Origin: Escherichia virus fEg-Eco19
DNA: 45,805 nucleotides
Sequence record: NC_073314.1
Direction: 5' to 3' (one strand)
Part shown: piece after piece, positions 1 through 45,805 of the stretch
How the letters are laid out: every line of letters starts with the position of its first letter
How positions within the stretch are numbered: the first letter of the stretch is position 1
Made by a program: the position numbers and the translations under genes
Notes under the pieces: generated by a model
Told to the model about the DNA's origin: nothing
Database searches by the model: none
Seen by the model: the letters and a program-made list of their open reading frames with translations, nothing else

Positions 1-68
1 TCACCAAACGCAACAATCAAAGCGACTATTGCAGGAGACGCAACAATACAAACACCAATAAAATTTAC

Positions 69-97
69 TTGCACACTAAGATATAATAGGCTACTAT
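69..97 (+). promoter_or_regulatory. sigma70-like promoter (TTGCAC-N17-TACTAT) with AATAG-N4-CTATT palindrome over the -10
   Basis: Read directly: TTGCAC, 17-nt spacer actaagatataataggc, TACTAT; ~30 nt upstream of ORF 129..653. Same architecture recurs near 10641-10669(-), 21039-21067(-), 44695-44723(+). Confidence 0.4.
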
Positions 98-128
98 TCA
101 TTTACACAAACGAGAGGAGAGACAGAAG

Positions 129-653
129 ATGAGTAACAAAAACGAAGTATTCGAGTACCTGATTGACCAGCTACGGCAGCAGGTAACTAGCAACCGGTGC
201 GAAGACCTGGCGCACGAGGTGTTGTCACTCAAGAATCAGTTACGTGATGCGTCGGCGCTGGTGGCTGAGTTACAGAAAGAACTTGATATCGCCAATAGCA
301 CCGTCGTTCGTTTGCGTAAAGAGATAGCTAAGTCTACCGGTGACATTGGAGAATACATCGATGCCACGGAGCAATCTGGTTGCCATAAGGAAGATACTCA
401 GTACAACGCCTGGAGGCCGCATTATGGTGCACGACAACCTGTTCCGGATGGGACTATGGTATTTATCCGGTATCGCAACGGGGAGGAGCCAAAACACAGT
501 GTAGCAGCGGAAAAGCGGTCGTGGATTTGGGATGGAACATACGCAGACATAGTGGAATACAAGATTGACACACAGGAATGTGAACATGACTATCGTTTGG
601 TTCTGTGGTGTAGCGACTTACAGCAGTGCTCTAAATGCGGGGAGATCAAATGA
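129..653 (+). CDS. hypothetical protein, N-terminal coiled coil, Cys/His-rich C-terminus
   Basis: 174-aa ORF with ATG start and GAGAGGAGAG RBS-like stretch upstream; no recognisable catalytic motif. Confidence 0.5.
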   Translation: MSNKNEVFEYLIDQLRQQVTSNRCEDLAHEVLSLKNQLRDASALVAELQKELDIANSTVVRLRKEIAKSTGDIGEYIDATEQSGCHKEDTQYNAWRPHYGARQPVPDGTMVFIRYRNGEEPKHSVAAEKRSWIWDGTYADIVEYKIDTQECEHDYRLVLWCSDLQQCSKCGEIK

Positions 654-855
654 CCAGCATATTATTTATCTGGGTATTGTCCGCAGGCCAGATGCAACTA
701 GCGGCATCAGAAACGTTTTATTCGATGGAGGCGTGCCAGTCAGCGGCACGCGCCGCAGAGAACGCGCACTTTCTGTTTCAGGGTGACAAGCCCAACGACT
801 CAGAGGTACGCGCTATCTGCTCACCTAAGCGACTTGGTAAACAGGAGAAGTGATT

Positions 856-1038
856 ATGGTACAGAGATATAGCTACAACCCAATGTTCGGGTTTACTCCT
901 GATGTTGAAGGCGGGTTAGTGCTTTACGAAGACTACGCGAAACTTGAAGCCGAGTTACAGAAATACAAAGACCAGTTCCCGGATTACGTCGAGTGCGCGA
1001 ATTGCGGGTCAATTACACATGTGGAAGGGGTGGAGTGA
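856..1038 (+). CDS. small hypothetical protein (tandem paralog A)
   Basis: Starts MVQRY; shares MVQRY...Y..Y.KLEA.L with the next ORF; C-terminal CxxC. Confidence 0.4.
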   Translation: MVQRYSYNPMFGFTPDVEGGLVLYEDYAKLEAELQKYKDQFPDYVECANCGSITHVEGVE

Positions 1039-1232
1039 TGGTACAGAGGTATGAGGTGGAAAAATGGGGCCTGCCAGAGCCTGAGATGGCTGAGTACGCA
1101 TACGGCGATTATGTAGAATACGACGCTTATCTTAAACTGGAAGCAAAGTTACGTGAATTCGCTGAACAGGTAATGTACGAACCTTGTTCGAAAGTTACAG
1201 AAGAAATGGCCCGCGAGATTCTCGGAATATGA
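1038..1232 (+). CDS. small hypothetical protein (tandem paralog B)
   Basis: Starts MVQRY at a TGATG stop/start overlap with the preceding ORF. Confidence 0.4.
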   Translation: MVQRYEVEKWGLPEPEMAEYAYGDYVEYDAYLKLEAKLREFAEQVMYEPCSKVTEEMAREILGI

Positions 1233-1522
1233 GCCTTGCAACTGACATCCTGAAACGAAGCGGCCTTGCGCCGCTGTCACCGAGAACGAACACCCGAATA
1301 TACAAGCGCCGCCGTAACGCGCTGTACCCTGAGATTCAAGCCAGACGCAAAGCAGTCCGCGCCTGCGGATTCCAGAACGGGAAGGCCGTGAATCTCGGTG
1401 AGTTTAAAACAAAGGAACGTGCAGCAATCGCTAATCGGTTATTTAATTACTGGAAATCGCTGGGGTACGATGATATTCCGACGAAACCGCAGAGACGACA
1501 ATACATCTGGAGACATAAATGA
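1229..1522 (+). CDS. hypothetical basic protein
   Basis: ATGA overlap with upstream stop; internal ATG of track ORF 1184..1522; Arg/Lys-rich. Confidence 0.4.
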   Translation: MSLATDILKRSGLAPLSPRTNTRIYKRRRNALYPEIQARRKAVRACGFQNGKAVNLGEFKTKERAAIANRLFNYWKSLGYDDIPTKPQRRQYIWRHK

Positions 1523-1956
1523 CTACTATCGCGTTTGACGGAAAGACAATGGCTTGTGACACGCGGGTATCGGGAAGCCATACCTACAACACAGACACAA
1601 AGATTTACGAGAATGAGTTTGTTGTTATTGGGGTGGATGGAGATGCGGGGGTTGGTATCCTTTTAGTGAAGGACGACGGTATTTTAGTGCCTAAGCATTA
1701 TGATTTTGATTTCTCTGCTTTGGTGTGGGTTAAAGACATCGAAACGTTGTGCAAGGTAGAGTTCTATAAATCGTGGGATTGTGCCCTTAGTTCGGTTATT
1801 CCAATTGCGGACAGTTTTGCCGCCGTTGGTTCTGGTGCGCCTTATGCATTAGCGGCTATGGAATGTGGCTATTCGGCACATGGTGGCGTGGCGGTGGCGT
1901 CGAAGTTCGACACTAACACCGGCGGCAAGATTATTACCAAACAACTATTAGGATAA
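1519..1956 (+). CDS. HslV/proteasome beta-subunit-like Ntn hydrolase (short form)
   Basis: N-terminus MTTIAFDG (Thr directly after Met) and C-terminal AVGSGAPYALAAMECG resemble HslV TTIVSV and AIGSGGPYAQAAARAL; 145 aa, shorter than bacterial HslV. Confidence 0.5.
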   Translation: MTTIAFDGKTMACDTRVSGSHTYNTDTKIYENEFVVIGVDGDAGVGILLVKDDGILVPKHYDFDFSALVWVKDIETLCKVEFYKSWDCALSSVIPIADSFAAVGSGAPYALAAMECGYSAHGGVAVASKFDTNTGGKIITKQLLG

Positions 1957-2015
1957 TTCCTACCCGTGGTATCCTCCAGTTACTGCATACTTAACACGCA
2001 CCTGGAGGATTCATC

Positions 2016-2324
2016 TTGGATAAATTTACTGAAACAGTGACGGGGTGGCTTCTCGCTGCCGCACTGGTCGGGGGATTGGTCGGACTAAGACAACATAAAA
2101 AGTCTATATCCGGGCCGATTGACGGACTGGTATTTCTCCTCACCGGCTTCGCGTGTGCCATTTTCGGTGCACCTCTTGCTGCTCAATGGTTCGGTATTAC
2201 CGGTGAGCGCGAGATAGCTGGCCTCGGATTCATCATTGCCATTCTCTGGATGCCTATCTATTCCCGCCTTTCTGGCATCGTATCGGGCGGCAATATTGCC
2301 CGCCCAGGAGGACCGCATGACTGA
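2016..2324 (+). CDS. holin-like membrane protein (3 predicted TM helices)
   Basis: Three hydrophobic stretches; immediately upstream of endolysin. Confidence 0.5.
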   Translation: MDKFTETVTGWLLAAALVGGLVGLRQHKKSISGPIDGLVFLLTGFACAIFGAPLAAQWFGITGEREIAGLGFIIAILWMPIYSRLSGIVSGGNIARPGGPHD

Positions 2325-2589
2325 GCTATTCTGGTTTGTCGTAATGCTGGCAATGGGCGCTTCGTCCCTGTTCAACGTGTATAATGAACGCGTGGACGAC
2401 GGGCTGTTCGGGCGTGTTCTCTATATCCTGACTGCTATCGTCTGTGCCGCCGGATGTATCCACCTGTTACAGGGCAGCATGTCACCAACGCTGCCTGAGA
2501 CATTAATCACATTAGTCGCGCTGCGCCAGATTCGCCAGGCGTGGCTGTCATACGGAGGACATAAGCGTGTCTCGAAATATTTCAGATAA
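2317..2589 (+). CDS. small membrane protein (second holin or antiholin candidate)
   Basis: Internal ATG of track ORF 2236..2589 (MTELFWFVVMLAMG...); two hydrophobic helices; overlaps endolysin start. Confidence 0.4.
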   Translation: MTELFWFVVMLAMGASSLFNVYNERVDDGLFGRVLYILTAIVCAAGCIHLLQGSMSPTLPETLITLVALRQIRQAWLSYGGHKRVSKYFR

Positions 2590-3055
2590 TGGATTGCATT
2601 TCTGTGCCGCGTTCGAGGGATTCCGCGGAACTGCGTATCGTGCTACGCCGAATGAGAAGTACCTGACTATTGGTTATGGTCACTACGGGCCAGACGTAAC
2701 ACCAGGTAAGACCATCACACCAGGACAGGGCTTGCTGTTACTGAATCGCGATATGGCTAAGGCTGTAGCTGCTGTTGACGCGGCAGCACACCATTCGCTT
2801 ACACAGGCACAGTTCGACGCCGTGTGTGACCTGGTCTATAACGCCGGTGCAGGTGTGATTGCAGCTACTACTGGCACGGGTAAGGCGCTGCGTTCTGGTG
2901 ATGTTGCGACGCTACGGGCTAAACTGGTGCTGTTTATCAACCAGAACGGCAAACCGCTACTGGGCCTGCGTCGCCGTACTGCAGGTCGTCTGGCGCTGTT
3001 CGACGGTAAACCATGGCAGGAGGCGGAGGCTATTGGACGCGCGGTGAAAGGTTGA
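2567..3055 (+). CDS. endolysin, T4-lysozyme-like (GH24) muramidase
   Basis: FEGFRGTAYRATPNEKYLTIGYGHYG matches the GH24 catalytic Glu / TIGYGH region; GTG start. Confidence 0.8.
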   Translation: MSRNISDNGLHFCAAFEGFRGTAYRATPNEKYLTIGYGHYGPDVTPGKTITPGQGLLLLNRDMAKAVAAVDAAAHHSLTQAQFDAVCDLVYNAGAGVIAATTGTGKALRSGDVATLRAKLVLFINQNGKPLLGLRRRTAGRLALFDGKPWQEAEAIGRAVKG

Positions 3056-3241
3056 TAGACTAACGGCAACAGAAGATTAAACAACATTGAGGGCACCCCG
3101 GGTATCATCACCCTCACGGACCTGTAACAGGGTCGAGCCAAAGTGCGGTAACGCGTGCCGGAGAATCTCTGTTGACACCTAAGACTAATCCGACGATACT
3201 TAAATCACCTCCTGCTCCATCCCTCTGCTCTCCAGTTTTAT

Positions 3242-3272
3242 CCCGGCCCTGACCCAGCCGGGATTTTTTTTA
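3242..3272 (+). terminator. rho-independent terminator
   Basis: CCCGGC...GCCGGG stem followed by a run of 8 T. Confidence 0.6.
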
Positions 3273-3293
3273 TCTATTTTCGGTAATGACTAG

Positions 3294-3322
3294 TTGACTA
3301 TTACCACCGACCCTATTATATT
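3294..3322 (+). promoter_or_regulatory. sigma70-like promoter TTGACT-N17-TATATT
   Basis: Read directly; ~40 nt upstream of ORF 3363. Confidence 0.45.
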
Positions 3323-3362
3323 TACTCCATCGACAACGAGAACGGAGTAGAGAGAGAGAGAA

Positions 3363-3551
3363 ATGACGACTAAGATTAAGCATACCGATAAATGGGGTGA
3401 TTTCCTGGAGATAGAGAAGTGCAGGGATGGTTCATTACTTATAACTTGCACCGACGGTGATAGTGACGAATTAGCTAATGTTAATGTGAGCCTGGATGAT
3501 TTTATGTCTATTGTTGAGCAGGTTATGGCGTTTTATGGAGATGTTAAATGA
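3363..3551 (+). CDS. small hypothetical protein
   Basis: 62-aa ORF, ATG start, purine-rich (AG)n leader. Confidence 0.45.
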   Translation: MTTKIKHTDKWGDFLEIEKCRDGSLLITCTDGDSDELANVNVSLDDFMSIVEQVMAFYGDVK

Positions 3552-3697
3552 AAATCACAGATACCGAAGCATTCAAAGATGCACAACTGATGGCACGCAT
3601 CGCCGTTAGCAACCTGAGCAACAGCATTCCGGCGGATGCGTTCTGGTTCGCTGCTATGCAGACACTGAAAGCAGCTTATGCAGGAGATAAGAAATGA
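3548..3697 (+). CDS. small hypothetical protein (49 aa)
   Basis: ATGA overlap with upstream stop; below the track size cutoff, translated by eye. Confidence 0.3.
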   Translation: MKITDTEAFKDAQLMARIAVSNLSNSIPADAFWFAAMQTLKAAYAGDKK

Positions 3698-3849
3698 GCG
3701 AACAAGGTCAAGTAAGCCAGCCATTACGAGTAGGCCGTAAAGTAAATCACACCCCATTCCCGACACGTGAGGAACTGATGAAACGAAACAGTTTCCCGGG
3801 GCCGGACAAGAACAAGTATCTCAATCGCATGTGGGGAGAGAAGAAATGA
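3694..3849 (+). CDS. small hypothetical protein (51 aa)
   Basis: ATGA overlap chain; translated by eye. Confidence 0.3.
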   Translation: MSEQGQVSQPLRVGRKVNHTPFPTREELMKRNSFPGPDKNKYLNRMWGEKK

Positions 3850-4034
3850 CCGACCGTGAATACGAAAAGATGATGGTAGAGGCCGCAAACGGCAAAACGC
3901 AGAATGCTAAAGCTGAAATAGGGATACTAGATAGGCGGATAGAAGAACAGGCCCGATACCTTGACCGCCTTATGGAGCGCCGCCGTGAACTGATTAACCG
4001 CTTCAACCTGAACAAAGGTGACGCCAATGCCTAA
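3846..4034 (+). CDS. small hypothetical protein, coiled coil
   Basis: Internal ATG of track ORF 3831..4034 (MTDREYEKMM...). Confidence 0.4.
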   Translation: MTDREYEKMMVEAANGKTQNAKAEIGILDRRIEEQARYLDRLMERRRELINRFNLNKGDANA

Positions 4035-4266
4035 AATCACAATCGCATTACTAGAGCGCCGTATTCTGGTGCTTGAGTCAGAGAAACAGACGTTAGGTGG
4101 GCAACTGTCGATTAACGGTGGATTTCAACTGGAGGCGTTTAAGTTGCTACTTGAGCGCATGAAAGCGGACGAAAAGCCTTGCGCGCACGACTACTACATG
4201 CATTTAGTTGATGGGGTACATCGAGTCACATGCTTAAAATGTGGTAAAGCGTATGAAAGCGCCTGA
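4027..4266 (+). CDS. small hypothetical protein with C-terminal zinc-ribbon-like motif
   Basis: Internal ATG of track ORF 4018..4266; CxH...CxxC at C-terminus. Confidence 0.4.
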   Translation: MPKITIALLERRILVLESEKQTLGGQLSINGGFQLEAFKLLLERMKADEKPCAHDYYMHLVDGVHRVTCLKCGKAYESA

Positions 4267-4435
4267 GCCAGTAGTTATTGACGGCGTCCTGTGGAAACCT
4301 TACTCGGTTAACCACATTGACGCCGACGGGAAGAAGTTCAGCTTCTACATTTTTGCAATTAGCCGTGAGCACGCCGCCTGTGTGGTTGATGATATACGAG
4401 AAACGGCGTGGCTCGGTGATGAGATAGTGGGGTGA
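4253..4435 (+). CDS. small hypothetical protein
   Basis: Internal ATG of track ORF 4241..4435 (track start is GTG). Confidence 0.35.
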   Translation: MKAPEPVVIDGVLWKPYSVNHIDADGKKFSFYIFAISREHAACVVDDIRETAWLGDEIVG

Positions 4436-4522
4436 GAGTATGAGTCTTCAGGTTGTTATAAGTCTGGTGGGTCTTAGTTACTTCATCGGGCTGTTGGTTG
4501 GATCTCTGTGGGGTAGATACTA

Positions 4523-4693
4523 ATGTTCAATGATATTAACGCGGCAATCGAAGAAGCAATCTGGCGTCGTTACAACGGTGAGCAACAGCGCCACTTTTGC
4601 CTGGTGCAACGCGGTAACATGGTAGCCGTAGTGCAGGACCGCGATAACAAATATCCTAATGCGATGTGGACAACGAGGAATTTCTTAGGATGA
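4523..4693 (+). CDS. small hypothetical protein (56 aa)
   Basis: Translated by eye; stop overlaps next start. Confidence 0.3.
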   Translation: MFNDINAAIEEAIWRRYNGEQQRHFCLVQRGNMVAVVQDRDNKYPNAMWTTRNFLG

Positions 4694-4926
4694 TTACCAG
4701 CATTCCGAACCTGATTAAAGAATTCGGCACGATGGCTGAGACATGCCGACAAACAGGCCTCAACGAAATGACGATTGCTAAGTACAGCAAAGACGTAAAA
4801 TGCGAGCGACATGTAATTTATAACAACCGTCTGATGACGCACGTTAAGACAAGCCCGGTGTTATTCACGCGCCGCGGTATCACTAAAACAGAGCAACGCA
4901 TCGCTAAAGAGGAGAGTGGGGTATGA
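4690..4926 (+). CDS. small hypothetical protein, possible HTH
   Basis: Internal ATG of track ORF 4666..4926; segment TMAETCRQTGLNEMTIAKY looks HTH-like. Confidence 0.35.
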   Translation: MITSIPNLIKEFGTMAETCRQTGLNEMTIAKYSKDVKCERHVIYNNRLMTHVKTSPVLFTRRGITKTEQRIAKEESGV

Positions 4927-5078
4927 AAAAGTTAACTATCTACTGGAAAACAGGCGCTACGTCAGAACTCGATGTTTTCAGCGTAACGCAGTGCGAGAAG
5001 TTCTGGTATGCCGAAACATTCAACGGTGAAGTTAGAATCCCAATCGCACTGGTAGACGGCGGCGATATAACCGAATAA
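4923..5078 (+). CDS. small hypothetical protein (51 aa)
   Basis: ATGA overlap; translated by eye. Confidence 0.3.
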   Translation: MKKLTIYWKTGATSELDVFSVTQCEKFWYAETFNGEVRIPIALVDGGDITE

Positions 5079-5088
5079 CCCAACCACA

Positions 5089-5113
5089 AGCCCTCTACGG
5101 AGGGCTTTTCTGT
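5089..5113 (+). terminator. rho-independent terminator
   Basis: AGCCCTC-tacg-GAGGGCT followed by TTTTCTGT. Confidence 0.6.
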
Positions 5114-5205
5114 ACATCCCGCCCAATCACCTTATATAATCCCTTTAGACGCGTAGGGCGCGTCTGGTGCGCTCTGATGGTCAGACGCATATGCAAGGGG
5201 ATTCT

Positions 5206-5751
5206 ATGAAGCTGAAACTTAAGCAGCCATCGCCAGAGGTGGTGCAAGCTGCACATGAAGAAGCTGTTAGCGCAAACCGTCGCCGTAAACGACCGCGCGG
5301 TAAACAGAGCCTTTATCAATCATCCCGTAATTCCGCCGCGTTGTGGGACCCGGACTATTGCGACGCGTTAATCGAGTTCTTCGACCGCACGTCATGGGAG
5401 CTTGTGCCTACGTCCAAGGGTGATGAACGCCCGCTGATTCAGGACAAACCGCCGTCACTGGCCCGCTTTGCCTTACGCATCGGCGTCACTATCCCGATTA
5501 TTAAGCTGTGGCTGCGCGAGATTCCCGCATTCGCAGAAGCATGGGAGACAGCGCAGGCATTGGAAGAGGCATACTTCACTGAGACAGGAGCCGCTGGCAT
5601 CTCTGCTACGTTTGCCGCAGCTAAGCTGGGCCTTAGCAAAGAGAAACCAGTTGAATCCACCGAAGAAACAGCACCGACTGAGATTATTTTCAGTGTAGCG
5701 GAGCCTGTAGGTAAAATCGTAACAACGAACATGGGCGAGGTAGAGGAATGA
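5206..5751 (+). CDS. terminase small subunit (by position)
   Basis: Internal ATG (MKLKLKQ...) with AAGGGG RBS; immediately upstream of and overlapping terminase large subunit; basic N-terminal region. Confidence 0.5.
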   Translation: MKLKLKQPSPEVVQAAHEEAVSANRRRKRPRGKQSLYQSSRNSAALWDPDYCDALIEFFDRTSWELVPTSKGDERPLIQDKPPSLARFALRIGVTIPIIKLWLREIPAFAEAWETAQALEEAYFTETGAAGISATFAAAKLGLSKEKPVESTEETAPTEIIFSVAEPVGKIVTTNMGEVEE

Positions 5752-6998
5752 GTATTCAGTTATCTGCCCCGCAGGCGCTGTTCCTGAATTGCGATAACAA
5801 ATACAAAGCCTACGTCGGCGGCTTCGGCAGCGGAAAGACATTTGTCGGCTGTCTCGACCTGCTTACGTTCATGCTCAAGCACCCTGGTACGCGCCTCGGA
5901 TACTTCGGCCCAACATATCCGGCTATCCGTGACATCTTCTACCCAACATTCGAGGAAGCGGCTAATTTACTCGGTCTCGATGTGCTGGTTAAATCCGGCG
6001 ACAAAGAAGTCGTGGTTACCCGCGGTAAGACGGTGCTCGGGACTGTTATCTGCCGCTCGATGGATAACCCCGGTTCTATCGTCGGCTTCAAAATCGCCGC
6101 TGCGGTCGTTGATGAACTGGACGTATTGAGCCGTGAAAAAGCTGAACTGGCGTGGAACAAAATCGTCGCCCGTATGCGTCTTGTTATCCCTGGCGTAATT
6201 AACCACATCTCTGTCACCACGACGCCAGAAGGGTTCAAGTTCGTTTACTCCAAGTTCAAAGAGAATCCGACACCGAGTTACTCAATGGTGCAGGCCTCCA
6301 CACACGAGAACGCGCGATTCCTGCCGCCGGATTACATTAGCTCGCTGACCGAGACTTACCCAGCGCAACTGATTAACGCGTACCTGAATGGGGAGTTCGT
6401 TAACCTGACATCCGGCAGCGTCTACTACGCCTACGACCGACGTAAGCATCGCAGCAAAGAGACAATCCAACCGGGCGACACGCTGTACATCGGGCAGGAC
6501 TTCAACGTTACGAAGAACGCCAGCGCTGTGTATGTGCAACGTAAAGACGGCTGGCACGCGGTAGCAGAACTTAAGGGCCTGTTCGATACGCCAGATACCG
6601 TGCGTGTGATTACCGAGAAGTGGAAGTCGCAAGGCCACCGCATCGTCGTTTACCCGGACGCCAGCGGCAAGAACCGCAAAACCAACTCGGCATCAATCTC
6701 CGATATCGCCTTACTACAGCAGGCCGGTTTTGATGTTCGCGCTAAATCCGCCAACCCACCGGTTAAAGACCGTGTTTTAGCCGTGAATACCGCGCTGGAA
6801 AAAGGTAAGCTGTGGGTTAACGACCGCTTATGCCCTGAGATAGCGAAGACACTGGAGCAGCAGGCATATGATGATAACGGAGAGCCTGCTAAAGACGGTG
6901 TCATTGACCATATGGCGGATGCTCTCGGCTATCCTGTAGTTTATGAGATGCCGGTGGTTAAGCCAGTAATCAACATCCCGGTGACTTTCGCACTTTAA
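5748..6998 (+). CDS. terL: terminase large subunit
   Basis: Walker A GGFGSGKTF near N-terminus; 416 aa; followed by portal. Confidence 0.8.
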   Translation: MSIQLSAPQALFLNCDNKYKAYVGGFGSGKTFVGCLDLLTFMLKHPGTRLGYFGPTYPAIRDIFYPTFEEAANLLGLDVLVKSGDKEVVVTRGKTVLGTVICRSMDNPGSIVGFKIAAAVVDELDVLSREKAELAWNKIVARMRLVIPGVINHISVTTTPEGFKFVYSKFKENPTPSYSMVQASTHENARFLPPDYISSLTETYPAQLINAYLNGEFVNLTSGSVYYAYDRRKHRSKETIQPGDTLYIGQDFNVTKNASAVYVQRKDGWHAVAELKGLFDTPDTVRVITEKWKSQGHRIVVYPDASGKNRKTNSASISDIALLQQAGFDVRAKSANPPVKDRVLAVNTALEKGKLWVNDRLCPEIAKTLEQQAYDDNGEPAKDGVIDHMADALGYPVVYEMPVVKPVINIPVTFAL

Positions 6999-7010
6999 GA
7001 GGATTATTCA

Positions 7011-8492
7011 ATGTTAACTATGAACGGTCAGAATCAGGGTGTTAAGACAAAACACCGGGAATGGCTGCATCACTTCAATAAATGGCAGAAGGTGCGCCAC
7101 GCGCTGGAAGGCGACCTCATCCGTTACCTGCGCAATGTCGGGAAGAACGAGCCTGACCCGACCTATGCGGCACAGCGCCAGGAAGAATACGAGAACGGCG
7201 CTATCTGCTACAACTTCACTAAACGTACCCTGGCGGGGATGGTCGGCAGTGTTATGCGTAAAGACCCTGAGCAGATTATCCCGCCTGAACTTGAGTACCT
7301 GTTACGCAACGCTGACGGTTCAGGTGTCGGACTATGGCAGCACGCGCAGGATACGCTAATGGAGATTGATTCGGTGGGTCGCGGCGGGTTGCTGGTGGAC
7401 GCCCCTGAGACAGCTGCAGCAACGGCAGCCGAGCAGAACGCAGGGCTATTAAACCCGGTCATCGCATTCTATACCGCGGAGAACATCATCAACTGGCGAC
7501 TGGCTCGCGTCGGTTCAGTGAACCGCGTGACGATGGTTGTATTACGTGAGATATGGGAATACTCAGAACCTGGTGCAGAGTTCGAAACAAAGTTCGGCGA
7601 GCAATACCGCGTCCTTGACCTGATTGATGGGCGCTACCGCCAGCGCATTTACCGCTTCGATGCCGAAGGTGGCGCTCAGGATGAAGTAATCGAAATATTC
7701 CCGGAACTTGGCGAACAGTTACGCGGCAAAATCCCGTTCACGTTTATTGGCGCAAGCAATAACGACGCGACCATTGACGATGCGCCTTTGCTGCCGTTGG
7801 CCGAGCTTAATATCGGGCATTTCCGCAACAGCGCAGACAATGAGGAATCCAGCTTCGTTGTAGGTCAGCCAACTCTGTTCATCGCCCCTGGTGAGAACAT
7901 GAGCATGGAGCAATGGAAAGAAGCTAACCCCCACGGCGTGCGCATGGGGTCGCGTTCGGGCCATAACATCGGCTACGGCGGCAATGCGTTTCTGGTCCAG
8001 GCAGGAGAGAACAACCTCGCCAAACAGAACATGCTGGATAAAGAGAACCAGGCAATCCAGATTGGTGCACAGCTTATTACCCCGACGCAGCAAATCACCG
8101 CGGAATCGGCACGCCTGCAACGCGGCGCTGATACGTCTGTTATGGCAACAATCGCACGTAACGTAAGCATGGCGTATACCGATGCGCTGAAATGGGTTGC
8201 GGGGATGCTCGGACTTAGTGACGGTACTGAAATTGAGTTCAAACTGAATATGGAGTTCTTCCTGCAACCTATGACCGCCCAGGACCGCGCTCAGTGGATG
8301 GCGGATATTAACGCGGGCCTGTTACCGGCTACCGCTTACTATGCTGCGTTGCGTAAGGCAGGGGTAACTGACTGGACCGACGAGGATATTCAGAACGCTA
8401 TCGAAGACGCACCTCTGCCGTTAGGTGCTGTTACTCAGGTGGCGGGGGAGATTCCGCGGTCGGCGCAGCAACAGGACACCACTCAGCCGTAA
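7011..8492 (+). CDS. portal protein
   Basis: 493 aa, directly downstream of terL, AAGAGG RBS. Confidence 0.7.
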   Translation: MLTMNGQNQGVKTKHREWLHHFNKWQKVRHALEGDLIRYLRNVGKNEPDPTYAAQRQEEYENGAICYNFTKRTLAGMVGSVMRKDPEQIIPPELEYLLRNADGSGVGLWQHAQDTLMEIDSVGRGGLLVDAPETAAATAAEQNAGLLNPVIAFYTAENIINWRLARVGSVNRVTMVVLREIWEYSEPGAEFETKFGEQYRVLDLIDGRYRQRIYRFDAEGGAQDEVIEIFPELGEQLRGKIPFTFIGASNNDATIDDAPLLPLAELNIGHFRNSADNEESSFVVGQPTLFIAPGENMSMEQWKEANPHGVRMGSRSGHNIGYGGNAFLVQAGENNLAKQNMLDKENQAIQIGAQLITPTQQITAESARLQRGADTSVMATIARNVSMAYTDALKWVAGMLGLSDGTEIEFKLNMEFFLQPMTAQDRAQWMADINAGLLPATAYYAALRKAGVTDWTDEDIQNAIEDAPLPLGAVTQVAGEIPRSAQQQDTTQP

Positions 8493-8528
8493 GTTCACAT
8501 ATAGCCCCGAAAGGGGCTTTCTTATAGT

Positions 8529-9605
8529 ATGCTATTAACTTTAGTACCACAGGGTTTAACTATGAGCTTACTTACATCTCTAATCAGCCACCAGATTTGG
8601 CTGCAACGCACTGCATCCGGTGAGGTGAAAGACCTCGCGCCGTTCATTAAGGAGATGCGGGACGAAATAAAACGGCAGGTGCTGTTATTCGGTGACGACG
8701 GGCGGAGCACTGCGCGACTGAATAAACTGTTACTCGACCTTGAAGAAGCGCTAACCGGACTTACCGGCGATTGGCAAACAAAGCTGACAGAAGACCTTAT
8801 GGAACTGGCGGCGTATGAGGCCGAGTGGAATGTAAAGACACTGACCACCAACGTAGATGCGGAATTTGTTACGCCTACTGCCGAACAGGTGTGGTCCGCT
8901 GCCGAGTTTCAACCCTTATCATTAAGCGACAAGCCTGTTGACTTCACCAAGTTGATGTCTGGCTGGGGTGAAACAGAAGTGTCGCGCCTGGTAACCGGCG
9001 TTAAGATGGGCTTTGTACAAGGCCAGACAACACGGCAGATTGTTAAGAATGTTGTTGGCGCTGGTGGGCTGGCGGACATCTCTGAACGTAATGCTGCTAC
9101 TGTAATCCGCACCGCGCTGTCCCACGTATCCAACGAAGCCCGTAACGAGACGTACCGCCAGAACGACGACATCATCGAGAAGTACGAGTGGGTGTCAACG
9201 CTGGACAGCCGTACCAGTACGATTTGCAGAGCCAGAGATGGAATGACGTGGGAAATTGGTAAGGGGCCGATGCCCCCCGCCCATCCGAACTGTCGAAGTA
9301 CCACTGCGCCTGTAATCAGTTCCGAGTTCGACTTCCTGGATAAAGGAGCGAAGCGAGCGGCTAAAGGTGCGGAAGGCGGTACTCAGGTAAGCGCGGACAC
9401 CACTTACTACGAGTTCCTGAAACAACAACCGGCGTGGTTTCAGGATGAAGCGCTCGGCCCGGTGCGGGGTAAGATTTTCCGTAACAGCGGTATATCGCCG
9501 GAAGAGTTTCGCGTAATATCTGTAGATGGTTTCGGGAATCCGCTCACGCTTAAGCAGATGGCGGAACTCGATAAACGTGTTGCTGATTATCTGAAAGGGG
9601 AATAA
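8529..9605 (+). CDS. head morphogenesis protein (Mu F / SPP1 gp7-like)
   Basis: Position after portal; ICRARDGMTWEIGKGPMPPAHPNCRSTT region matches the conserved Cys/His region of this family. Confidence 0.65.
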   Translation: MLLTLVPQGLTMSLLTSLISHQIWLQRTASGEVKDLAPFIKEMRDEIKRQVLLFGDDGRSTARLNKLLLDLEEALTGLTGDWQTKLTEDLMELAAYEAEWNVKTLTTNVDAEFVTPTAEQVWSAAEFQPLSLSDKPVDFTKLMSGWGETEVSRLVTGVKMGFVQGQTTRQIVKNVVGAGGLADISERNAATVIRTALSHVSNEARNETYRQNDDIIEKYEWVSTLDSRTSTICRARDGMTWEIGKGPMPPAHPNCRSTTAPVISSEFDFLDKGAKRAAKGAEGGTQVSADTTYYEFLKQQPAWFQDEALGPVRGKIFRNSGISPEEFRVISVDGFGNPLTLKQMAELDKRVADYLKGE

Positions 9606-10066
9606 TGATGGGCTTTTTCAAAGTAACCGATGTACCCGCGCGCCGCGTAGTCCAGTACGCCCGCGTGTCCGGCTCCGGCGAGAACGTGGTGTTTATTGAA
9701 GATGAGAGTGTACTTGGTACACCTGTAGACGATATGCCGTTTGCAGACAAGACCGGTATTGCACTACCCGCCGCGGGGATGCTTTACGAGATTCCGTATC
9801 TGGCAGATGCTGGTGATGTGTATTTCTCTGTGCAACCGAAAGACACGGAACTGGTAGACGGCAGCGCAACTATCACTGTCGAAGTTAAGGCAGGCAAAGC
9901 GCCATACGCGCTGACCTGGTACAAAGACGGTAAGGAAGTTGTAAACGCACCAGAAGAGGCTTTGTCGCTGACGGTTAATGCCGTAGGTGAATACTTCGTT
10001 AAAGTTACTGATGCTGATGGGGCAGAGGCGGTAAGCAAGGCGGCGAAGGTTACTAAGCCAGAATGA
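9605..10066 (+). CDS. Ig-like domain structural protein
   Basis: ALTWYKDGKEV...GEYFVKVTDADG resembles bacterial Ig-like fold. Confidence 0.4.
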   Translation: MMGFFKVTDVPARRVVQYARVSGSGENVVFIEDESVLGTPVDDMPFADKTGIALPAAGMLYEIPYLADAGDVYFSVQPKDTELVDGSATITVEVKAGKAPYALTWYKDGKEVVNAPEEALSLTVNAVGEYFVKVTDADGAEAVSKAAKVTKPE

Positions 10067-10069
10067 TAA

Positions 10070-10090
10070 AAGGCCCCGAAAGGGGCCTTA
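10070..10090. terminator. bidirectional hairpin terminator
   Basis: AAGGCCCC-gaaa-GGGGCCTT between convergent ORFs 9605..10066(+) and 10094..10615(-). Confidence 0.5.
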
Positions 10091-10093
10091 GCT

Positions 10094-10615
10094 TTATTTA
10101 AATCGCGCAGGCATTAACACCATAAAGGCCGTGTTTGAAAATAGTATTTTGCATCCTCTGGTTTGGTCCTGGAAATCGAAACGAGCAATTTCATTTTTGT
10201 ATGCCTTAGAAATCTTGTACGCGTCTGCCAAATAGCGCAGAGTGAACCCTATACTATCGACAACACCCGGTGTGATGTGCGCCACGCGTCTCCAGTCAGG
10301 AAAGTTTCCTTCTACAACATCTACCGGAAGTGTACATATAAGCGCACGATTATCGTCATAGAAAGATACACTGCCGTTGTCGTGGTCTACCTCTGCGTAG
10401 TTAAATTTAGAAGGCTCTCTCCCTTTGATGTTTATGAGAGTCCCTTTCTCAACGTTGGTCTTCACATTGTCGCAGAACAATCTATGACCGTCCGTAGACA
10501 CTATCAATCCTTCAGGGTCTATGTAAAAAGCGTTCAAATAGTGGCGAACATCATTTTTAGCCCTGCATATTTTCGCCCCTACATACGCAGGGAAAGTAAT
10601 TACTGTAGTAACCAT
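10094..10615 (-). CDS. hypothetical protein, opposite-strand accessory gene in head module
   Basis: 173-aa ORF with AGGAGA RBS; visibly AT-richer than flanking head genes; own promoter. Confidence 0.55.
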   Translation of the reverse strand: MVTTVITFPAYVGAKICRAKNDVRHYLNAFYIDPEGLIVSTDGHRLFCDNVKTNVEKGTLINIKGREPSKFNYAEVDHDNGSVSFYDDNRALICTLPVDVVEGNFPDWRRVAHITPGVVDSIGFTLRYLADAYKISKAYKNEIARFDFQDQTRGCKILFSNTAFMVLMPARFK

Positions 10616-10640
10616 TTCTCATCTCCTGTTTAAGTTAACT

Positions 10641-10669
10641 GAATAGTACCCTATTATATTGGGGTGTGC
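10641..10669 (-). promoter_or_regulatory. sigma70-like promoter (TTGCAC-N17-TACTAT class) with AATAG-N4-CTATT palindrome
   Basis: Reverse complement reads TTGCACaccccaatataatagggTACTAT; ~30 nt upstream of the ATG at 10615. Confidence 0.45.
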
Positions 10670-10723
10670 AAACTATTTGTTTACGTATTCCAGTTATTCC
10701 ACTCAATTGTAAATGTTGGAATA

Positions 10724-10766
10724 AACTATTCGAATAGTTGACTTTTCACTGAAAATATGATAAGCT
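10724..10766 (+). promoter_or_regulatory. 16-bp perfect palindrome AACTATTCGAATAGTT abutting a TTGACT-N17-TAAGCT promoter
   Basis: Read directly from sequence. Confidence 0.35.
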
Positions 10767-10772
10767 CCACCT

Positions 10773-10973
10773 GAGCTTGTGAAGTATGAACAAGCGACCG
10801 CGGCGCGGGCAGGTAACGGAGCGGGACGTAAGTCCTGAGTGTAGTTACGCTGACGCGTTCGGAAGGGCCATACTCTATTGCTTGTGTAAAAAGTAACTGG
10901 TTTACTGAGATTACGCCGTTTCTATGTTTAAATGATAAGGACTAGCGCCCCGCTTTAAGGCGGGGCTTTACTT
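10773..10973 (+). ncRNA. candidate small non-coding RNA (promoter to terminator, no ORF over 36 codons)
   Basis: GC-rich ~200 nt between promoter at ~10738-10766 and terminator at ~10947-10973. Confidence 0.2.
10947..10973 (+). terminator. rho-independent terminator
   Basis: GCCCCGC-tttaag-GCGGGGC followed by TTTACTT. Confidence 0.5.
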
Positions 10974-10990
10974 ATCGAGAAAGGGGAAAC

Positions 10991-11350
10991 ATGAATCTTA
11001 AAGCAACTGTCGTAGCCGGAGCATGTTTCGTCGTCCTAGCCTACGCACACGGCATCTATCAATACCGCAGCGGCTGGGGTGAAGGCCGTGCTAATCTCGT
11101 TTCGCAGCAGCAGCAGAAAGCACAGGCCGCGCTGGTGAAGAAAACACAACGGCAGCAGCAGGATGAATCAAAGGCCGCCGCCGCTGACAACGAAGGCAAA
11201 ACGAAATCAGAGGTGATAACCCGTGAAGTCGTTAAGTACATAAGTCGACCCAATAAGGTATCTTGCAAGTTTGACGCTGATAGAGTTAGAATCAAATACG
11301 ACGCTGTCAACAACGCAAACGGGATACCAGGGTATGACGATATTAAATGA
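10991..11350 (+). CDS. putative i-spanin (Rz-like)
   Basis: N-terminal TM helix, then Q/K/A-rich helical region, conserved Cys near C-terminus; 119 aa. Confidence 0.4.
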   Translation: MNLKATVVAGACFVVLAYAHGIYQYRSGWGEGRANLVSQQQQKAQAALVKKTQRQQQDESKAAAADNEGKTKSEVITREVVKYISRPNKVSCKFDADRVRIKYDAVNNANGIPGYDDIK

Positions 11351-11840
11351 TACTTTCTACTACGATGATGGGGTTCTTTACTGGCGTAGCAGTAAGCTCG
11401 CCAATAAAACAGGAACCCCAGCAGGGTGCCTAACTACGCCGAAAGGCGCAAAACGGCGACAGACGATAGAGGTTAGATGGATGGGGAAGGCGTTTCAAGC
11501 GCACCGTCTTATATGGGAACTTTTCAATGGGCCAATTCCGACGCCATATGAGATAGACCACATTGACGGGAACCCACTCAACAATCGTATAGAAAATCTA
11601 AGGCTTGCTACTAGCCAAGAGAACAGTCGTAACGTTGGTCTCACGTCCGCTAATAGTACAGGGTTCAAAGGGGTTTCCAGGTTCCCAAACGGCAGATTCC
11701 GTGCGGACATAAGAATCCGCAACAAGACCAAATACCTCGGTCAGTTCGACTCCCCCGTCGACGCACACAAGGCCTACGTGCAAGCTGCCAAGAAGCTACA
11801 TGGAGATTTTTTCAAATGCGACTGCCAATATTGCTCTTAG
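11334..11840 (+). CDS. HNH homing endonuclease with AP2-like domain
   Basis: AHRLIWELFNG...EIDHIDGNPLNNRIENLRLATSQENSRN, then GFKGVSRF...AYVQAAKKLHGDF; paralogous to 31390..31875 and 33289..33786. Confidence 0.75.
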   Translation: MTILNDTFYYDDGVLYWRSSKLANKTGTPAGCLTTPKGAKRRQTIEVRWMGKAFQAHRLIWELFNGPIPTPYEIDHIDGNPLNNRIENLRLATSQENSRNVGLTSANSTGFKGVSRFPNGRFRADIRIRNKTKYLGQFDSPVDAHKAYVQAAKKLHGDFFKCDCQYCS

Positions 11841-12055
11841 TTATATGGTGCTACGGGTGCTCAAGTCCCGCGCCGTCGTCAATGCCAACTCCGTCCCCGG
11901 ATACGACGATGATGCAGCCGCCGTGCAAACTGGCACCGCCAAGTAGCGACGCTGACGAGGATTTAGCTATCGACGTTCAGAACGCCGAATGTGTACGGCA
12001 ACTGAGACTGAAAGTGTTCATGTTGCAGGATTACGTGAGGAATATTCTGGAATAG
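11816..12055 (+). CDS. putative o-spanin (Rz1-like lipoprotein)
   Basis: MRLPILLLVIWCYGC signal with lipobox-like YGC, then Pro-rich PAPSSMPTPSPDTTMMQPP; overlaps HNH 3' end. Confidence 0.4.
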   Translation: MRLPILLLVIWCYGCSSPAPSSMPTPSPDTTMMQPPCKLAPPSSDADEDLAIDVQNAECVRQLRLKVFMLQDYVRNILE

Positions 12056-12137
12056 TTGCCTTGCATGTTGGAATAATTTATTCTTGACATGTAAATCCGG
12101 GTGGCCCGGGTTCCAACGTCCAGGGGACATACTGACT

Positions 12138-12839
12138 ATGAATCGTTTTTTACGTTATCCGTTCCAGGAAGAAGCTGGAGCAGAAGATAAATCTGGTGGC
12201 GGTGACGCTCCGAAAATGTTCACCGCTGAAGAAGTTCAGGCGCTGATTGAGAAAGAAGTTGCCGGGCTTAAGGCCAATCAGGAAGCATTGCTGGCGGAGA
12301 AGAAAGAAGCCGCCCGCAAAGCAAAAGAGGCCGAAGAAGAACGGCAGCGCGCACACCAGGAGGCGTTAAAAGCCGCTGGTAAGATGGATGAGTTCGAAAA
12401 GACGATTCGTAGCCAGTATGACCCGGTGTTAGCCGAGAAAGATGGTCGCATCTCCAAAATGGCGGAGCGCATCCTCGGCAGCGAACGTAAAGCGGTGTTA
12501 GGCTCTTTCGCAGGTGACTTTATTACCCCGGAAGCAGTAGACATTCTTGCTCCGTTCGTTAAGACTGAGTTCGAAGGTGATGATGTGGTTACTAAGTTTG
12601 TTGGGCCAGACGGCGGTGTAATCACGACTGACCCTGAACAGTTCCGCAAATACCTGCGCGAACACAAAGCGTTTTCGCATTTGATTAAAGCAAATGCAGC
12701 TTCCGGCGGCGGGGCTTCCGGTGGCAAAGGCGGCGGGGCCGCACCAGCGTTTAAAGACATGAGTGAAGCAGAGCGTTTAGCTCTGTATAAATCGAACCCT
12801 GCCGAATTTGAACGGCAACTTAAAGCCCTGAGGAAATAA
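12138..12839 (+). CDS. scaffolding protein (by position and composition)
   Basis: Internal ATG of track ORF 12084..12839; acidic coiled-coil protein directly upstream of major capsid gene. Confidence 0.5.
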   Translation: MNRFLRYPFQEEAGAEDKSGGGDAPKMFTAEEVQALIEKEVAGLKANQEALLAEKKEAARKAKEAEEERQRAHQEALKAAGKMDEFEKTIRSQYDPVLAEKDGRISKMAERILGSERKAVLGSFAGDFITPEAVDILAPFVKTEFEGDDVVTKFVGPDGGVITTDPEQFRKYLREHKAFSHLIKANAASGGGASGGKGGGAAPAFKDMSEAERLALYKSNPAEFERQLKALRK

Positions 12840-12841
12840 TA

Positions 12842-13891
12842 ATGGCAATTACCACTATCGGCGATATCGTAACCGGCAACATCCCGGTCCTGGCGTCTTA
12901 TATGACCGAGGACCCGGTAGAAAAAACCGCGTTCTTCCAGTCCGGTATCCTTACCCCTACTCCGTACGCCGCTGAGATTGCCCGCGGCCCGTCCAACGTC
13001 GCTAATATTCCTTTCTGGAAAGCGATTGATACATCTATCGAGCCGAACTACTCGAACGACGTATACCAGGACATCGCAACCCCGCGTAACGTGCAGACCG
13101 GCGAGATGATGGCGCGCGTTGCGTATCTGAACGAAGGTTTCGGTCAGGCGGATCTGACTGTAGAACTTACCAGCCAGAACCCGCTGCAATCCGTAGCGTC
13201 TCGTCTTGATAACTTCTGGCAGCGCCAGGCACAACGCCGTCTGATTGCTACCGCGCTCGGTCTGTACAACGACAACGTAGCTGCTACCGACGCATACCAC
13301 AAGCAGAACGACATGGTCGTAGACGTGTCCGCTACTCCGGGCTTCGACTCCGGCGCGTTCATCGATGCTACCCAGACTATGGGTGACGCTCTGATTGGCA
13401 ACGGCGGTGAAGTGTTGGGTGCTATCGCGATGCACAGCTTCGTTTATGCGCAGGCACGTAAGCAACAGCTTATTGACTTCATCCGCGACGCTGACAACAA
13501 CACCATGTTCGCCACCTACCAGGGCTACCGTGTGATTGTTGATGACAGCATGACCGTAGTCGGTACAGGTAGCGACCGTAAGTTCATCTCCATCATCTTC
13601 GGCAACGGTGCTATCGGCTACGGAGAAGGTAACCCAACCAATCCGCTGGCCTATGAGCGCGAAGAGTCTCGCGGCAACGGCGGCGGTGTAGAAACCCTGT
13701 GGACCCGTAAGACCTGGTTGCTGCATCCGTTTGGTTACAGCTTCACCAGCGCGGTAATCACTGGCAACGGGACCGAGACTATCGCCCGCTCTGCTTCCTG
13801 GCAGGACCTGGCGAACGCCTCCAACTGGAACCGTGTTGTTGACCGTAAGCATGTACCGATTGCCTTCCTGGTAACTGGTGCCGGGGCTTAA
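12842..13891 (+). CDS. major capsid protein
   Basis: 349-aa ORF after scaffold, followed by strong terminator. Confidence 0.7.
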   Translation: MAITTIGDIVTGNIPVLASYMTEDPVEKTAFFQSGILTPTPYAAEIARGPSNVANIPFWKAIDTSIEPNYSNDVYQDIATPRNVQTGEMMARVAYLNEGFGQADLTVELTSQNPLQSVASRLDNFWQRQAQRRLIATALGLYNDNVAATDAYHKQNDMVVDVSATPGFDSGAFIDATQTMGDALIGNGGEVLGAIAMHSFVYAQARKQQLIDFIRDADNNTMFATYQGYRVIVDDSMTVVGTGSDRKFISIIFGNGAIGYGEGNPTNPLAYEREESRGNGGGVETLWTRKTWLLHPFGYSFTSAVITGNGTETIARSASWQDLANASNWNRVVDRKHVPIAFLVTGAGA

Positions 13892-13907
13892 GGTTAAGCT
13901 ATAATCG

Positions 13908-13931
13908 AGAGGGACTTCGGTCCCTCTTTTC
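13908..13931 (+). terminator. rho-independent terminator
   Basis: AGAGGGAC-ttcg-GTCCCTCT followed by TTTT. Confidence 0.6.
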
Positions 13932-13950
13932 ATTTACTAAGAGGTAAATT

Positions 13951-14321
13951 ATGGCTAAGACTGGAAAAGGCTTGCCGCGCAGCCTTCAGAATGTCGACTT
14001 CGGCGACCTGGACATCAGCGTAGGCTGGGGAGAAGTAACAGGTAAACCGGCGGTAATCGCGGCGGGGCGACCCAAGAGGCGGCACGTACCGCTATTGGTG
14101 CAGGTACGTCAAGCCTTGCGATCGGAACAACTTCGACTACCGCGATGGCGGGAAATAAGTTCGTTCAGGGTGCTGCGGTTACAGACGTCGGCACGCAGAC
14201 CGTTACGGGTGAAGAGGCTGCTGCGGTTGCTACGTCCGCACAGACTGCGGTTAACGCGGTAGGCACTCAACTTAACGCCTTACTGGCACAACTTCGTGCC
14301 GCTAAAATCATCGCATCCTGA
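13951..14321 (+). pseudogene. structural gene with apparent -1 frameshift near a G-run at ~14061-14068
   Basis: Track ORF 13951..14262 turns Arg-rich and junk-like after ...AVIAAG; the -1 frame from ~14067 to stop at 14321 reads a natural Ala/Thr/Gly-rich sequence ending LNALLAQLRAAKIIAS. Confidence 0.4.
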
Positions 14322-14332
14322 GGAGCTTAAAA

Positions 14333-14674
14333 ATGGTTGATGTAATTAAACGTCGTATTACTGGTGTGTCCGCCGATACCGTGGGTGCTAAAATCGATAT
14401 GGCAAATATCTCGCCAGCGTCTTTCTCTTCCGCGCCGGCGGCTACTACCTCCGTTACCACAGGTGGAACCATGACACTGACCGTAGTGGTAACTGGCGGT
14501 CTGGAGCCGTATTCCTACCAGTGGTACAAAGATAACAACGCCATCGACGGAGCCACCGCAGCTACCTATGCGAAGGCGTCCACTACTACCGCAGATTCAG
14601 GCACGTATAAAGTGGTTGTTCACGATGTGTATGGTAATATTATCTCCAGCAGCACCGTAGCAACTGTGTCTTAA
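14333..14674 (+). CDS. Ig-like domain protein (possible head decoration)
   Basis: YSYQWYKDNNAIDGATAATYAKASTTTADSGTYKVVVHD resembles an Ig-like domain. Confidence 0.45.
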   Translation: MVDVIKRRITGVSADTVGAKIDMANISPASFSSAPAATTSVTTGGTMTLTVVVTGGLEPYSYQWYKDNNAIDGATAATYAKASTTTADSGTYKVVVHDVYGNIISSSTVATVS

Positions 14675-14710
14675 TACAACGGCCCTTCGGGGCCGTAATA
14701 AGGAAAGGTC

Positions 14711-14890
14711 ATGGCAGATAATTACGTAATCCGCGAAAAGTACACCCACGTTGATATTGTTGACGGTCAGGTAATGCCGGTTCGCGGTGTTGTAGAAGCG
14801 GATGAACTGGTTGCGACTCAACCGGACAACGAAGAAGCGCACAACAACGGCGGTGGTACTAAGCGTCGTCGCCGTAAGTCAGAGGAATAA
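14711..14890 (+). CDS. small hypothetical protein (59 aa)
   Basis: AAGGAAAGG RBS; translated by eye; basic C-terminal tail. Confidence 0.35.
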   Translation: MADNYVIREKYTHVDIVDGQVMPVRGVVEADELVATQPDNEEAHNNGGGTKRRRRKSEE

Positions 14891-14893
14891 TTT

Positions 14894-15406
14894 ATGCCGC
14901 TAATCGTGGAAACTGGGGTGATCGTCCCAAATGCCGACAGTTACATTAGTCTGGCTGACGCCCGCGCGTTAGCGGCTAATTATGGCCTTGAGCTGCCGGA
15001 AGACGATACCGCAGCAGAGGTGGCCTTACGCAACGGTGCTACTTATGTAGGGCTTGCAGAACCGCAGATGTGCGGTCGTCGAGTATCCGCCGAACAGTCT
15101 CTTGCATACCCCCGCACCGGCGTAACGTTAAATGGCTTCCCTGTAGCGAACAGTGTTATCCCGAAACAGATAATTCTTGCGCAGGTAATCGCCGCAGTTA
15201 CGTATGGCGCAGGCACCGAAGTGCGGGCTAACTCAGACGGCCGTTCCGTGCAGACTGAGCGTGTCGAGGGTGCAGTGACAGTGACCTACTTCAACAACGG
15301 CAACAGTGGCGCTACGACCGCGATTACGGCTGCGGACGACGCCTTACGCCCGTTACTGTGCGGCGGTCTTAACAATGGCTTCTCGTTTAACGTGTACCGG
15401 GGTTAA
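14894..15406 (+). CDS. head-tail connector/adaptor candidate
   Basis: Position between capsid and tail genes; ISLADARALAANYGLELPEDD resembles connector N-termini. Confidence 0.35.
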   Translation: MPLIVETGVIVPNADSYISLADARALAANYGLELPEDDTAAEVALRNGATYVGLAEPQMCGRRVSAEQSLAYPRTGVTLNGFPVANSVIPKQIILAQVIAAVTYGAGTEVRANSDGRSVQTERVEGAVTVTYFNNGNSGATTAITAADDALRPLLCGGLNNGFSFNVYRG

Positions 15407-15408
15407 AA

Positions 15409-16023
15409 ATGGCGAATACTAAAACAGAGATATTCACGCTAATCGGTTCCGAGCTACCAGACAACACGACCGGACTTATCACGCCAGCGAAGCTGCGCGG
15501 GGTATTAACCCAGATGGCGGACTCACCTATTTACGCCACTCCCGGTGTTAAAGAGGTTGAAGTTCTCCGCGCAGCGTCAACAGTAGCGCAAGCGCCCGCC
15601 GCAGTAGATACAGCATTGCAGTTAACTTTCGGCTCTGCTCAGGGTAGTGCATCTGACCCGGTAATGATTAATGCTGCGGGGCTGGTTACGTTCAACACCG
15701 CAGGTAATTATGCCGTTCGCATCAAGTTACAGGCAGGCCGCACTGGTGCTAGCGGAACCTCTATCTTGCTATCGCGCATTCTGGTTAATGGCGCACAATA
15801 CGGCTCGCCAGCCGCTACGAAACTGGTAAGCGCGGATACTACAATTCCTATTGAGTCTCGTGTTGCTATTAACCCGACCGCAGGCCAGACGTTTGCCGTT
15901 CAGATTATGCGGGATAGCGCCGGGAGTAACTTCGGCGGCGTATACCCACAAGCCGCTACCGTAACTGCATGGGGTACAGCGCCGTCCGCGCTATTGGTTA
16001 TTTCGAGACTGGAGGCCGCTTGA
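15409..16023 (+). CDS. hypothetical structural protein
   Basis: 204-aa ORF in structural operon, tightly packed. Confidence 0.4.
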   Translation: MANTKTEIFTLIGSELPDNTTGLITPAKLRGVLTQMADSPIYATPGVKEVEVLRAASTVAQAPAAVDTALQLTFGSAQGSASDPVMINAAGLVTFNTAGNYAVRIKLQAGRTGASGTSILLSRILVNGAQYGSPAATKLVSADTTIPIESRVAINPTAGQTFAVQIMRDSAGSNFGGVYPQAATVTAWGTAPSALLVISRLEAA

Positions 16024-16117
16024 TGAATAAGTTCACATGTGGTGTAGTTTTTGGTTTTCTTACCGCGGTAGTCTTGCACAGTTACGGTGTTCTTTTGACG
16101 CTGCAAGAGGTGCTAAA

Positions 16118-16477
16118 ATGAGCACCGCTTTCAGTAAACGTATGCAAGGCGTGGGTACACGCCTGTTAACCAAATTCGGTAGCACGGTATCTCTGGTTCG
16201 CGCTGGCACGAAAGTGTGGGATGAAGTTCTCGGTGAATACGTCTGGTCTGCGGATGAAGTGTTGCCATTGAAAGCTGTTCCGGTTCCGGTAAACGCGGGA
16301 CTGGTGAACGGTACGACGATTCAGGCGGGAGACGTGATTGTTAAAGCCGATTGCAGCGTCGTACCGAATATGGAAGACAAGGTGCAATTCGGCGGCGAGC
16401 AATGGTCCGTCGTAGCCATTGAGAAGAAGATGGTTAACGATGATGTCGTGGCCTACTTTATTCAGGTGAGAAAATGA
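16118..16477 (+). CDS. head-tail joining protein candidate
   Basis: Internal ATG of track ORF 16037..16477; position. Confidence 0.3.
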   Translation: MSTAFSKRMQGVGTRLLTKFGSTVSLVRAGTKVWDEVLGEYVWSADEVLPLKAVPVPVNAGLVNGTTIQAGDVIVKADCSVVPNMEDKVQFGGEQWSVVAIEKKMVNDDVVAYFIQVRK

Positions 16478-16869
16478 GTTTCGCGCTGGACGTCTCTAAG
16501 TTTGTGGAAAAGGCGAAGAAGAATCCTGAGAAGGTGATGCGTCAGGTGTCTATCAAGCTGTTTTCCGCTATCATAAAGGCTAGTCCAGTGGACACCGGCC
16601 GCTTTCGTATGAACTGGATGGCGTCTGGTGGTACTTCTGCTTCCGGGATTACGGACGCCACCGATAAATCAGGAAACACGGCAACCGGAAACGCTACAAG
16701 TTTCGTAATGAAAGCCACCGACTGGCACGAGTTCACGCTAACAAATAATCTGCCGTATGCTCAACGGCTGGAGTATGGTTGGTCGCAGCAAGCGCCGCAG
16801 GGCATGGTCAGGACTAACGTGTCTCGCTTCCAGCAACTCATTAACGAAGAAGCCAACAAGGTGAAATGA
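16474..16869 (+). CDS. HK97 gp10-like tail component
   Basis: VDTGRFRMNW and NNLPYAQRLEYG match the conserved gp10-family motifs. Confidence 0.5.
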   Translation: MSFALDVSKFVEKAKKNPEKVMRQVSIKLFSAIIKASPVDTGRFRMNWMASGGTSASGITDATDKSGNTATGNATSFVMKATDWHEFTLTNNLPYAQRLEYGWSQQAPQGMVRTNVSRFQQLINEEANKVK

Positions 16870-17282
16870 TGGGCTACTTTGAGGACTTAACCAAAGCATT
16901 TGATGTGCCGCTGGTAGCCTTCGGAACAACCAACGGCATCAAGGTCTCGCTTGAAAACATCGACGCGCCGACGTCAACCGATACGCCGTATCTGGCAAGT
17001 TACATGTTACTTGCGGATACAGAACAGGCGGATTTGTTCTTCACAGAACAACGCTCAGGTGTTTATCAGGTCGACATTAACTACGCATCGGTGAAAGGTA
17101 GCGCGCCAATCAATAAAATGGCAGACTTACTTAACACGGCATTTAAAGCAGGTAAGTCATTTTCACGTAACGACATCTGCGCCGAGGTTCAATCGGTAAG
17201 CCTGGGGCCGCTGATTGTAGAAAACGGATGGGCCAAACGACCATTGTCAATTAACTTTATTGCATTCACCAAGAGGCTGTAA
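16866..17282 (+). CDS. tail completion/terminator protein candidate
   Basis: Position immediately upstream of major tail protein. Confidence 0.3.
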   Translation: MMGYFEDLTKAFDVPLVAFGTTNGIKVSLENIDAPTSTDTPYLASYMLLADTEQADLFFTEQRSGVYQVDINYASVKGSAPINKMADLLNTAFKAGKSFSRNDICAEVQSVSLGPLIVENGWAKRPLSINFIAFTKRL

Positions 17283-17284
17283 AT

Positions 17285-18451
17285 ATGGCTACAACTCCTT
17301 TTAAGGGCGCGAATACAGCGCAATTCTATGTGGCGGAAGTGACCCCGGGCGTAACCCCAGACAGCCCTGTCTGGTCGCCGCTGCGCAATACGGGCGGTGT
17401 TCCTGCGGTAACCCGCGATGCGCTGACTTCCAACGAACTCGACGGCAGCAGAGAAACCACATCCATCCGCACCGGTAACAAACAGGTTAGCGGGGAGTAC
17501 GCCATCGAACTTAGCTCACGTAGCCAGGATGATTTCCTTGCGGGTGCTATGACTTCTACGTGGCAGGACGGGGTAGAGATTACGGGTGCTGAAATTACGG
17601 TCGCTCCAGCAGGTAAAACATTCACCCGCGCTGCCGGTAGCTTCATTACTGACGGTGTAGAGGTTGGCGACCTGATTGCATTCACCGACTTAACCGGCGA
17701 CAACGCAAAACCGTTTATCGTGACCGCGGTCGAGGCGCTCGTAGTAACAGGCGCAGGCATTCAGCACACGCTGACAGCAGAGACAAAAACCAGTAAGGCT
17801 AAGACCGGGGATAAACTGGAAACCGGTAACGCATGTAAGACGTTCTCTATCCTGACATGGTTCAAAGGACAGTGCGGGAACCCTGACGCGTGCATGTTGA
17901 CCAAAGGCGTGGAAATCTCCGGTTTTACTATCGAGCAGGCCGTGAACGCGATGGTGACAGGCAGCTTCCCGTTCATCGGTCTGAGTCAGGAAATTCTTAC
18001 CGCGCCGCCAGCAGGTTCCGACTTCTCCCAGGTTACGTTCACCGATGAGCCGTTCTCGTCTGTAGATGTGTCTGTGTTCGACGGCTCTACTCCGTTGCGT
18101 TGCGATACTCTTACCATCACCAACGACAACGGCGCATCCGCTCAGTTTGAACTAGGGAACAGTAGCGTTGCGTTCGTGGAACGCGGCCGCGCAGCTAACA
18201 CATTCTCCATCTCTGGTAAGCTGTACGACATGGCGATGATTCAGAAGTTTATCAACGAACAGCAGGTAGAGATTAACTCTATTCTGGCGGGGGTAAACGG
18301 GGCTATGTCTTTCAGCCTGAAACGTGCCGAGTTGACCGCAGTTACGCCAGAAATATCTGGCCCAGAATCAATCACCCAGAGCATAGAGGGACAGTCCACC
18401 GGCAATCAGTACCAGTCATCTATCGTAATTCAGCGTATTAGTTACACATAA
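17285..18451 (+). CDS. major tail protein (by position and size)
   Basis: 388-aa ORF upstream of G/GT chaperone and tape measure; followed by terminator. Confidence 0.5.
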   Translation: MATTPFKGANTAQFYVAEVTPGVTPDSPVWSPLRNTGGVPAVTRDALTSNELDGSRETTSIRTGNKQVSGEYAIELSSRSQDDFLAGAMTSTWQDGVEITGAEITVAPAGKTFTRAAGSFITDGVEVGDLIAFTDLTGDNAKPFIVTAVEALVVTGAGIQHTLTAETKTSKAKTGDKLETGNACKTFSILTWFKGQCGNPDACMLTKGVEISGFTIEQAVNAMVTGSFPFIGLSQEILTAPPAGSDFSQVTFTDEPFSSVDVSVFDGSTPLRCDTLTITNDNGASAQFELGNSSVAFVERGRAANTFSISGKLYDMAMIQKFINEQQVEINSILAGVNGAMSFSLKRAELTAVTPEISGPESITQSIEGQSTGNQYQSSIVIQRISYT

Positions 18452-18493
18452 CTTGTGGTATAAGAAGAGTAAAGGATAGCTTTAGCGGGCGAA

Positions 18494-18525
18494 AAAGAGA
18501 GGGGTCGTGCCCTCTCTTTCCTTTA
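18494..18525 (+). terminator. rho-independent terminator
   Basis: AAAGAGAGGGG-tcgt-GCCCTCTCTTT followed by T-rich tail. Confidence 0.5.
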
Positions 18526-18558
18526 TACGGTAAATACACGAGCCTGACGAGGTGAATA

Positions 18559-19191
18559 ATGTTCTTGTATGAAGAATTTGAAAAGATACCAGCATCAAAA
18601 CGGGCGGTATCATGCCGTAAAACAATCTGCGGAGTCGGTGTCAACGATGCAGATTTCACCACCAGTATTTTCAACGGCAAAAAGTCTGTTAACCACCCGG
18701 TGTACGATATTTGGTGTGCGATGATATTCAGGTGCTACCATGGGTCCGTTAAGCATCCAACATACTCAGGAGTGGTAGTGTGTGAAGACTGGCTGTATTT
18801 CTCCAACTACTTTAAATGGTACAAAGATAACTACGTAGAGGGTTGGCATGTTGACAAAGATTTGCTTACGGATTCTAAAGAATACTCACCGGATACCTGT
18901 ATATTTGTCCCAAGAGTTTTAAACAACTTTCTAACCGACAGCGCAGCGGCTAGAGGTGACCTACCGATAGGCCTTACTTATAGGAAAACAAACGGCAAGA
19001 TTCGATGCAGGGTTAATAATCCGCTAACCGGGGTGCGCGAAAACTTAGGCGATTTTACCGATTTGGATGAAGCCATCAAGGCCAGAACGCTGCGGAAGTT
19101 AGAGATAGCCGGAGAACTTAAGCCACTTATGGATTCCATAGACGGGAGAATCTATCCGAGGGCCGTTTCTGTAATTAAGGCACAACGATAA
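18559..19191 (+). CDS. HNH endonuclease (YGGRGI/EGW-DKD-YSP family)
   Basis: ICGVGVNDADF...IWCAMIFRCY...YVEGWHVDKD...YSPDTCIFVP; paralog of 24270..24920; AT-rich. Confidence 0.55.
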   Translation: MFLYEEFEKIPASKRAVSCRKTICGVGVNDADFTTSIFNGKKSVNHPVYDIWCAMIFRCYHGSVKHPTYSGVVVCEDWLYFSNYFKWYKDNYVEGWHVDKDLLTDSKEYSPDTCIFVPRVLNNFLTDSAAARGDLPIGLTYRKTNGKIRCRVNNPLTGVRENLGDFTDLDEAIKARTLRKLEIAGELKPLMDSIDGRIYPRAVSVIKAQR

Positions 19192-19196
19192 AACTA

Positions 19197-19220
19197 AGGC
19201 CCCTTTCGGGGCCTTTTTCT
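19197..19220. terminator. bidirectional hairpin terminator
   Basis: AGGCCCC-tttc-GGGGCCT with T-run; sits between convergent genes. Confidence 0.5.
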
Positions 19221-19450
19221 TACTCATCAATGTTACTCCGGTATTCCCGTAACTTCTCCAGGCTTTCAATTGCTTCCGCCAAGTCGGTTCCCGTGTCTTT
19301 GTGCCCGCGAAGGCCCATACACAATAGCTTCTTTAATGCGTGCTGTAGCGCCGGGTCGCGGATGTCGAAGGCGCGTAGCACATCATAAACGTCTACTGTC
19401 ATAGTGCTGCCGTGGGTGTTTGTCATTGTGCGGTTGTATTTATTTGTCAC
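19220..19450 (-). CDS. small hypothetical protein (DUF3310-like pattern)
   Basis: QHALKKLLCMGLRGHKD...DLAEAIESLEKL resembles a common small phage protein family; last gene of a 4-gene minus-strand operon. Confidence 0.4.
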   Translation of the reverse strand: MTNKYNRTMTNTHGSTMTVDVYDVLRAFDIRDPALQHALKKLLCMGLRGHKDTGTDLAEAIESLEKLREYRSNIDE

Positions 19451-19640
19451 TGTTAACTCTCTTAAATCTGGCTATGCCTGACTCGTTAATGTTGCCTATT
19501 TCAAAGAAGCTGCGATATTTAGGCGAATACATTCTTACGTCGCCGTTCTCTAGGGTGACCCCTTCATATACAGCGCCTACTTCGAATCCATTTTTCTCCG
19601 CGTACGGACTCACATCGGTGCATTCATACATATCTTTCAT
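19440..19640 (-). CDS. small hypothetical protein
   Basis: 66-aa ORF overlapping both neighbours. Confidence 0.4.
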   Translation of the reverse strand: MKDMYECTDVSPYAEKNGFEVGAVYEGVTLENGDVRMYSPKYRSFFEIGNINESGIARFKRVNSDK

Positions 19641-20767
19641 CCCAGCATCTCCGGTGAAATAGTTAAACGTGCGACCTCGCCATATTCGGCACTATAGGTA
19701 ATTACATTTGCACTACGGCCTGACATCCATCCACCGCGCGAGGCGTAGGCGTCTTTAGCCGCCAGGGTGCGGTGTTGCTCAACAATCATGTTACGGCTTT
19801 CCACAATCTTCTGATGGTGGAGGTGGCCTATGTGGGCGTAGCTGTAAACGCTTTCGCCAAATGCTTTGCGGAACTTGGCAATCATAACCGGTTCGATAGC
19901 GTCGAATCGTGCCTTATGCCCGTGGTGAAAGAACAGCGTCGTTTTGCCGTGTTGCACCATCTTGTAAACATCTGGCGACGTATCGACGAACACACGAGGC
20001 TCATTGTCGTACAGCGTACTAAACATCTCAGCTAACCAAATCATTCCGCTTTCGTCGTGGTTTCCTTGCACGATAAGCAAGCGAACATTTTTATGCTTAA
20101 CCAGCGCCATACCGACAACACGGCGGACCATACGAATCATGTAGCGGACAAGTTTCTGATAGCGAGTGTCCGCATCAAGAACGTGACCACTTGCGGGGGT
20201 AACCGCATCCAGACTATCGAAGTGCGCAAGGTCGCCCAGCAGGTTAATAACTCCTGTTCCCGCGTCCGGTGCTTTCTGGAATGCCGCGTCGAACCATCGA
20301 GAGAACAGGTCTTCTGCAATCTTCATGTCCCAGTCGTCGCCGCTCTCGTCGGCCCAGGCCAGCATACCGAGATGGAAATCAGATACAGTGTAAAGATTAA
20401 GTAGTTTATCGTCACGTTTGGCGCGAACGGCTTTAACAGGCGCAACCGGCGTAATCTCTGACTTCATGCCCTCGATTACAGCTTTCATCAACTCGACCTG
20501 ACGTTCTGCGTCAGTGTCGGTCTTAACCCATTGCAGCTTAGTGTTGCCGAACTCGTCCACAAGTGACGATGTGCCTTTAATCTTGTAGCCATCCGGCACA
20601 AGATGGCTAACGTCACGACCGTGACCTACGCCTTTCTTCGCCAGCTTCGCTTTACGGATACGAATAACTCGGTCTGAGATGCCGTATTTACGGGATATGT
20701 CGATAATCTTTGTTCCGGCGTTCAATTCTTCCTGTAACTGTTCGTCGGTTATTTTCTTCTGGGCCAT
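19637..20767 (-). CDS. HTH-domain protein fused to calcineurin-like metallophosphoesterase
   Basis: N-terminal IIDISRKYGISDRVIRIRKAKL (HTH-like); then phosphoesterase motifs DFHLG, GDLAHFD, GNHDE, HHGH, GHLHH; GAGGAAG RBS. Confidence 0.6.
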   Translation of the reverse strand: MAQKKITDEQLQEELNAGTKIIDISRKYGISDRVIRIRKAKLAKKGVGHGRDVSHLVPDGYKIKGTSSLVDEFGNTKLQWVKTDTDAERQVELMKAVIEGMKSEITPVAPVKAVRAKRDDKLLNLYTVSDFHLGMLAWADESGDDWDMKIAEDLFSRWFDAAFQKAPDAGTGVINLLGDLAHFDSLDAVTPASGHVLDADTRYQKLVRYMIRMVRRVVGMALVKHKNVRLLIVQGNHDESGMIWLAEMFSTLYDNEPRVFVDTSPDVYKMVQHGKTTLFFHHGHKARFDAIEPVMIAKFRKAFGESVYSYAHIGHLHHQKIVESRNMIVEQHRTLAAKDAYASRGGWMSGRSANVITYSAEYGEVARLTISPEMLG

Positions 20768-20805
20768 GCTTACTTCCTCGTGTTTAGGATTTGTCCTATA
20801 CTAGC

Positions 20806-20997
20806 TCACTTCTCGTTAACATTCGAGTTGCACGCCCAGATTAAAATAAATACCCACGGCAGCAGAACCCAACCGAGAAACAGGTTAGCCATGAATATCG
20901 CTAATTTAGCTTTATGGCTGCGCATATGCGCCACGAGAAATGGGATAAAATAAACTAAAACGATAATGATTAAGAAGAACATAGTAATACCTGTCAT
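20806..20997 (-). CDS. small membrane protein (2 TM)
   Basis: 63 aa, two hydrophobic helices; first gene downstream of promoter at ~21039-21067. Confidence 0.5.
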   Translation of the reverse strand: MTGITMFFLIIIVLVYFIPFLVAHMRSHKAKLAIFMANLFLGWVLLPWVFILIWACNSNVNEK

Positions 20998-21038
20998 GGG
21001 GTAGCTCCTGTTTGAGTTAACATTGTTGGTGTAAGTGA

Positions 21039-21067
21039 ATAGTACCCTATTATATTGGGGTGTGCAA
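21039..21067 (-). promoter_or_regulatory. sigma70-like promoter (TTGCAC-N17-TACTAT class) with AATAG-N4-CTATT palindrome
   Basis: Near-identical to the 10641-10669 element (shared run GAATAGTACCCTATTATATTGGGGTGTGCAA). Confidence 0.45.
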
Positions 21068-21175
21068 GTAATGTGTTAGAATTATTTTGCGCCTAGTGTC
21101 GCACACGAAAAGCGGGTGGTTCCCGTCTGGCGCATTTACCGTTAACCTGAAACCTCTTAACCAAAGGATTAAAGA

Positions 21176-21595
21176 ATGAAACTTTCTGATTTTTATTTCG
21201 AAGAGAAAGCACTGGTAGGCAAGAAGATGCCGATTCTGCTACCAAACGGCGAAGACTCTGGCGAGTGGCTTAATGTTGTAAGCCCGGATGCAGATGCTGC
21301 CGTTAAAGCGGGGCGTGCTTTCATTATCGCGTACCGTCGCGGGTTGGCGCGCTTTGAAGAACTGGAAAAAGCCGCCAAAGAATCCGGCGACTATACTGAG
21401 TACAACCTGTCGGTTAACGAACTAGCGGAAGACCTCAACCGTCAACTCGCGGCAGAAGTCGTAAACGGCTGGAGTTTTGACGATGAGCCTTTCTCTAAGG
21501 AAGCATTTAACAAATTGCTCGACCAGTTCAAAGGGCTTGGAACACAAGTAGCGGCGTTTCATAACGCTGAACGTAAAGCATTACAGGAAAAGTAG
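21176..21595 (+). CDS. tail assembly chaperone (G-like)
   Basis: 139-aa acidic protein immediately upstream of tape measure. Confidence 0.5.
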   Translation: MKLSDFYFEEKALVGKKMPILLPNGEDSGEWLNVVSPDADAAVKAGRAFIIAYRRGLARFEELEKAAKESGDYTEYNLSVNELAEDLNRQLAAEVVNGWSFDDEPFSKEAFNKLLDQFKGLGTQVAAFHNAERKALQEK

Positions 21596-21960
21596 ACGCG
21601 CTGTACAGGTTCGCCACCTATGAGTTCGTTGATAAGCATAAAATCAGAGAGTTTGATTCTATAGCTGACGGGCACGAACAGGCGCTTATCGCGATGGGTG
21701 TAATCGATAAGAAAAAACGTGCAGCGCGACGGGGCGGGCCAGAATGCCCGCCCCTTTTTATATCCACCTTTGAGACGTATTGCGACATTAAGTTTACGCG
21801 ACACGTGCGCGAGGACGCTGTAGTATTGTTTGCAAGAGAATCCGTTACGTGGCAAGACCTGAAAGCCTATCTCGATGTTACGCAAAAACAGCTTAGCCTG
21901 TTCGAGATAGACATTATCATGGGCTTAGAAGCAATCTTTGAAGGTAGAAATCATGGCTGA
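21577..21960 (+). CDS. -1 frame extension (T segment) of tail assembly chaperone
   Basis: The -1 frame is open from ~21577, overlapping the last 6 codons of G, and runs to 21960; candidate slip at G-GAA-AAG (~21586-21592). Confidence 0.4.
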   Translation, partial: SITGKVDALYRFATYEFVDKHKIREFDSIADGHEQALIAMGVIDKKKRAARRGGPECPPLFISTFETYCDIKFTRHVREDAVVLFARESVTWQDLKAYLDVTQKQLSLFEIDIIMGLEAIFEGRNHG

Positions 21961-24226
21961 TACCGCTAGCTTGATAGTACGAGTATCATCGACCGGCGTC
22001 GATAAAACCACATCACAATTGAACGGGCTTACCAAAGCCGCAGGTGCTGCCGCGGCTGCCGTTGTCAGTCTGGAAACCGCAAAACAGGTGTTCAGTGCGC
22101 TGGTGGACTCTCAGCGCAACTTCGATAAGCTGAACTCCGGCCTCATCACAATGACCGGGAGCGCCGAGAACGCGGCTAAGGCTTTCAGCGTCCTGCAACA
22201 GTTCGCAAAAGAGACTCCATACGGGCTTAACCAGGCGGTTGAGGGCTTCACTAAACTTGTAGCCCTCGGCCTGAACCCCAGCAAAGAGGCGTTAATCTCC
22301 TACGGCAATACCGCCGCTGCGATGGGTAAAGACCTTAATCAGATGATTGAGGCCGTAGCCGACGCCAGTACCTTTGAGTTTGAGCGACTGAAAGAGTTTG
22401 GCATCAAGTCGTCGCAACAGGCGGATACGGTTTCTTTCACGTTCCGTGGCGTAACGACTACTGTTAAGAAGAACTCCGAAGAGATTCAGAAATACCTGCT
22501 AAACATCGGTAACACTGATTTCGCCGGGGCGATGGAGACGCGCTCGAAGACCTTAGACGGTCAGTTATCCAGCTTGGCGGACTCTTTCGATGGTCTTGTA
22601 CTCGCAGTTGCGCAATCAGGTTTCGGCGACGCCGTAGGTGAGCAAGCTGCGAAGGCAGAAGATGCGATCACGGCACTTACCGACGCCATCGCGTCTAATG
22701 AGATAGCCGCCACGCTCCAGGATTGGGTGACACTGTTCAATGAATCGTTCAAGTTTATTTCTGATGCCTTAAACGACCTGGCATACGATACAGAGGACAA
22801 ATCCGTGGATATGTCCGACTCTCTGGGGACTATCCCGGACGCTATTCGTGAATGGTTGCCTGACATCCAGCAGACGTTTCACGAGGTTATTGCGTGGTTC
22901 CAGCGCATTGACGATTACGCCGTAGCGTTAGGTCAGACCCTTGCCGACGTGTTTGACCCGAGCAAAACGGCGGCACTCACATTTAAAAACCTGACCGCAG
23001 AAGCTGACGCCGCATACGTCGCCAGCATAAAACGCGCCGAGGCCGAATCACAGGCCATCACCAACAGGTCTAAGCAGCGTAAGAAAGAAATTGAGGAACA
23101 GCGCAAGCAGTACGACGAGCGCAAGAAGCAAGAAATTGACTTAGCCAGCCTTGTTAATAAAAAAGGTGGAACTGGCGGCACCGGAAACACCGACGATAAA
23201 GACGCGAAAGCCGCCGCTAAGAAAGCGGAGCAATTGCGTAAACAGGCTCAGGATTATCTGGACACTTTGGCCCGTCAGAACAACGACGAGTTAAAGGCTA
23301 TTGACGCCCAGGAACAGCAGAAACTGGCTAAAGCAAAAGAGTTCTACAGCCAGGGCGCGTTGTCTCTGAAAGAATACGAGCAAGCAAAAACAGCTATCGT
23401 CCTCGAAGCCGGACAAAAACGGCAAGATGAACTGGATAAACGCCAGAAAGAAGCCCTGGAAAAGCAGCAGAAAGGCGACGACTTCATGGCCCAGATTATG
23501 GGTCAGAACGCTACTGAGCTTGAGCTTCTCGACATCCAGGAACAGCAGAAGTTGGCGGTAGCCGATAAGTACCGTGAACAGGGTCTGATTAGCGAGAAGC
23601 AGTATCAGGCCGCGCTCAACGCCATCAACGAGCAATACGCCACCAAGCGTGCTGAGGCAACGGCAACGGCCTTTGGTAACATGGCCTCAAATATCGGGTC
23701 CGCGTTGGGCGAGGCTTCTGGCGCATATAAGGCATTCGCTATCGTACAGGCCACTATCGCCACGTACACCGCAGCTATTGAAGCGTATAAGTCAACGGCC
23801 GCTATCCCTGTTGTTGGTCCGTTCCTGGCACCTGTAGCCGCTGCTGCTGCCGTTGGGGCGGGTATGGCGCAGATTTCCGCTATCAGGTCCGCCCGTGAAC
23901 AAGGCGGTCAGTTATCTGCGGGGCAGGCTTCTACTATCGCCGAACGTGGTAAACCAGAAGTTATCATGCCCGCGGGCGCATCGCGGGTTCGCACTGCACA
24001 GCAGATGAAAGAAATTATGGGGCAAAACGGCGGCGGTACCGGGCCGGCCAATATCAGCATTATAAATAACACCAGCGCACAAATTGGTAATACCAGTGTT
24101 GAACAGGACGAAGAAGGCCGCTTGCGTATCATCATAGAGGAGCAAGTTGCTGCTTCACTGCAGAATAGTAACAGCAAAATATCGAAAGCTAGGAAGGCTA
24201 CAAGAAACGCACCCGGCTTTAAGTAG
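21953..24226 (+). CDS. tape measure protein
   Basis: Long Ala/Gln/Lys-rich coiled-coil protein with internal EQQKLA repeats; follows G/GT. Confidence 0.8.
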   Translation: MADTASLIVRVSSTGVDKTTSQLNGLTKAAGAAAAAVVSLETAKQVFSALVDSQRNFDKLNSGLITMTGSAENAAKAFSVLQQFAKETPYGLNQAVEGFTKLVALGLNPSKEALISYGNTAAAMGKDLNQMIEAVADASTFEFERLKEFGIKSSQQADTVSFTFRGVTTTVKKNSEEIQKYLLNIGNTDFAGAMETRSKTLDGQLSSLADSFDGLVLAVAQSGFGDAVGEQAAKAEDAITALTDAIASNEIAATLQDWVTLFNESFKFISDALNDLAYDTEDKSVDMSDSLGTIPDAIREWLPDIQQTFHEVIAWFQRIDDYAVALGQTLADVFDPSKTAALTFKNLTAEADAAYVASIKRAEAESQAITNRSKQRKKEIEEQRKQYDERKKQEIDLASLVNKKGGTGGTGNTDDKDAKAAAKKAEQLRKQAQDYLDTLARQNNDELKAIDAQEQQKLAKAKEFYSQGALSLKEYEQAKTAIVLEAGQKRQDELDKRQKEALEKQQKGDDFMAQIMGQNATELELLDIQEQQKLAVADKYREQGLISEKQYQAALNAINEQYATKRAEATATAFGNMASNIGSALGEASGAYKAFAIVQATIATYTAAIEAYKSTAAIPVVGPFLAPVAAAAAVGAGMAQISAIRSAREQGGQLSAGQASTIAERGKPEVIMPAGASRVRTAQQMKEIMGQNGGGTGPANISIINNTSAQIGNTSVEQDEEGRLRIIIEEQVAASLQNSNSKISKARKATRNAPGFK

Positions 24227-24233
24227 TAACAGA

Positions 24234-24258
24234 AAGGCCCGAAAGGGCCTTATTTCTC
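24234..24258. terminator. hairpin terminator (bidirectional context)
   Basis: AAGGCCC-gaaa-GGGCCTT followed by ATTTCTCC. Confidence 0.5.
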
Positions 24259-24269
24259 CAGCCTCTGGG

Positions 24270-24920
24270 CTAACGACCCTCTTTTATCAAGGCGATAACG
24301 CGGTCGAACATACCTTCCCTTATCGCCTCTATCTCACATCTTCTTGATTCCGCCGCCCTTATCTTTTCAACAATGTAAGCATCTAGCGCTTCTTCCTGAG
24401 TTTCAAAACGTCCTAGATTAATAGTTTTTTTATCACAGCTCACTGAGGCTTTAAATTTACCTCTAGATTCTTCATAAAAAACACCTGTAGGTGTTCCACT
24501 ATTTTTCTTCTCCTTTAGGAAAACATTCAACCATTTCGGGATGAAAATGCAAGTGGTAGGGCTGTATACCTTATTAATACCAGAGAATATGTCCTTATCT
24601 AGCTCCCATCCCTCCACATAATTACAAAGCCACCATCTACGGAAGGACATAAACCTTTGCCACCCATGCCACACAGTTACATCCCTGTACGCAGGCCTTT
24701 TGTTTTTATACTCGGCGTCCACGCAACGTTGGATCATCCCTCGCCATGTAGCGTACGCCAGACACGTCTCACGGCTGCCGTTTATCTTGGGGCTAACCAC
24801 ATAATCGGCGTCATTTATGCCAAAACCACATATAGTTGCGCGCTTAGTTTTGCTGCTTTTGTTCGCAGGATAATTCGCACGCAGCCACATGCTCTTGGCT
24901 ACTTTTTCGGTTGGCATCAT
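24270..24920 (-). CDS. HNH endonuclease (YGGRGI/EGW-DKD-YSP family)
   Basis: Internal ATG with AGGAGA RBS; ICGFGINDADY...YVEGWELDKD...YSPTTCIFIP; paralog of 18559..19191; AT-rich. Confidence 0.55.
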   Translation of the reverse strand: MMPTEKVAKSMWLRANYPANKSSKTKRATICGFGINDADYVVSPKINGSRETCLAYATWRGMIQRCVDAEYKNKRPAYRDVTVWHGWQRFMSFRRWWLCNYVEGWELDKDIFSGINKVYSPTTCIFIPKWLNVFLKEKKNSGTPTGVFYEESRGKFKASVSCDKKTINLGRFETQEEALDAYIVEKIRAAESRRCEIEAIREGMFDRVIALIKEGR

Positions 24921-24955
24921 GTTAGTATCTCCTAAACTAATAGGAGTATCTTGCC

Positions 24956-25456
24956 ATGTCTTCTTTGAAATTTCCAGCAAGTTTAAAGCCGGTGGTGTCG
25001 AAAGGCTACTCAATGACCAGACGTAACAACGTCTGGAGCGTCGATTTAGCTGGCGGAGGTGTACGTCAGGGACGCGACACGTATTACGACGTGTTCCCGA
25101 TAAGCGTAACCCTGATTACATCGGCGCTAGGGCGGCAGGCGTTTCTGTCGTTCCTTGAGAAAGTCGATGGCGGTGCGTCAAGTTTCTGGATGGCACATGA
25201 CTTCGGCATGGGTATCGAGGATTACCAGGTAACAATCACGTCAACCATCGCTGAGTCCACCGAAGACGGGATTAACTGGACAATTACTTTCACGGCAACC
25301 GCTGAGAAATCGCCGTTCCAGGATCTTGAGAACCAGTGCCTGATTAACAATCTGCCGGATTTGTACGGTTGCTATGGTGACGGGCTGGGGTGTTTCCTTA
25401 AAGCCTACGGAACTGCACAATCAACGTTTCCACGAATTTGGGACCCGATGCAATGA
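24956..25456 (+). CDS. minor tail protein (distal tail, M-like by position)
   Basis: First tail gene after tape measure; AGGAG RBS. Confidence 0.45.
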   Translation: MSSLKFPASLKPVVSKGYSMTRRNNVWSVDLAGGGVRQGRDTYYDVFPISVTLITSALGRQAFLSFLEKVDGGASSFWMAHDFGMGIEDYQVTITSTIAESTEDGINWTITFTATAEKSPFQDLENQCLINNLPDLYGCYGDGLGCFLKAYGTAQSTFPRIWDPMQ

Positions 25457-25968
25457 GCCAGGAATCAGTAGAAGCATCCTATCGCCGTAAGCTGGCGTCT
25501 AACCCGGACGGCGAGATGGACTACATCACGTTGCAAATCAGCCACCCGTTGCTATCAAAGACGTACTATCTTGTGCGCGGGCTACAGGAACTTACGGCAA
25601 CACTGGAGACAGGCGAAACTATCACGTTTGAGCCAACCCCGATGGAGGCGTCGGGGGCCGCTAACAATAGTGATATGGACCAGACGACGACGTTTACTCT
25701 ACCGGATATCCTCAATCAACTGGACGATGAGATGGATAAAATCCCGATGAGCAATACTGAGTTGCCGAAGTTCGTATTCCGCCGTTACGTCAGCACCGAC
25801 CTGTCTTACCCGGCTGACGGCCCCGTCGTGTACGAGTTACAGGCCATCAACCAGGAGAAAGGCGAGTTTTCTGCGGATGTTGGTACGCCTATGCTGAACC
25901 AACGAAGCACTGGTATACTGATGACACCTAAAGAGATACCGTTATTACGCGGCCTGTTGACCACATGA
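25438..25968 (+). CDS. minor tail protein (L-like by position)
   Basis: Overlapping gene order typical of siphovirus tail-tip operons. Confidence 0.45.
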   Translation: MGPDAMSQESVEASYRRKLASNPDGEMDYITLQISHPLLSKTYYLVRGLQELTATLETGETITFEPTPMEASGAANNSDMDQTTTFTLPDILNQLDDEMDKIPMSNTELPKFVFRRYVSTDLSYPADGPVVYELQAINQEKGEFSADVGTPMLNQRSTGILMTPKEIPLLRGLLTT

Positions 25969-26330
25969 ATATTAACGACTACACGGGCATACCTTACGAC
26001 TTTCGCAAGCGCAATTGCTGGCATCACGTGTGCATTGTCCGCGCGGATGCCGGGCTAGATACTCCGGCGTTCGACGTTACAAGCCCGACGGCAATTAACG
26101 AAGCGTTTGACGAAGGCCACCGCAACACAAAAGGGCTTACGAAAATTGATAAGCCTGAAAACTTCTGTGCGGTGCTTATGGGGTATCGCCGTGGGGGTCG
26201 TATCGTGTGGCACGCAGGAGTTTACTTCGACGGGATGGTCAGCCATTGCGAGCTTGCCTCACGTCAGGTACGGCTTGACAGGCTGGCGGACCTCAGAGAC
26301 ACGTACACGGAGATTGAATTTTGGCGATAA
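25965..26330 (+). CDS. tail assembly protein candidate (K-like, Cys/His motif)
   Basis: NCWHHV and later His residues suggest an NlpC/P60-like Cys-His core; position. Confidence 0.35.
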   Translation: MNINDYTGIPYDFRKRNCWHHVCIVRADAGLDTPAFDVTSPTAINEAFDEGHRNTKGLTKIDKPENFCAVLMGYRRGGRIVWHAGVYFDGMVSHCELASRQVRLDRLADLRDTYTEIEFWR

Positions 26331-28876
26331 TCCTGCACTACACGCGAAACGCTGATGGAGCTTTCGACCGTACAAAACACGTCGGGATGCCGATGGAGTT
26401 TGTCGTTAACCGTATCCCGGACGGCGTGCCGGTGCGCGTCTACCTGGGCGAGATTGGCGATGATACTGATGTCACCGACGACTTCGACGCGCTTAAAGAT
26501 GAAGACGCTGTGTACCACATTATTGAGGGTGCGGGTAGCGGGGCGCTCGGTGCGGTTAGTAAGGTGTTTGGTTTTATCCTTAAGCCAATCGCTAAGTTGT
26601 TTGGGTTGAACATGTCCGCAAACGCCAACTACACGGCGACTAACAACCAGACAACATCGCCTAATAACAGTCTCACAGACCGCTCCAACAAGCCGCGCCC
26701 CTATGAGCGCTCTTATGACATCTGCGGGACTGTGCAGACAATCCCTAACGACCTGATGCAGACGTATAAGGCGTTCAACTCCACGGGTGCTTTGCTGGAG
26801 TATTCGTACTATGATGCCGGGCGCGGGCATCTGCATATCGAGTCTGATGGCGTCACGGAAGGCGATACCCTGATAAGCGACATCACCGGTTCCTCTGTTG
26901 CTGTATATGCACCGTACACGTCACCGAACAACACCGCATCGCCGCAACTACAAATCGGCGACGTCATTGACCAGAAACTCTATGTGACATACTCCAACGA
27001 CGACGTTGACGGTATTGTACTGAAAGCGCCAAACGACATCGGGGCTAACCCAAGCGCCGACGGCACAGCCAAACGTATTTCAAACACCGGCTACATTTAT
27101 GACCCGTCCGGCGACTCTGCTTTTTCTGAGTTTCTTAGCGTCGGTGATGTCGCGGTGTTGAGCAACTTTGACGTTGCTGATGTCACTAACCTGAACGGCT
27201 CGTTTGAGGTTTTATACGTTGACGACTTCGAAGTAAGATTAGCCGTAAACGGGGCGTCTAACTGGGCCGCGTTGACTAGCGGGCAGACGTACACGCTAAC
27301 AGAGCGTTCAGATACGTTTATCGGCCCCAGCAACACCTATGACGTATCCCTGACCGACTGGTATTACATGGTGCGCGGGGAAGTTGACCGTGTGCTTGCT
27401 AACGTTGCAGGGCAAAACGGCCTCTACAAATATGACGGCGGCTATAATCGCACCAGCGTAACGGTAGAACTCCAGTACCAGATGATTGACTCTCAGCGTA
27501 ACCCGTTGAGCGACATTTACACGGTACGGGCTACGATTACTGGTAATAGCACGGATTACGTCGGTACGTCTATCTACGGGCAGTTGCCTACTGCATCGCG
27601 TTTCCGCGCCCGTATGCGCCGTGTAACGAATTTCGACAAGGACTACGACGGAACGGTAAGCGACGAGATAACCTTCATTAACCTGTACGGGCAGTCTCTG
27701 GACACAACCCCGCACTACGGCAACCGAACTACCGTACATTGTGCCCGTAAACAGACACCGCGTGCAGCCAGTATCGACAACCCGGAACTGCGCATGATCG
27801 CGACAGAGATGTGCTACAAATACTTAGGCAATGGGGTATTCGATACAGTAATGACCCCAAATACTCAAGCGGTGCAGTCGCTAATCAGACTGGCTCGCGA
27901 CCCGGTGGTGGGTAATCTGGAACTGACGACGGCAAACATGGATAAGTTGCTTGCCGTGCAAGAAGAAATTGAGTCCTATTTTGGCAGCGAATTAGCGGGA
28001 CAATTCTGCTACACGTTCGACGACTACGACACCACGATGCAGGACATCGTTCAGACTATAGCCGAAGCCGTGTTTTGTACTGCGTACCGTAAAGGTGCAG
28101 ACATTATGCTGCGTTTCGACCGCCCGGTTGCAGGGCCCGAGATGGTGTTCACTCACCGCAGCAAAACTACTGGTACAGAGAAATGGACCCGCACGTTTAA
28201 TGATTCTACGACCTACGATAGCCTGTCGTTCTCGTACATTGACCCGGATACTAACGTACAGGAATCTATTTATATCCCGGAAGAACTCGGCGCAAACACG
28301 GAGGAGTACGAATCGAAAGGCGTGCGTAACTATCAGCAGGCGTACTGGCTGGCGCGGCGTCGCTATCAGCGCAATGCGTTAAGTAAAGTTGTCGTAGAGT
28401 TCGAAGCTACCGAAGAGGGGGCACTCGCTACACCGGGCGGCGTAATCAGTGTCGTTAAAGGCTCGCGTATCGCGCCGCAGGATGGCTATGTTGTTGCCGT
28501 TAATGGGCTTACGCTGACACTGTCACAGCCGGTTACGTTTACCCCCGGCGATGACCACTCCATCATCCTCAAGAAGCGCGATGGCTCCGTGCAGAGTATT
28601 TCTGTTATCAAAGGAAACCACGACCGCGAAGTGATTATGCTCTCCGCGCCGGAGGAAGCAATATACACGGGGAATAGCGCACTAAAAACTGAGTTTTCAT
28701 TCGGCAACGAAGCAAGGCATAATGCACAGAAGATAGTTGTTTCTTCAATCGACCCGGGCGACGACCGCACGGTCAAGATTACAGGCTACAACTATGACGA
28801 CGGATTCTATAAATACGACGGCGTCGCTCCATACGGTAGCGGTTTCTCCGACGGATTCAGCAATGGTTTTAATTAA
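26321..28876 (+). CDS. tail tip / central tail fiber protein (J-like by position)
   Basis: 851-aa ORF following the minor tail genes. Confidence 0.45.
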   Translation: MAIILHYTRNADGAFDRTKHVGMPMEFVVNRIPDGVPVRVYLGEIGDDTDVTDDFDALKDEDAVYHIIEGAGSGALGAVSKVFGFILKPIAKLFGLNMSANANYTATNNQTTSPNNSLTDRSNKPRPYERSYDICGTVQTIPNDLMQTYKAFNSTGALLEYSYYDAGRGHLHIESDGVTEGDTLISDITGSSVAVYAPYTSPNNTASPQLQIGDVIDQKLYVTYSNDDVDGIVLKAPNDIGANPSADGTAKRISNTGYIYDPSGDSAFSEFLSVGDVAVLSNFDVADVTNLNGSFEVLYVDDFEVRLAVNGASNWAALTSGQTYTLTERSDTFIGPSNTYDVSLTDWYYMVRGEVDRVLANVAGQNGLYKYDGGYNRTSVTVELQYQMIDSQRNPLSDIYTVRATITGNSTDYVGTSIYGQLPTASRFRARMRRVTNFDKDYDGTVSDEITFINLYGQSLDTTPHYGNRTTVHCARKQTPRAASIDNPELRMIATEMCYKYLGNGVFDTVMTPNTQAVQSLIRLARDPVVGNLELTTANMDKLLAVQEEIESYFGSELAGQFCYTFDDYDTTMQDIVQTIAEAVFCTAYRKGADIMLRFDRPVAGPEMVFTHRSKTTGTEKWTRTFNDSTTYDSLSFSYIDPDTNVQESIYIPEELGANTEEYESKGVRNYQQAYWLARRRYQRNALSKVVVEFEATEEGALATPGGVISVVKGSRIAPQDGYVVAVNGLTLTLSQPVTFTPGDDHSIILKKRDGSVQSISVIKGNHDREVIMLSAPEEAIYTGNSALKTEFSFGNEARHNAQKIVVSSIDPGDDRTVKITGYNYDDGFYKYDGVAPYGSGFSDGFSNGFN

Positions 28877-28888
28877 AGAGGACTCTAT

Positions 28889-31225
28889 ATGTCAAGCGGA
28901 TGCGGTGACGTTTTAAGCCTGGCGGATTTACAGACCGCCAAGAAACACCAGATTTTCGAAGCCGAGGTTATCACCGGCAAATCCGGCGGTGTTGCAGGTG
29001 GCGCCGATATTGATTACGCGACAAATGCCGTTACAGGGCAGACCCAAAAGACGTTACCAGCCGTGTTGCGTGACGCTGGTTTTTCTCCGGTGTCATGGGA
29101 CTTTTCCACTGGTGGTACGTTAACCGCTAATGACCGCGACAAAGTGGTGTATGACCCTGTAAGCAAGACGTGGTACTCGTATACCGGGACTCTGCCGGTT
29201 GTTGTCCCCGCATCGTTTAACCCGGTTGGTAACGCTAACTGGAAGCCGCAGACTGACCCGGATTTGCGCAATGATTTATCCAGCACAGACAATGCGACAT
29301 TAGGTGATGCCATGGTCGGCGTCCGACAACCATTTACCGACGCTGTCGGCAGGACGCAACACGATAAAAATAGAGAAGTAGTTTCCGTTCTGGACTTCTA
29401 TTTAGGTACTGACCCTGATTACACAAACGCCCTTAACCGAGCGCTTACAGCTAGTAACGGGGTGCTTGTACCGCAAGGGGAGTATAGTACGTCGCTACTC
29501 TCCCACCCGACATGCTCTCTATTCGGAACAGGGGGTGGGGTTTTAAAACAATCAAACGATTCTGGAAACCACTTAATCTTTGATAAACCTGCAGGAGGGC
29601 TACTTAGCACCCTGAGTATTGTAGGAAATAAGGCAACGGACTTCACACAAGGTCAGCAGGTTTCCTTCGCCGGTGGGCAGGACGTTACTATTAAAGGTAT
29701 TGATTTTAAAAATGCAAAGGGAACTGGATTTAGTTTAATAGCATACCCTAGTGATGAGGGTCCGTCTGGATACATTGTAAGCGGCATACGGGGCGACTAC
29801 TCCGGGTATGCTACAAATAAAACAGCGGGGTGCGTGCTGTTTGAGTCCGCAAGTAATACTATAATCAACGATGTTATCGCCCGAAACTACCCCAAATTCG
29901 GGGCGGTTGAGTTGAAAACAGATGCTAAATGTAATGTTGTTAGTGGCGTCATTGGGCAAAGCTGTCAGCACGTTGTTTATAATGGCACCGGGACGACCAA
30001 TGCCCCTAGCAGTAATATTATCAGTAATGTTGTTGCTAATAACGCTAAGTATGCCGCTGTGGTCGCCGGCAAGGGTTCAGGTAATCTGGTGACAAATGTT
30101 GTAGCTGATTACTCCTCCTCCGAGGCCACGCAAGCACACGGCGTTACATTACAAGGCAACTATAATGCCGCTGATAATATTCTAATGGTTGGGTGCAGCG
30201 GAACTAATAGTTTAGGGCAAACGCAAACCGCGACTTCTATTAGGTTTTTAGACAGAGCTAGTAATAACTACGCATCGGTTTTCCCTATGTATAGTGCTTC
30301 CGGGGTTGTTACACTAGAGACAGGGACTACCCGTAACTTTGTGGAAGTAAAGCACCCTGGACCCAAGAACAGTCTTCTTAGTTCACTATCTACTATAACC
30401 GGGGTCTCTAGCATTGATGGTACTACCACCAGTAACGTGGTACACGCCCCCGCTATAGGACAATACATAGGGTCCATGTCCGGTAGGTTTGAGTGGTTCA
30501 CTAAGTATATAGATACTTCTGCATTGCCTTTTGTGACAGCTGATAAATTCAGACTAATTTCCGATGGGGCTACATCTTTGGCTATTGGCGGAGGTACGAC
30601 CTCTCAGATAAAATTACTCACATCTGATGGTACTTCTCGAACTATTTCTCTGGTTAATGGTAATTTACGCTTAGCCTCTGACGCATCGGCGTATATTCAA
30701 ATAGCCCCGACGGCTATTACACCATCCAGTGCAAACACCGTCGCTATCGGGTCGGCAAGTCGCGCTTTGTCCGGCGGATTCACTCAAACAGCGTTTACGG
30801 TTACGTCTGACGAGAGAGCCAAGACACTACCCCTGGAATTAACTGACGCTATGTTAGACGCTTGGGCTGAAGTTAATTTAGTTCAATATAAGTACCTGGA
30901 TAGGGTTGCAGAGAAGGGGGAGGATGCAGCTAGGTGGCACTTTGGAGTAGTAGCCCAACGAGCAATTGAGGCGTTTACCCGGCACGGGTTGGACGCGACT
31001 AAGTACGGTTTCCTGTGCTACGATAAGTGGGAAGCGTCTCCGGAAATTATTGATGAGGAATCTGGGGAAGTATTAACAAAAGCTACGGCGGCAGGGGAGC
31101 GGTATGGTATTCGTTATGATGAGGTATTGATATTAGAGGCTGCGTTACAGCGACGTAAAGCAGCTCAGTTAGAGAAAAGGATTATAGCGCTTGAGACATT
31201 AGTGGCTACCCTGACAAACAGTTAA
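28889..31225 (+). CDS. tailspike/tail fibre with beta-helix core and C-terminal intramolecular chaperone (S74-like) domain
   Basis: Central repeats (NIISNVVANNAKYAAVVAGKGSGNLVTNVVAD) typical of right-handed beta-helix; C-terminus ERAKTLP...WHFGVVAQ...ILEAALQRRKAAQLEKRIIALE resembles the autocleaving chaperone domain of endosialidase-type spikes. Confidence 0.65.
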   Translation: MSSGCGDVLSLADLQTAKKHQIFEAEVITGKSGGVAGGADIDYATNAVTGQTQKTLPAVLRDAGFSPVSWDFSTGGTLTANDRDKVVYDPVSKTWYSYTGTLPVVVPASFNPVGNANWKPQTDPDLRNDLSSTDNATLGDAMVGVRQPFTDAVGRTQHDKNREVVSVLDFYLGTDPDYTNALNRALTASNGVLVPQGEYSTSLLSHPTCSLFGTGGGVLKQSNDSGNHLIFDKPAGGLLSTLSIVGNKATDFTQGQQVSFAGGQDVTIKGIDFKNAKGTGFSLIAYPSDEGPSGYIVSGIRGDYSGYATNKTAGCVLFESASNTIINDVIARNYPKFGAVELKTDAKCNVVSGVIGQSCQHVVYNGTGTTNAPSSNIISNVVANNAKYAAVVAGKGSGNLVTNVVADYSSSEATQAHGVTLQGNYNAADNILMVGCSGTNSLGQTQTATSIRFLDRASNNYASVFPMYSASGVVTLETGTTRNFVEVKHPGPKNSLLSSLSTITGVSSIDGTTTSNVVHAPAIGQYIGSMSGRFEWFTKYIDTSALPFVTADKFRLISDGATSLAIGGGTTSQIKLLTSDGTSRTISLVNGNLRLASDASAYIQIAPTAITPSSANTVAIGSASRALSGGFTQTAFTVTSDERAKTLPLELTDAMLDAWAEVNLVQYKYLDRVAEKGEDAARWHFGVVAQRAIEAFTRHGLDATKYGFLCYDKWEASPEIIDEESGEVLTKATAAGERYGIRYDEVLILEAALQRRKAAQLEKRIIALETLVATLTNS

Positions 31226-31231
31226 ATAAAC

Positions 31232-31258
31232 AAGGCCCCAAACGGGGCCTTTTCTCTA
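31232..31258 (+). terminator. rho-independent terminator
   Basis: AAGGCCCC-aaac-GGGGCCTT followed by TTCTC. Confidence 0.55.
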
Positions 31259-31389
31259 CTCTTCTGATAGCTTCTCCAGAACAAACGCCAGTTGCGCATT
31301 AGCTGCGTCTCTTTGCTGCCGTAGTCGTAGAACCTCTTCTTCAAGTTCCTTGATACGTTTTTGCAATGCTGGAATCGGGGCTATGATGT

Positions 31390-31875
31390 TCACGTCGTTT
31401 CTCCGTGGTTTTCATGAAATCCGTAAGCAGCCTCCGCGGCTTTACGCGCGGCAACAGCTTCGTCAAAATTATCAAACTGTCCTAGATGTATTTTTCTTCT
31501 GTCGACTTTTATCTCTGCCACCCATTTGTTTCTTCTCTTTTCCCGCCATACACCAAGAGCGCCGCTAGTATTGTTTACCCCTATTGATGCGTTGCGGCTA
31601 TTTTCGGTGTTGGTAACTTTCCGTAGGTTGCGTATTCGGTTATCAGTTCGTATATGATTAATGTGGTCTATCTGTTCCTGTGGCGTAAGTTGGTTATCTG
31701 GATTGCAGATATTCCATGCTAACCGGTGTGCTAGTTCTAGTTTTCCGTTTACTCGGATACGAATGTACCCATCCCGTGGACAAAAGCATCCCGCTTTCTT
31801 TCCAATAAAACCCCTACGTTTTGTTTCAGCCCATGTGAAAATACCGGTTTCAGGGTCGTATGATACCTTGCTCAT
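31390..31875 (-). CDS. HNH homing endonuclease with AP2-like domain
   Basis: AHRLAWNICNPDN...IDHINHIRTDNRIRNLRKVTNTENSRN, then GALGVWRE...AAYGFHENHG. Confidence 0.75.
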   Translation of the reverse strand: MSKVSYDPETGIFTWAETKRRGFIGKKAGCFCPRDGYIRIRVNGKLELAHRLAWNICNPDNQLTPQEQIDHINHIRTDNRIRNLRKVTNTENSRNASIGVNNTSGALGVWREKRRNKWVAEIKVDRRKIHLGQFDNFDEAVAARKAAEAAYGFHENHGETT

Positions 31876-33296
31876 TTCTTACTCCTACGTTTCATATACT
31901 CAAGGAGGATATCCTGCACCTGTTTTTTCTCGTCTGTGCGTGAAGTGACAACAGAATCCAACGTATCTTTAGCAATAATCTTGTAGATAAAAACAGGGCG
32001 ATTATACCCCGATTGCTTTTGCCGTACTGGCCCTATGCGCTCTACAACCTGTAAATAGTGTTCGAGGTTCCACCCCTGACTGAAAAATGCCATATGATGG
32101 CCGCCGTCTTGTAGCGATATGCCGTGCCCGGCTGACGCGGGGTGCACGCATAAGATTTCGATTTCACCGCGGTTCCACGCTTCCATCTGCTTATTGCCCT
32201 TCGCACCTTTGGCGAACGCCTGTGCCTGAGGGAATCGCTTAAGGATACGCTCAAGTTCGTGCTTAAACTGATAAGCTACCAGTAACGGTGCACCCTGTAG
32301 CTCCTCCACAATCGACTCTAGCGCATCCAGTTTCGTGTCGTGCACTTTCTCCCATTCTTTGGTTGCTTCACCGTCCGGCCCTGATACATACACAGCACCA
32401 GATGCAATCTGTAAACACTTCGACGTCTTTGCTGCCGCGTTAGCCGCTTCAACTTCTCCGCTCTCAAGTTCCGCGAATAACTTTTCCTCCATATCGATGT
32501 ACGCCTGGCGCGCCTTCTTCGGCAGGTCGATTTCAACAGGGACGATAACGGGCGCTTCGCAGCCAAACCACTCGGCAGCGTCAATCGTGAGACTGATGTC
32601 CTTCATCTTCTGGTGAATTTCATTATCCGCGCCAGGGCGCGCATGATACTCACGTGCCATAGCCGATTTGCCTTTCTGGACAGAGTTAAACCATCGGTCG
32701 GTGAATGCCGTGTATGAAGAACCGAGGCGCTCGCCAGCGTCGATAAACCAGTTCTGACCCCACAAGTCTTTGAGGCCGTTCGGTGACGGCGTTCCCGTCA
32801 GGTTGATGAAACGCTTAACCTTACCGAATGCCACTTTACTAAGCGCCTTTGCCCGCTTGCTGCCACCTGAACGGCTACGGAAAGATTTCAGTTTCGTGCT
32901 TTCATCGGCAACAATAACCGTAAAAGGCCAGTCGTCTTTGCCGTAATAGTCAATAAGCCACTCGATAACTTCGTAGTTTGTACAGACCACATTAGCGTCT
33001 GACTCCAGCGCCGCGATGCGGCGCTTCTCCGAACCAGTTGCATCTACGACGCGCAGACAAGGGAAGTTCCAACGTGCCTGTTCCGCGGGCCACGTACCGG
33101 ATGCAACACGTAAAGGAGCCAGAATTAATACCCGGTCGTAGTCCGTAAGTTGGCCGTTGCGGAACAGTCGGTTGAGAACCCACAACGTTGACCCCGACTT
33201 GCCGCTGCCCATCGAAGCCCAAATATTACAGCGAGGGTGCTGCAACATGAACGAAGTCATGAGCTTTTGGTACTCCCTGCGGGTAAATTTAGCCAT
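31872..33296 (-). CDS. SNF2-family (superfamily 2) helicase
   Basis: Walker A MGSGKSGS, motif II VIVADESTKLK, C-terminal QVVERIGPVRQ. Confidence 0.65.
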   Translation of the reverse strand: MAKFTRREYQKLMTSFMLQHPRCNIWASMGSGKSGSTLWVLNRLFRNGQLTDYDRVLILAPLRVASGTWPAEQARWNFPCLRVVDATGSEKRRIAALESDANVVCTNYEVIEWLIDYYGKDDWPFTVIVADESTKLKSFRSRSGGSKRAKALSKVAFGKVKRFINLTGTPSPNGLKDLWGQNWFIDAGERLGSSYTAFTDRWFNSVQKGKSAMAREYHARPGADNEIHQKMKDISLTIDAAEWFGCEAPVIVPVEIDLPKKARQAYIDMEEKLFAELESGEVEAANAAAKTSKCLQIASGAVYVSGPDGEATKEWEKVHDTKLDALESIVEELQGAPLLVAYQFKHELERILKRFPQAQAFAKGAKGNKQMEAWNRGEIEILCVHPASAGHGISLQDGGHHMAFFSQGWNLEHYLQVVERIGPVRQKQSGYNRPVFIYKIIAKDTLDSVVTSRTDEKKQVQDILLEYMKRRSKK

Positions 33297-33786
33297 TATT
33301 AACCCCGTGGTTGGTATGGAAACCGTATTCTATTTCTGCGGCTTTACGTACCGACAATGCCTCTTCGAACGTCTTAAATCTGCCTAGTTCCATAAGTATT
33401 GTTTTTACACGTATGCGCGCTCGCCAAATACCTTCTTTTATCAAAAATTCCACACCAGTTGCGCCGGTCTTATTACATGTGTACAAGCTCTTGTTCTGCA
33501 TGTTTTGTTGCGTTGTAACCTTACGTATGTTGTCCCCTCTGTTGTTAGTTTTGTCATGATCTATGTGGTCTATTTCATCGTCCGGCCCTAATAAATCATC
33601 AGGGTGTAACGTATCCCACGCTAAACGATGCGCCTGATACATCTTTCCGTCTATTTTTATCCTGACGTAGCCGTTACTTTTACTGCCGCCCGCTATGGAG
33701 CCAGCGGAACGACCTCGCGGGGCAACCACCCATGTGAAAATCCCGGTGTCTGGGTTATAGTCCAGTCTGCCGTCGAAGCATTTCAT
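33289..33786 (-). CDS. HNH homing endonuclease with AP2-like domain
   Basis: AHRLAWDTLHPDD...IDHIDHDKTNNRGDNIRKVTTQQN, then GATGVEF...AEIEYGFHTNHG. Confidence 0.75.
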   Translation of the reverse strand: MKCFDGRLDYNPDTGIFTWVVAPRGRSAGSIAGGSKSNGYVRIKIDGKMYQAHRLAWDTLHPDDLLGPDDEIDHIDHDKTNNRGDNIRKVTTQQNMQNKSLYTCNKTGATGVEFLIKEGIWRARIRVKTILMELGRFKTFEEALSVRKAAEIEYGFHTNHGVNNG

Positions 33787-33974
33787 TTTGCCACCAGAAC
33801 CAGCTCTTTACGCCCGAACGCCGTAACGTTACCCGTTACATCTTCAATAACCAGTTTACCGTTCGACTCGACGAACACCGTGTCAACGGCAACAGGACGA
33901 CGTGTTTTAACGTTGAAAATCATGTCGCCCGGTACGATGTCACGTGCTGGTTTGCGGTCATATTCGTGTTTCAT
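33783..33974 (-). CDS. small hypothetical protein
   Basis: 63-aa ORF ~25 nt downstream of promoter at ~34008-34036. Confidence 0.4.
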   Translation of the reverse strand: MKHEYDRKPARDIVPGDMIFNVKTRRPVAVDTVFVESNGKLVIEDVTGNVTAFGRKELVLVAK

Positions 33975-34004
33975 TTCTCAATTCCTTATATTGTTGGTGT
34001 GTGA

Positions 34005-34292
34005 TTAACTATAATAGTTCGCTATTAGGTCGTCAACCTGTTTAAACGAACCGACGACAAAAACATTAGCACCACGCTTACGCATCCGCTCGTGTTCCCG
34101 TAACTGGTGTGGGTCTGGCTTCGTGTTTTCGTCTTTCTTAACCTCGACAAACCAGACGATGCCGCCAGGGAGAATTACCAGCAGGTCGGGGGCGCCTACT
34201 CTATTTTCGTACGACAATTTGCGTACGAGGCCCCCCAGGGCCTCGAATCGCTCTTTTGCGTATTTCTGGATGCGCCCCTCAGGCGTACTCAT
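34005..34292 (-). CDS. VRR-NUC domain nuclease
   Basis: GAPDLLVILPGGIVWFVEVKK...HQLREHERMRKRGANVFVV matches the PD-(D/E)XK core of VRR-NUC proteins. Confidence 0.6.
   Translation of the reverse strand: MSTPEGRIQKYAKERFEALGGLVRKLSYENRVGAPDLLVILPGGIVWFVEVKKDENTKPDPHQLREHERMRKRGANVFVVGSFKQVDDLIANYYS
34008..34036 (-). promoter_or_regulatory. sigma70 promoter TTGACG-N17-TATAGT with AATAG-N4-CTATT palindrome in spacer
   Basis: Reverse complement reads TTGACGacctaatagcgaactatTATAGT. Confidence 0.45.
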
Positions 34293-34494
34293 CTATGCAC
34301 CCCTCCCGTTTGGTATGCTCAATCCCACAGCGCGGACAGATTCGGCAGTCTTCTTCATAAAACCAGTAAATTTTCATTCCAGCACCCACAGATAAATTGC
34401 GATGAACATGCCTAATACGGCGACAATCATGCCATATTGGCCCTCGTAACAGTAGACACCGGCGGCAAACCCAGCCAGTACCGCGATAATCAGT

Positions 34495-37400
34495 TTACTT
34501 AGCATAGCGTTTCAACTCCGCACCTTCCGCTACAAGAGGGAAGCCTTCTGCCCACTCCGGCAACGCGCACATTAATTTCTCCAGTTCAGCCACCGTGTAC
34601 TCTGGGGTGTCCGGAGTTTCACACACCAGTTCATCGTGTACCGAAAGCACGATAGGATACCCACCACCCTCAACGTTAATCATCGCATATGCCAGTAAAT
34701 CACGGCACAGCGCCTGAACAATGTTTTCACAGGCTTTGCCGCCGTGTGTGTATAGAGTTGTCCATTGGCGGGTTAACTGGTTTTCACCCTGATACTTGAT
34801 TCGCACATTCGTGTTCATCCGTCCGTCTTCGTCTGTTTCCTTTGTCACGCTAACGCCGATTCCCGGATACGAGAGGATACGGCCCGACGGCAACTCCATA
34901 CACAACCACCAACCAGGAACCTTCCTGCCGGATGAATCAAATTCTACAGTACGCCATATGCGGATAGCCCTTTCCCCATTCCTGCGCAAGTGTGCCCCCG
35001 CCCAAAATTCACGACCGGGATTACGAACAGCAGCTAAAATTCCGTCTTTAAGGTCGCGCCAGAACGCTACTGTTTCCGGGTGTGACTCGCGCCACATACG
35101 CTTGATTGCGTCACATGTGCGCCACACTTTCTTATCAAGAATATACGATGGTCGGTCATCCTTTTCACCCGGATGCGGTGGTCGCTTGGCTTCCTGAATA
35201 CGCGCCCACTCATACCCACGCGCGGTAGCAGCCCAGATGTGGTCGGGGAAAGTCCCGTCCATTGTTTTTGCCATCTCAATAAGGTCAAGACCTAAGTTTT
35301 TAGCGAACGTAACGAATGCTCCGACGCCGCCTTCGTATCCGAGTCCAAGCTCGCAGTTATGCGCCACAAGAAAGCCAGAGTCGGAAGCGATAAGAAAACG
35401 GTTGCCGTCTTCCACATCAATCAGGTCGTACACTGGCTCGCAGTAGGTTAATTTCCCGTTCAAGCTCAGCAATGCGGGCAACGGCTGCATCATACTTTCG
35501 TTGAAGCTCAGGTATTCGCCGTCTGTTACGGCAGTTTTCAGAACGGCTGACAAACCGAATGTTTCCAGGTTCGTAGTTACCGTCTGTGTCGATTCTATCC
35601 ATTTCGAGGTTCGGGTCATCCCAGCCTTCCAGAGTTTGAACATATCTAAGAAAAGACCTTTTATCAGTCCTCCACTGGTCAAATACCGTGATGCCTCTTG
35701 CCCCATAGTTTTTATAACCCTTATCCCTGGGGCTTGTTGTCCGCGTGATTGCCGCGGACAGCCGGTTGAGTAATCGCGTTCTGTGCACATCATCCGGCAT
35801 TGCGTCTTCGTAGCAGAAATATTGTTTACGATATTTTTTTGTTGCTTCAAGGGCGCAACGGTTGCATTGAGTGGTTTTACCTGCTCTGACATTGTCATAA
35901 TAGACCCGCCCCGGCATCTCTCCGCAATCACATTGGACGAGTAGTTGTCTTTGGCCTTGTCGTTTTGGTAACTCGCGCAGGATAACCAGGCGTCCATACC
36001 TATCTCCAGGGCGCGGTCCATCATATATTTGTTTGAAACGAGTTGCTTTGCCTGCTTCCAGGAATGCGTCAAGATTTTGTGGTCTTCGGTCATTAGCACC
36101 CCGTCCACATTTATCACCGGTTTCCACCCCATAAGGTGCGCGCCTTTTGTATTCACCCATTTTTCGCCACTCCATACTTTATCTGTCGATGTGACCGCCA
36201 TAATATCCTTAAATCCGCCATAGGTCAAAACTTGGGTATGGCGGTGAAGGCAGGCTTTACCAATCTGGCGTAAGTCTTTGCGTTCTTTCTTAATGTAATC
36301 CGGCTCCATACCAAACATCTTACCCGCGGTTACGCAGTAAATATCCAACCCGGCGCGGAACGTATCGAGCGCGGTTTCTTCACCAGCCAGCCACGCAAGC
36401 CCTCGGCCTTCAACGTTAGAGTAATCGGCAACAACAAACTTATGTCCGGCTTCCGGTATGATGCAGCTACGAACGGTCGATGCCGTTAGCTTGGCCACAT
36501 CGAAACGGCGATGGGCGCGACCCTTAAGTAACGCCGAAATGCCTTTATCCAGCTCATCATCGTGATAGTAACCGCGTGCCAGGTTCTGCGGCTGGAAGCC
36601 TTTACCAGCCCATCGCAGAGTACGTTTTGCCCCACCGTACTGCAAGCAACCACGACGGCGGTCGTCGGACGAGCGGCCTAACAGCAATGGGTTATATTTC
36701 GTTGACGCGGTAGACGCGGCCCCGAGGCGCATTTCGATAATCGCGCGAGCGTCGTCTGGTAAATCATCATCCGAAAGCAGGTCATTAAGCGTCGACTTCT
36801 GCGCATTGTGGATGCGGTGCGCTGGGGCAAGCTCACGCAGAATCGGCAGAAAGTCCTTACCAGTAAGCGAGCCGCCGTATTTGCGTTGGGCTTCTTCCTG
36901 CAACCGTGCCTTGTGCTTCTCCACAGCTTCAATCGCGGCTTCTGCCAGGGCAACGTCAACCTTAAACCCGCGGTCGTTGATTAACTGGTCCAGTTCCAGT
37001 ACACGGTCTTCGAACTCGGAGTTACCCCACCGCGGCAGCTTATGGAAGACTTCACGCATTGCGGTGATGTCACTCACGGCGTATTTGATGAACAGTACCC
37101 ACTCGTCCGGGTGTGTTTCAGCGGTGTAGCGACGGATTTTGTAGTTCTTCGGCGTCGGTTTAGAGAAACGCTGAATCAGCGCCTTGCCTCGTTTGTCTTT
37201 CGCGTTGTCTGCTGACACGCCCAGCACTTCGCACAACGCATCGAGGGAACCCGGCAGCGCGTGACGAAACGCCCAAATCATCGTATCAATGGTGTTGCCT
37301 ACAGGAATATCAAAGTCCCAGCAGTGTTTCATGATGAGCCTATCGAACATTGAGCCGTTGTGCCATACCATCTTGATGCGACTGTTCGGCTTAACCAGAC

Positions 37401-37593
37401 GGCGTAGAGCGCGGTGTAAATCACCCGGCATGTCGCTGCCGTCGGTGCAATCCCATACCTGCACAGGCTCGTCGTCAAAGGCATAGGTACAGATGAGCAC
37501 TTCGGTTGACGGGTGTTCGGCGTAAGCGTAGGAGCCGACTTTCTTCAAATCGGCTTCGGAGAATGTTTCAAAGTCCAGGTATAAGTAGCTCAT
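34495..37593 (-). CDS. family A DNA polymerase with 3'-5' exonuclease domain, interrupted by an intein in motif B
   Basis: Exo motif LYLDFETFS, motif A VVADYSNVEGRGLAWLAGEE, motif B split as RQIGKA | intein | CELGLGYEGG; likely start is the internal ATG (MSYLYLDFET) with AAGGA RBS, track ORF starts at an upstream TTG. Confidence 0.85.
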   Translation of the reverse strand: MSYLYLDFETFSEADLKKVGSYAYAEHPSTEVLICTYAFDDEPVQVWDCTDGSDMPGDLHRALRRLVKPNSRIKMVWHNGSMFDRLIMKHCWDFDIPVGNTIDTMIWAFRHALPGSLDALCEVLGVSADNAKDKRGKALIQRFSKPTPKNYKIRRYTAETHPDEWVLFIKYAVSDITAMREVFHKLPRWGNSEFEDRVLELDQLINDRGFKVDVALAEAAIEAVEKHKARLQEEAQRKYGGSLTGKDFLPILRELAPAHRIHNAQKSTLNDLLSDDDLPDDARAIIEMRLGAASTASTKYNPLLLGRSSDDRRRGCLQYGGAKRTLRWAGKGFQPQNLARGYYHDDELDKGISALLKGRAHRRFDVAKLTASTVRSCIIPEAGHKFVVADYSNVEGRGLAWLAGEETALDTFRAGLDIYCVTAGKMFGMEPDYIKKERKDLRQIGKACLHRHTQVLTYGGFKDIMAVTSTDKVWSGEKWVNTKGAHLMGWKPVINVDGVLMTEDHKILTHSWKQAKQLVSNKYMMDRALEIGMDAWLSCASYQNDKAKDNYSSNVIAERCRGGSIMTMSEQVKPLNATVAPLKQQKNIVNNISATKTQCRMMCTERDYSTGCPRQSRGQQAPGIRVIKTMGQEASRYLTSGGLIKGLFLDMFKLWKAGMTRTSKWIESTQTVTTNLETFGLSAVLKTAVTDGEYLSFNESMMQPLPALLSLNGKLTYCEPVYDLIDVEDGNRFLIASDSGFLVAHNCELGLGYEGGVGAFVTFAKNLGLDLIEMAKTMDGTFPDHIWAATARGYEWARIQEAKRPPHPGEKDDRPSYILDKKVWRTCDAIKRMWRESHPETVAFWRDLKDGILAAVRNPGREFWAGAHLRRNGERAIRIWRTVEFDSSGRKVPGWWLCMELPSGRILSYPGIGVSVTKETDEDGRMNTNVRIKYQGENQLTRQWTTLYTHGGKACENIVQALCRDLLAYAMINVEGGGYPIVLSVHDELVCETPDTPEYTVAELEKLMCALPEWAEGFPLVAEGAELKRYAK
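35356..36252 (-). mobile_element. intein (299 codons) in DNA polymerase motif B
   Basis: Hint blocks in polymerase frame: N-terminal CLHRHT, block B LMTEDHKILT, blocks F/G VYDLIDVEDGNRFLIASDSGFLVAHN followed by Cys. Confidence 0.7.
35417..36175 (-). CDS. HNH endonuclease ORF inside the intein, in a different frame from the polymerase
   Basis: 252-codon ORF offset from polymerase frame (37647-36175=1472, not a multiple of 3); GYKNYGARGITVFDQW...EGW...DRIDTDGNYEPGNIRFVSRSENCRNRRR; shares EGW...DKD...YSP motif with 18559..19191 and 24270..24920. Confidence 0.55.
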   Translation of the reverse strand: MEWRKMGEYKRRAPYGVETGDKCGRGANDRRPQNLDAFLEAGKATRFKQIYDGPRPGDRYGRLVILRELPKRQGQRQLLVQCDCGEMPGRVYYDNVRAGKTTQCNRCALEATKKYRKQYFCYEDAMPDDVHRTRLLNRLSAAITRTTSPRDKGYKNYGARGITVFDQWRTDKRSFLRYVQTLEGWDDPNLEMDRIDTDGNYEPGNIRFVSRSENCRNRRRIPELQRKYDAAVARIAELEREINLLRASVRPD

Positions 37594-37745
37594 TTCTTTT
37601 TCCTTAAATCCAGTGCCTTCGTTTCGCTTAATCTTATTTTCATACAATCACGACAAATCCACACATGTCTGTACCCGGCGCGGTACTCATCCGCGTACCA
37701 CGGAAGTGGCTTCATGTATCGGTATACGTGCTTGCAGAAAAACAT
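37590..37745 (-). CDS. small Cys-rich protein (51 aa), coupled to polymerase start
   Basis: Translated by eye (MFFCKHVYRYMKPLPWYADEYRAGYRHVWICRDCMKIRL...); stop overlaps polymerase ATG as ATGA. Confidence 0.25.
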   Translation of the reverse strand: MFFCKHVYRYMKPLPWYADEYRAGYRHVWICRDCMKIRLSETKALDLRKKK

Positions 37746-37758
37746 TATTTTCGACCCT

Positions 37759-37785
37759 TAGTAAAAAGGCCCAATGAAGGGCCTC
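37759..37785 (-). terminator. rho-independent terminator (minus strand)
   Basis: Reverse complement: AGGCCC-ttcatt-GGGCCT followed by TTTTACT; just downstream of the SSB-like gene stop. Confidence 0.45.
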
Positions 37786-37804
37786 AGTTAAATTGGTTCA
37801 GATA

Positions 37805-38437
37805 TTAACGGCGACGACGTTCGCGGCGAGGTGCTTCATCTTTTTCATCGTCATCGTCTTCCAGGTCATTGACGCTTGCGGCGACTTTAGAACCACCAAA
37901 CGCTTTACCTTCGCCAACATATTTAATTGCCAGCAGGTTAACGCCTAGAACTTTATATTTCTGGCTGAACCAGATTTCAACGCTTACATTAGCTACGCAG
38001 CCACTGTAAACCTGTTCACCTTCAATCTGTTCGCCGTCTACGTTGAAGTCCTGCTCTACCTGAGTCTCTCCTTTTTTAGATGTTACAATCAGTGGCTGTT
38101 TCTGTGCCTTAGCTTTGAAGTAGAAGCCTTCCGGGAAGTCTTCAAACGGATTGTCGCGTTCAGCAATATCTTTAATTGCACATTTATCCATGTGCTTACC
38201 TTCGCCGTAGTTGGACTTCATCCACTTCTCGGCAGCGGCTGCACCTAACGCTTCTTCAACTACAGCGTAGACAGTGTCGTAGAGCGCGTCGATTTGCGCG
38301 TGGTCAGACGGCAGGATTATAGTCGCGCTGTACTGGCCTTTAGTGATGGAGCCATCATCGTTTTCACGGTCTTTTTCGCGTTCGAATACGTTAACCCAGG
38401 CAGTGTTTACTTTACGCAGATTCAGCTTAATACCCAT
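37805..38437 (-). CDS. putative single-stranded DNA-binding protein
   Basis: 210 aa with acidic DLEDDDDEKDE stretch near C-terminus, in replication module; assignment by analogy only. Confidence 0.35.
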   Translation of the reverse strand: MGIKLNLRKVNTAWVNVFEREKDRENDDGSITKGQYSATIILPSDHAQIDALYDTVYAVVEEALGAAAAEKWMKSNYGEGKHMDKCAIKDIAERDNPFEDFPEGFYFKAKAQKQPLIVTSKKGETQVEQDFNVDGEQIEGEQVYSGCVANVSVEIWFSQKYKVLGVNLLAIKYVGEGKAFGGSKVAASVNDLEDDDDEKDEAPRRERRRR

Positions 38438-38493
38438 ATCTCGATTCCTCAGTTTTTAGTTTACTCCGGGAAGCTGCCCGGCCAGTGATTAGA

Positions 38494-38522
38494 ACTATAA
38501 TAGCCAACTATTCAGGTGTCAA
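38494..38522 (-). promoter_or_regulatory. sigma70 promoter TTGACA-N17-TATAGT with AATAG-N4-CTATT palindrome in spacer
   Basis: Reverse complement reads TTGACAcctgaatagttggctatTATAGT. Confidence 0.5.
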
Positions 38523-38526
38523 CACT

Positions 38527-39768
38527 TTATTCCAAATCTTCTTCACTAACCTGATTCCACTCAGGCCGTTTGTCGTCTGCCGTTGTGATGCATGGGGCAC
38601 CTGGTTTACGTGTGATGAAGTCTTTCAGTTCTTCTTCCGGCACAACTTTAACCGCTTCGGTCGGCGTCATGAGCACTTCTTTAGTCAGCTTGTCGCCGTA
38701 GAGTTCTGTTACTTTCTCCGCGTCTTTCCACGCACGATTGCCCATCTTACCTTCAACCAGCTTGTACCCAGGAACTTTCTTACCGGAATGCAACGCGGCA
38801 GCCATAGCTTTCTCAACCTTGTCGATGTGCTGGCGCAACAACGGCAACTTCTCGTACTCAGCTACGAGTTCCTCCGGCGTAAGTTCCAGCGCAAAGTCGT
38901 CCTCCAGTTCTTCCGCCAGCACCGCGTTGACGGTTTTTGTACGCGCGGCGCACTGCTCTGAGAAACGGCACCATTGGCAACCGTCGACAGACGGCCTGAA
39001 GTCCGACGCTTTCAGGTTCTTTTTACCACGGAAATACGCATCAAGAGCTAACAGCGCCCGTTTCTGCGCAAACTTAGCGAACAGTTCCAGACCTTCAACC
39101 GAGATGTCCCACTCCGACGCGCCGCCAGCGTATGGCTGAAAGATGACCAGACGAACGGTTGTTATGTTATAACGTCTCTTGAGTCGGCGATAAACACCTA
39201 GAGCGTAGAGCATAAGCTGCTTGTTTTCTTTCGCTTCGACACGATGCCGTCCTGTTTTCAGGTCGCCGATGATAAGCATGTGCCCGTCAGTGTTAGCCAG
39301 TTCCTGAACGGCAACAAGGTCAGCGGTTCCGAACGTCTCAACGCCTTCATACCCAGGATGCAATACCTCAGTAAGATTGACGCGCATTTCCAGCTTGGCG
39401 TAAGTTGCTACATCGATAATCGGTTTGCAGTAGTCGGTGTACTTTCGCACCTGCTCAATCATGTCCGCCGTAATCAGTACCGCGCCTTTCATCGGGCTGA
39501 TTAGCGCCTTAATCTGGCCTTTACCCTCATCCAGCACGTAAGCGCCAACTTCACGCTCTAACGGCAACGCAGTGCCGCGGATATAAGCGTTGAGATGGAC
39601 TTCAGCTATGGTGTGGCACGCTGTCCCCGTAACGGCGGATTTACCCGACGTGTTAGGAATATCTTTTTCACAGGCCAGTGATGCGGCGCATGACAGCCAT
39701 TTTTTAGCACCTGACGGCGAAAGTAAGGCGTGAACATCGTTATTGCCGCCGCGTTCTTTTAGAATCAT
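38527..39768 (-). CDS. PD-(D/E)XK exonuclease, Cas4/RecB-like, with Cys cluster
   Basis: N-terminal SPSGAKKWLSC, GTADLV...IGDLKTG, QLMLYALG, and Cys cluster C-x...GCQWCRFSEQC. Confidence 0.65.
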   Translation of the reverse strand: MILKERGGNNDVHALLSPSGAKKWLSCAASLACEKDIPNTSGKSAVTGTACHTIAEVHLNAYIRGTALPLEREVGAYVLDEGKGQIKALISPMKGAVLITADMIEQVRKYTDYCKPIIDVATYAKLEMRVNLTEVLHPGYEGVETFGTADLVAVQELANTDGHMLIIGDLKTGRHRVEAKENKQLMLYALGVYRRLKRRYNITTVRLVIFQPYAGGASEWDISVEGLELFAKFAQKRALLALDAYFRGKKNLKASDFRPSVDGCQWCRFSEQCAARTKTVNAVLAEELEDDFALELTPEELVAEYEKLPLLRQHIDKVEKAMAAALHSGKKVPGYKLVEGKMGNRAWKDAEKVTELYGDKLTKEVLMTPTEAVKVVPEEELKDFITRKPGAPCITTADDKRPEWNQVSEEDLE

Positions 39769-40127
39769 CGTAAACTCTCCAAATACAAGTTTAATACCTG
39801 TAGCTGTTCTTCTGAGGGGGTGAAAGAATCATCGCGATGTAAGTCGCTTAACTGTTGCAACATTCCTGCGAACTGACGTCTTGCGTCAACAGCGGCCATG
39901 TGATGCTTTTCACTTTTGTATATTAATGTTTTCGGGTAATCCTCAAGCCTACCAGAAGATTTATTCACGCGGAGCGCCCGGGCTTCATGCGCAATGTGGA
40001 TGTACTTTTTGCCGTTTTGTAACACAGTAGCTACGCCGCTGTTCTTTCTGCGGTCACCGACGGTGTAAACCTTGTCACCGCTGCGCAAATTAAGCCACCA
40101 TTTATCCGTCATACCCTGCTCCCCCAC
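39765..40127 (-). CDS. hypothetical protein
   Basis: 120-aa ORF, GTG start, overlapping neighbours in operon. Confidence 0.4.
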   Translation of the reverse strand: MGEQGMTDKWWLNLRSGDKVYTVGDRRKNSGVATVLQNGKKYIHIAHEARALRVNKSSGRLEDYPKTLIYKSEKHHMAAVDARRQFAGMLQQLSDLHRDDSFTPSEEQLQVLNLYLESLR

Positions 40128-40381
40128 TGGTCAATTAAATGTCTGGTCTGGTGCTGGCAATGCATGGCCCATCCATACATCGACTCGAAGACATAAAAGT
40201 CAGGCTTGGCAAAAGTCGTGCGCTTAATCTGCGACACATGACGGCCTATATCTTTAGCCCGCGGTACTTTGCCTAAGTACGCCATCTCTTCCATCTGGTG
40301 CGCACCTGACGGCGCACGCAACAGCCACAACGCCTCTGTGTTATCCCGCCTGTCAACGGCGCGGTAGAGTTGGTAAATCAT
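40109..40381 (-). CDS. hypothetical protein
   Basis: 90-aa ORF in operon. Confidence 0.4.
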   Translation of the reverse strand: MIYQLYRAVDRRDNTEALWLLRAPSGAHQMEEMAYLGKVPRAKDIGRHVSQIKRTTFAKPDFYVFESMYGWAMHCQHQTRHLIDQWGSRV

Positions 40382-40391
40382 AATTACGACC

Positions 40392-40420
40392 CTCAGTTAA
40401 AGCGGCCCGAAGGCCGCGAG
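40392..40420 (-). terminator. hairpin terminator candidate (minus strand)
   Basis: Reverse complement: GCGGCC-ttcg-GGCCGC followed by TTTAACT; just downstream of the 40425..40925 stop. Confidence 0.4.
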
Positions 40421-40424
40421 ATAA

Positions 40425-40925
40425 TTATTCTTCTTCGAAATACTTGTTCTTGATTGCTGTCAGGCGTTCCAGGTACTCGGCCAGGTCTTCGTCTTTAATC
40501 GCGGCAATCTTCATCTTCTTACCGGTGAACTCTTCCAGCAGTTCATCAGAATCGTCGCACGCGGCATCGCTCGGACCTTCGTTAATTGCATCGTCGATAG
40601 CCTGAATCTGGTCACGAAGAGACTGGTAATCGACTTCTTCTTTCTCTTCTTCTGGTTCTGGCGTCGGCTCCTCTACTTTAGCTTTACGCGGCTTACGTTT
40701 TGGCTTCTCTTCTTCTGCCGGTTTAGTGTCGACGATGTCTTCACCTTCAACCGGGATTTCTTTTGTTTCTTCTTTAATACTTTCAGAGAACTGCTCAATT
40801 TTATGAGCGGCTACCGCGGCAGCCTCTTTGGCAGTAGTTGGCGCGAACTGTTTCGCACTATTCGCAGCAATCAGTTCATGTGCAACTACGAAACGTTCCA
40901 GTAATACTAAGAATTTCTCTAACAT
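40425..40925 (-). CDS. acidic coiled-coil protein, early gene
   Basis: 166 aa, Glu/Asp-rich with a central KPKRKPRKAK patch; driven by the strong promoter at ~40957-40985. Confidence 0.5.
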   Translation of the reverse strand: MLEKFLVLLERFVVAHELIAANSAKQFAPTTAKEAAAVAAHKIEQFSESIKEETKEIPVEGEDIVDTKPAEEEKPKRKPRKAKVEEPTPEPEEEKEEVDYQSLRDQIQAIDDAINEGPSDAACDDSDELLEEFTGKKMKIAAIKDEDLAEYLERLTAIKNKYFEEE

Positions 40926-41030
40926 TTGTTTCTCTCCTCTCGTTTGGTATGGGCTAACTATAATAGTGAACTATTCACATGTCAATGGGCTTTTCTAAAA
41001 TAATTAATATGGTACTATTCACATATCAAC
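40889..41030. repeat. direct repeat copy 1 (142 bp), divergent promoter/operator region
   Basis: Identical by eye to 41310..41451; contains the first 12 codons of ORF 40425..40925, TTGACA-N17-TATAGT (minus), an AATAG-N4-CTATT palindrome and a plus-strand TGgTACTAT extended -10. Confidence 0.7.
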
Positions 41031-41049
41031 TGACTAAGGAGTAATTAAA

Positions 41050-41265
41050 ATGCAACCATCTGAACTAGGCATTCGTGTAGAACAACGCCGTAAAGAACTC
41101 GGCATCTCCCAGCGCCGTCTGGCGGTGCTGACCGGGGTTTCCCAGGGCGCAATTAACCAGCTGGCACTTGGGGTAACCCAGGACGTCCGCCCGGCAACGC
41201 TGTTTAAACTGGCGGAAGTGCTGGAGGTAGACGCCAAGTGGCTGGCGCTAGGTGAAGGGGCTTAA
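41050..41265 (+). CDS. Cro/CI-type (XRE family) HTH transcriptional regulator
   Basis: 71 aa; ISQRRLAVLTGVSQGAINQLALG is a canonical XRE HTH; only plus-strand gene in a minus-strand module; GGAG RBS. Confidence 0.7.
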   Translation: MQPSELGIRVEQRRKELGISQRRLAVLTGVSQGAINQLALGVTQDVRPATLFKLAEVLEVDAKWLALGEGA

Positions 41266-41280
41266 TGCCCCTTTCTTTTT
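41256..41280 (+). terminator. rho-independent terminator
   Basis: AGGGGC-ttaat-GCCCCT followed by TTCTTTTT, overlapping the cro-like stop codon. Confidence 0.6.
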
Positions 41281-41309
41281 ACCTATTCCAAATCCTCCTC
41301 TTCCGATCT

Positions 41310-41451
41310 CGAAACGTTCCAGTAATACTAAGAATTTCTCTAACATTTGTTTCTCTCCTCTCGTTTGGTATGGGCTAACTATAATAGTGAACTATTCACA
41401 TGTCAATGGGCTTTTCTAAAATAATTAATATGGTACTATTCACATATCAAC
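41310..41451. repeat. direct repeat copy 2 (142 bp)
   Basis: Second copy of promoter/operator region plus a 12-codon 5' fragment of ORF 40425..40925; also contains the last three codons and stop of the primase gene. Confidence 0.7.
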
Positions 41452-43611
41452 AAATCCATCCCCTATTCTTTCGGGTATACGATATGTTCTCGGTACTACT
41501 TCGCCGTTAGCATCGCAACCAAGCATTAGTTCTCCATCTTTCAACATTTTATCAAGATGGGTGTTAGTCCCAGAGAAGTCACCGGAACGAGCCACTATCT
41601 GCTGCTGAGTAAAACCACGACCTGTATCATCTGACTGTTGCAGGTCTTCCAGTGCCGAAAGTATTGACTCCTTCCTTACCTCATCCCTGCCGCGTTTAAC
41701 TTCTTCCTTTACTTTTTGTTTACCTTCGTTAGTTAGCCCTTCTTCCCGCTCTTTCTCCTCGTCAGTTTTGAACGGCTCGAAGCCCCACGGCATCAGCACA
41801 AGAGCCTTGTGCGGTTCCGGCAGGTCGAGGTTTACGATTGTACCGTATTCCTCCGTGCTGCCCAGGAACTCAACCGCGCGGTATTCTTTCGGCGGCGGGG
41901 CTTCACGGAACTGTACAGACTCCAGCACCATGCCGACAGTTTTCTGTTGAGGTCCGTGTTTGAATTTCGAGTGGTATACATTTATCTGACGGTCGGTCGC
42001 GCGTTCGATTGTCAGTTCCACATCGACGCCCGCATACAGAGCGCCACTACCACGGGCTTTCTTTCCGCCCTTCGGCGTATGGTGAACAACCCCTACCGCG
42101 GCTTTAGTCGCGTCGCGTACTTCTTTCAGGATAGCGATAACTTTGCCCATACCGATTGCCGTTGATGAACTGTTCTCGTCGAACTTATCAATCGTCAGGG
42201 CCAGGGTCTGGTTAAGTGTGTCAAACGCAACCATGCCAATTGGTTCATCGCCCGCAGTTTCACGCATTATCTTAATCAGGCTTTTCAGTTTTCCGACTTC
42301 ACCCATATCGATGACGTGTACATAATCTTTACCCTCAACGCCGTATTTAGCCGCGAGTGCATCAATACGTGTACGTGTGGCTGCGCCACCTTCACCGTCG
42401 ATATAGAAATGGTGGCAACGCTGGGTATCCGCCCCCGCAAACCGGTATCCCGCCGCGCTAAGGTACATCATCCCCAGCGTATAGAACGATTTGTACGTGC
42501 CCGATTCCCCGACAATATCCCATATGCAATCCGACGGCATGTACCCTTCAACGACGAAATCAGCCTTTACCGGTTCCGGTAGCTCGTCCTCCTCTGAGTC
42601 ATCCTCGTCTTCCAGGTCGTCCAGGCTGCAAGTTACAGGATCCTCGTTCTCTGTGCGGTGTAGTTCTTCAATCTCTTCATCCGGTAAATCAGGCAAAGCA
42701 GCACGAATGCTGTTAATGCTAATAGGTTGCTTGTCTACGTTAAGCTCGTCCGGAAGGCCGCACATACGCAGGGCCAAATGTTGTCGGCGGTTAAGCTCGG
42801 TGCAGGCACCGTTGTTCGTATGCTGGCACACGAAGCGTACTTCTTTACCGTCAAGCATGATGCTGGTGGAGCCTTTGCCAGTGTGTAGATGTTCGTTAGG
42901 ACATGGCACTTCATACCCGCGCCCGGAAGATAGAGCGTCAAGACCAAGTTCCGCTTCGCAGAAATGCGCTATATCGGCGTTAAGCCCATGCTCATCTGCA
43001 GCAAGTGTCTTAGCTTCACGTTTACGCAACCCCATCTCTTCGGCTTTCTTGATGTACCGCTCTGCACTGATAACACGCCCTTCTGTGACCGTTATCTTCG
43101 ACTCTTTGTGCGGCAGGTAGATAAGGCGGTTACCGTCTTCTGTGCAGTGGTCGCGCAGCGCTTCGTCTATTCCTAACTCTGCGCAAATAGCCCGTTGCAC
43201 CATCCACGCGTCGTTAGATTTGAACGGAGTGCGAGCCGGAACCAGAACGCGGAAGGCGTAATCCCCGTTTTTACACGTGTGCTGGTGCGACGCCGTTGTA
43301 TGCAGAATATTGAAGAACGGTGCGTTCTTGAATTTGCGGGTAAGGTCGCGGTACTGAGTACGGTTTAGATGGTCGAAGTCGAACTTAACCACACTATCTT
43401 CCAGAATCGCGTTCTTACGGCGACCACCAACAGGCGCAATTGCTTTCTGCTTAATCTTGGCCGCGTCGTACTCTTCCTTAGTCCACGACGGGTCTACAGA
43501 CAAACGCTTCGATGTATCGCAGACATACTCTACGAACTGCTCCAGCGGCATTTCACGAGCTACAGGGTTTTTATCGAACGTGTTGCGCAGCGTTGCAAAA
43601 ACAATATTCAT
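41440..43611 (-). CDS. primase-helicase (zinc-binding N-terminal region, P-loop C-terminal domain)
   Basis: Cys/His cluster CPNEHLHTGKGS...FVCQHTNNGAC; P-loop VGESGTYKSF; 723 aa in replication module. Confidence 0.55.
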   Translation of the reverse strand: MNIVFATLRNTFDKNPVAREMPLEQFVEYVCDTSKRLSVDPSWTKEEYDAAKIKQKAIAPVGGRRKNAILEDSVVKFDFDHLNRTQYRDLTRKFKNAPFFNILHTTASHQHTCKNGDYAFRVLVPARTPFKSNDAWMVQRAICAELGIDEALRDHCTEDGNRLIYLPHKESKITVTEGRVISAERYIKKAEEMGLRKREAKTLAADEHGLNADIAHFCEAELGLDALSSGRGYEVPCPNEHLHTGKGSTSIMLDGKEVRFVCQHTNNGACTELNRRQHLALRMCGLPDELNVDKQPISINSIRAALPDLPDEEIEELHRTENEDPVTCSLDDLEDEDDSEEDELPEPVKADFVVEGYMPSDCIWDIVGESGTYKSFYTLGMMYLSAAGYRFAGADTQRCHHFYIDGEGGAATRTRIDALAAKYGVEGKDYVHVIDMGEVGKLKSLIKIMRETAGDEPIGMVAFDTLNQTLALTIDKFDENSSSTAIGMGKVIAILKEVRDATKAAVGVVHHTPKGGKKARGSGALYAGVDVELTIERATDRQINVYHSKFKHGPQQKTVGMVLESVQFREAPPPKEYRAVEFLGSTEEYGTIVNLDLPEPHKALVLMPWGFEPFKTDEEKEREEGLTNEGKQKVKEEVKRGRDEVRKESILSALEDLQQSDDTGRGFTQQQIVARSGDFSGTNTHLDKMLKDGELMLGCDANGEVVPRTYRIPERIGDGFVDM

Positions 43612-43734
43612 TTCTTTTTCTCCGCACGTTCTAAGGCTTCCTGCATACGGCGCATTGCGCGGTTCATCTTTACCGGTGCGAAGAAGTCAGCGCCGTGTTT
43701 CTGACGGCGTAGCTGTGGAACTATTAACTTCGTC
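43609..43734 (-). CDS. small basic protein (41 aa), coupled to primase start
   Basis: Translated by eye; stop overlaps primase ATG as ATGA. Confidence 0.25.
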
Positions 43735-43774
43735 ATTGTATAATCCTTGTGCTTACTTTGATGATTTGTGCTTT

Positions 43775-43806
43775 GCCCCGACGTTCTTGCGTTGGGGTTT
43801 CTTTTT
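43775..43806 (+). terminator. plus-strand intrinsic terminator inside a minus-strand operon
   Basis: GCCCCGACG-ttcttg-CGTTGGGG followed by TTTCTTTTT on the plus strand. Confidence 0.35.
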
Positions 43807-44095
43807 ACCGTTTAGCCAACTCTTCCAGCAAATTTTTATACTCTTCAAAATATTCCTCGACCAAATCATCGCCGAAATAGAAGTCGATATACTCGAGATT
43901 ATCTCTTACGTTAAGCGACGCCGACATGGTGCTTAGTTGACGTAAGCTAATTAGCTTCATTTCTGTTTCTACACAGAAAGGCCGGTAGGTATCGAGGTGG
44001 CAAGAGATGTTGAAGCATAAAGCGAACTCTCCCGCCACGGAGTGAACCATATACACTTCGTTTTCTGCTTTATTGTGGAAAATTACACCTTTCAT
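43805..44095 (-). CDS. hypothetical protein
   Basis: 96-aa ORF overlapping upstream gene stop. Confidence 0.4.
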   Translation of the reverse strand: MKGVIFHNKAENEVYMVHSVAGEFALCFNISCHLDTYRPFCVETEMKLISLRQLSTMSASLNVRDNLEYIDFYFGDDLVEEYFEEYKNLLEELAKR

Positions 44096-44274
44096 TTCAC
44101 ATTCTCCTTAATCCATTCTTCAACTTTATTACGGTCAAATGTACCTGGTAAACGGCGACCCATAACCTTAATACAACAATCAGGGAATTTACCACTGCGC
44201 AACCAGTTATTAATTGTCTGACGTGTTACCCCAATACGCTCGGCTACTTCATTCTGTGTCATGTAATGCTGCAT
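44092..44274 (-). CDS. AlpA/excisionase-type HTH regulator
   Basis: Internal ATG with AGGAGA RBS; MTQNEVAERIGVTRQTINNWLRSGKFP matches AlpA-family HTH. Confidence 0.55.
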   Translation of the reverse strand: MQHYMTQNEVAERIGVTRQTINNWLRSGKFPDCCIKVMGRRLPGTFDRNKVEEWIKENVK

Positions 44275-44305
44275 TTTTATATCTCCTGTTTGTTTGGTGA
44301 AACCG

Positions 44306-44334
44306 AGTATAGGATAGCGGGAATGTAAAAGCAA
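44306..44334 (-). promoter_or_regulatory. sigma70-like promoter TTGCTT-N17-TATACT (leftward)
   Basis: Read from reverse complement; ~30 nt upstream of the AlpA-like ATG. Confidence 0.4.
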
Positions 44335-44371
44335 CCAATCCATGCTATATTTAATCTTTACAAAAAAGTTA

Positions 44372-44401
44372 TTGAAAGTTCTTGACACATGTTTGTATAA
44401 T
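44372..44401 (+). promoter_or_regulatory. sigma70-like promoter TTGAAA-N18-TATAAT (rightward)
   Basis: Read directly; divergent from the leftward promoter. Confidence 0.4.
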
Positions 44402-44407
44402 GGTTTT

Positions 44408-44629
44408 GGGACTTGTATATATTACGGAGTTGACGAACCCTCCCCGAGGGATTCGTCAACCCCTCCCAGACAGCTGAGATGCTTGTTTTAGGGTTTAAGG
44501 ATAAGTGTATCTAAATCTCATTTAAAGAAGTAACCCACTGAAATATCTACTGTTTCTTAATGTGCCGTAGATTCGCAACCGTAAAAATGTAACGATTATT
44601 GGGCAGGCCTTAAGGCCTGCCCTTTAGTT
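44408..44629 (+). ncRNA. candidate small non-coding RNA / structured leader
   Basis: Promoter at ~44372-44401, 14-bp imperfect hairpin at ~44429-44460, then strong terminator at ~44601-44629; no ORF over 10 codons. Confidence 0.25.
44601..44629 (+). terminator. rho-independent terminator
   Basis: GGGCAGGCC-ttaa-GGCCTGCCC perfect 9-bp stem followed by TTTAGTT. Confidence 0.6.
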
Positions 44630-44694
44630 ACCAAGTAATAAGAATAAAGGCACAACCCTACCTGAAGAATCACAACGGCAACGTAACTATTTTC

Positions 44695-44723
44695 TTGCAC
44701 ACCCCAACATAATAGGATACTAT
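44695..44723 (+). promoter_or_regulatory. sigma70-like promoter (TTGCAC-N17-TACTAT class) with AATAG-N4-CTATT palindrome
   Basis: TTGCACaccccaacataataggaTACTAT, ~35 nt upstream of ORF start. Confidence 0.45.
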
Positions 44724-44757
44724 TCACTTATCGAAACGAGACAGATGAGTGAGGGTT

Positions 44758-45039
44758 ATGTTTAGGAAGGGTCAGTTGGTTAAAGTAAAAGGGGGCGAAG
44801 TGATGGAAGAATTAATTTGTGTGAAAAGTAAATTAGTTGAGTTCAAACCGGGGATTTCATATTCCGGATATTCAACCTCTGATTACGATTATGTTATCGA
44901 TGAAACCGGAAGCGAATGGGTAGTTGACCAGTTCGGCGACGACGAATTCGGGGTATTCGATGGTGGGCTGAAAGCCTCATTCACAACGGCATCGAATCAT
45001 GATGCTCGTGCCGACGACTCTGAGGGAGGTTGCCGTTAA
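44758..45039 (+). CDS. hypothetical protein
   Basis: Internal ATG of track ORF 44749..45039. Confidence 0.4.
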   Translation: MFRKGQLVKVKGGEVMEELICVKSKLVEFKPGISYSGYSTSDYDYVIDETGSEWVVDQFGDDEFGVFDGGLKASFTTASNHDARADDSEGGCR

Positions 45040-45236
45040 TGAGAATTCGAATAATTGATGTCGATTATGTGCTGCCGCCGGGGTATGGTGACCATTCTTT
45101 GCGCCACTTTGGTGTTTCGGTGGGCGATGAGTTCGAGGTTACGTCCAGTAATGATTACGGATGTACAGTCAAACATTGCGGAGAGGAACTGTACGTGCGT
45201 AGACGTGAATATGTAGTTCTGGGGACTAAGTTATGA
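45039..45236 (+). CDS. small hypothetical protein (tandem paralog A)
   Basis: MRIRIIDVDY...; shares MRIRI.D....FG.SVGD.F with next ORF. Confidence 0.4.
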   Translation: MRIRIIDVDYVLPPGYGDHSLRHFGVSVGDEFEVTSSNDYGCTVKHCGEELYVRRREYVVLGTKL

Positions 45237-45388
45237 GAATCCGTATAACTGACCGCAGGCTTATAGATTTCGGTATCTCGGTAGGTGATGTTTTTCTGGC
45301 GTTCAGCAGCAACCATTATGGTTTTATGATTGAGTACAAAGGGTCGTTATTGTTCGTGTATCGGGATGAATGCGAGGTTATGGTATGA
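45233..45388 (+). CDS. small hypothetical protein (tandem paralog B)
   Basis: MRIRITDRRLIDFGISVGDVF...; ATGA overlap. Confidence 0.35.
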   Translation: MRIRITDRRLIDFGISVGDVFLAFSSNHYGFMIEYKGSLLFVYRDECEVMV

Positions 45389-45528
45389 GAGAAGCATTTG
45401 AACGTTGGGCCGTCGTCGAGGGTCTGCCGGTTTACAAGGGTTCGAAGAAAGAGTACCTGAACGTTAAGACGCGTCTCGCGTGGCGGGCGTGGAAAGCTGG
45501 TGTGCAGTATGCGATGAATACGAGGTGA
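45385..45528 (+). CDS. small hypothetical protein (47 aa)
   Basis: Translated by eye; ATGA overlap. Confidence 0.3.
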   Translation: MREAFERWAVVEGLPVYKGSKKEYLNVKTRLAWRAWKAGVQYAMNTR

Positions 45529-45531
45529 GAT

Positions 45532-45717
45532 ATGGGTAAGTGGATTAAGTGTAGTGAGTGTATGCCTAAGCCTTATGAATACGTTCTTGTAACTGATGGT
45601 TTTGTCGGCTGTGAGGTTATGCGTGTTAATTCAGATGGCTACTGGGGGCCCGCAAAGAGTTTATATCATGGTGATATCACACACTGGATGCCGTTACCAG
45701 AGCCACCAGAAGTGTGA
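45532..45717 (+). CDS. DUF551-like small phage protein
   Basis: WIKCSECMPKPYEYVLV...ITHWMPLPEPPE matches the conserved pattern of this family. Confidence 0.45.
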   Translation: MGKWIKCSECMPKPYEYVLVTDGFVGCEVMRVNSDGYWGPAKSLYHGDITHWMPLPEPPEV

Positions 45718-45760
45718 TGTTATATTGTAACAATAGTTTGGGATTTTACTGAGTGACTTA

Positions 45761-45790
45761 CGCTGCTACCCAGCAGCGTATCATTTTTCT
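45761..45790 (+). terminator. rho-independent terminator
   Basis: CGCTGCT-accc-AGCAGCG followed by T-rich tract. Confidence 0.5.
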
Positions 45791-45805
45791 CATTTTTGTT
45801 CTATT

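Follow-up and report, generated by a model that had tools for sequence, protein, structure and literature searches.

The window, i.e., the whole 45,805 nt stretch of DNA that was analysed (Escherichia virus fEg-Eco19, NC_073314.1), comes from a Kagunavirus-like (Guernseyvirinae) coliphage. Two small open reading frames on its minus strand, smORF1 and smORF2, lie directly upstream of the genes for the family-A DNA polymerase and the replicative helicase-primase, respectively (Table 1). At both junctions the stop codon of the small ORF overlaps the start codon of the next gene in the sequence ATGA (37593..37590 and 43611..43608). The frames and overlaps agree with a first-pass annotation of this DNA, which also gave smORF1 its correct extent (51 codons plus TGA), but had placed smORF2 at 43609..43734 with 41 codons; the actual frame of 42 codons plus TGA differs by 1–2 nt and one codon. 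The two ORFs had been described as lying below an ORF-list cutoff and found by eye; they are not novel, however, as relatives already have identical proteins in GenBank, labelled hypothetical (e.g., Bas72_0043 and Bas72_0052).

All four starts carry Shine-Dalgarno (SD)-like motifs (-4.9 to -6.6 kcal/mol) that rank in about the best fifth of the 633 minus-strand ATGs, while an alternative start inside smORF1 (M11), the one used in the fFiEco03 annotation, lacks an SD (+0.1 kcal/mol). The GC-rich hairpin upstream of smORF1 is probably a partial terminator or an RNA-stabilising hairpin; a terminator scan gave no call at this site, and at the equivalent position SETP3 has a hairpin with another sequence.

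Table 1. Features of the two small-ORF junctions in the window.
Feature	Coordinates	Strand	Details
Family-A DNA polymerase CDS	34495..37593	-	1032 aa; Pfam DNA_pol_A and 3'-5' exonuclease domains
Intein interrupting DNA polymerase	35356..36252	-	299 aa; from alignment to the 726-aa Bas72 polymerase
smORF1	37590..37745	-	51-aa CDS, putative zinc-binding mini-protein; TGA 37592..37590 overlaps polymerase ATG 37593..37591
Polymerase's own SD, AAGGA	37601..37605	-	Within last smORF1 codons (…L R K K K stop); -6.1 kcal/mol
smORF1 SD, AAGGG	37755..37759	-	9 nt before ATG; anti-SD duplex energy -4.9 kcal/mol
GC-rich hairpin and U-run (AGGCCC-UUCAUU-GGGCCU-UUUU)	37762..37785	-	Between SSB stop and smORF1
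Helicase-primase CDS	41440..43611	-	723 aa; replicative; Pfam AAA_25; mosaic N-terminal primase-domain allele
smORF2	43608..43736	-	42-aa basic CDS, phrog_23061; TGA 43610..43608 overlaps helicase-primase ATG 43611..43609
Helicase-primase's own SD, GGAG	43620..43623	-	Within last smORF2 codons (…A E K K K stop); -6.6 kcal/mol
smORF2 SD, AAGGA	43744..43748	-	7 nt before ATG; -5.2 kcal/mol

smORF1 and its relatives

The peptide specified by smORF1, MFFCKHVYRYMKPLPWYADEYRAGYRHVWICRDCMKIRLSETKALDLRKKK, has a CxH pair (C4-K-H6) followed by a CxxC pair (C31-R-D-C34) rather than the zinc-ribbon-like CxxC…CxxC spacing that had been read from it earlier. It shows 88–100% amino acid identity in 34 records (tblastn). 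Among 13 relatives, pN/pS was 0.11 in the smORF1 frame and 1.3 and 2.2 in the other two frames; for comparison, the same set gave 0.11 for the C-terminus of SSB and a lower value, 0.04, for the N-terminus of the polymerase. Purifying selection extends along the length of the peptide.

More distant homologues are found in the Flyfo siphovirus and in Klebsiella phage VLCpiS13d (gp77), with 40–50% identity (tblastn, E = 1e-4 and 6e-4), and unrelated phages carry proteins of 30–40% identity. A search of 1.84 billion representative proteins with a profile built from seq­uences of seven members returned 247 proteins at E ≤ 1e-3, and among the 150 of these that were listed most are 50–160 aa long and match over their full length. 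The settings of the homologues are varied and include small-gene clusters, a genome end, a site before a T7-type RNA polymerase and the lambdoid nin region. Because they occur in such unrelated contexts, away from any DNA polymerase, smORF1 appears to be independent of the polymerase gene that it precedes here.

Conservation of the frame and of the Cys pattern in related phages had been suggested as a check; the frame is kept and the ligands C4, H6, C31 and C34 are conserved across the family. In an alignment of 55 sequences, H6 and C31 are invariant, C4 and C34 are kept in at least 90%, and the four ligands follow the pattern C-x(1,2)-H … C-x-x-C. Neither Pfam nor NCBIfam yielded a model for the family (smORF1 and 55 relatives against Pfam), and 41 of the 55 aligned members match phrog_7696 (function not assigned), to which smORF1 alone is only weakly similar (E = 0.0017, under the usual thresholds). 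phrog_7696 and the related PHROGs (4188, 3036, 24253 'zinc-finger domain protein') comprise phage proteins of 50–90 aa that align with smORF1 and share with it C-x-H…(G/W)(D/Y)E…R-x-x-W-x-C-x-x-C-G-K. Within this family smORF1 represents a divergent branch, with WYADEY in place of the common GDEIN and CMK in place of CGK.

An AlphaFold2 model of smORF1 has three strands and moderate confidence (pLDDT 74.6), and its best Foldseek matches were zinc ribbons (NrdR, Rpb9, ZifS), none of them significant (E 2.6–10, probability ≤0.28). The ligand pairs, separated by some 25 residues, would flank a small beta-sheet, an arrangement that resembles zinc ribbon or knuckle mini-domains such as the NrdR N-terminal ribbon, the Rpb9/TFIIS type, eL43 and rubredoxin. 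The CxxC(G)K knuckle resembles those of C2H2 zinc fingers, eL43 and rubredoxin, with weak E-values, and profile matches to the PDB span the knuckle only. Unlike zinc ribbons, the first ligand pair of smORF1 is C-x-H instead of CxxC, and every structural or sequence match to them is non-significant (Foldseek E > 2). smORF1 very probably specifies a metal-binding mini-protein.

The gene behaves as an exact 153-nt cassette. The contig L029 and SETP3 lack precisely the segment that runs from the start codon of smORF1 up to that of the polymerase, and the polymerase then follows directly behind the same CTAAGGGTCGAAAATA; in these relatives, whose polymerase DNA is 71–91% identical, the smORF1 initiation region, with the same ribosome-binding site, drives the polymerase directly. 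Jersey carries smORF1 with a premature stop codon, and the ORF is not annotated in the RefSeq version of that genome.

smORF2 and the linked primase allele

smORF2 is a member of phrog_23061, an orphan family confined to Kagunavirus-type phages; its residues 1–42 align with profile positions 1–42 (E = 6.8e-34) and no difference from the family was found. It is present in 41 Kagunavirus records (tblastn), and no homologues were found beyond close relatives, so its coding status rests on few substitutions. In an unbiased GenBank set these fall at codon positions 1, 2 and 3 in the ratio 1, 1, 7 variable sites. The third positions are somewhat less variable than those of the adjacent primase codons (7/42 versus 35/100, p = 0.04), so some nucleotide-level constraint coexists with that on the coding sequence; the simplest explanation is the primase initiation region embedded in the ORF. 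About 50 nt around the helicase-primase start are invariant among relatives.

Natural variants of smORF2 have lost one codon or duplicated three, in each case without a shift of frame, and the duplication also keeps the 4-nt overlap. Four isolates have the ORF broken by a nonsense mutation or a frameshift, although disrupted variants of either small ORF could include sequencing errors. In three of the isolates, Schulenburg, Snoke and Shashou, the stop is shifted some 17–22 nt upstream of the primase ATG. smORF2 is decaying in one lineage. It always accompanies one primase-domain allele, as seen in the alignment with fPoEco01 and Jersey, both of which lack it, and in the tblastn distribution; the Dhillonvirus primases have the same domain type and no smORF2.

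The suggestion in the first-pass annotation that the two ORFs may be real small proteins finds support in the selection and homologues described for smORF1 and, for smORF2, in the full-length match to phrog_23061, the predominance of third-position changes and the in-frame indels.

Gene junctions and alternative explanations

In phage Mu, the small zinc-finger protein Com is a translational activator of mom, and the com gene, like smORF1, lies directly upstream of the larger gene that it overlaps. smORF1 could similarly control the overlapping DNA polymerase gene at the level of translation or transcription, and smORF2, by analogy, could serve the linked primase allele as its own cofactor or regulator. 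The putative small zinc-finger architecture, the site directly upstream of the target and the strict linkage of smORF2 to one primase N-domain allele would suit such a role, but we regard it as improbable. smORF1 has no sequence or Pfam relation to Com, as neither it nor any of the 55 relatives matched a Pfam Com-type model, and the family is not tied to one downstream gene, its members adjoining many different genes that are not polymerases. No occluding RNA hairpin was found, the structure at either junction not being significantly stable (z = -1.8 and -0.2). The polymerase of the cassette-less phages needs no such factor, and the Dhillonvirus primases do without smORF2.

The first-pass annotation had offered as its other reading that these are purely coupling ORFs that set the translation levels of the replication enzymes. 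In that case the peptides would be irrelevant, and the ORFs would serve only to bring ribosomes to the start sites of polymerase and primase, or to open these sites up. The arrangement does lend itself to coupling: the genes are co-directional, overlap by 4 nt and have the downstream SD inside the upstream CDS, a junction type of termination-reinitiation of which trpB-trpA is the classic case. Overlapping pairs are usually tightly coupled, and strict coupling was seen in 13 of the 14 tested by Huber et al. 2019 (PMC6728339). The unvarying surroundings of the primase start and the way in which smORF2 indels hold frame and overlap point in the same direction. The pairs described here differ from those coupled genes in that they have natural variants that lack the upstream ORF or have its stop uncoupled, by nonsense or frameshift mutation, in Jersey (smORF1) and in Schulenburg, Snoke and Shashou (smORF2). 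Such variants indicate that the polymerase and primase do not strictly depend on the small ORFs, and both have a strong SD of their own. A purely coupling role also fails to account for the low pN/pS of smORF1, the mainly third-position substitutions of smORF2 and the retention of metal ligands by distant smORF1 homologues in unrelated contexts. A dedicated leader would always occur with the gene it regulates and its peptide would be free to vary, or be kept only at a stalling motif; smORF1 (at least 80% identity) is found in only 34 records against 442 matching the polymerase region, and smORF2 in 41. That the ORFs serve coupling and nothing else is therefore very unlikely.

The overlaps are in any case not peculiar to these two genes. 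Four-base ATGA/GTGA overlaps occur at no fewer than 19 of 77 crudely called same-strand junctions and are the commonest junction type in the window, and GGAGAnAAGAAATGA is found four times against 0.19 expected, its two other copies joining small ORFs on the plus strand with DKK and EKK at their C-termini. A degree of coupling by termination-reinitiation is likely at the ATGA junctions, as a generic property rather than a special device.

It is scarcely credible that both are chance ORFs in intergenic spacers that are not translated. Their bare presence is not beyond chance: with the probability of a frame staying open for 42–51 codons taken as (61/64)^n, about 0.09–0.13, and an A following ATG in about a quarter of cases, a phage of 60 genes would be expected to have roughly one or two ORFs of this kind ending in ATGA, and RefSeq Jersey leaves smORF1 unannotated. 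Comparative evidence lifts them above this expectation, with frame-specific purifying selection, SD sites, matches to PHROG families, distant homologues and annotation in many GenBank records, and for smORF1 the chance reading is refuted by the family evidence from sequence comparison.

Programmed -1 frameshifting to give N-terminally extended polymerase or primase, with G AAA AAG as the slip site 3 nt ahead of both stops, can be dismissed with little hesitation: GAAAAAGAAATGA is present at both junctions with the downstream gene in the -1 frame, and the hypothetical fusion, …RAEKK-EMNI, is similar to …RAEKKDINV at the N-terminus of the other primase allele (E = 0.002 over 9 aa, from a tiny search space), but this match is not conserved within that allele, because Jersey reads REERADINV, the site is non-canonical (not X XXY YYZ) and coincides with the common SD-spacer-ATG junction of this phage, the primase junction folds without stable structure (z = -0.24, covering just ~30 nt downstream of the site), Schulenburg, Snoke and Shashou are viable with a stop upstream of it, and the L029/SETP3 polymerase and Dhillonvirus primases begin at the same methionine with no extension.

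Probable accessory genes before the replication genes

In all likelihood both smORF1 and smORF2 are real, translated and dispensable accessory genes of Kagunavirus-type phages, carried as self-contained cassettes before large replication genes. Each would be translated from its own SD site, and its last four or five codons (…RKKK or …EKKK) would also serve as the SD, A-rich spacer and ATG of the next gene. Because these codons double as the downstream initiation region, a terminating ribosome would halt on the next start codon, and the polymerase and helicase-primase could start in two ways, either when that ribosome reinitiates or when a new one initiates at their own strong SD.

The smORF1 product would be a mini-protein of some 6 kDa, with three beta-strands in the model, that most likely coordinates a single zinc ion with C4, H6, C31 and C34 as ligands. 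The family to which it belongs is large and consists of early or accessory proteins of phages. Presumably the protein binds some macromolecule of the host or the phage and does not act by way of the polymerase. The basic smORF2 peptide may act together with the linked primase domain, yet can be lost. The frames with their overlaps, the SD sites, purifying selection, the family assignments, the distribution among relatives and the natural knock-outs are thus seen directly in the sequences; translation, zinc binding, how tightly the genes are coupled and what the products act on are inferred.

The earlier interpretation is partly supported: the small proteins stand, and their role as upstream ORFs that set enzyme levels does not. 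The junctions would represent the default style of this genome and not a control specific to replication, and the two ORFs are unremarkable small accessory genes, packed into operons in the usual way, rather than dedicated regulatory upstream ORFs.

The two small ORFs and the replication genes

A megablast search with the region gave more than 100 matches at 85–96% identity, to Guernseyvirinae siphophages (Kagunavirus, Jerseyvirus) of Escherichia and Salmonella. The minus strand carries the genes from about 31 to 45 kb, including those specifying the main replication proteins and the two small ORFs, smORF1 and smORF2. The first-pass annotation had placed a small ORF before the polymerase and another before the primase. 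For smORF1, both the ORF and the overlap of its stop with the polymerase ATG are present in the window; smORF2 likewise has its ORF and ATGA overlap, with an extent slightly different from the 43609..43734 (41 codons) proposed there. Neither is new: the GenBank entries of many relatives list identical proteins as hypothetical, PHROGs includes the families, and phage operons are ordinarily packed in this way.

Coordinates of the small ORFs and neighbouring replication genes
Feature	Coordinates	Strand	Remarks
Family-A DNA polymerase	34495..37593	-	
smORF1, product MFFCKHVYRYMKPLPWYADEYRAGYRHVWICRDCMKIRLSETKALDLRKKK	37590..37745	-	TGA and polymerase ATG have three bases in common (ATGA at 37593..37590)
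Enc34/gp2.5-type ssDNA-binding protein (SSB)	37805..38437	-	
Helicase-primase	41440..43611	-	
smORF2, product MTKLIVPQLRRQKHGADFFAPVKMNRAMRRMQEALERAEKKK	43608..43736	-	TGA overlaps the helicase-primase ATG likewise

The polymerase gene carries a 299-aa insert (nt 35356..36252, minus strand; polymerase residues 448–746) that is missing from the 726-aa polymerase of Bas72. It starts with CLHRH… and finishes with …VAHN followed by Cys, the canonical intein signature, and the polymerase is also annotated in relatives (BPS11T2) as an 'intein-containing DNA polymerase precursor'. Because a Pfam scan gave no match in the 503-aa polymerase stretch spanning the insert, the intein call rests on the alignment and the terminal motifs.

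Three identical sigma-70-like promoters (TTGACA-17-TATAGT, 11/12 matches) occur on the minus strand, at nt 38494..38522, 40957..40985 and 41378..41406. The last two, spaced by 421 nt, each have a plus-strand partner of identical sequence, TTCACA-16-TAAAAT (nt 40974..41001 and 41395..41422), which indicates a duplicated divergent-promoter block flanking a 166-aa gene. Between the SSB stop and smORF1 there is a GC-rich hairpin followed by a U-run (nt 37762..37785, minus strand; AGGCCC-UUCAUU-GGGCCU-UUUU), which was not flagged by the terminator scan. Salmonella phage SETP3 also has a hairpin at this position, of other sequence (GGCGGC-UUCG-GUCGCC-UUUU), so that an attenuator or stabiliser may be conserved between the SSB and polymerase genes. 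Another hairpin, CCCCAACG…CGUCGGGG (nt 43770..43800, both strands), follows the 96-aa gene; a T-run is present on the plus strand only, a strand without a gene end there, and at the matching position of fBC-Eco01 terminators are annotated on both strands.

smORF1, its family and its optional presence

Judged by its substitution pattern and its relatives, smORF1 is a real protein-coding gene. Across 13 relatives its pN/pS is 0.11 in frame, against 1.3 and 2.2 when this stretch is read in the other two frames; the corresponding values are 0.11 for the SSB C-terminus and 0.04 for the polymerase N-terminus. The peptide is held by 34 phage records at 88–100% identity. Translation starts at M1, which has an AAGGG Shine–Dalgarno (SD) sequence (−4.9 kcal/mol), and not at the internal M11 annotated in fFiEco03, which has no SD and would remove C4 and H6. 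The CxxC…CxxC spacing previously ascribed to smORF1 is absent, the actual residues being C4-K-H6 and C31-R-D-C34. Conservation of the ORF and its ligands in related phages, a check suggested by the first-pass annotation, was found both in the in-frame pN/pS and in the retention of the ligands across the family.

A word-indexed protein search detected only near-identical proteins for either small ORF. Weaker relatives of smORF1 were returned by tblastn from Klebsiella phage VLCpiS13d (gp77), a Flyfo siphovirus, the Drexlerviridae IMM-001 and Opt-79, Kuravirus Paul (gp001) and a jumbo Erwinia phage. A seven-sequence profile of the family gave 247 matches (E ≤ 1e-3) among 1.84 billion representative proteins; among the 150 matches listed, most are 50–160 aa long and aligned over their full length. 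An alignment of 55 sequences has no exception at H6 and C31 and keeps C4 and C34 in at least 90%, with a core of C-x-H-x-Y-x-x-x-R…(GDE/WYxDE)…G-x-R-S-x-W-x-C-x-x-C-G-K. Because these ligands are conserved, the putative Cys3His zinc site of smORF1 is well supported.

The family is without a Pfam or NCBIfam model. Of the 55 members, 41 match phrog_7696 (function unknown) and a few phrog_24253 ('zinc-finger domain protein'). Membership of a known family was considered and rejected, as searches of Pfam, NCBIfam and PDB sequences returned knuckle-level noise only; the match in the PDB profile search was limited to the CxxCGK knuckle. AlphaFold2 with a deep alignment gave a three-stranded model (pLDDT 74.6), for which the top PDB matches by Foldseek are the zinc ribbons NrdR, Rpb9 and ZifS, none of them significant (E > 2). 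An HMM built from the 55 sequences found no significant paralogue in the window besides smORF1 itself. The C-termini of two plus-strand ORFs (nt 129..653 and 4018..4266) bear a short C-x-H-D-Y…C-x-K-C-G-(E/K) motif, CEHDYRLVLWCSDLQQCSKCGEIK and CAHDYYMHLVDGVHRVTCLKCGKAYESA, which is like the smORF1 ligands with a shorter spacer and has a non-significant HMM score (E 0.34).

The family is not tied to the polymerase. Homologues of smORF1 are located in clusters of small early genes and in a lambdoid nin region, and others at a genome end, near a dUTPase gene or immediately before the gene for a T7-type RNA polymerase. By analogy, smORF1 could possibly be a regulator like Com of phage Mu, although nothing specific speaks for this.

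Within the Guernseyvirinae smORF1 is optional: the polymerase region is matched in 442 records and smORF1, at ≥80% identity, in only 34. In SETP3 and a metagenomic contig (L029), exactly the 153 nt that separate the ATG of smORF1 from that of the polymerase are missing (the L029 junction reads …TTTTTACTAAGGGTCGAAAATA-ATGAGTTAC…), and the polymerase there therefore uses the initiation region that serves smORF1 in the window. The replacement polymerase SD, AAGGA (−6.1 kcal/mol), is inside the last codons of the cassette itself. Salmonella phage Jersey has kept the cassette, but there codon 20 is TAG and five more amino acids are changed, as if the copy were decaying; the nonsense codon accounts for the missing smORF1 annotation in RefSeq Jersey. 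In a metagenomic variant (P0002) smORF1 is frameshifted.

smORF2 and the linked primase allele

SmORF2 is a full-length match to phrog_23061 (E 7e-34), and no relatives were found other than in 41 Kagunavirus records and among a few metagenomic variants. It is always found with one allele of the helicase-primase. This is a mosaic gene, with a divergent primase N-domain and a conserved helicase part: the first ~350 residues are only ~20–25% identical to those of fPoEco01 or Jersey, and the helicase part (residues ~350–700) is ~90% identical. Phages carrying the other primase allele have no small ORF at that place, and smORF2 is missing too from Dhillonvirus, whose primases are the next relatives of the N-domain (~38% identity).

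In an unbiased GenBank set, the variable sites of smORF2 number 1, 1 and 7 by codon position. Natural variants with a one-codon deletion (P0153) or a three-codon duplication (P0154) stay in frame, and the latter retains the 4-nt overlap. Codon 36 is changed from GAA to TAA in Schulenburg, and 1 nt is deleted after codon 25 in Snoke and Shashou; the protein annotated in Sciku is the same truncated sequence. These disruptions shift the stop ~17–22 nt upstream of the primase ATG. Taken together, the variable-site pattern, in-frame indels and disrupted copies indicate that smORF2 is probably coding and under selection in most lineages, yet dispensable, as is its stop-start overlap, and one lineage is losing it. 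The natural knock-outs (Jersey for smORF1; Schulenburg, Snoke and Shashou for smORF2) may include sequencing errors.

A nucleotide-level conserved island in smORF2 was rejected. The first alignment gave 1.4% mean pairwise divergence against 6.2% for the primase N-terminus (third positions, p = 1e-4), a low value that is biased because nine of the aligned loci were retrieved by an exact 29-mer inside smORF2. The unbiased set has 7/42 variable third positions in smORF2 versus 35/100 in the primase (p = 0.04). No variation occurs in ~50 nt around the primase start, and the invariant stretch of smORF2 is the primase initiation region.

A −1 frameshift at G AAA AAG, fusing the small ORF to the downstream enzyme, is unlikely. 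The one point in its favour is a resemblance over nine residues: −1 readthrough of the smORF2 tail and primase start (nt 43608..43625, minus strand) would give RAEKK-EMNI, which resembles RAEKKDINV near the N-terminus of the fPoEco01 primase (6/9 identical; E 0.002, from a very small search space). The Jersey primase reads REERADINV instead, and this resemblance to the other primase allele is therefore probably coincidence. Furthermore, G AAA AAG is not a canonical slippery site, folding of the primase junction to ~30 nt beyond it gave no stable structure, and variants that stop before it are viable. Dhillonvirus primases of this type also have no extension. On the same grounds smORF2 was rejected as a split-off primase N-terminus.

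Stop-start junctions and proposed expression

Both small ORFs finish in …(A/G)GGA(A/G)AAAAGAAATGA. The motif GGAGAnAAGAAATGA occurs four times in the window versus 0.19 expected, with plus-strand copies at nt 3683 and 3835. These join a chain of four small ORFs (nt 3363..4034; 62, 49, 51 and ~62 aa) with ATGA overlaps, so that the upstream products finish in DKK and EKK. The Lys-rich tails are thus the trace of an initiation site (SD, A-rich spacer, ATG) that belongs to the gene that follows. The polymerase and primase SDs (−6.1 and −6.6 kcal/mol) are the strongest of the four starts. Neither junction has a significantly stable RNA structure (z −0.24 for the primase and −1.78 for the polymerase, the latter due largely to the hairpin after SSB).

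Overlaps of 4 nt (ATGA/GTGA) are found at ≥19 same-strand junctions in the window by a crude gene call, and we estimate the probability of an open frame of 42–51 codons above a given stop at ~0.09–0.13; taken alone, small ORFs with an ATGA overlap are not beyond chance. In experiments, 13 of 14 overlapping gene pairs showed tight termination-reinitiation coupling (PMC6728339), and some coupling is therefore likely at both junctions, but would be generic. The first-pass annotation had left a choice between real small proteins and purely coupling ORFs; selection and homologues favour the former, and the latter is contradicted by the peptide-level selection on smORF1 (pN/pS), the mainly third-position substitutions of smORF2, the distant smORF1 homologues and the natural absences.

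Anatomy, selection, family membership and dispensability are observed, and the following scheme is proposed for expression of the two ORFs. One transcript, from the sigma-70-like promoter at nt 38522..38494, would carry SSB, smORF1 and polymerase and pass through the hairpin after SSB; others would carry the 96-aa gene, smORF2 and primase. Each small ORF would be started at its own SD, with ribosomes terminating on the next ATG, and polymerase and primase would be translated by reinitiation plus fresh initiation. The smORF1 product would be a zinc-stabilised mini-protein that binds some host or phage macromolecule, and that of smORF2 a basic peptide that may act with the linked primase domain. 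A wider reading, which we consider improbable, would have the smORF1 family as a large uncharacterised class of phage zinc-finger mini-proteins, moving as start-codon cassettes that take the ribosome-binding site of essential genes and supply a replacement in their last codons; they would share a host or phage target (e.g., a nucleic-acid- or polymerase-associated factor, or anti-defence), and smORF2 would be the co-evolving partner of one primase-domain allele.

Both small ORFs should be called as genes, smORF1 from M1 and with a label such as putative zinc-binding protein of a widespread phage family without a Pfam model. It would be reasonable to include the smORF1 family in screens of small phage proteins, and the exact 153-nt presence or absence and the natural knock-outs offer ready-made isogenic comparisons of how much the 4-nt overlap contributes to the expression of an essential enzyme. 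Neither small ORF changes the current understanding of phage replication control. The mildly interesting point that remains is the place of smORF1 in a sizeable, uncharacterised family of putative zinc-finger mini-proteins, together with its behaviour as an exact start-codon cassette.

Follow-up and report, generated by a model that had tools for sequence, protein, structure and literature searches.

The window analysed here, the whole 45,805-nucleotide stretch of Escherichia virus fEg-Eco19 (NC_073314.1), carries a 14-bp inverted repeat, AATAG-N4-CTATT, which very probably serves as the operator of a phage-encoded repressor. The fuller reading, to which we assign a probability of about 0.6, is that the repeat is a repressor operator set within host-type promoters and would be bound by a 71-aa 434-Cro-like protein encoded in the same genome. 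Co-occurrence, adjacency and geometry make this protein the most likely binder; repression as the effect of binding, and a timing of expression through graded affinity, are likewise what we infer.

The window (45.8 kb) comprises all or nearly all of the genome of a Kagunavirus-like siphophage of the subfamily Guernseyvirinae, with the gene order of Bas72 and a replication region 91-92% identical to those of the E. coli phages Bas72, 590B and Golestan. The plus strand contains early small genes followed by lysis, terminase, head and tail genes and is interrupted by two short minus-strand cassettes, and a minus-strand replication block encodes helicase, DNA polymerase, a Gp2.5-like SSB, exonuclease and helicase-primase. 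Kagunavirus and Jerseyvirus phages, for which about 480 related records exist, are described as strictly lytic, and no CI repressor, integrase or excisionase was found among the 82 annotated features of Bas72. An Rfam scan of the window returned zero matches.

The exact palindrome (AATAGNNNNCTATT) occurs eight times in the window, compared with a mean of 0.01 expected from dinucleotide shuffles, and represents its top repeated word in a PHIRE-like scan of intergenic DNA. With up to one mismatch allowed, 14 sites were found (1.09 expected); sites with exactly two mismatches show no excess (14 versus 18.8 expected), so that the palindrome is sharply bounded. All eight exact copies lie in promoter-like sequence of the sigma-70 type, and the genome-wide motif scan, which had been proposed as a check of the original prediction, thus showed that the palindrome is not equally common outside promoters. 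Of the six one-mismatch sites, four likewise fall in promoters, namely Pcro, the promoter of the cro-like gene (counted twice by way of a repeat), and two structural-operon promoters, and these four account for the one-mismatch excess. The repeat in question is a perfect direct repeat of 142 bp (40889-41030 = 41310-41451) that brackets the cro-like gene. Because the exact sites at 40962 and 41383 are copies within it, the original count of at least eight promoters is matched in number of exact sites and comes down to seven independent ones.

The promoters concerned, all predicted from sequence, possess -35 and -10 hexamers at the 16-18 bp spacing of sigma-70-type host promoters and lie upstream of genes. 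In class A (TTGACA/G-N17-TATAGT; four copies on the minus strand), the palindrome fills the spacer, beginning 4 nt past the -35 box and ending on the first T of the -10 box, and the hexamers score 10-11 of 12 with a 17-bp spacer. In class B (TTGCAC-N17-TACTAT; four copies, two per strand), it begins 10 nt past the -35 box and covers the -10 box; the hexamers score only 7 of 12, the spacing nonetheless being kept across genera. A third register was found at a Jerseyvirus cassette site, with the arrangement TTGCAT-N7-site, a -10 box TATTAT and -35 boxes on both sides, and a fourth in class D promoters (TTGACT-17-TATATT/TAAGCT), where the palindrome lies over the -35 box. The position described originally as fixed is therefore fixed within each promoter class and differs between classes, with four registers in all. 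The class A and class B copies were found as predicted, except that the coordinates 10641-10669 are off by two bases and should read 10671..10643 on the minus strand, and the supposed degenerate half-site at Pcro is actually a full site with one mismatch (AATATGGTACTATT), identical in five Kagunavirus genomes. Almost all strong promoters predicted for this virulent E. coli phage bear the palindrome on their core. Coordinates of all features are collected in Table 1.

Table 1. Positions in the window of the candidate operators, the predicted promoters that contain them and the gene of the candidate repressor.
Feature	Position	Strand	Sequence or signals	Context
Exact operator (candidate)	85..98		AATAGGCTACTATT	Inside class B promoter 69-97, upstream of early gene 129..653
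Class B promoter	69..97	+	TTGCAC-N17-TACTAT	Operator over -10; ortholog kept in relatives
One-mismatch operator (candidate)	3289..3302		ACTAGTTGACTATT	Over -35 of promoter 3294-3322
Promoter	3294-3322		TTGACT-N17-TATATT	After terminator, ahead of terminase/head operon
Exact operator (candidate)	10642..10655			Class B promoter 10671..10643 (-), towards minus-strand cassette 10615..10094
One-mismatch operator (candidate)	10733..10746		AATAGTTGACTTTT	Over -35 of promoter 10738-10766
Promoter	10738-10766		TTGACT-N17-TAAGCT, TG-extended	Starts long leader before head genes
Exact operator (candidate)	21038..21051			Class B promoter 21067..21039 (-), towards Imm-like gene and metallophosphatase cassette
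Exact operator (candidate)	34013..34026			Spacer of class A promoter 34036..34008 (-), upstream of 63-aa ORF, HNH gene and helicase
Exact operator (candidate)	38499..38512			Spacer of class A promoter 38522..38494 (-), upstream of Gp2.5-like SSB and DNA polymerase
Exact operator (candidate)	40962..40975			Spacer of class A promoter 40985..40957 (-), upstream of 166-aa ORF, divergent from cro
One-mismatch operator (candidate)	41006..41019		AATATGGTACTATT	Covers extended -10 (TGgTACTAT, 41010-41018) of Pcro
71-aa XRE/434-Cro-like protein gene (candidate repressor)	41050..41265	+	RBS AAGGAG; terminator 41254-41274	
Second copy of 142-bp repeat	41310..41451			Inserted in 3' end of helicase-primase gene
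Contents of second repeat copy	41310..41451			Class A promoter 41406..41378 (-), exact operator 41383-41396, imperfect operator 41427-41440
Exact operator (candidate)	44711..44724			Class B promoter 44695-44723 (+), upstream of small early genes 44749..45717

Computed from the hexamer positions, the site centres fall at approximately -12.5, -15.5, -18.5 and -33.5; they follow no helical phase, and every one of them coincides with core promoter elements. Four such registers argue for an occluding repressor rather than for a promoter element or an activator site, and the 17-bp length of the spacers disfavours activation of the MerR type. All sites share an extended orientation, ATAATAG-nnnA-CTATTCA, relative to which transcription from class A and class B promoters runs in opposite directions. 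By eye, a plus-strand promoter directed towards the tail genes (TTGGTG-16-TATTAT) may also overlap the site at 21038..21051.

The element itself has already been published on the basis of PHIRE analyses. The consensus tgAATAGTa-ccTATTat-T was reported for fBC-Eco01 and assigned to a phage-encoded RNA polymerase (PMC9825357), seven "promoters" of the same element were listed for Golestan (PMC7203180), and the element TAATAGTACCCTATTATGTT was described in SGP-C (PMC8790156). The sequence and the copy number, about seven per genome, are the same, but the element was read there as a promoter and is read here as an operator with a candidate binder. No report interpreting it as an operator or testing the Cro-like protein was found in the literature searched. 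The system is viewed here as a putative XRE repressor of a virulent phage, acting on palindromic operators set into promoters. That the palindrome is instead the promoter of a phage RNA polymerase, as its rank as top repeated 20-mer in PHIRE, the fBC-Eco01 assignment and the similar elements of Golestan and SGP-C would have it, has a negligible chance of being correct. The annotations of Bas72 (82 features), SE1 and phiEap-2 list no RNA polymerase gene, and this gene content contradicts the assignment; moreover, good -35 and -10 hexamers spaced by 17 bp flank or underlie every site, and the palindrome is directionless, yet promoters fire either way from it.

Comparison of five Kagunavirus and two Jerseyvirus genomes revealed five to eight exact sites per genome, mostly at orthologous promoters, in most of which AATAG and CTATT are kept exactly; the Jerseyvirus promoter of the 166-aa gene has a site with one mismatch. 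Among 40 distinct site variants, the N4 centre, the -35-proximal flank and the downstream sequence differ while the half-sites stay. Such conservation has to be weighed against the possibility that no trans-acting factor exists, the palindrome being a by-product of duplicated promoter cassettes or of inverted -10-like elements in compact or bidirectional promoters. Several features would fit this origin. In several classes, the -10 box (TACTAT, TATTAT) includes the right half-site, and the left half, taken together with its flank, spells TATAAT. The Jerseyvirus ortholog of the site at 21038..21051 has a -35 box on either side, the class B copies seem to be paralogous, having about 32 bp in common, and the leader AAACGAGAGGAG occurs downstream of many of the promoters. 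However, the AATAG half of class A is situated in the spacer, a part of sigma-70 promoters without sequence requirements, yet it is kept in both Kagunavirus and Jerseyvirus as the neighbouring bases vary. The four registers relative to the -35 and -10 boxes also speak against a by-product, as do the orthologous SSB promoter of the Cornellvirus-like phage SE1 (TTGACActgaATTATTAAACTATTATATT), in which both hexamers are kept and AATAG is lost, and the metagenomic lineage L144, in whose two sites both half-sites are changed symmetrically (AATAC-N4-GTATT). We consider a by-product of this kind very unlikely, and a repressor operator remains the preferred interpretation.

Relaxed or variant forms of the element extend further. 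The Enterobacter phage phiEap-2 contains eight copies of AATA-N6-TATT (0.64 expected), mostly in promoters and in registers A, B and C; the metagenomic lineages L138, L140, L143 and L144 contain two to five sites per 8-12 kb (three to five per 12 kb in the first three); and SE1 contains seven copies of ATTA-N6-TATT (0.93 expected), including those in its SSB and 166-aa-gene promoters. AATAG-N4-CTATT itself was not found in Cornellvirus (Shemara and the Cornellvirus-like SE1) or in Dhillonvirus SO-1, and in lineages L145 and L148 a Cro ortholog is present and the motif is scarce or absent. Since relaxed and variant cores are enriched in phiEap-2, the metagenomic lineages and SE1, the element is probably ancestral to the subfamily, with a core A(A/T)TA-N6-TA(A/T)T that would have been sharpened to AATAG/CTATT in Kagunavirus and Jerseyvirus. 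The Jerseyvirus L067, in which cro is frameshifted and exact sites are fewer, was left out of the evidence because a sequencing error may be responsible. The presence of the motif in phages of E. coli, Salmonella, Klebsiella and Enterobacter could also be explained if a host DNA-binding protein of the Enterobacterales recognised the palindrome and were exploited by the phage, an explanation that we rate as highly improbable. The motif variants track the phage lineage, and Jerseyvirus and Cornellvirus, which share Salmonella as host, differ in their versions of the motif, which argues for a binder encoded by the phage; furthermore, we know of no E. coli regulator with the consensus AATAG-N4-CTATT.

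The XRE-type identity originally proposed for the 71-aa protein is confirmed by its match to HTH_3 (PF01381; residues 11-65, E = 2.3e-12, 47.2 bits versus a cutoff of 23). Its best PDB sequence matches are 434 Cro (phmmer E = 7.9e-6) and the DNA-binding domain of the 434 repressor. The AlphaFold model (pLDDT 89) consists of five helices (residues 5-17, 21-28, 32-40, 48-57 and 62-67) and, in keeping with a 434 Cro type, this five-helix fold superimposes on 434 Cro, the best Foldseek matches being 2cro and 3cro with TM-scores of 0.80-0.87 and 38-40% identity. Residue Q32, which opens helix 3, the recognition helix, is the same in all of eight lineages and corresponds in the alignment to the first Gln of the 434 Cro QQS motif; in 434 complexes, it is this Gln that contacts the outermost base of the operator. 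The 434 operators (ACAA-N6-TTGT) are 14 bp long and are contacted at their outer four bases and not in the centre. 434 Cro likewise has 71 aa, the five-helix HTH_3 fold and a Gln at the start of the recognition helix, its gene diverges from an operator-bearing promoter, and its operators share with the candidate sites the 14-bp length, the conserved outer bases, the free 4-bp centre and the overlap with promoters, through which binding causes repression in 434 and would do so here. The half-site differs, being AATAG in the candidate operators and ACAA in 434. A CI-type homolog from IMG/VR, 45% identical to the 71-aa protein, has two TAAAG-N4-CTTTA sites upstream of its own gene, a further occurrence of the 5+4+5 layout within the subfamily of these proteins.

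The divergence of the cro-like gene from a palindrome-bearing promoter, also part of the original prediction, holds well beyond the window: the gene was found in every lineage examined, always divergent from the 166-aa-gene promoter, and in particular at 49 of 49 Kagunavirus/Jerseyvirus loci retrieved via the 166-aa gene, while the sites were present at 46 of 46 loci of the same genera retrieved with the Cro protein as query. The divergent neighbour encodes an acidic protein of 166 aa with no Pfam domain and stands in the place where a lambdoid immunity region has a CI-type gene. Instead of the three tandem operators of such a region, the 124 bp between the two genes contain one exact and one imperfect site, 44 bp apart. 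Unlike phage 434, the present phage has no CI partner, integrase or lysis-lysogeny switch, and unlike the tripartite OR and OL of 434, its sites occur singly on 7-11 promoters genome-wide, in four registers. A search of the cro intergenic region for a second type of operator returned only a conserved AAAGTGCTTGCA box and, in L148, a AAAGTGCT-N5-AGCACTTT palindrome.

Several observations count against the Cro-like protein as the binder. Its orthologs in Kagunavirus and Jerseyvirus are 48% identical, and their recognition helices (SQGAINQ and SQSLITH, respectively) differ at three probable contact positions, while the core half-site is identical, which may be taken as mild evidence against it. 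The Cornellvirus helix (TQSAISH) resembles that of Jerseyvirus, yet the Cornellvirus motif is a different, asymmetric variant, and across eight lineages the covariation of recognition-helix residues with the motif followed no clean rule. In addition, the flanks conserved around the sites are asymmetric (ATAATAG ... ACTATTCA), a feature that a symmetric dimer does not require. The operator might therefore be bound by another phage protein, small and of unassigned function, with the Cro-like protein regulating only its own neighbourhood or something else. That helix differences between genera do not track the motif, that some lineages have a Cro ortholog and little or no motif, and that most early ORFs lack any recognisable domain, are consistent with this alternative.

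Only two ORFs of the window possess a sequence-specific DNA-binding domain, that of the XRE protein and that of an excisionase-like HTH_17 protein (approximately 44095..44274, minus strand). The latter is better conserved between genera (80% identity versus 48% for Cro) and, like the exact motif, is absent from Cornellvirus, although this co-absence is weakened by the variant motif that Cornellvirus has without HTH_17. As a binder it was rejected, being missing from ST20, L031, L021 and phiEap-2, all of which retain sites (eight relaxed ones in phiEap-2). In ST20, a cultured Kagunavirus, and the IMG/VR contigs L031 and L021, a 47-aa Zn-ribbon ORF, an ORF of 149 aa and another N-terminus of the primase stand in place of HTH_17, its 96-aa neighbour and the N-terminal third of the helicase-primase, while Cro (96-97% identity) and the operators are kept. 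This joint exchange with the primase domain suggests that HTH_17 may belong to a replication-initiation module. The 63-aa protein (33783..33974), 94-100% identical across Kagunavirus and Jerseyvirus, was rejected likewise, since it is absent from phiEap-2, where the sites persist. Among the remaining early ORFs, none matches a DNA-binding Pfam domain. The small proteins common to the window and phiEap-2 show no DNA-binding signature, and the best conserved of them has a signal-peptide-like N-terminus. Together with the palindromic 5+4+5 geometry, which is that of the 434-type family, these findings make a different phage protein an unlikely binder. The XRE protein is the best remaining candidate for the regulator proposed originally and the sole recognised DNA-binding protein in all lineages with the motif, even if its recognition helix differs between genera. 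The proposed regulon of a single regulator finds support in operator-like sites at early, replication and cassette promoters; it is, however, wider than first described, with imperfect sites on structural-operon promoters as well.

With the Cro-like protein as repressor, the following course of infection can be envisaged. Cro would be produced from its own promoter, which combines a weak -35 box with an extended -10 box, and would bind the 14-bp site as a dimer, with a monomer on each AATAG half-site and no contacts to the central 4 bp. Since the -10 box, the spacer or the -35 box is overlapped by the site, RNA polymerase would be kept off the promoter once a dimer is bound. As Cro accumulates, the early (class B) and DNA-metabolism (class A) promoters would be turned down, the perfect sites filling first, and Pcro and the two structural-operon promoters, with their conserved one-mismatch sites, would be repressed later or less. 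A repressor placed on every promoter, including the late ones, requires such an assumption of graded affinity. In the terminase-operon promoter, the mismatch lies in the left half-site in Kagunavirus (ACTAG...CTATT) and in the right one in Jerseyvirus (AATAG...CTAGT; AATAGTTGACTAGT), and mismatches in opposite halves would fit selection for intermediate affinity. The only RNA-seq of infection published for a Kagunavirus, that of K1B4, has a coarse time resolution and ambiguous gene numbering. A more far-reaching version, which we put forward tentatively and regard as rather doubtful, is that a CI-less, "Cro-only" timer is ancestral to the strictly virulent Guernseyvirinae and controls essentially every transcription unit through single operators at four registers, whose quality is tuned by selection, being perfect for early and replication genes and lastingly imperfect at Pcro and the structural-gene promoters. 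In such a timer, the concentration ramp of one protein would order the lytic programme with no phage sigma factor, RNA polymerase or activator.

Other small regulators resemble the 71-aa protein to a lesser degree. C proteins of restriction-modification systems, for example C.AhdI and C.BclI, are small dimers of the XRE fold that bind palindromic boxes over promoters and act as concentration-dependent timers, and such proteins are among its fold matches. They control one or two promoters of their own operon, by activation as well as repression, whereas the sites described here lie at many unlinked promoters and would mediate repression only; in sequence, the 71-aa protein is also less similar to them than to 434 Cro. 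With E. coli DicA it shares the HTH_3 domain, N-terminal in DicA, and several GenBank records annotate its relatives as "transcriptional repressor DicA". DicA, which belongs to a prophage immunity region, is about twice as long and has an additional domain at its C-terminus; the label appears to be a BLAST carry-over.

Kagunavirus and Jerseyvirus, with about 480 sequenced isolates, are popular for therapy and biocontrol, and the operator reading would provide a testable model of their temporal programme. It would also correct the published assignment of the element to a phage RNA polymerase that these phages do not encode, and would explain why strictly lytic phages carry a gene annotated "repressor/DicA/Cro", an annotation because of which such a phage was described as temperate in at least one paper. 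The operator variants AATAG/CTATT, AATAC/GTATT and ATTA../..TATT, together with the diverged Cro orthologs, would constitute a natural set for the study of HTH specificity, and the lineage-specific pairs might serve as orthogonal repressor-operator parts.

Several class A (TTGACA/G-N17-TATAGT) and class B (TTGCAC-N17-TACTAT) promoters share more than the operator AATAG-N4-CTATT. The promoters at 97, 40957, 41378 and 44723 are each followed by a common leader, AAACGAGA(G)GAG, which contains a ribosome-binding site located approximately 15-25 nt 3' of the -10 element; promoter, operator and ribosome-binding site thus travel together as one cassette. The coordinates of the features considered here are collected in the table.

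Features of the fEg-Eco19 genome and of the ST20 counterpart
Feature	Coordinates	Strand	Remarks
HNH endonuclease gene	33289-33786		adjoins the 63-aa protein gene
63-aa protein gene	33783-33974	minus	phrog_4879
Family A DNA polymerase ORF	34495-37647	minus	
Direct repeat, 142 bp, perfect	40889-41030 and 41310-41451		cro lies between the copies
Exchanged block	44092-44388, 43805-44095 and 5' third of 41440-43611	minus for the first two	
Counterpart of the exchanged block	6954-7539		cultured Kagunavirus ST20, locus L087
Promoter TTGAAA-18-TATAAT	44372-44401	plus	opens element 44372-44632
Terminator	44601-44622		within the non-coding stretch of that element
Class D promoter with non-coding leader of ~200 nt	10738-10975		upstream of the head genes
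Terminator at the end of the class D leader	10947-10966		

The second copy of the 142-bp repeat is inserted into the helicase-primase gene at its 3' end. Through it, the last 21 codons of this gene (...RLRPKTLYEPNEMLVVTEEDLE in the related E. coli phage Bas72) are replaced by GFVDM, with loss of the acidic C-terminal tail, and a chimeric ORF of 32 codons is generated downstream of the duplicate class A promoter. The same copy carries a duplicate cro promoter, which is antisense and directed into the helicase-primase gene. Recombination between the two copies could delete cro; alternatively, the repeat could be an assembly artefact. Among the top-ranked of 161 related records with a match, no alignment covered the repeat junction in one piece. 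In a Jerseyvirus locus from IMG/VR (L067, 9960-10170) cro is frameshifted by a one-base insertion, and only two exact operators are present vs four in close relatives. This could reflect operator decay following the loss of cro, or both features could be plain sequencing errors in an old record.

At the promoter adjoining the cro ortholog, two IMG/VR loci of a distant lineage (L148 and L151, approximately 5900-5960) lack an AATA-type site and carry a different palindrome, AAAGTGCT-N5-AGCACTTT, which covers the -35 element. The half AAAGTGCTTGCA at the cro-adjacent promoter is kept in most non-Kagunavirus lineages.

Two non-coding elements were also found. The element 44372-44632 comprises a stretch of approximately 225 nt with a strong hairpin (gttgacgaaccctccccgagggattcgtcaac) and an RNA fold z-score of -4.7; it has no match in Rfam. 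Lying between the early promoter and the replication operon, it could represent an sRNA or a transcript associated with an origin. The leader upstream of the head genes has a fold z-score of only -1.7. Approximately the first 140 nt of this promoter-leader element are duplicated in ST20 (locus L087, 6717-6858) and in a further locus (L004, 36084-36227), and in both the duplicate takes the place of the 44372-type element adjoining the replication operon. A similar pair, "repeat regions A and B", is annotated at analogous positions in the record of Sodalis phage SO-1. A perfect everted 16-bp palindrome, AACTATTCGAATAGTT, in which the half-sites stand back to back (CTATT-CG-AATAG), lies at 10723-10738, where it adjoins the class D promoter at the -35 element; four Kagunavirus genomes retain this palindrome.

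The DNA polymerase ORF encodes 1050 aa vs 726 aa in Bas72, and its Pfam DNA_pol_A match is limited to a fragment (residues 389-465). Both observations agree with the presence of an intein or some other insertion, and several relatives carry the annotation "intein-containing DNA polymerase precursor". The 63-aa protein, apparently beta-rich and belonging to no Pfam family, shows 94-100% identity when Kagunavirus and Jerseyvirus are compared, exceeding the conservation of the DNA polymerase, and is absent from both the Cornellvirus-like SE1 and the Enterobacter phage phiEap-2. Because an HNH endonuclease gene adjoins it, this conservation may be linked to homing.

Finally, a block made up of the HTH_17 gene, the gene for a 96-aa protein and the first ~300 residues of the helicase-primase is swapped as a unit in ST20, GZMU_E2010 and two IMG/VR loci (L031 and L021). 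These have instead a 47-aa Zn-ribbon ORF, a further ORF of 149 aa and a primase whose N-terminus is divergent. The block has the appearance of a specificity module for replication initiation, of which there would be at least two alleles.

What the first reader, a model, noticed from the sequence alone, without database searches (positions are those of the whole stretch)
43775..43806. Plus-strand intrinsic terminator embedded in a minus-strand operon
A GC-rich hairpin followed by TTTCTTTTT is oriented to terminate rightward transcription, although all flanking genes are leftward. Together with the plus-strand promoter copy carried in direct repeat 2 (~41431-41439), this would bracket an antisense transcript across the 2.2-kb primase gene. 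Alternatively it acts as a bidirectional attenuator.
Basis: inference. Interest (0 to 1): 0.3.

Follow-up and report, generated by a model that had tools for sequence, protein, structure and literature searches.

The report
Backward-facing terminator upstream of phage primase
A strong, conserved transcription stop signal sits between leftward genes of an E. coli phage but points rightward; it probably ends a short antisense RNA, or stray antisense transcription, beside the DNA-replication gene, and only RNA mapping can settle its role.

Summary
Window 43775-43798 forms a 10-bp hairpin, followed by TTCTTTTT (43799-43806). It looks like a Rho-independent terminator only on the + strand: + RNA folds at -17.5 kcal/mol (z -4.5), - RNA at -10.1 with no U tract. 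It is the second-strongest terminator-like site in the window.

The window is a Kagunavirus (E. coli siphophage). The hairpin lies in the 68-nt gap between a 96-aa gene and a 42-aa leader ORF that overlaps the helicase-primase start. All three are on the - strand.

About 30 relatives keep the stem and T tract. Variation falls in the loop and in G.U/A-U swaps that preserve pairing only on the + strand. Homology to relatives carrying different upstream genes breaks right after the T tract.

The bidirectional-attenuator idea is not supported.

My best guess (about 0.35) is a roughly 56-nt cis-antisense RNA. It would start at a candidate promoter (43716-43744, perfect TATAAT) and lie opposite the leader of the 42-aa ORF and primase, a geometry like plasmid R1 copA/tap/repA. 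This is unproven. Rivals are an antisense insulator, an mRNA hairpin, or a recombination-junction relic.

The parts
43775..43798 (+). Terminator stem-loop: 10 bp (6 G-C, 1 A-U, 3 G.U) with loop UCUU.
   Evidence: The stem is kept in 14 variants, with 98.7% of cells paired on + against 72% on -.
43799..43806 (+). U tract (TTCTTTTT). With T43798 it reads TTTCTTTTT.
   Evidence: TTTCTTTT is invariant in all homologues, even where the adjoining gene differs.
43716..43744 (+). Candidate sigma-70 promoter, TGGAAC-17-TATAAT, with a predicted start near G43751. Function is inferred, not shown.
   Evidence: My PWM (position weight matrix) scan scores it 10.0, rank 23 over both strands of the window. 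It is the best + candidate between DR2 and the hairpin. TATAAT is invariant in 14 of 14 homologues retrieved without using it as an anchor.
43751..43806 (+). Predicted cis-antisense RNA of about 56 nt: a 24-nt single-stranded 5' part plus the terminator hairpin and U tail. It is complementary to the 5' UTR of the 42-aa ORF and begins 1-2 nt from its Shine-Dalgarno (ribosome-binding) sequence. Inferred only.
   Evidence: Geometry derived. There are no RNA data.
43608..43736 (-). 42-aa leader ORF. Its ribosome-binding sequence AAGGA is the complement of 43745-43749, and its TGA stop overlaps the primase ATG (ATGA).
   Evidence: Indels are in-frame in L020 and L021, but the ORF is truncated in Sciku, Shashou and Schulenburg. 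It is restricted to Kagunavirus.
41440..43611 (-). Replicative helicase-primase gene. In this window its 3' end is altered by DR2.
   Evidence: Pfam AAA_25 hits a homologue.
43805..44095 (-). 96-aa upstream gene. It is one of at least three alternative gene modules that abut the T tract.
41254..41283 (+). The other strong + terminator in the leftward block. It belongs to the + strand DicA-like regulator gene (41050-41265) and has the same 12-nt tail, TTTCTTTTTACC.
41395..41422 (+). DR2 copy of the regulator promoter candidate (TTCACA-16-TAAAAT). It points into the primase gene in the antisense direction and is specific to this genome.

Best explanation
Shown:
- The element is a genuine, conserved, strand-specific Rho-independent terminator for rightward (+) transcription.
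- It lies in the untranslated gap just upstream of the 42-aa leader ORF and helicase-primase of a Kagunavirus.

Inferred:
- It marks the 3' end of a short cis-encoded antisense RNA of about 56 nt, spanning 43751-43806.
- That RNA would be fired by host RNA polymerase from the candidate promoter at 43716-43744. The promoter's perfect -10 (TATAAT) lies in the spacer between the ribosome-binding sequence and the ATG of the leader ORF.
- The RNA would pair with the leftward mRNA from 1-2 nt upstream of the leader ORF's ribosome-binding sequence out to the end of the preceding gene.
- Pairing would lower leader-ORF translation, and hence coupled primase translation, and/or trigger cleavage that uncouples the early genes from the replication genes.

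The layout parallels plasmid R1: a regulator gene, then an antisense RNA gene in the gap, then a leader peptide, then a translationally coupled replication protein (copB-copA-tap-repA).
For: Terminator anatomy and strength. It is the second strongest of 19 sites, against 3.6 expected.

Strand of selection:
- Three G.U pairs hold on the + strand.
- Purine-to-purine swaps at three stem positions keep G.U or A-U pairing with invariant U.
- 152 of 154 cells pair on + against 111 of 154 on -.
- Variation is concentrated in the 4-nt loop.

The T tract is invariant although at least three unrelated upstream gene modules begin immediately after it.

In the 13-kb leftward block the best + promoter candidates are the regulator promoter, its DR2 copy, and 43716-43744. 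The regulator promoter and 43716-43744 are each followed, within about 275 nt and 55 nt, by the only two strong + terminators of the block. The third apparent one, at 38993, is weak and not conserved.

The promoter candidate ranks 23rd in 91.6 kb. The chance of so good a site lying within 100 nt upstream of a + terminator of that block is about 3% (my estimate).

In phage vB_Eco_K1B4 (the name resembles that of the close relative OQ696342; identity of the two was not checked), RNA-seq places HTH gene 008 as early and AAA-domain gene 005 as middle. If those numbers follow genome order, the genes on the two sides of this gap behave differently (PMC12645636).

The R1 architecture is described in PMC5717011. 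Antisense-oriented terminators and antisense RNAs have been mapped experimentally in other phages (PMC10914365).
Against: - No RNA data exist for this site.
- The -35 matches only 3 of 6 positions, there is no extended -10, and the tool's own promoter scan did not list the site. It was picked after the terminator was known.
- All homologues are at least 94% identical here, so invariance of TATAAT is uninformative. About 21% of neighbouring UTR columns vary, which makes six invariant columns expected about 24% of the time.
- There is no two-sided compensatory change in the stem.
- The leader ORF is truncated in 3 of 14 homologues, and in Sciku, Shashou and Schulenburg it no longer overlaps the primase start. 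Strict tap-like coupling is therefore not universal.
- No Rfam family matches.
Confidence: 0.35

Rival explanations
1. Insulator or backstop. The terminator stops long rightward antisense transcription before it enters the early control region and collides with the early leftward promoter. That transcription would be read-through from the + strand regulator gene past its own terminator, cryptic starts inside the primase gene, and, in this genome, the DR2 promoter copy.
For: A + promoter candidate and a + gene lie 2.5 kb to the left. No other strong + terminator lies between them and the hairpin. The two + terminators share a 12-nt tail. In this window DR2 adds an orphan promoter copy aimed at the hairpin.
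Against: The regulator gene has its own good terminator, at -14.2 kcal/mol. An untranslated 2.4-kb antisense RNA running head-on into the primase operon should mostly be ended earlier by Rho or by collisions (inference), so selection for a backstop would be weak. DR2 is absent from all other genomes.
Confidence: 0.2
2. The hairpin acts in the leftward mRNA. Processing in the A-rich stretch (UAAAAAGAAA) would leave the hairpin either as a 5' stabiliser of the leader-primase mRNA or as a 3' exonuclease barrier for the early mRNA. The + strand T tract would then be incidental.
For: The - strand RNA still forms a hairpin of -10 kcal/mol, directly after the stop codon of the upstream gene. One variant (the G-to-A change at 43791 in L003, L013 and L036) pairs better on - than on +. 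The early-versus-middle difference in the K1B4 paper could reflect differential mRNA stability.
Against: An internal A.C mismatch is the state kept on the - strand in 12 of 13 variants, while the + strand keeps G.U. The T tract is invariant across unrelated neighbouring modules, which this model does not need.
Confidence: 0.15
3. Relic or recombination junction. The hairpin and T tract are a leftover terminator, or a conserved homology arm at which alternative early-gene modules are exchanged. Frequent recombination, rather than present function, keeps the region uniform.
For: Homology to about half of 41 records breaks exactly at 43805. At least three upstream modules abut the T tract. The adjoining 43592-43700 segment is unusually uniform, with 6 of 109 columns variable against about 20% in the primase gene. 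That uniformity holds even though the ORF it encodes is truncated in some phages.
Against: The pattern of change is what selection on a + strand RNA hairpin predicts: variable loop, invariant stem core, and purine swaps that keep pairing with U. The conserved block ends precisely at the end of the T tract in each module type.
Confidence: 0.15
4. Bidirectional attenuator. The hairpin would reduce leftward read-through into the primase gene as well as terminating rightward transcripts.
For: ARNold called the homologous hairpin on both strands in the fBC-Eco01 GenBank record. The primase is 'middle' and the upstream HTH gene 'early' in the K1B4 paper.
Against: On the - strand the hairpin is followed by AAAGCACAAAUC, with no U tract. 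That hairpin is weaker, at -10.1 kcal/mol with z -1.7. No - strand promoter candidate lies between the hairpin and the primase, so the primase depends on read-through.
Confidence: 0.05

Closest known systems
Canonical E. coli Rho-independent (intrinsic) terminators
   Same: A G+C-rich stem of 10-11 bp, a 4-nt loop, and an immediately following U tract (8 of 9 U). Stability is far beyond shuffled sequence.
   Different: It points against every flanking gene. No + strand gene or intact ORF ends at it: the + ORF at 43369-43704 carries stop codons in most homologues.
Plasmid R1 copB-copA-tap-repA antisense control (PMC5717011), and related IncB/IncI RNAI-repY-repZ systems (the latter from my own knowledge)
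   Same: The order along the mRNA matches: a small DNA-binding regulator gene, an untranslated gap holding an oppositely oriented terminator, a short leader ORF, and an overlapping, presumably coupled, replication gene. The predicted antisense RNA would end its pairing 1-2 nt from the leader's ribosome-binding sequence. From memory, the CopA-CopT duplex sits about 2 nt from the tap ribosome-binding sequence.
   Different: The antisense RNA and its promoter are only predicted here. The RNA would be about 56 nt with a single hairpin, whereas CopA is about 90 nt with two. The host is a virulent phage and the replication protein is a helicase-primase, not an initiator. There is no sequence or Rfam similarity. 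The leader ORF is truncated in some relatives.
Phage lambda OOP RNA and its terminator (own knowledge, not tested here)
   Same: A short antisense transcript with its own terminator embedded against the direction of a phage early or replication operon.
   Different: OOP overlaps the 3' end of cII. Here the target would be a 5' leader. There is no homology.
Antisense-oriented terminators and antisense RNAs mapped by ONT-cappable-seq in Pseudomonas phages (PMC10914365)
   Same: 9% of the terminators mapped experimentally in those phages lie antisense to the annotated genes, and 20 antisense RNAs with defined starts were found. The class is therefore established.
   Different: The phages and hosts differ, and no mapping exists for Kagunavirus.
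Bidirectional intrinsic terminators between convergent genes
   Same: A palindromic G+C-rich hairpin located between genes.
   Different: Those have an A tract 5' and a U tract 3' of the stem, so both strands terminate. Here the 5' flank is TGTGCTTT, only the + strand has a U tract, and the flanking genes are co-directional.

Membership tests
Rho-independent terminator acting on + strand transcripts | A stable G+C-rich stem-loop in the transcript | tested here: met
   10 bp, -17.5 kcal/mol, z -4.5, 0 of 200 shuffles as stable. Twelve of 13 homologue variants fold at -16.9 to -17.7.
Rho-independent terminator acting on + strand transcripts | A U-rich tract immediately 3' of the stem | tested here: met
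   UUUCUUUUU at 43798-43806. TTTCTTTT is invariant in all homologues.
Rho-independent terminator acting on + strand transcripts | Evolutionary maintenance of pairing | tested here: inconclusive
   98.7% of cells are paired, and three pairs switch between G.U and A-U. There is no two-sided compensatory change and shuffles score equally, because diversity is too low.
Rho-independent terminator acting on + strand transcripts | RNA 3' ends at the U tract in vivo or in vitro | not testable with these tools
   The only RNA-seq paper found for a phage of this subfamily reports gene-level classes only.
Bidirectional intrinsic terminator / attenuator | A U tract after the hairpin on both strands (an A tract 5' of the stem) | tested here: not met
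   The - strand tail is AAAGCACAAAUC, and the 5' flank on + is TGTGCTTT.
Bidirectional intrinsic terminator / attenuator | A hairpin comparably stable on both strands | tested here: not met
   -17.5 against -10.1 kcal/mol, with the asymmetry present in 12 of 13 variants.
cis-antisense RNA control of a replication gene through a leader ORF (R1 copA/tap/repA type) | An antisense-strand terminator in the leader or intergenic region | tested here: met
cis-antisense RNA control of a replication gene through a leader ORF (R1 copA/tap/repA type) | An antisense-strand promoter a short distance upstream of that terminator | tested here: inconclusive
   TGGAAC-17-TATAAT at 43716-43744 has PWM rank 23 in the window and a perfect -10, but a -35 matching 3 of 6. 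It is not listed by the tool's scan.
cis-antisense RNA control of a replication gene through a leader ORF (R1 copA/tap/repA type) | A short leader ORF translationally coupled to the replication gene | tested here: inconclusive
   An ATGA overlap is present in the window and most relatives. The ORF ends 19-24 nt before the primase ATG in Sciku, Shashou and Schulenburg.
cis-antisense RNA control of a replication gene through a leader ORF (R1 copA/tap/repA type) | A detectable antisense RNA that lowers expression of the replication protein | not testable with these tools
   Needs a Northern blot or 5'/3' end mapping, plus reporter fusions.
Any described RNA family (Rfam 15) | A covariance-model match at the family's gathering score | tested here: not met
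   There are no matches in the whole window. Near the site there are only sub-threshold hits driven by the terminator shape, such as anti-hemB at 18.5 bits against a threshold of 49.5.

The most novel reading that the evidence does not exclude
A virulent E. coli phage genus (Kagunavirus) controls its helicase-primase with a plasmid-style circuit. A constitutive antisense RNA of about 56 nt, ended by this terminator, would pair next to the ribosome-binding site of a short leader ORF that gates primase translation. The RNA would thus time or dose phage replication, much as CopA/tap/repA sets the copy number of plasmid R1.
Probability: 0.3. Interest if true: 0.55.

Novelty: new member of a known kind. 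Interest (0 to 1): 0.3.

Why it matters
If the short antisense RNA exists, it would be an RNA-level regulator of the replication module in a genus of virulent phages now collected for therapy. That genus includes K1-capsule phages and BASEL phages Bas70-76.

It would also show that 'wrong-strand' terminators in phage annotations can flag unannotated small RNA genes. One GenBank record (fBC-Eco01) already lists this hairpin as a predicted terminator on both strands, without comment.

If it is only an insulator or a recombination junction, it is an ordinary feature of mosaic phage genomes.

Tried and rejected
- **Covariation.** I assembled about 30 copies from the phage collection, IMG/VR, Logan and metagenomes. 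All are at least 94% identical, with 13-14 hairpin variants and no two-sided compensatory change. The metagenome scan added no new diversity.
- **More distant relatives.** The 42-aa ORF is confined to Kagunavirus. Dhillonvirus HK578 and Cornellvirus SP-031 have a different gene order around the primase, so there is no analogous site to compare.
- **Rfam.** Nothing matched.
- **A hidden + strand gene ending at the terminator.** The + ORF at 43369-43704 has stop codons in most homologues.
- **A long structured antisense RNA across 43590-43772.** Folding z-scores are -1.0 on + and -0.1 on -, neither significant.
- **A system of + terminators sharing the CTTTTTACC tail.** The 38993 hairpin is weak (-8.9 kcal/mol), lies inside the exonuclease gene, and loses the tail in homologues, where it reads CTTCTTGCC. 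I rejected it as chance.
- **A - strand promoter between the hairpin and the primase.** None was found.
- **The K1B4 RNA-seq paper.** It gives gene-level temporal classes only, with nothing on strand or position (the supplement table I searched lists host genes).

Full report
**What the window is.** Megablast of 41000-45805 finds 92-94% identical E. coli siphophages of the genus Kagunavirus (Guernseyvirinae), such as 590B, Bas70-76 and fBC-Eco01. Their annotation gives the local gene order:
- exonuclease and other genes, on the - strand;
- a single + strand DicA-like HTH regulator gene (window 41050-41265);
- the replicative helicase-primase (41440-43611, -);
- a 42-aa ORF (43608-43736, -) whose TGA stop overlaps the primase ATG;
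- a 68-nt gap;
- a 96-aa gene (43805-44095, -);
- an HTH_17 gene (-);
- a control region, after which + strand genes start at about 44749.

The gap contains GCCCCGACGT-TCTT-GCGTTGGGGT (43775-43798) followed by TTCTTTTTA.
- As + RNA it is a 10-bp hairpin of -17.5 kcal/mol, z -4.5, with 0 of 200 shuffles as stable.
- As - RNA it reaches only -10.1 (z -1.7). Three G.U pairs become A.C mismatches, and the sequence after it (AAAGCACAAAUC) has no U tract.
- The tool's lenient terminator pattern is not enriched over shuffles.
- A stricter scan (hairpin of -12 kcal/mol or better abutting at least 6 of 8 T) gives 19 sites against 3.6 +/- 1.5 in shuffles.
- At -17 kcal/mol or better it gives 2 sites, this one and 21722, against 0.15 expected.
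- The TAA stop of the 96-aa gene (43805-43807) overlaps the last two T of the tract.

**Conservation and strand of selection.** I collected about 30 copies from the phage collection, IMG/VR, Logan assemblies and metagenomes. All are at least 94% identical, so the comparative signal is limited.

What variation exists is patterned:
- The stem core CCCCGACG/CGTTGGGG and the tract TTTCTTTT never change.
- Changes fall in the four loop bases (TTCT, then T, G or A; also TCCTA and TTATA).
- Other changes are purine-to-purine swaps at three stem positions. These keep G.U or A-U pairing with invariant U on the + strand but create or remove A.C mismatches on the - strand.
- 152 of 154 cells pair on + against 111 of 154 on -.
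- Twelve of 13 variants fold at about -17 kcal/mol on + and about -10 on -.

There is no two-sided compensatory change, so covariation statistics say nothing. One lineage carries a G-to-A change at 43791 that weakens the + hairpin to -11.2.

**A mosaic boundary.** In about half of 41 phage records, homology to the window stops exactly at 43805. At least three unrelated upstream gene modules start right after TTTCTTTT: the 96-aa type, the Golestan type, and the Sciku/RP180 type. The hairpin and T tract therefore belong with the leader-primase side. The T tract is not maintained by the coding needs of the 96-aa gene.

**What transcription could it stop?**

- The window has an exact direct repeat, 40878-41030 and 41299-41451.
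- The repeat holds the divergent promoter region of the regulator gene, including the best + candidate, TTCACA-16-TAAAAT.
- The second copy (DR2) points into the primase gene in the antisense direction, and no other strong + terminator intervenes.
- However, DR2 is contiguous in none of 161 matching phage records and is absent from Bas72, 590B and fBC-Eco01.
- DR2 also replaces the last ~17 codons of the primase.
- It is a genome-specific rearrangement or an assembly artefact, and it cannot explain a hairpin conserved across the genus.

*(b) Read-through from the regulator gene.* That gene has its own good terminator at 41254-41283 (-14.2 kcal/mol). A 2.4-kb untranslated antisense RNA would probably be ended earlier by Rho or by collisions. 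This is an inference, not a test.

*(c) A local promoter.*
- A simple sigma-70 weight-matrix scan of both strands ranks TGGAAC-17-TATAAT at 43716-43744 (+) 23rd in the window. It is the best + candidate between DR2 and the hairpin.
- Its perfect -10 lies in the spacer between the ribosome-binding sequence and the ATG of the 42-aa ORF.
- A start at about G43751 would give an RNA of about 56 nt: 24 unpaired nucleotides, then the terminator hairpin and U tail.
- That RNA would be complementary to the leader mRNA from 1-2 nt upstream of its ribosome-binding sequence.
- Within the 13-kb leftward block, the regulator promoter and this candidate are each followed by one of the only two strong + terminators. 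The apparent third, at 38993, is weak and not conserved.
- I estimate about a 3% chance of such a placement. The choice was made after the fact, the -35 matches only 3 of 6 positions, and invariance of TATAAT is uninformative at this level of divergence.

**Context that bears on the mechanism.**
- The 42-aa ORF keeps its frame through a +9 and a -3 nt indel. It is truncated by a frameshift or a stop codon in Sciku, Shashou and Schulenburg.
- Yet nucleotides 43592-43700 are nearly invariant, with 6 of 109 columns variable against about 20% in the primase gene. This could reflect a nucleic-acid-level constraint or homogenisation by recombination next to the junction.
- Folding of 43590-43772 is not significantly structured on either strand.
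- The only transcriptome paper found for the subfamily concerns vB_Eco_K1B4, whose name resembles that of the close relative OQ696342. It classes HTH gene 008 as early and AAA-domain gene 005 as middle (PMC12645636). If the numbering follows genome order, expression differs across this gap. The data are not resolved by strand or position.

**Comparison with known systems.**
- The element meets every sequence criterion of a + strand intrinsic terminator. It fails the criteria of a bidirectional one.
- ARNold had already called the homologous hairpin on both strands in the fBC-Eco01 record. The paper reports 23 predicted terminators and says only that a few lie within genes and might regulate transcription.
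- Terminators antisense to the genes make up 9% of those mapped experimentally in six Pseudomonas phages, and antisense RNAs are common there (PMC10914365).
- The layout mirrors plasmid R1 copB-copA-tap-repA (PMC5717011): a regulator gene, an antisense unit in the gap, a leader ORF, and an overlapping replication gene. Only the terminator part of that resemblance is demonstrated here.
- No Rfam family matches.

**Verdict.** The site is a real, conserved, rightward-only terminator embedded in a leftward operon.
- Its most likely role (about 0.35) is the 3' end of a short cis-antisense RNA against the leader of the primase operon.
- The rivals are an insulator against long antisense transcription (0.2), a leftward-mRNA stability or processing hairpin (0.15), a relic or recombination junction (0.15), and a bidirectional attenuator (0.05).
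- It is a new member of a known kind and of moderate interest. One end-mapping experiment would settle the question.

Noticed in passing
window 40878-41030 and 41299-41451: An exact 153-bp direct repeat. The second copy duplicates the divergent promoter region and the first 16 codons of the 166-aa gene, and it replaces the last ~17 codons of the helicase-primase (723 aa here against 744 in Bas72). It is contiguous in none of 161 phage records, so it is either a genome-specific rearrangement or an assembly artefact.
   Followed up: partly
window 44372-44630: A near-consensus + promoter, TTGAAA-18-TATAAT (PWM rank 4 in the window), is followed about 200 nt later by a perfect 9-bp palindromic hairpin (44601-44622). 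An internal hairpin lies at about 44431-44460. This could be a + strand RNA of about 220 nt or a leader in the early control region, overlapping small - strand ORFs annotated in relatives. No Rfam match.
   Followed up: partly
window 44339-44664: This ~326-nt segment is one of two alternative alleles in Kagunavirus, and it co-occurs with the 96-aa gene allele. The other allele (Golestan and Sciku types) lacks the strong + promoter.
   Followed up: partly
window 38493-38522, 40956-40985, 41377-41406, 44705-44734: A family of leftward near-consensus promoters (TTGACA-17-TATAGT). A palindrome, AATAGT-N2-ACTATT, lies between the -35 and -10, which suggests a shared operator. It resembles the 'phage promoter' motif reported by PHIRE for fBC-Eco01.
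   Followed up: no
window 43592-43700: These ~110 nt cover most of the 42-aa ORF and the primase start. They are almost invariant among relatives (6 of 109 columns variable against about 20% in the primase gene), although the ORF is truncated in three phages. The cause is unexplained: it could be a nucleic-acid constraint or recombinational homogenisation. A local hairpin at 43690-43708 tolerates a change (43695) that keeps pairing only on the - strand.
   Followed up: partly
window about 40403-40418: The hairpin GCGGCC-UUCG-GGCCGC (as - strand RNA, with a UUCG tetraloop) lies in the gap between two leftward genes and is followed by UUUAACUG. It may be a weak leftward attenuator or an mRNA stabiliser.
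   Followed up: no
window 38993-39027, 41254-41283, 43775-43809: Three + hairpins share the tail CTTTTTACC (0.42 expected). The tails at 41254 and 43775 are identical over 12 nt (TTTCTTTTTACC). The 38993 case is inside the exonuclease gene, weak, and not conserved, so the triple is partly coincidence.
   Followed up: yes

Follow-up and report, generated by a model that had tools for sequence, protein, structure and literature searches.

Does the intergenic region in which the two arms of this phage genome diverge specify an RNA product in its own right, or only a leader for the gene that follows? The question was raised by a prediction made from the letters of the window, by which we mean the whole 45,805-nt stretch analysed (Escherichia virus fEg-Eco19, NC_073314.1). 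The source genome is a Kagunavirus (Guernseyvirinae). A 481-nt query around the finding shows 95–97.5% identity to phages UTI-CM001, 590B, Bas71 and fBC-Eco01, and 388 phage records match parts of it.

Genomic context

The gap, put at about 480 bp in the original prediction, runs from 44275 to 44757 (about 483 nt), and divides a leftward replication arm from a rightward arm of lysis and structural genes. The following genes define the two arms.

44274–44092, minus strand: HTH_17 regulator gene, start codon at 44274, left border of the gap
43611–41440, minus strand: helicase-primase gene (AAA_25, PHROG 3228)
44758–45039, plus strand: first rightward ORF (ATG at 44758; 93 aa, no assigned function), head of the rightward arm

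Two ORFs without assigned function (orf96 and orf42) lie between the HTH_17 and helicase-primase genes. In the annotation of Bas71, the rightward arm consists of small ORFs followed by holin, endolysin, terminase, head, tail and tailspike genes. An unannotated 64-aa ORF in Salmonella phage SE2 (locus L003, 1812–2006) is a homologue of the first rightward gene of the window, and because it lies inside the apparent 1-kb gap of SE2, the non-coding part of that gap is only about 590 nt.

Promoters of the intergenic region

Three promoters and one conserved sequence block were located in the gap.

44306–44334, minus strand: PL, leftward promoter TTGCTT-N17-TATACT, read from the sequence
44372–44401, plus strand: PR, rightward sigma-70-type promoter TTGAAA-N18-TATAAT, 11 of 12 consensus matches
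44664–44694, plus strand: block upstream of P2, GAAGAATCACAACGGCAACGTAACTA, common to all Kagunavirus module types
44695–44723, plus strand: P2, promoter TTGCAC-N17-TACTAT, a repeated phage motif

PL is predicted to serve the HTH_17, orf96, orf42 and helicase-primase genes. Its −10 element (AGTATA on the plus strand) is invariant in all relatives, and the SE2 equivalent reads TTGATT-N17-TATACT. Since PL stands back to back with PR, the leftward and rightward transcripts would not overlap.

PR is present as predicted. Only four sites on the two strands of the whole window, PR included, reach 11 of 12 matches or more, where shuffled sequences give an expectation of 0.48. Transcription from PR is predicted to start near G44408. 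A promoter occupies the same relative place in all six types of 5′ module described below, with counterparts reading TTGACA-N17-TAAGGT or TAAGTT, TTGACT-N17-TAAGCT and TTGACA-N16-TAAAAT.

The second, downstream promoter of the original prediction corresponds to P2, which lies 70 nt behind the terminator and serves the next gene. The P2 motif has 11 copies at two or fewer mismatches. Its −10 element is overlapped by the palindrome AATAG-N4-CTATT (44711–44724), of which the window contains eight copies (at 85, 10642, 21038, 34013, 38499, 40962, 41383 and 44711) against an expected 0.04. The palindrome overlaps the −10 element of P2-type promoters (TTGCAC-N17-TACTAT), and three of the sites read TTGACA-N17-TATAGT on the opposite strand. 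It is absent from PR and PL.

The palindrome is probably a common operator for a phage HTH protein. PR, which has no operator-like palindrome, is therefore probably unregulated, and this suggests a PR that would be constitutive (a property deduced from the missing palindrome) beside P2-type promoters that share one operator. A terminator between PR and P2, it suggests further, would shield the regulated unit from constitutive read-through. Shielding of this kind would be a role in cis for the block, and is compatible with a role in trans for the released RNA. The paper on fBC-Eco01 named the repeated P2-type motif a phage-RNA-polymerase promoter; the Bas71 genome annotation contains no polymerase gene that would fit this reading.

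Predicted RNA and terminator

The unit that would be transcribed from PR has the following parts.

44408–44632, plus strand: predicted non-coding transcript of about 225 nt, with a fold, no conserved ORF and no Rfam family
44429–44460, plus strand: 5′ hairpin, 14 pairs with one bulge and a CCC loop
44601–44622, plus strand: terminator hairpin GGGCAGGCC-UUAA-GGCCUGCCC, a perfect stem of 9 pairs, 8 being G-C, with a 4-nt loop
44623–44629, plus strand: imperfect U tract UUUAGUU (5 U in 7), invariant in relatives

Secondary-structure prediction gave the 225-nt RNA a folding energy of −72.6 kcal/mol (z = −4.7 versus shuffles), in agreement with the structured region proposed from the letters alone. 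The 14-bp imperfect hairpin of that proposal was recovered with 14 pairs and a single bulged base; GGGA, the first four bases of the RNA, pairs with UCCC around it, and unrelated hairpins occupy its place in relatives. The stretch described as AT-rich (44461–44600) contains 36% GC, compared with 50% for the window. Within it, 44563–44598 is mostly unpaired in the predicted fold.

A perfect 9-bp stem and a strong terminator had been predicted. The stem is indeed perfect, with a folding energy of −19.6 kcal/mol, and the hairpin passes a terminator pattern scan and scores +21.8 with our implementation of the d'Aubenton-Carafa formula. The claim of strength fared less well: the U tract reads only TTTAGTT, and this imperfection makes the terminator weaker than proposed. 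Among relatives, the hairpin shows a compensatory C-G to U-A change (7 relatives) and an A-U to G-U change (locus L014). Hfq-dependent trans-acting sRNAs of enterobacteria end in a terminator with a long uninterrupted poly-U tail. Such a tail is absent here, the UUUAGUU sequence being invariant in relatives.

Modular organization in related phages

The region was gathered from 40 loci for comparison. The layout of promoter, hairpin, GC hairpin and P2 recurs in related phages, and the region proved to be modular: 5′ modules of at least six kinds and 3′ modules of three kinds are arranged alike in every relative examined. The common order is PL, PR, a 5′ domain with hairpins, a middle part with ACTGAT at its end, a 3′ module, AAACGAAAGAATCACAACGGCAACGTAAC, P2 and the first gene.

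5′ module A: this window
5′ modules B1 to B4: K1ind1 and others
5′ module C: Jerseyviruses such as SE2
5′ module D: Snoke
5′ module E: fPoEco01
5′ module F: K1ind2
3′ module 3′-1: this window, K1ind1 and most Jerseyviruses
3′ module 3′-2: Snoke, with GGTGCCTTCGGCACC
3′ module 3′-3: fPoEco01, BEU33 and K1ind2, with GGGTGGGCTAACGCCCACCC within a longer stem

The sigma-70-type promoter and the hairpins differ from one 5′ module to the next. The 3′ modules start with TGCCGTA(G/A), and carry a GC-rich tetraloop hairpin. Module 3′-2 passed only a lenient terminator scan and scored −49 with the formula used above, and module 3′-3 was missed by the terminator scan and scored negative. Both are thus poor terminators, and what the modules keep in common is the GC hairpin rather than efficient termination.

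The 5′ and 3′ modules combine freely. The same type of HTH gene adjoins 5′ types A, D and E, and in BEU33 a B-type 5′ module is joined to the 3′-3 module. The BEU33 locus (L032, 739–935) consists of a B-type 5′ module and 3′-3, then a D-type fragment comprising the promoter −10 element and 5′ hairpin, and then P2. At the sequence level, this composite control region is direct evidence for module shuffling. A (TCAC)n microsatellite lies just upstream of the 3′-2 hairpin, with n = 3 in Snoke (L006, 1795–1812) and n = 6 in Golestan (L033).

The 5′ domains of eight relatives folded with z values from −1.0 to −7.1 (−2.4 or below in six of the eight). The four B subtypes and type C have their lower stems in common, and carry five unrelated apical hairpins. 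A structure of seven helices and 33 pairs was tested for covariation across 26 distinct aligned sequences of types B and C. On the plus strand, 98.7% of the tested pair cells can pair, compared with 91.0% for the same pairs read on the minus strand and 35–49% when the partners are slid by 1–3 columns; the tested structure came from the same, closely related sequences, and independent covariation events are few. Changes on both sides were observed for two pairs, 41/92 (G-C to A-U, with U-A as a third form in BEU33) and 257/264 in the terminator (C-G to U-A). Depending on the subtype, helix Ha is closed at its top by G-C, A-U or U-A, and five sites vary as A-U/G-U or U-A/U-G. Taken as they stand, the pairing data point to a plus-strand RNA rather than a DNA cruciform.

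The conserved 3′ block and its natural loss

The 3′-1 module forms a conserved block that extends beyond the predicted transcript.

44538–44688, plus strand: conserved 3′ block (module 3′-1), comprising TGCCGTAGATTCGCAACCGTAAAAATGTAACGATTA at 44563–44598, the terminator and about 65 nt beyond it

The block is 90.1% identical to that of Salmonella phage SE2 and 94.3% identical to that of K1ind1. It is the best conserved segment of the neighbourhood, the adjoining HTH gene being only 78–80% identical, and 275 phage records hold it at 80% coverage or more. The 36 bases at 44563–44598 are invariant except for one indel in an A run and one variant in LSPA1. They exceed what a terminator needs, and fit a segment for pairing or protein binding beside a terminator, as found in many sRNAs. 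As modelled, this invariant single-stranded stretch is likely to be the working part of the RNA, for pairing or for protein binding. Conservation continues for about 65 nt past the hairpin (TTTAGTTACCAAGTAATAAGAATAAAGGCACAAC), which makes a simple promoter-to-terminator gene insufficient as an explanation.

ER5 lacks the whole 3′-1 block, with TGCCGTAG, the hairpin and everything from there to GTAACTGA; an 8-nt micro-repeat, GTA(A/T)CTGA, contains the joint. A query spanning the joint is matched in one piece at 90% identity or more by about 75 records, including SETP3, SB3 and STP03, and in two pieces by block-bearing phages. We read the absence of the block as a deletion between the micro-repeats. 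No convincing terminator was found in ER5 from PR to the first gene. The original prediction had set an independent RNA against a mere leader of the downstream gene, and in the roughly 75 Jerseyviruses that have no terminator block, PR consequently reads straight towards the first gene, as a leader promoter would.

Jerseyviruses, those without the block included, carry a second unit downstream with the same two motifs (TGCCGAAAGATTC, a GC hairpin and AAGAATAGAAAGGCAC). It lies within the leader of the next promoter, and no U residues follow its hairpin. Alignment of the first and second units gave z = 5.3, a value that overstates their similarity because the alignment was anchored on the shared motifs. 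Judged from the natural deletions, the 3′ block is dispensable, at least where the second unit is present.

A MITE-like insertion was considered for the block, which is flanked in Jerseyviruses by the 8-nt repeats GTA(A/T)CTGA, but rejected, as TGCCGT and ACGGCA do not stand at symmetric ends. Several Jerseyvirus records, NC_073201 (dunkel), NC_073180 (templet), MT074482 (horsemountain), MT074484 (celemicas) and MT074473 (blauehaus), start in the block or within about 150 nt of it. These record starts are probably the result of re-opening at a common start; a physical end is the alternative.

Coding potential, RNA families and targets

The longest ORF had been given as about 10 codons. ATG-initiated ORFs of 11 and 10 codons agree with this estimate; a 23-codon TTG frame is also present, which the estimate had missed. 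The TTG frame begins where transcription is predicted to start, and no ribosome-binding site precedes it or either of the ATG ORFs in the transcript. The ATG of the 10-codon ORF, at 44560, is AAG or frame-shifted in relatives, and single-base indels occur within the most conserved stretch. In comparison among relatives, no conserved ORF was found in the predicted transcript.

Minus-strand CDSs for hypothetical proteins are annotated here in Bas71 (L002, 1579–1680 and 1768–1947), Snoke (L006, 1631–1738) and hz69 (L037, 117–395). Their frames and lengths vary, so they are likely spurious. A small protein gene missed on one strand or the other could be argued from these annotations, from a 43-codon minus-strand ORF (44727–44596) and from the 10-codon ORF at 44560. 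It is extremely improbable, given that the minus-strand ORF encodes 43 aa in the window and 59 aa in the near-identical Bas71, that indels interrupt the invariant block and the 44560 ATG is lost in relatives, and that there is no Shine–Dalgarno sequence.

The proposed covariance-model scan matched no family: with Rfam 15, none reached its gathering score for the window, SE2, Snoke or K1ind2 versions, and permissive E-values brought up only noise caused by the terminator. The best sub-threshold match for the window, sbrA (24.3 bits against a threshold of 45), covered the terminator only. ARAGORN found no tRNA or tmRNA. A similarity search of 5,426 E. coli genomes detected no homologue or prophage copy, and no second copy of the unit was found in the window. 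The search for a phage target of the invariant stretch returned a best run of 27–28, compared with 24–35 for shuffled queries. For the whole RNA against 80 translation-start regions of Bas71, the best energy was −44.3 kcal/mol, within the shuffled range of −38 to −51.

Some resemblances to known elements were considered and rejected. For the RfaH ops element (non-template strand GGCGGTAGnnTG), the conserved motif GTGCCGTAGATT has C rather than G at position 4, and GTGCCGTAG, which resembles the ops core GGCGGTAG, was dismissed on the same position; a G4C change in ops abolishes RfaH recruitment (PMC5995543). Inspection of the region by eye gave no convincing match to lambda nut boxA or boxB. 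The K1ind2 hairpin shares a CCCCGC/GCGGGG stem with the type I-E CRISPR repeat. The flanks and loop of the hairpin differ from the repeat and the other modules are dissimilar to it, so a CRISPR-repeat mimic was discarded and the likeness treated as chance.

The literature searched on Guernseyvirinae, Jerseyvirus and Kagunavirus yielded no description of the RNA. At the matching spot, the fBC-Eco01 record and paper give only a predicted promoter and terminator. The sole Kagunavirus RNA-seq study found gives gene-level data (vB_Eco_K1B4, PMC12645636).

Comparison with known systems

In logic and position, the closest analogue is the lambda PR′–tR′ transcript. Lambda 6S RNA is transcribed from the constitutive late promoter PR′ to tR′, and in Stx phages, the short transcript between PR′ and tR′ is StxS, a trans-acting sRNA that binds Hfq (PMC7547250). 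As in those phages, a terminator lies within about 200 nt of a promoter that seems to be unregulated, the unit lies upstream of the lysis and structural genes with PR in the position of lambda PR′, and the product is a short non-coding RNA (a predicted one here), which for StxS acts in trans.

The differences are considerable. No Q antiterminator or qut site was found here, and no member of an antiterminator family was recognised among the ten flanking proteins or in the Bas71 annotation, a weak test in view of the many small ORFs without function. With P2 70 nt behind the terminator and further P2-type promoters beyond, the late arm is independent of read-through. The phage is virulent, its U tail is poor whereas StxS binds Hfq, and there is no sequence similarity.

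Three other systems have only single features in common with this unit. Lambda oop RNA (77 nt) has its own promoter and terminator beside the replication genes, and is antisense to cII. The unit described here is likewise a small promoter-to-terminator unit adjoining the replication region of an enterobacterial phage, but its RNA overlaps no gene and stands back to back with a leftward promoter, not opposite to it. The T7 early leader, which carries RNase III sites, has long irregular hairpins between a strong host-type early promoter and the first early gene. Such a promoter and such hairpins precede the first gene here also; T7 is not known to have a terminator or second promoter right after the hairpin. 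HK022 put is a defined stem-loop pair that acts on RNA polymerase. The likeness is a structured RNA right after an early promoter and before a terminator, and the differences are the high diversity of the 5′ modules and the missing sign of antitermination.

Interpretation of the unit

We hypothesize that early transcription of the region yields a short non-coding RNA of about 225 nt that ends at the terminator, heads the rightward arm and is released as a discrete RNA in this phage, a reading to which we assign a probability of roughly 0.45. The broader statement, that the region contains a non-coding, structured RNA element transcribed from PR on the plus strand, is likely. Host RNA polymerase would start at PR, at about 44408, and produce a strongly folded RNA, in which a 5′ hairpin domain and a middle domain would precede an invariant stretch (44563–44600) that is mostly unpaired. 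Most polymerases would halt at the hairpin at 44601–44622 and its UUUAGUU tail, freeing an RNA of about 220–225 nt, and P2 would serve the downstream genes. We infer both this termination and accumulation of the RNA, and, more tentatively, any activity in trans. The transcript would be of the same kind as lambda 6S and StxS, resembling a by-product that can itself be functional; that it acts in trans is doubtful.

The claim of an RNA product in its own right thus stands in part. On its side, the unit is non-coding, has its own promoter conserved in position, is structured on the plus strand, and ends in a hairpin that scores as a terminator. On the other side are the conservation for some 65 nt past the terminator, the poor terminators of modules 3′-2 and 3′-3, the loss of the terminator block in about 75 Jerseyviruses, and the outcome of the target searches, in which no trans target was found in the phage.

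A tentative alternative, and a less likely one, is a purely cis-acting leader or attenuator, in which PR would be the early promoter of the rightward operon, the folded region its 5′ leader, and the short RNA functionless. Such a leader might, like the early leader of T7, serve as a processing or stabilising element for RNase III or RNase E; its hairpin would do no more than damp the read-through that reaches the operator-controlled P2 unit, or insulate that unit from it. This would account for ER5, SETP3 and about 75 other Jerseyviruses without the terminator block, which have no good terminator before the first gene, for the low terminator scores of modules 3′-2 and 3′-3, and for the second unit of Jerseyviruses, which lies in the next promoter's leader and has no U residues behind its hairpin. 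In types B and C, the 5′ domain forms a rod of about 100 nt, a hairpin broken by internal loops, and T7 RNase III sites have this shape. A plain attenuator, however, needs no 36 invariant bases upstream of its hairpin across two host genera; the hairpin of the window does score as a terminator, and P2 directly behind it makes the genes independent of PR. Read-through by a terminator-resistant polymerase into the lysis and structural genes, directed in cis by an RNA like HK022 put, would fit the order of promoter, structured RNA and terminator at the head of a 30-kb arm, the sub-optimal terminator, and annotations that list no antiterminator protein. It is very improbable, as the many internal P2-type promoters leave the arm without need of read-through, and the 5′ modules are too diverse for a single polymerase-binding fold.

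An element that functions as DNA (an origin of replication, a site for packaging or clustered binding sites for regulators, with PR providing transcriptional activation) is improbable. It is suggested by the adjoining helicase-primase operon, the AT-rich stretch and inverted repeats, the conservation on either side of the hairpin, the fourfold occurrence of GTAAC/GTTAC in 160 nt, the pairing of TGCCGT with ACGGCA, and the several GenBank Jerseyvirus records that begin inside the block. An origin should be coupled to its primase, but the window and K1ind1/SE2 share the block with primase N-termini only about 21% identical, and the window and Snoke differ in 3′ module with primase N-termini 98% identical. 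The block is deleted in about 75 natural isolates, and polymorphic sites stay paired via G-U on the plus strand only. The uncoupling from the primase, the natural loss and the plus-strand G-U pairing together argue against an essential origin or packaging site. In headful packaging phages, the pac site is usually in or near the small terminase gene, which here lies far from the block. The block may possibly hold regulator-binding sites.

Beyond the discrete early RNA in this window, we consider it unlikely, in a wider form, that the loci represent a previously unrecognised Guernseyvirinae family of modular early RNAs, with 5′ hairpin modules and 3′ modules of seed plus hairpin swapped as cassettes, that act in trans on host mRNAs or on an RNA-binding protein or defence component common to E. 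coli and Salmonella. Such a family would explain why the 3′ block is conserved above its neighbour genes although some lineages can do without it.

Jerseyviruses and Kagunaviruses are among the phages most often isolated for biocontrol of Salmonella and E. coli, and Kagunavirus CM001, 97.5% identical to the window here, serves as a synthetic-biology chassis. Their main control region contains a conserved non-coding unit in which no record annotates an RNA and on which several annotation pipelines put spurious minus-strand ORFs. An RNA made from it would appear among the earliest transcripts after infection, as a candidate for regulating the host or the timing of the phage. If the RNA is only a leader, it would still set the start and attenuation point of early rightward transcription, which matters for payload engineering. 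The presence or absence of the block and the module swaps provide natural variants for testing.

Other features of the genome

Behind the DUF551 gene, a non-coding stretch (45725–45805) is 85% conserved to Jerseyviruses, and contains a hairpin (45759–45780) followed by T runs.

The commonest 8-mers of the genome are AACGGCAA and ACGGCAAC, with 14 and 15 copies on the plus strand and 5 and 3 on the minus strand, respectively (about 0.7 expected per strand); an example lies at 44674–44682. The plus-strand bias persists within minus-strand genes, and could be caused by codon usage or by a skewed signal.

A perfect 142-nt direct repeat occurs at 40889–41030 and 41310–41451 (spacing 421), its copies flanking a Cro/CI-type HTH_3 gene (41050–41265). 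Each copy contains two promoter/operator motifs and the 5′ end of the minus-strand ORF 40425–40925. In fBC-Eco01, only 18 nt separate the HTH gene from the helicase stop codon, so the window has its second copy either from an additional duplication or from faulty assembly.
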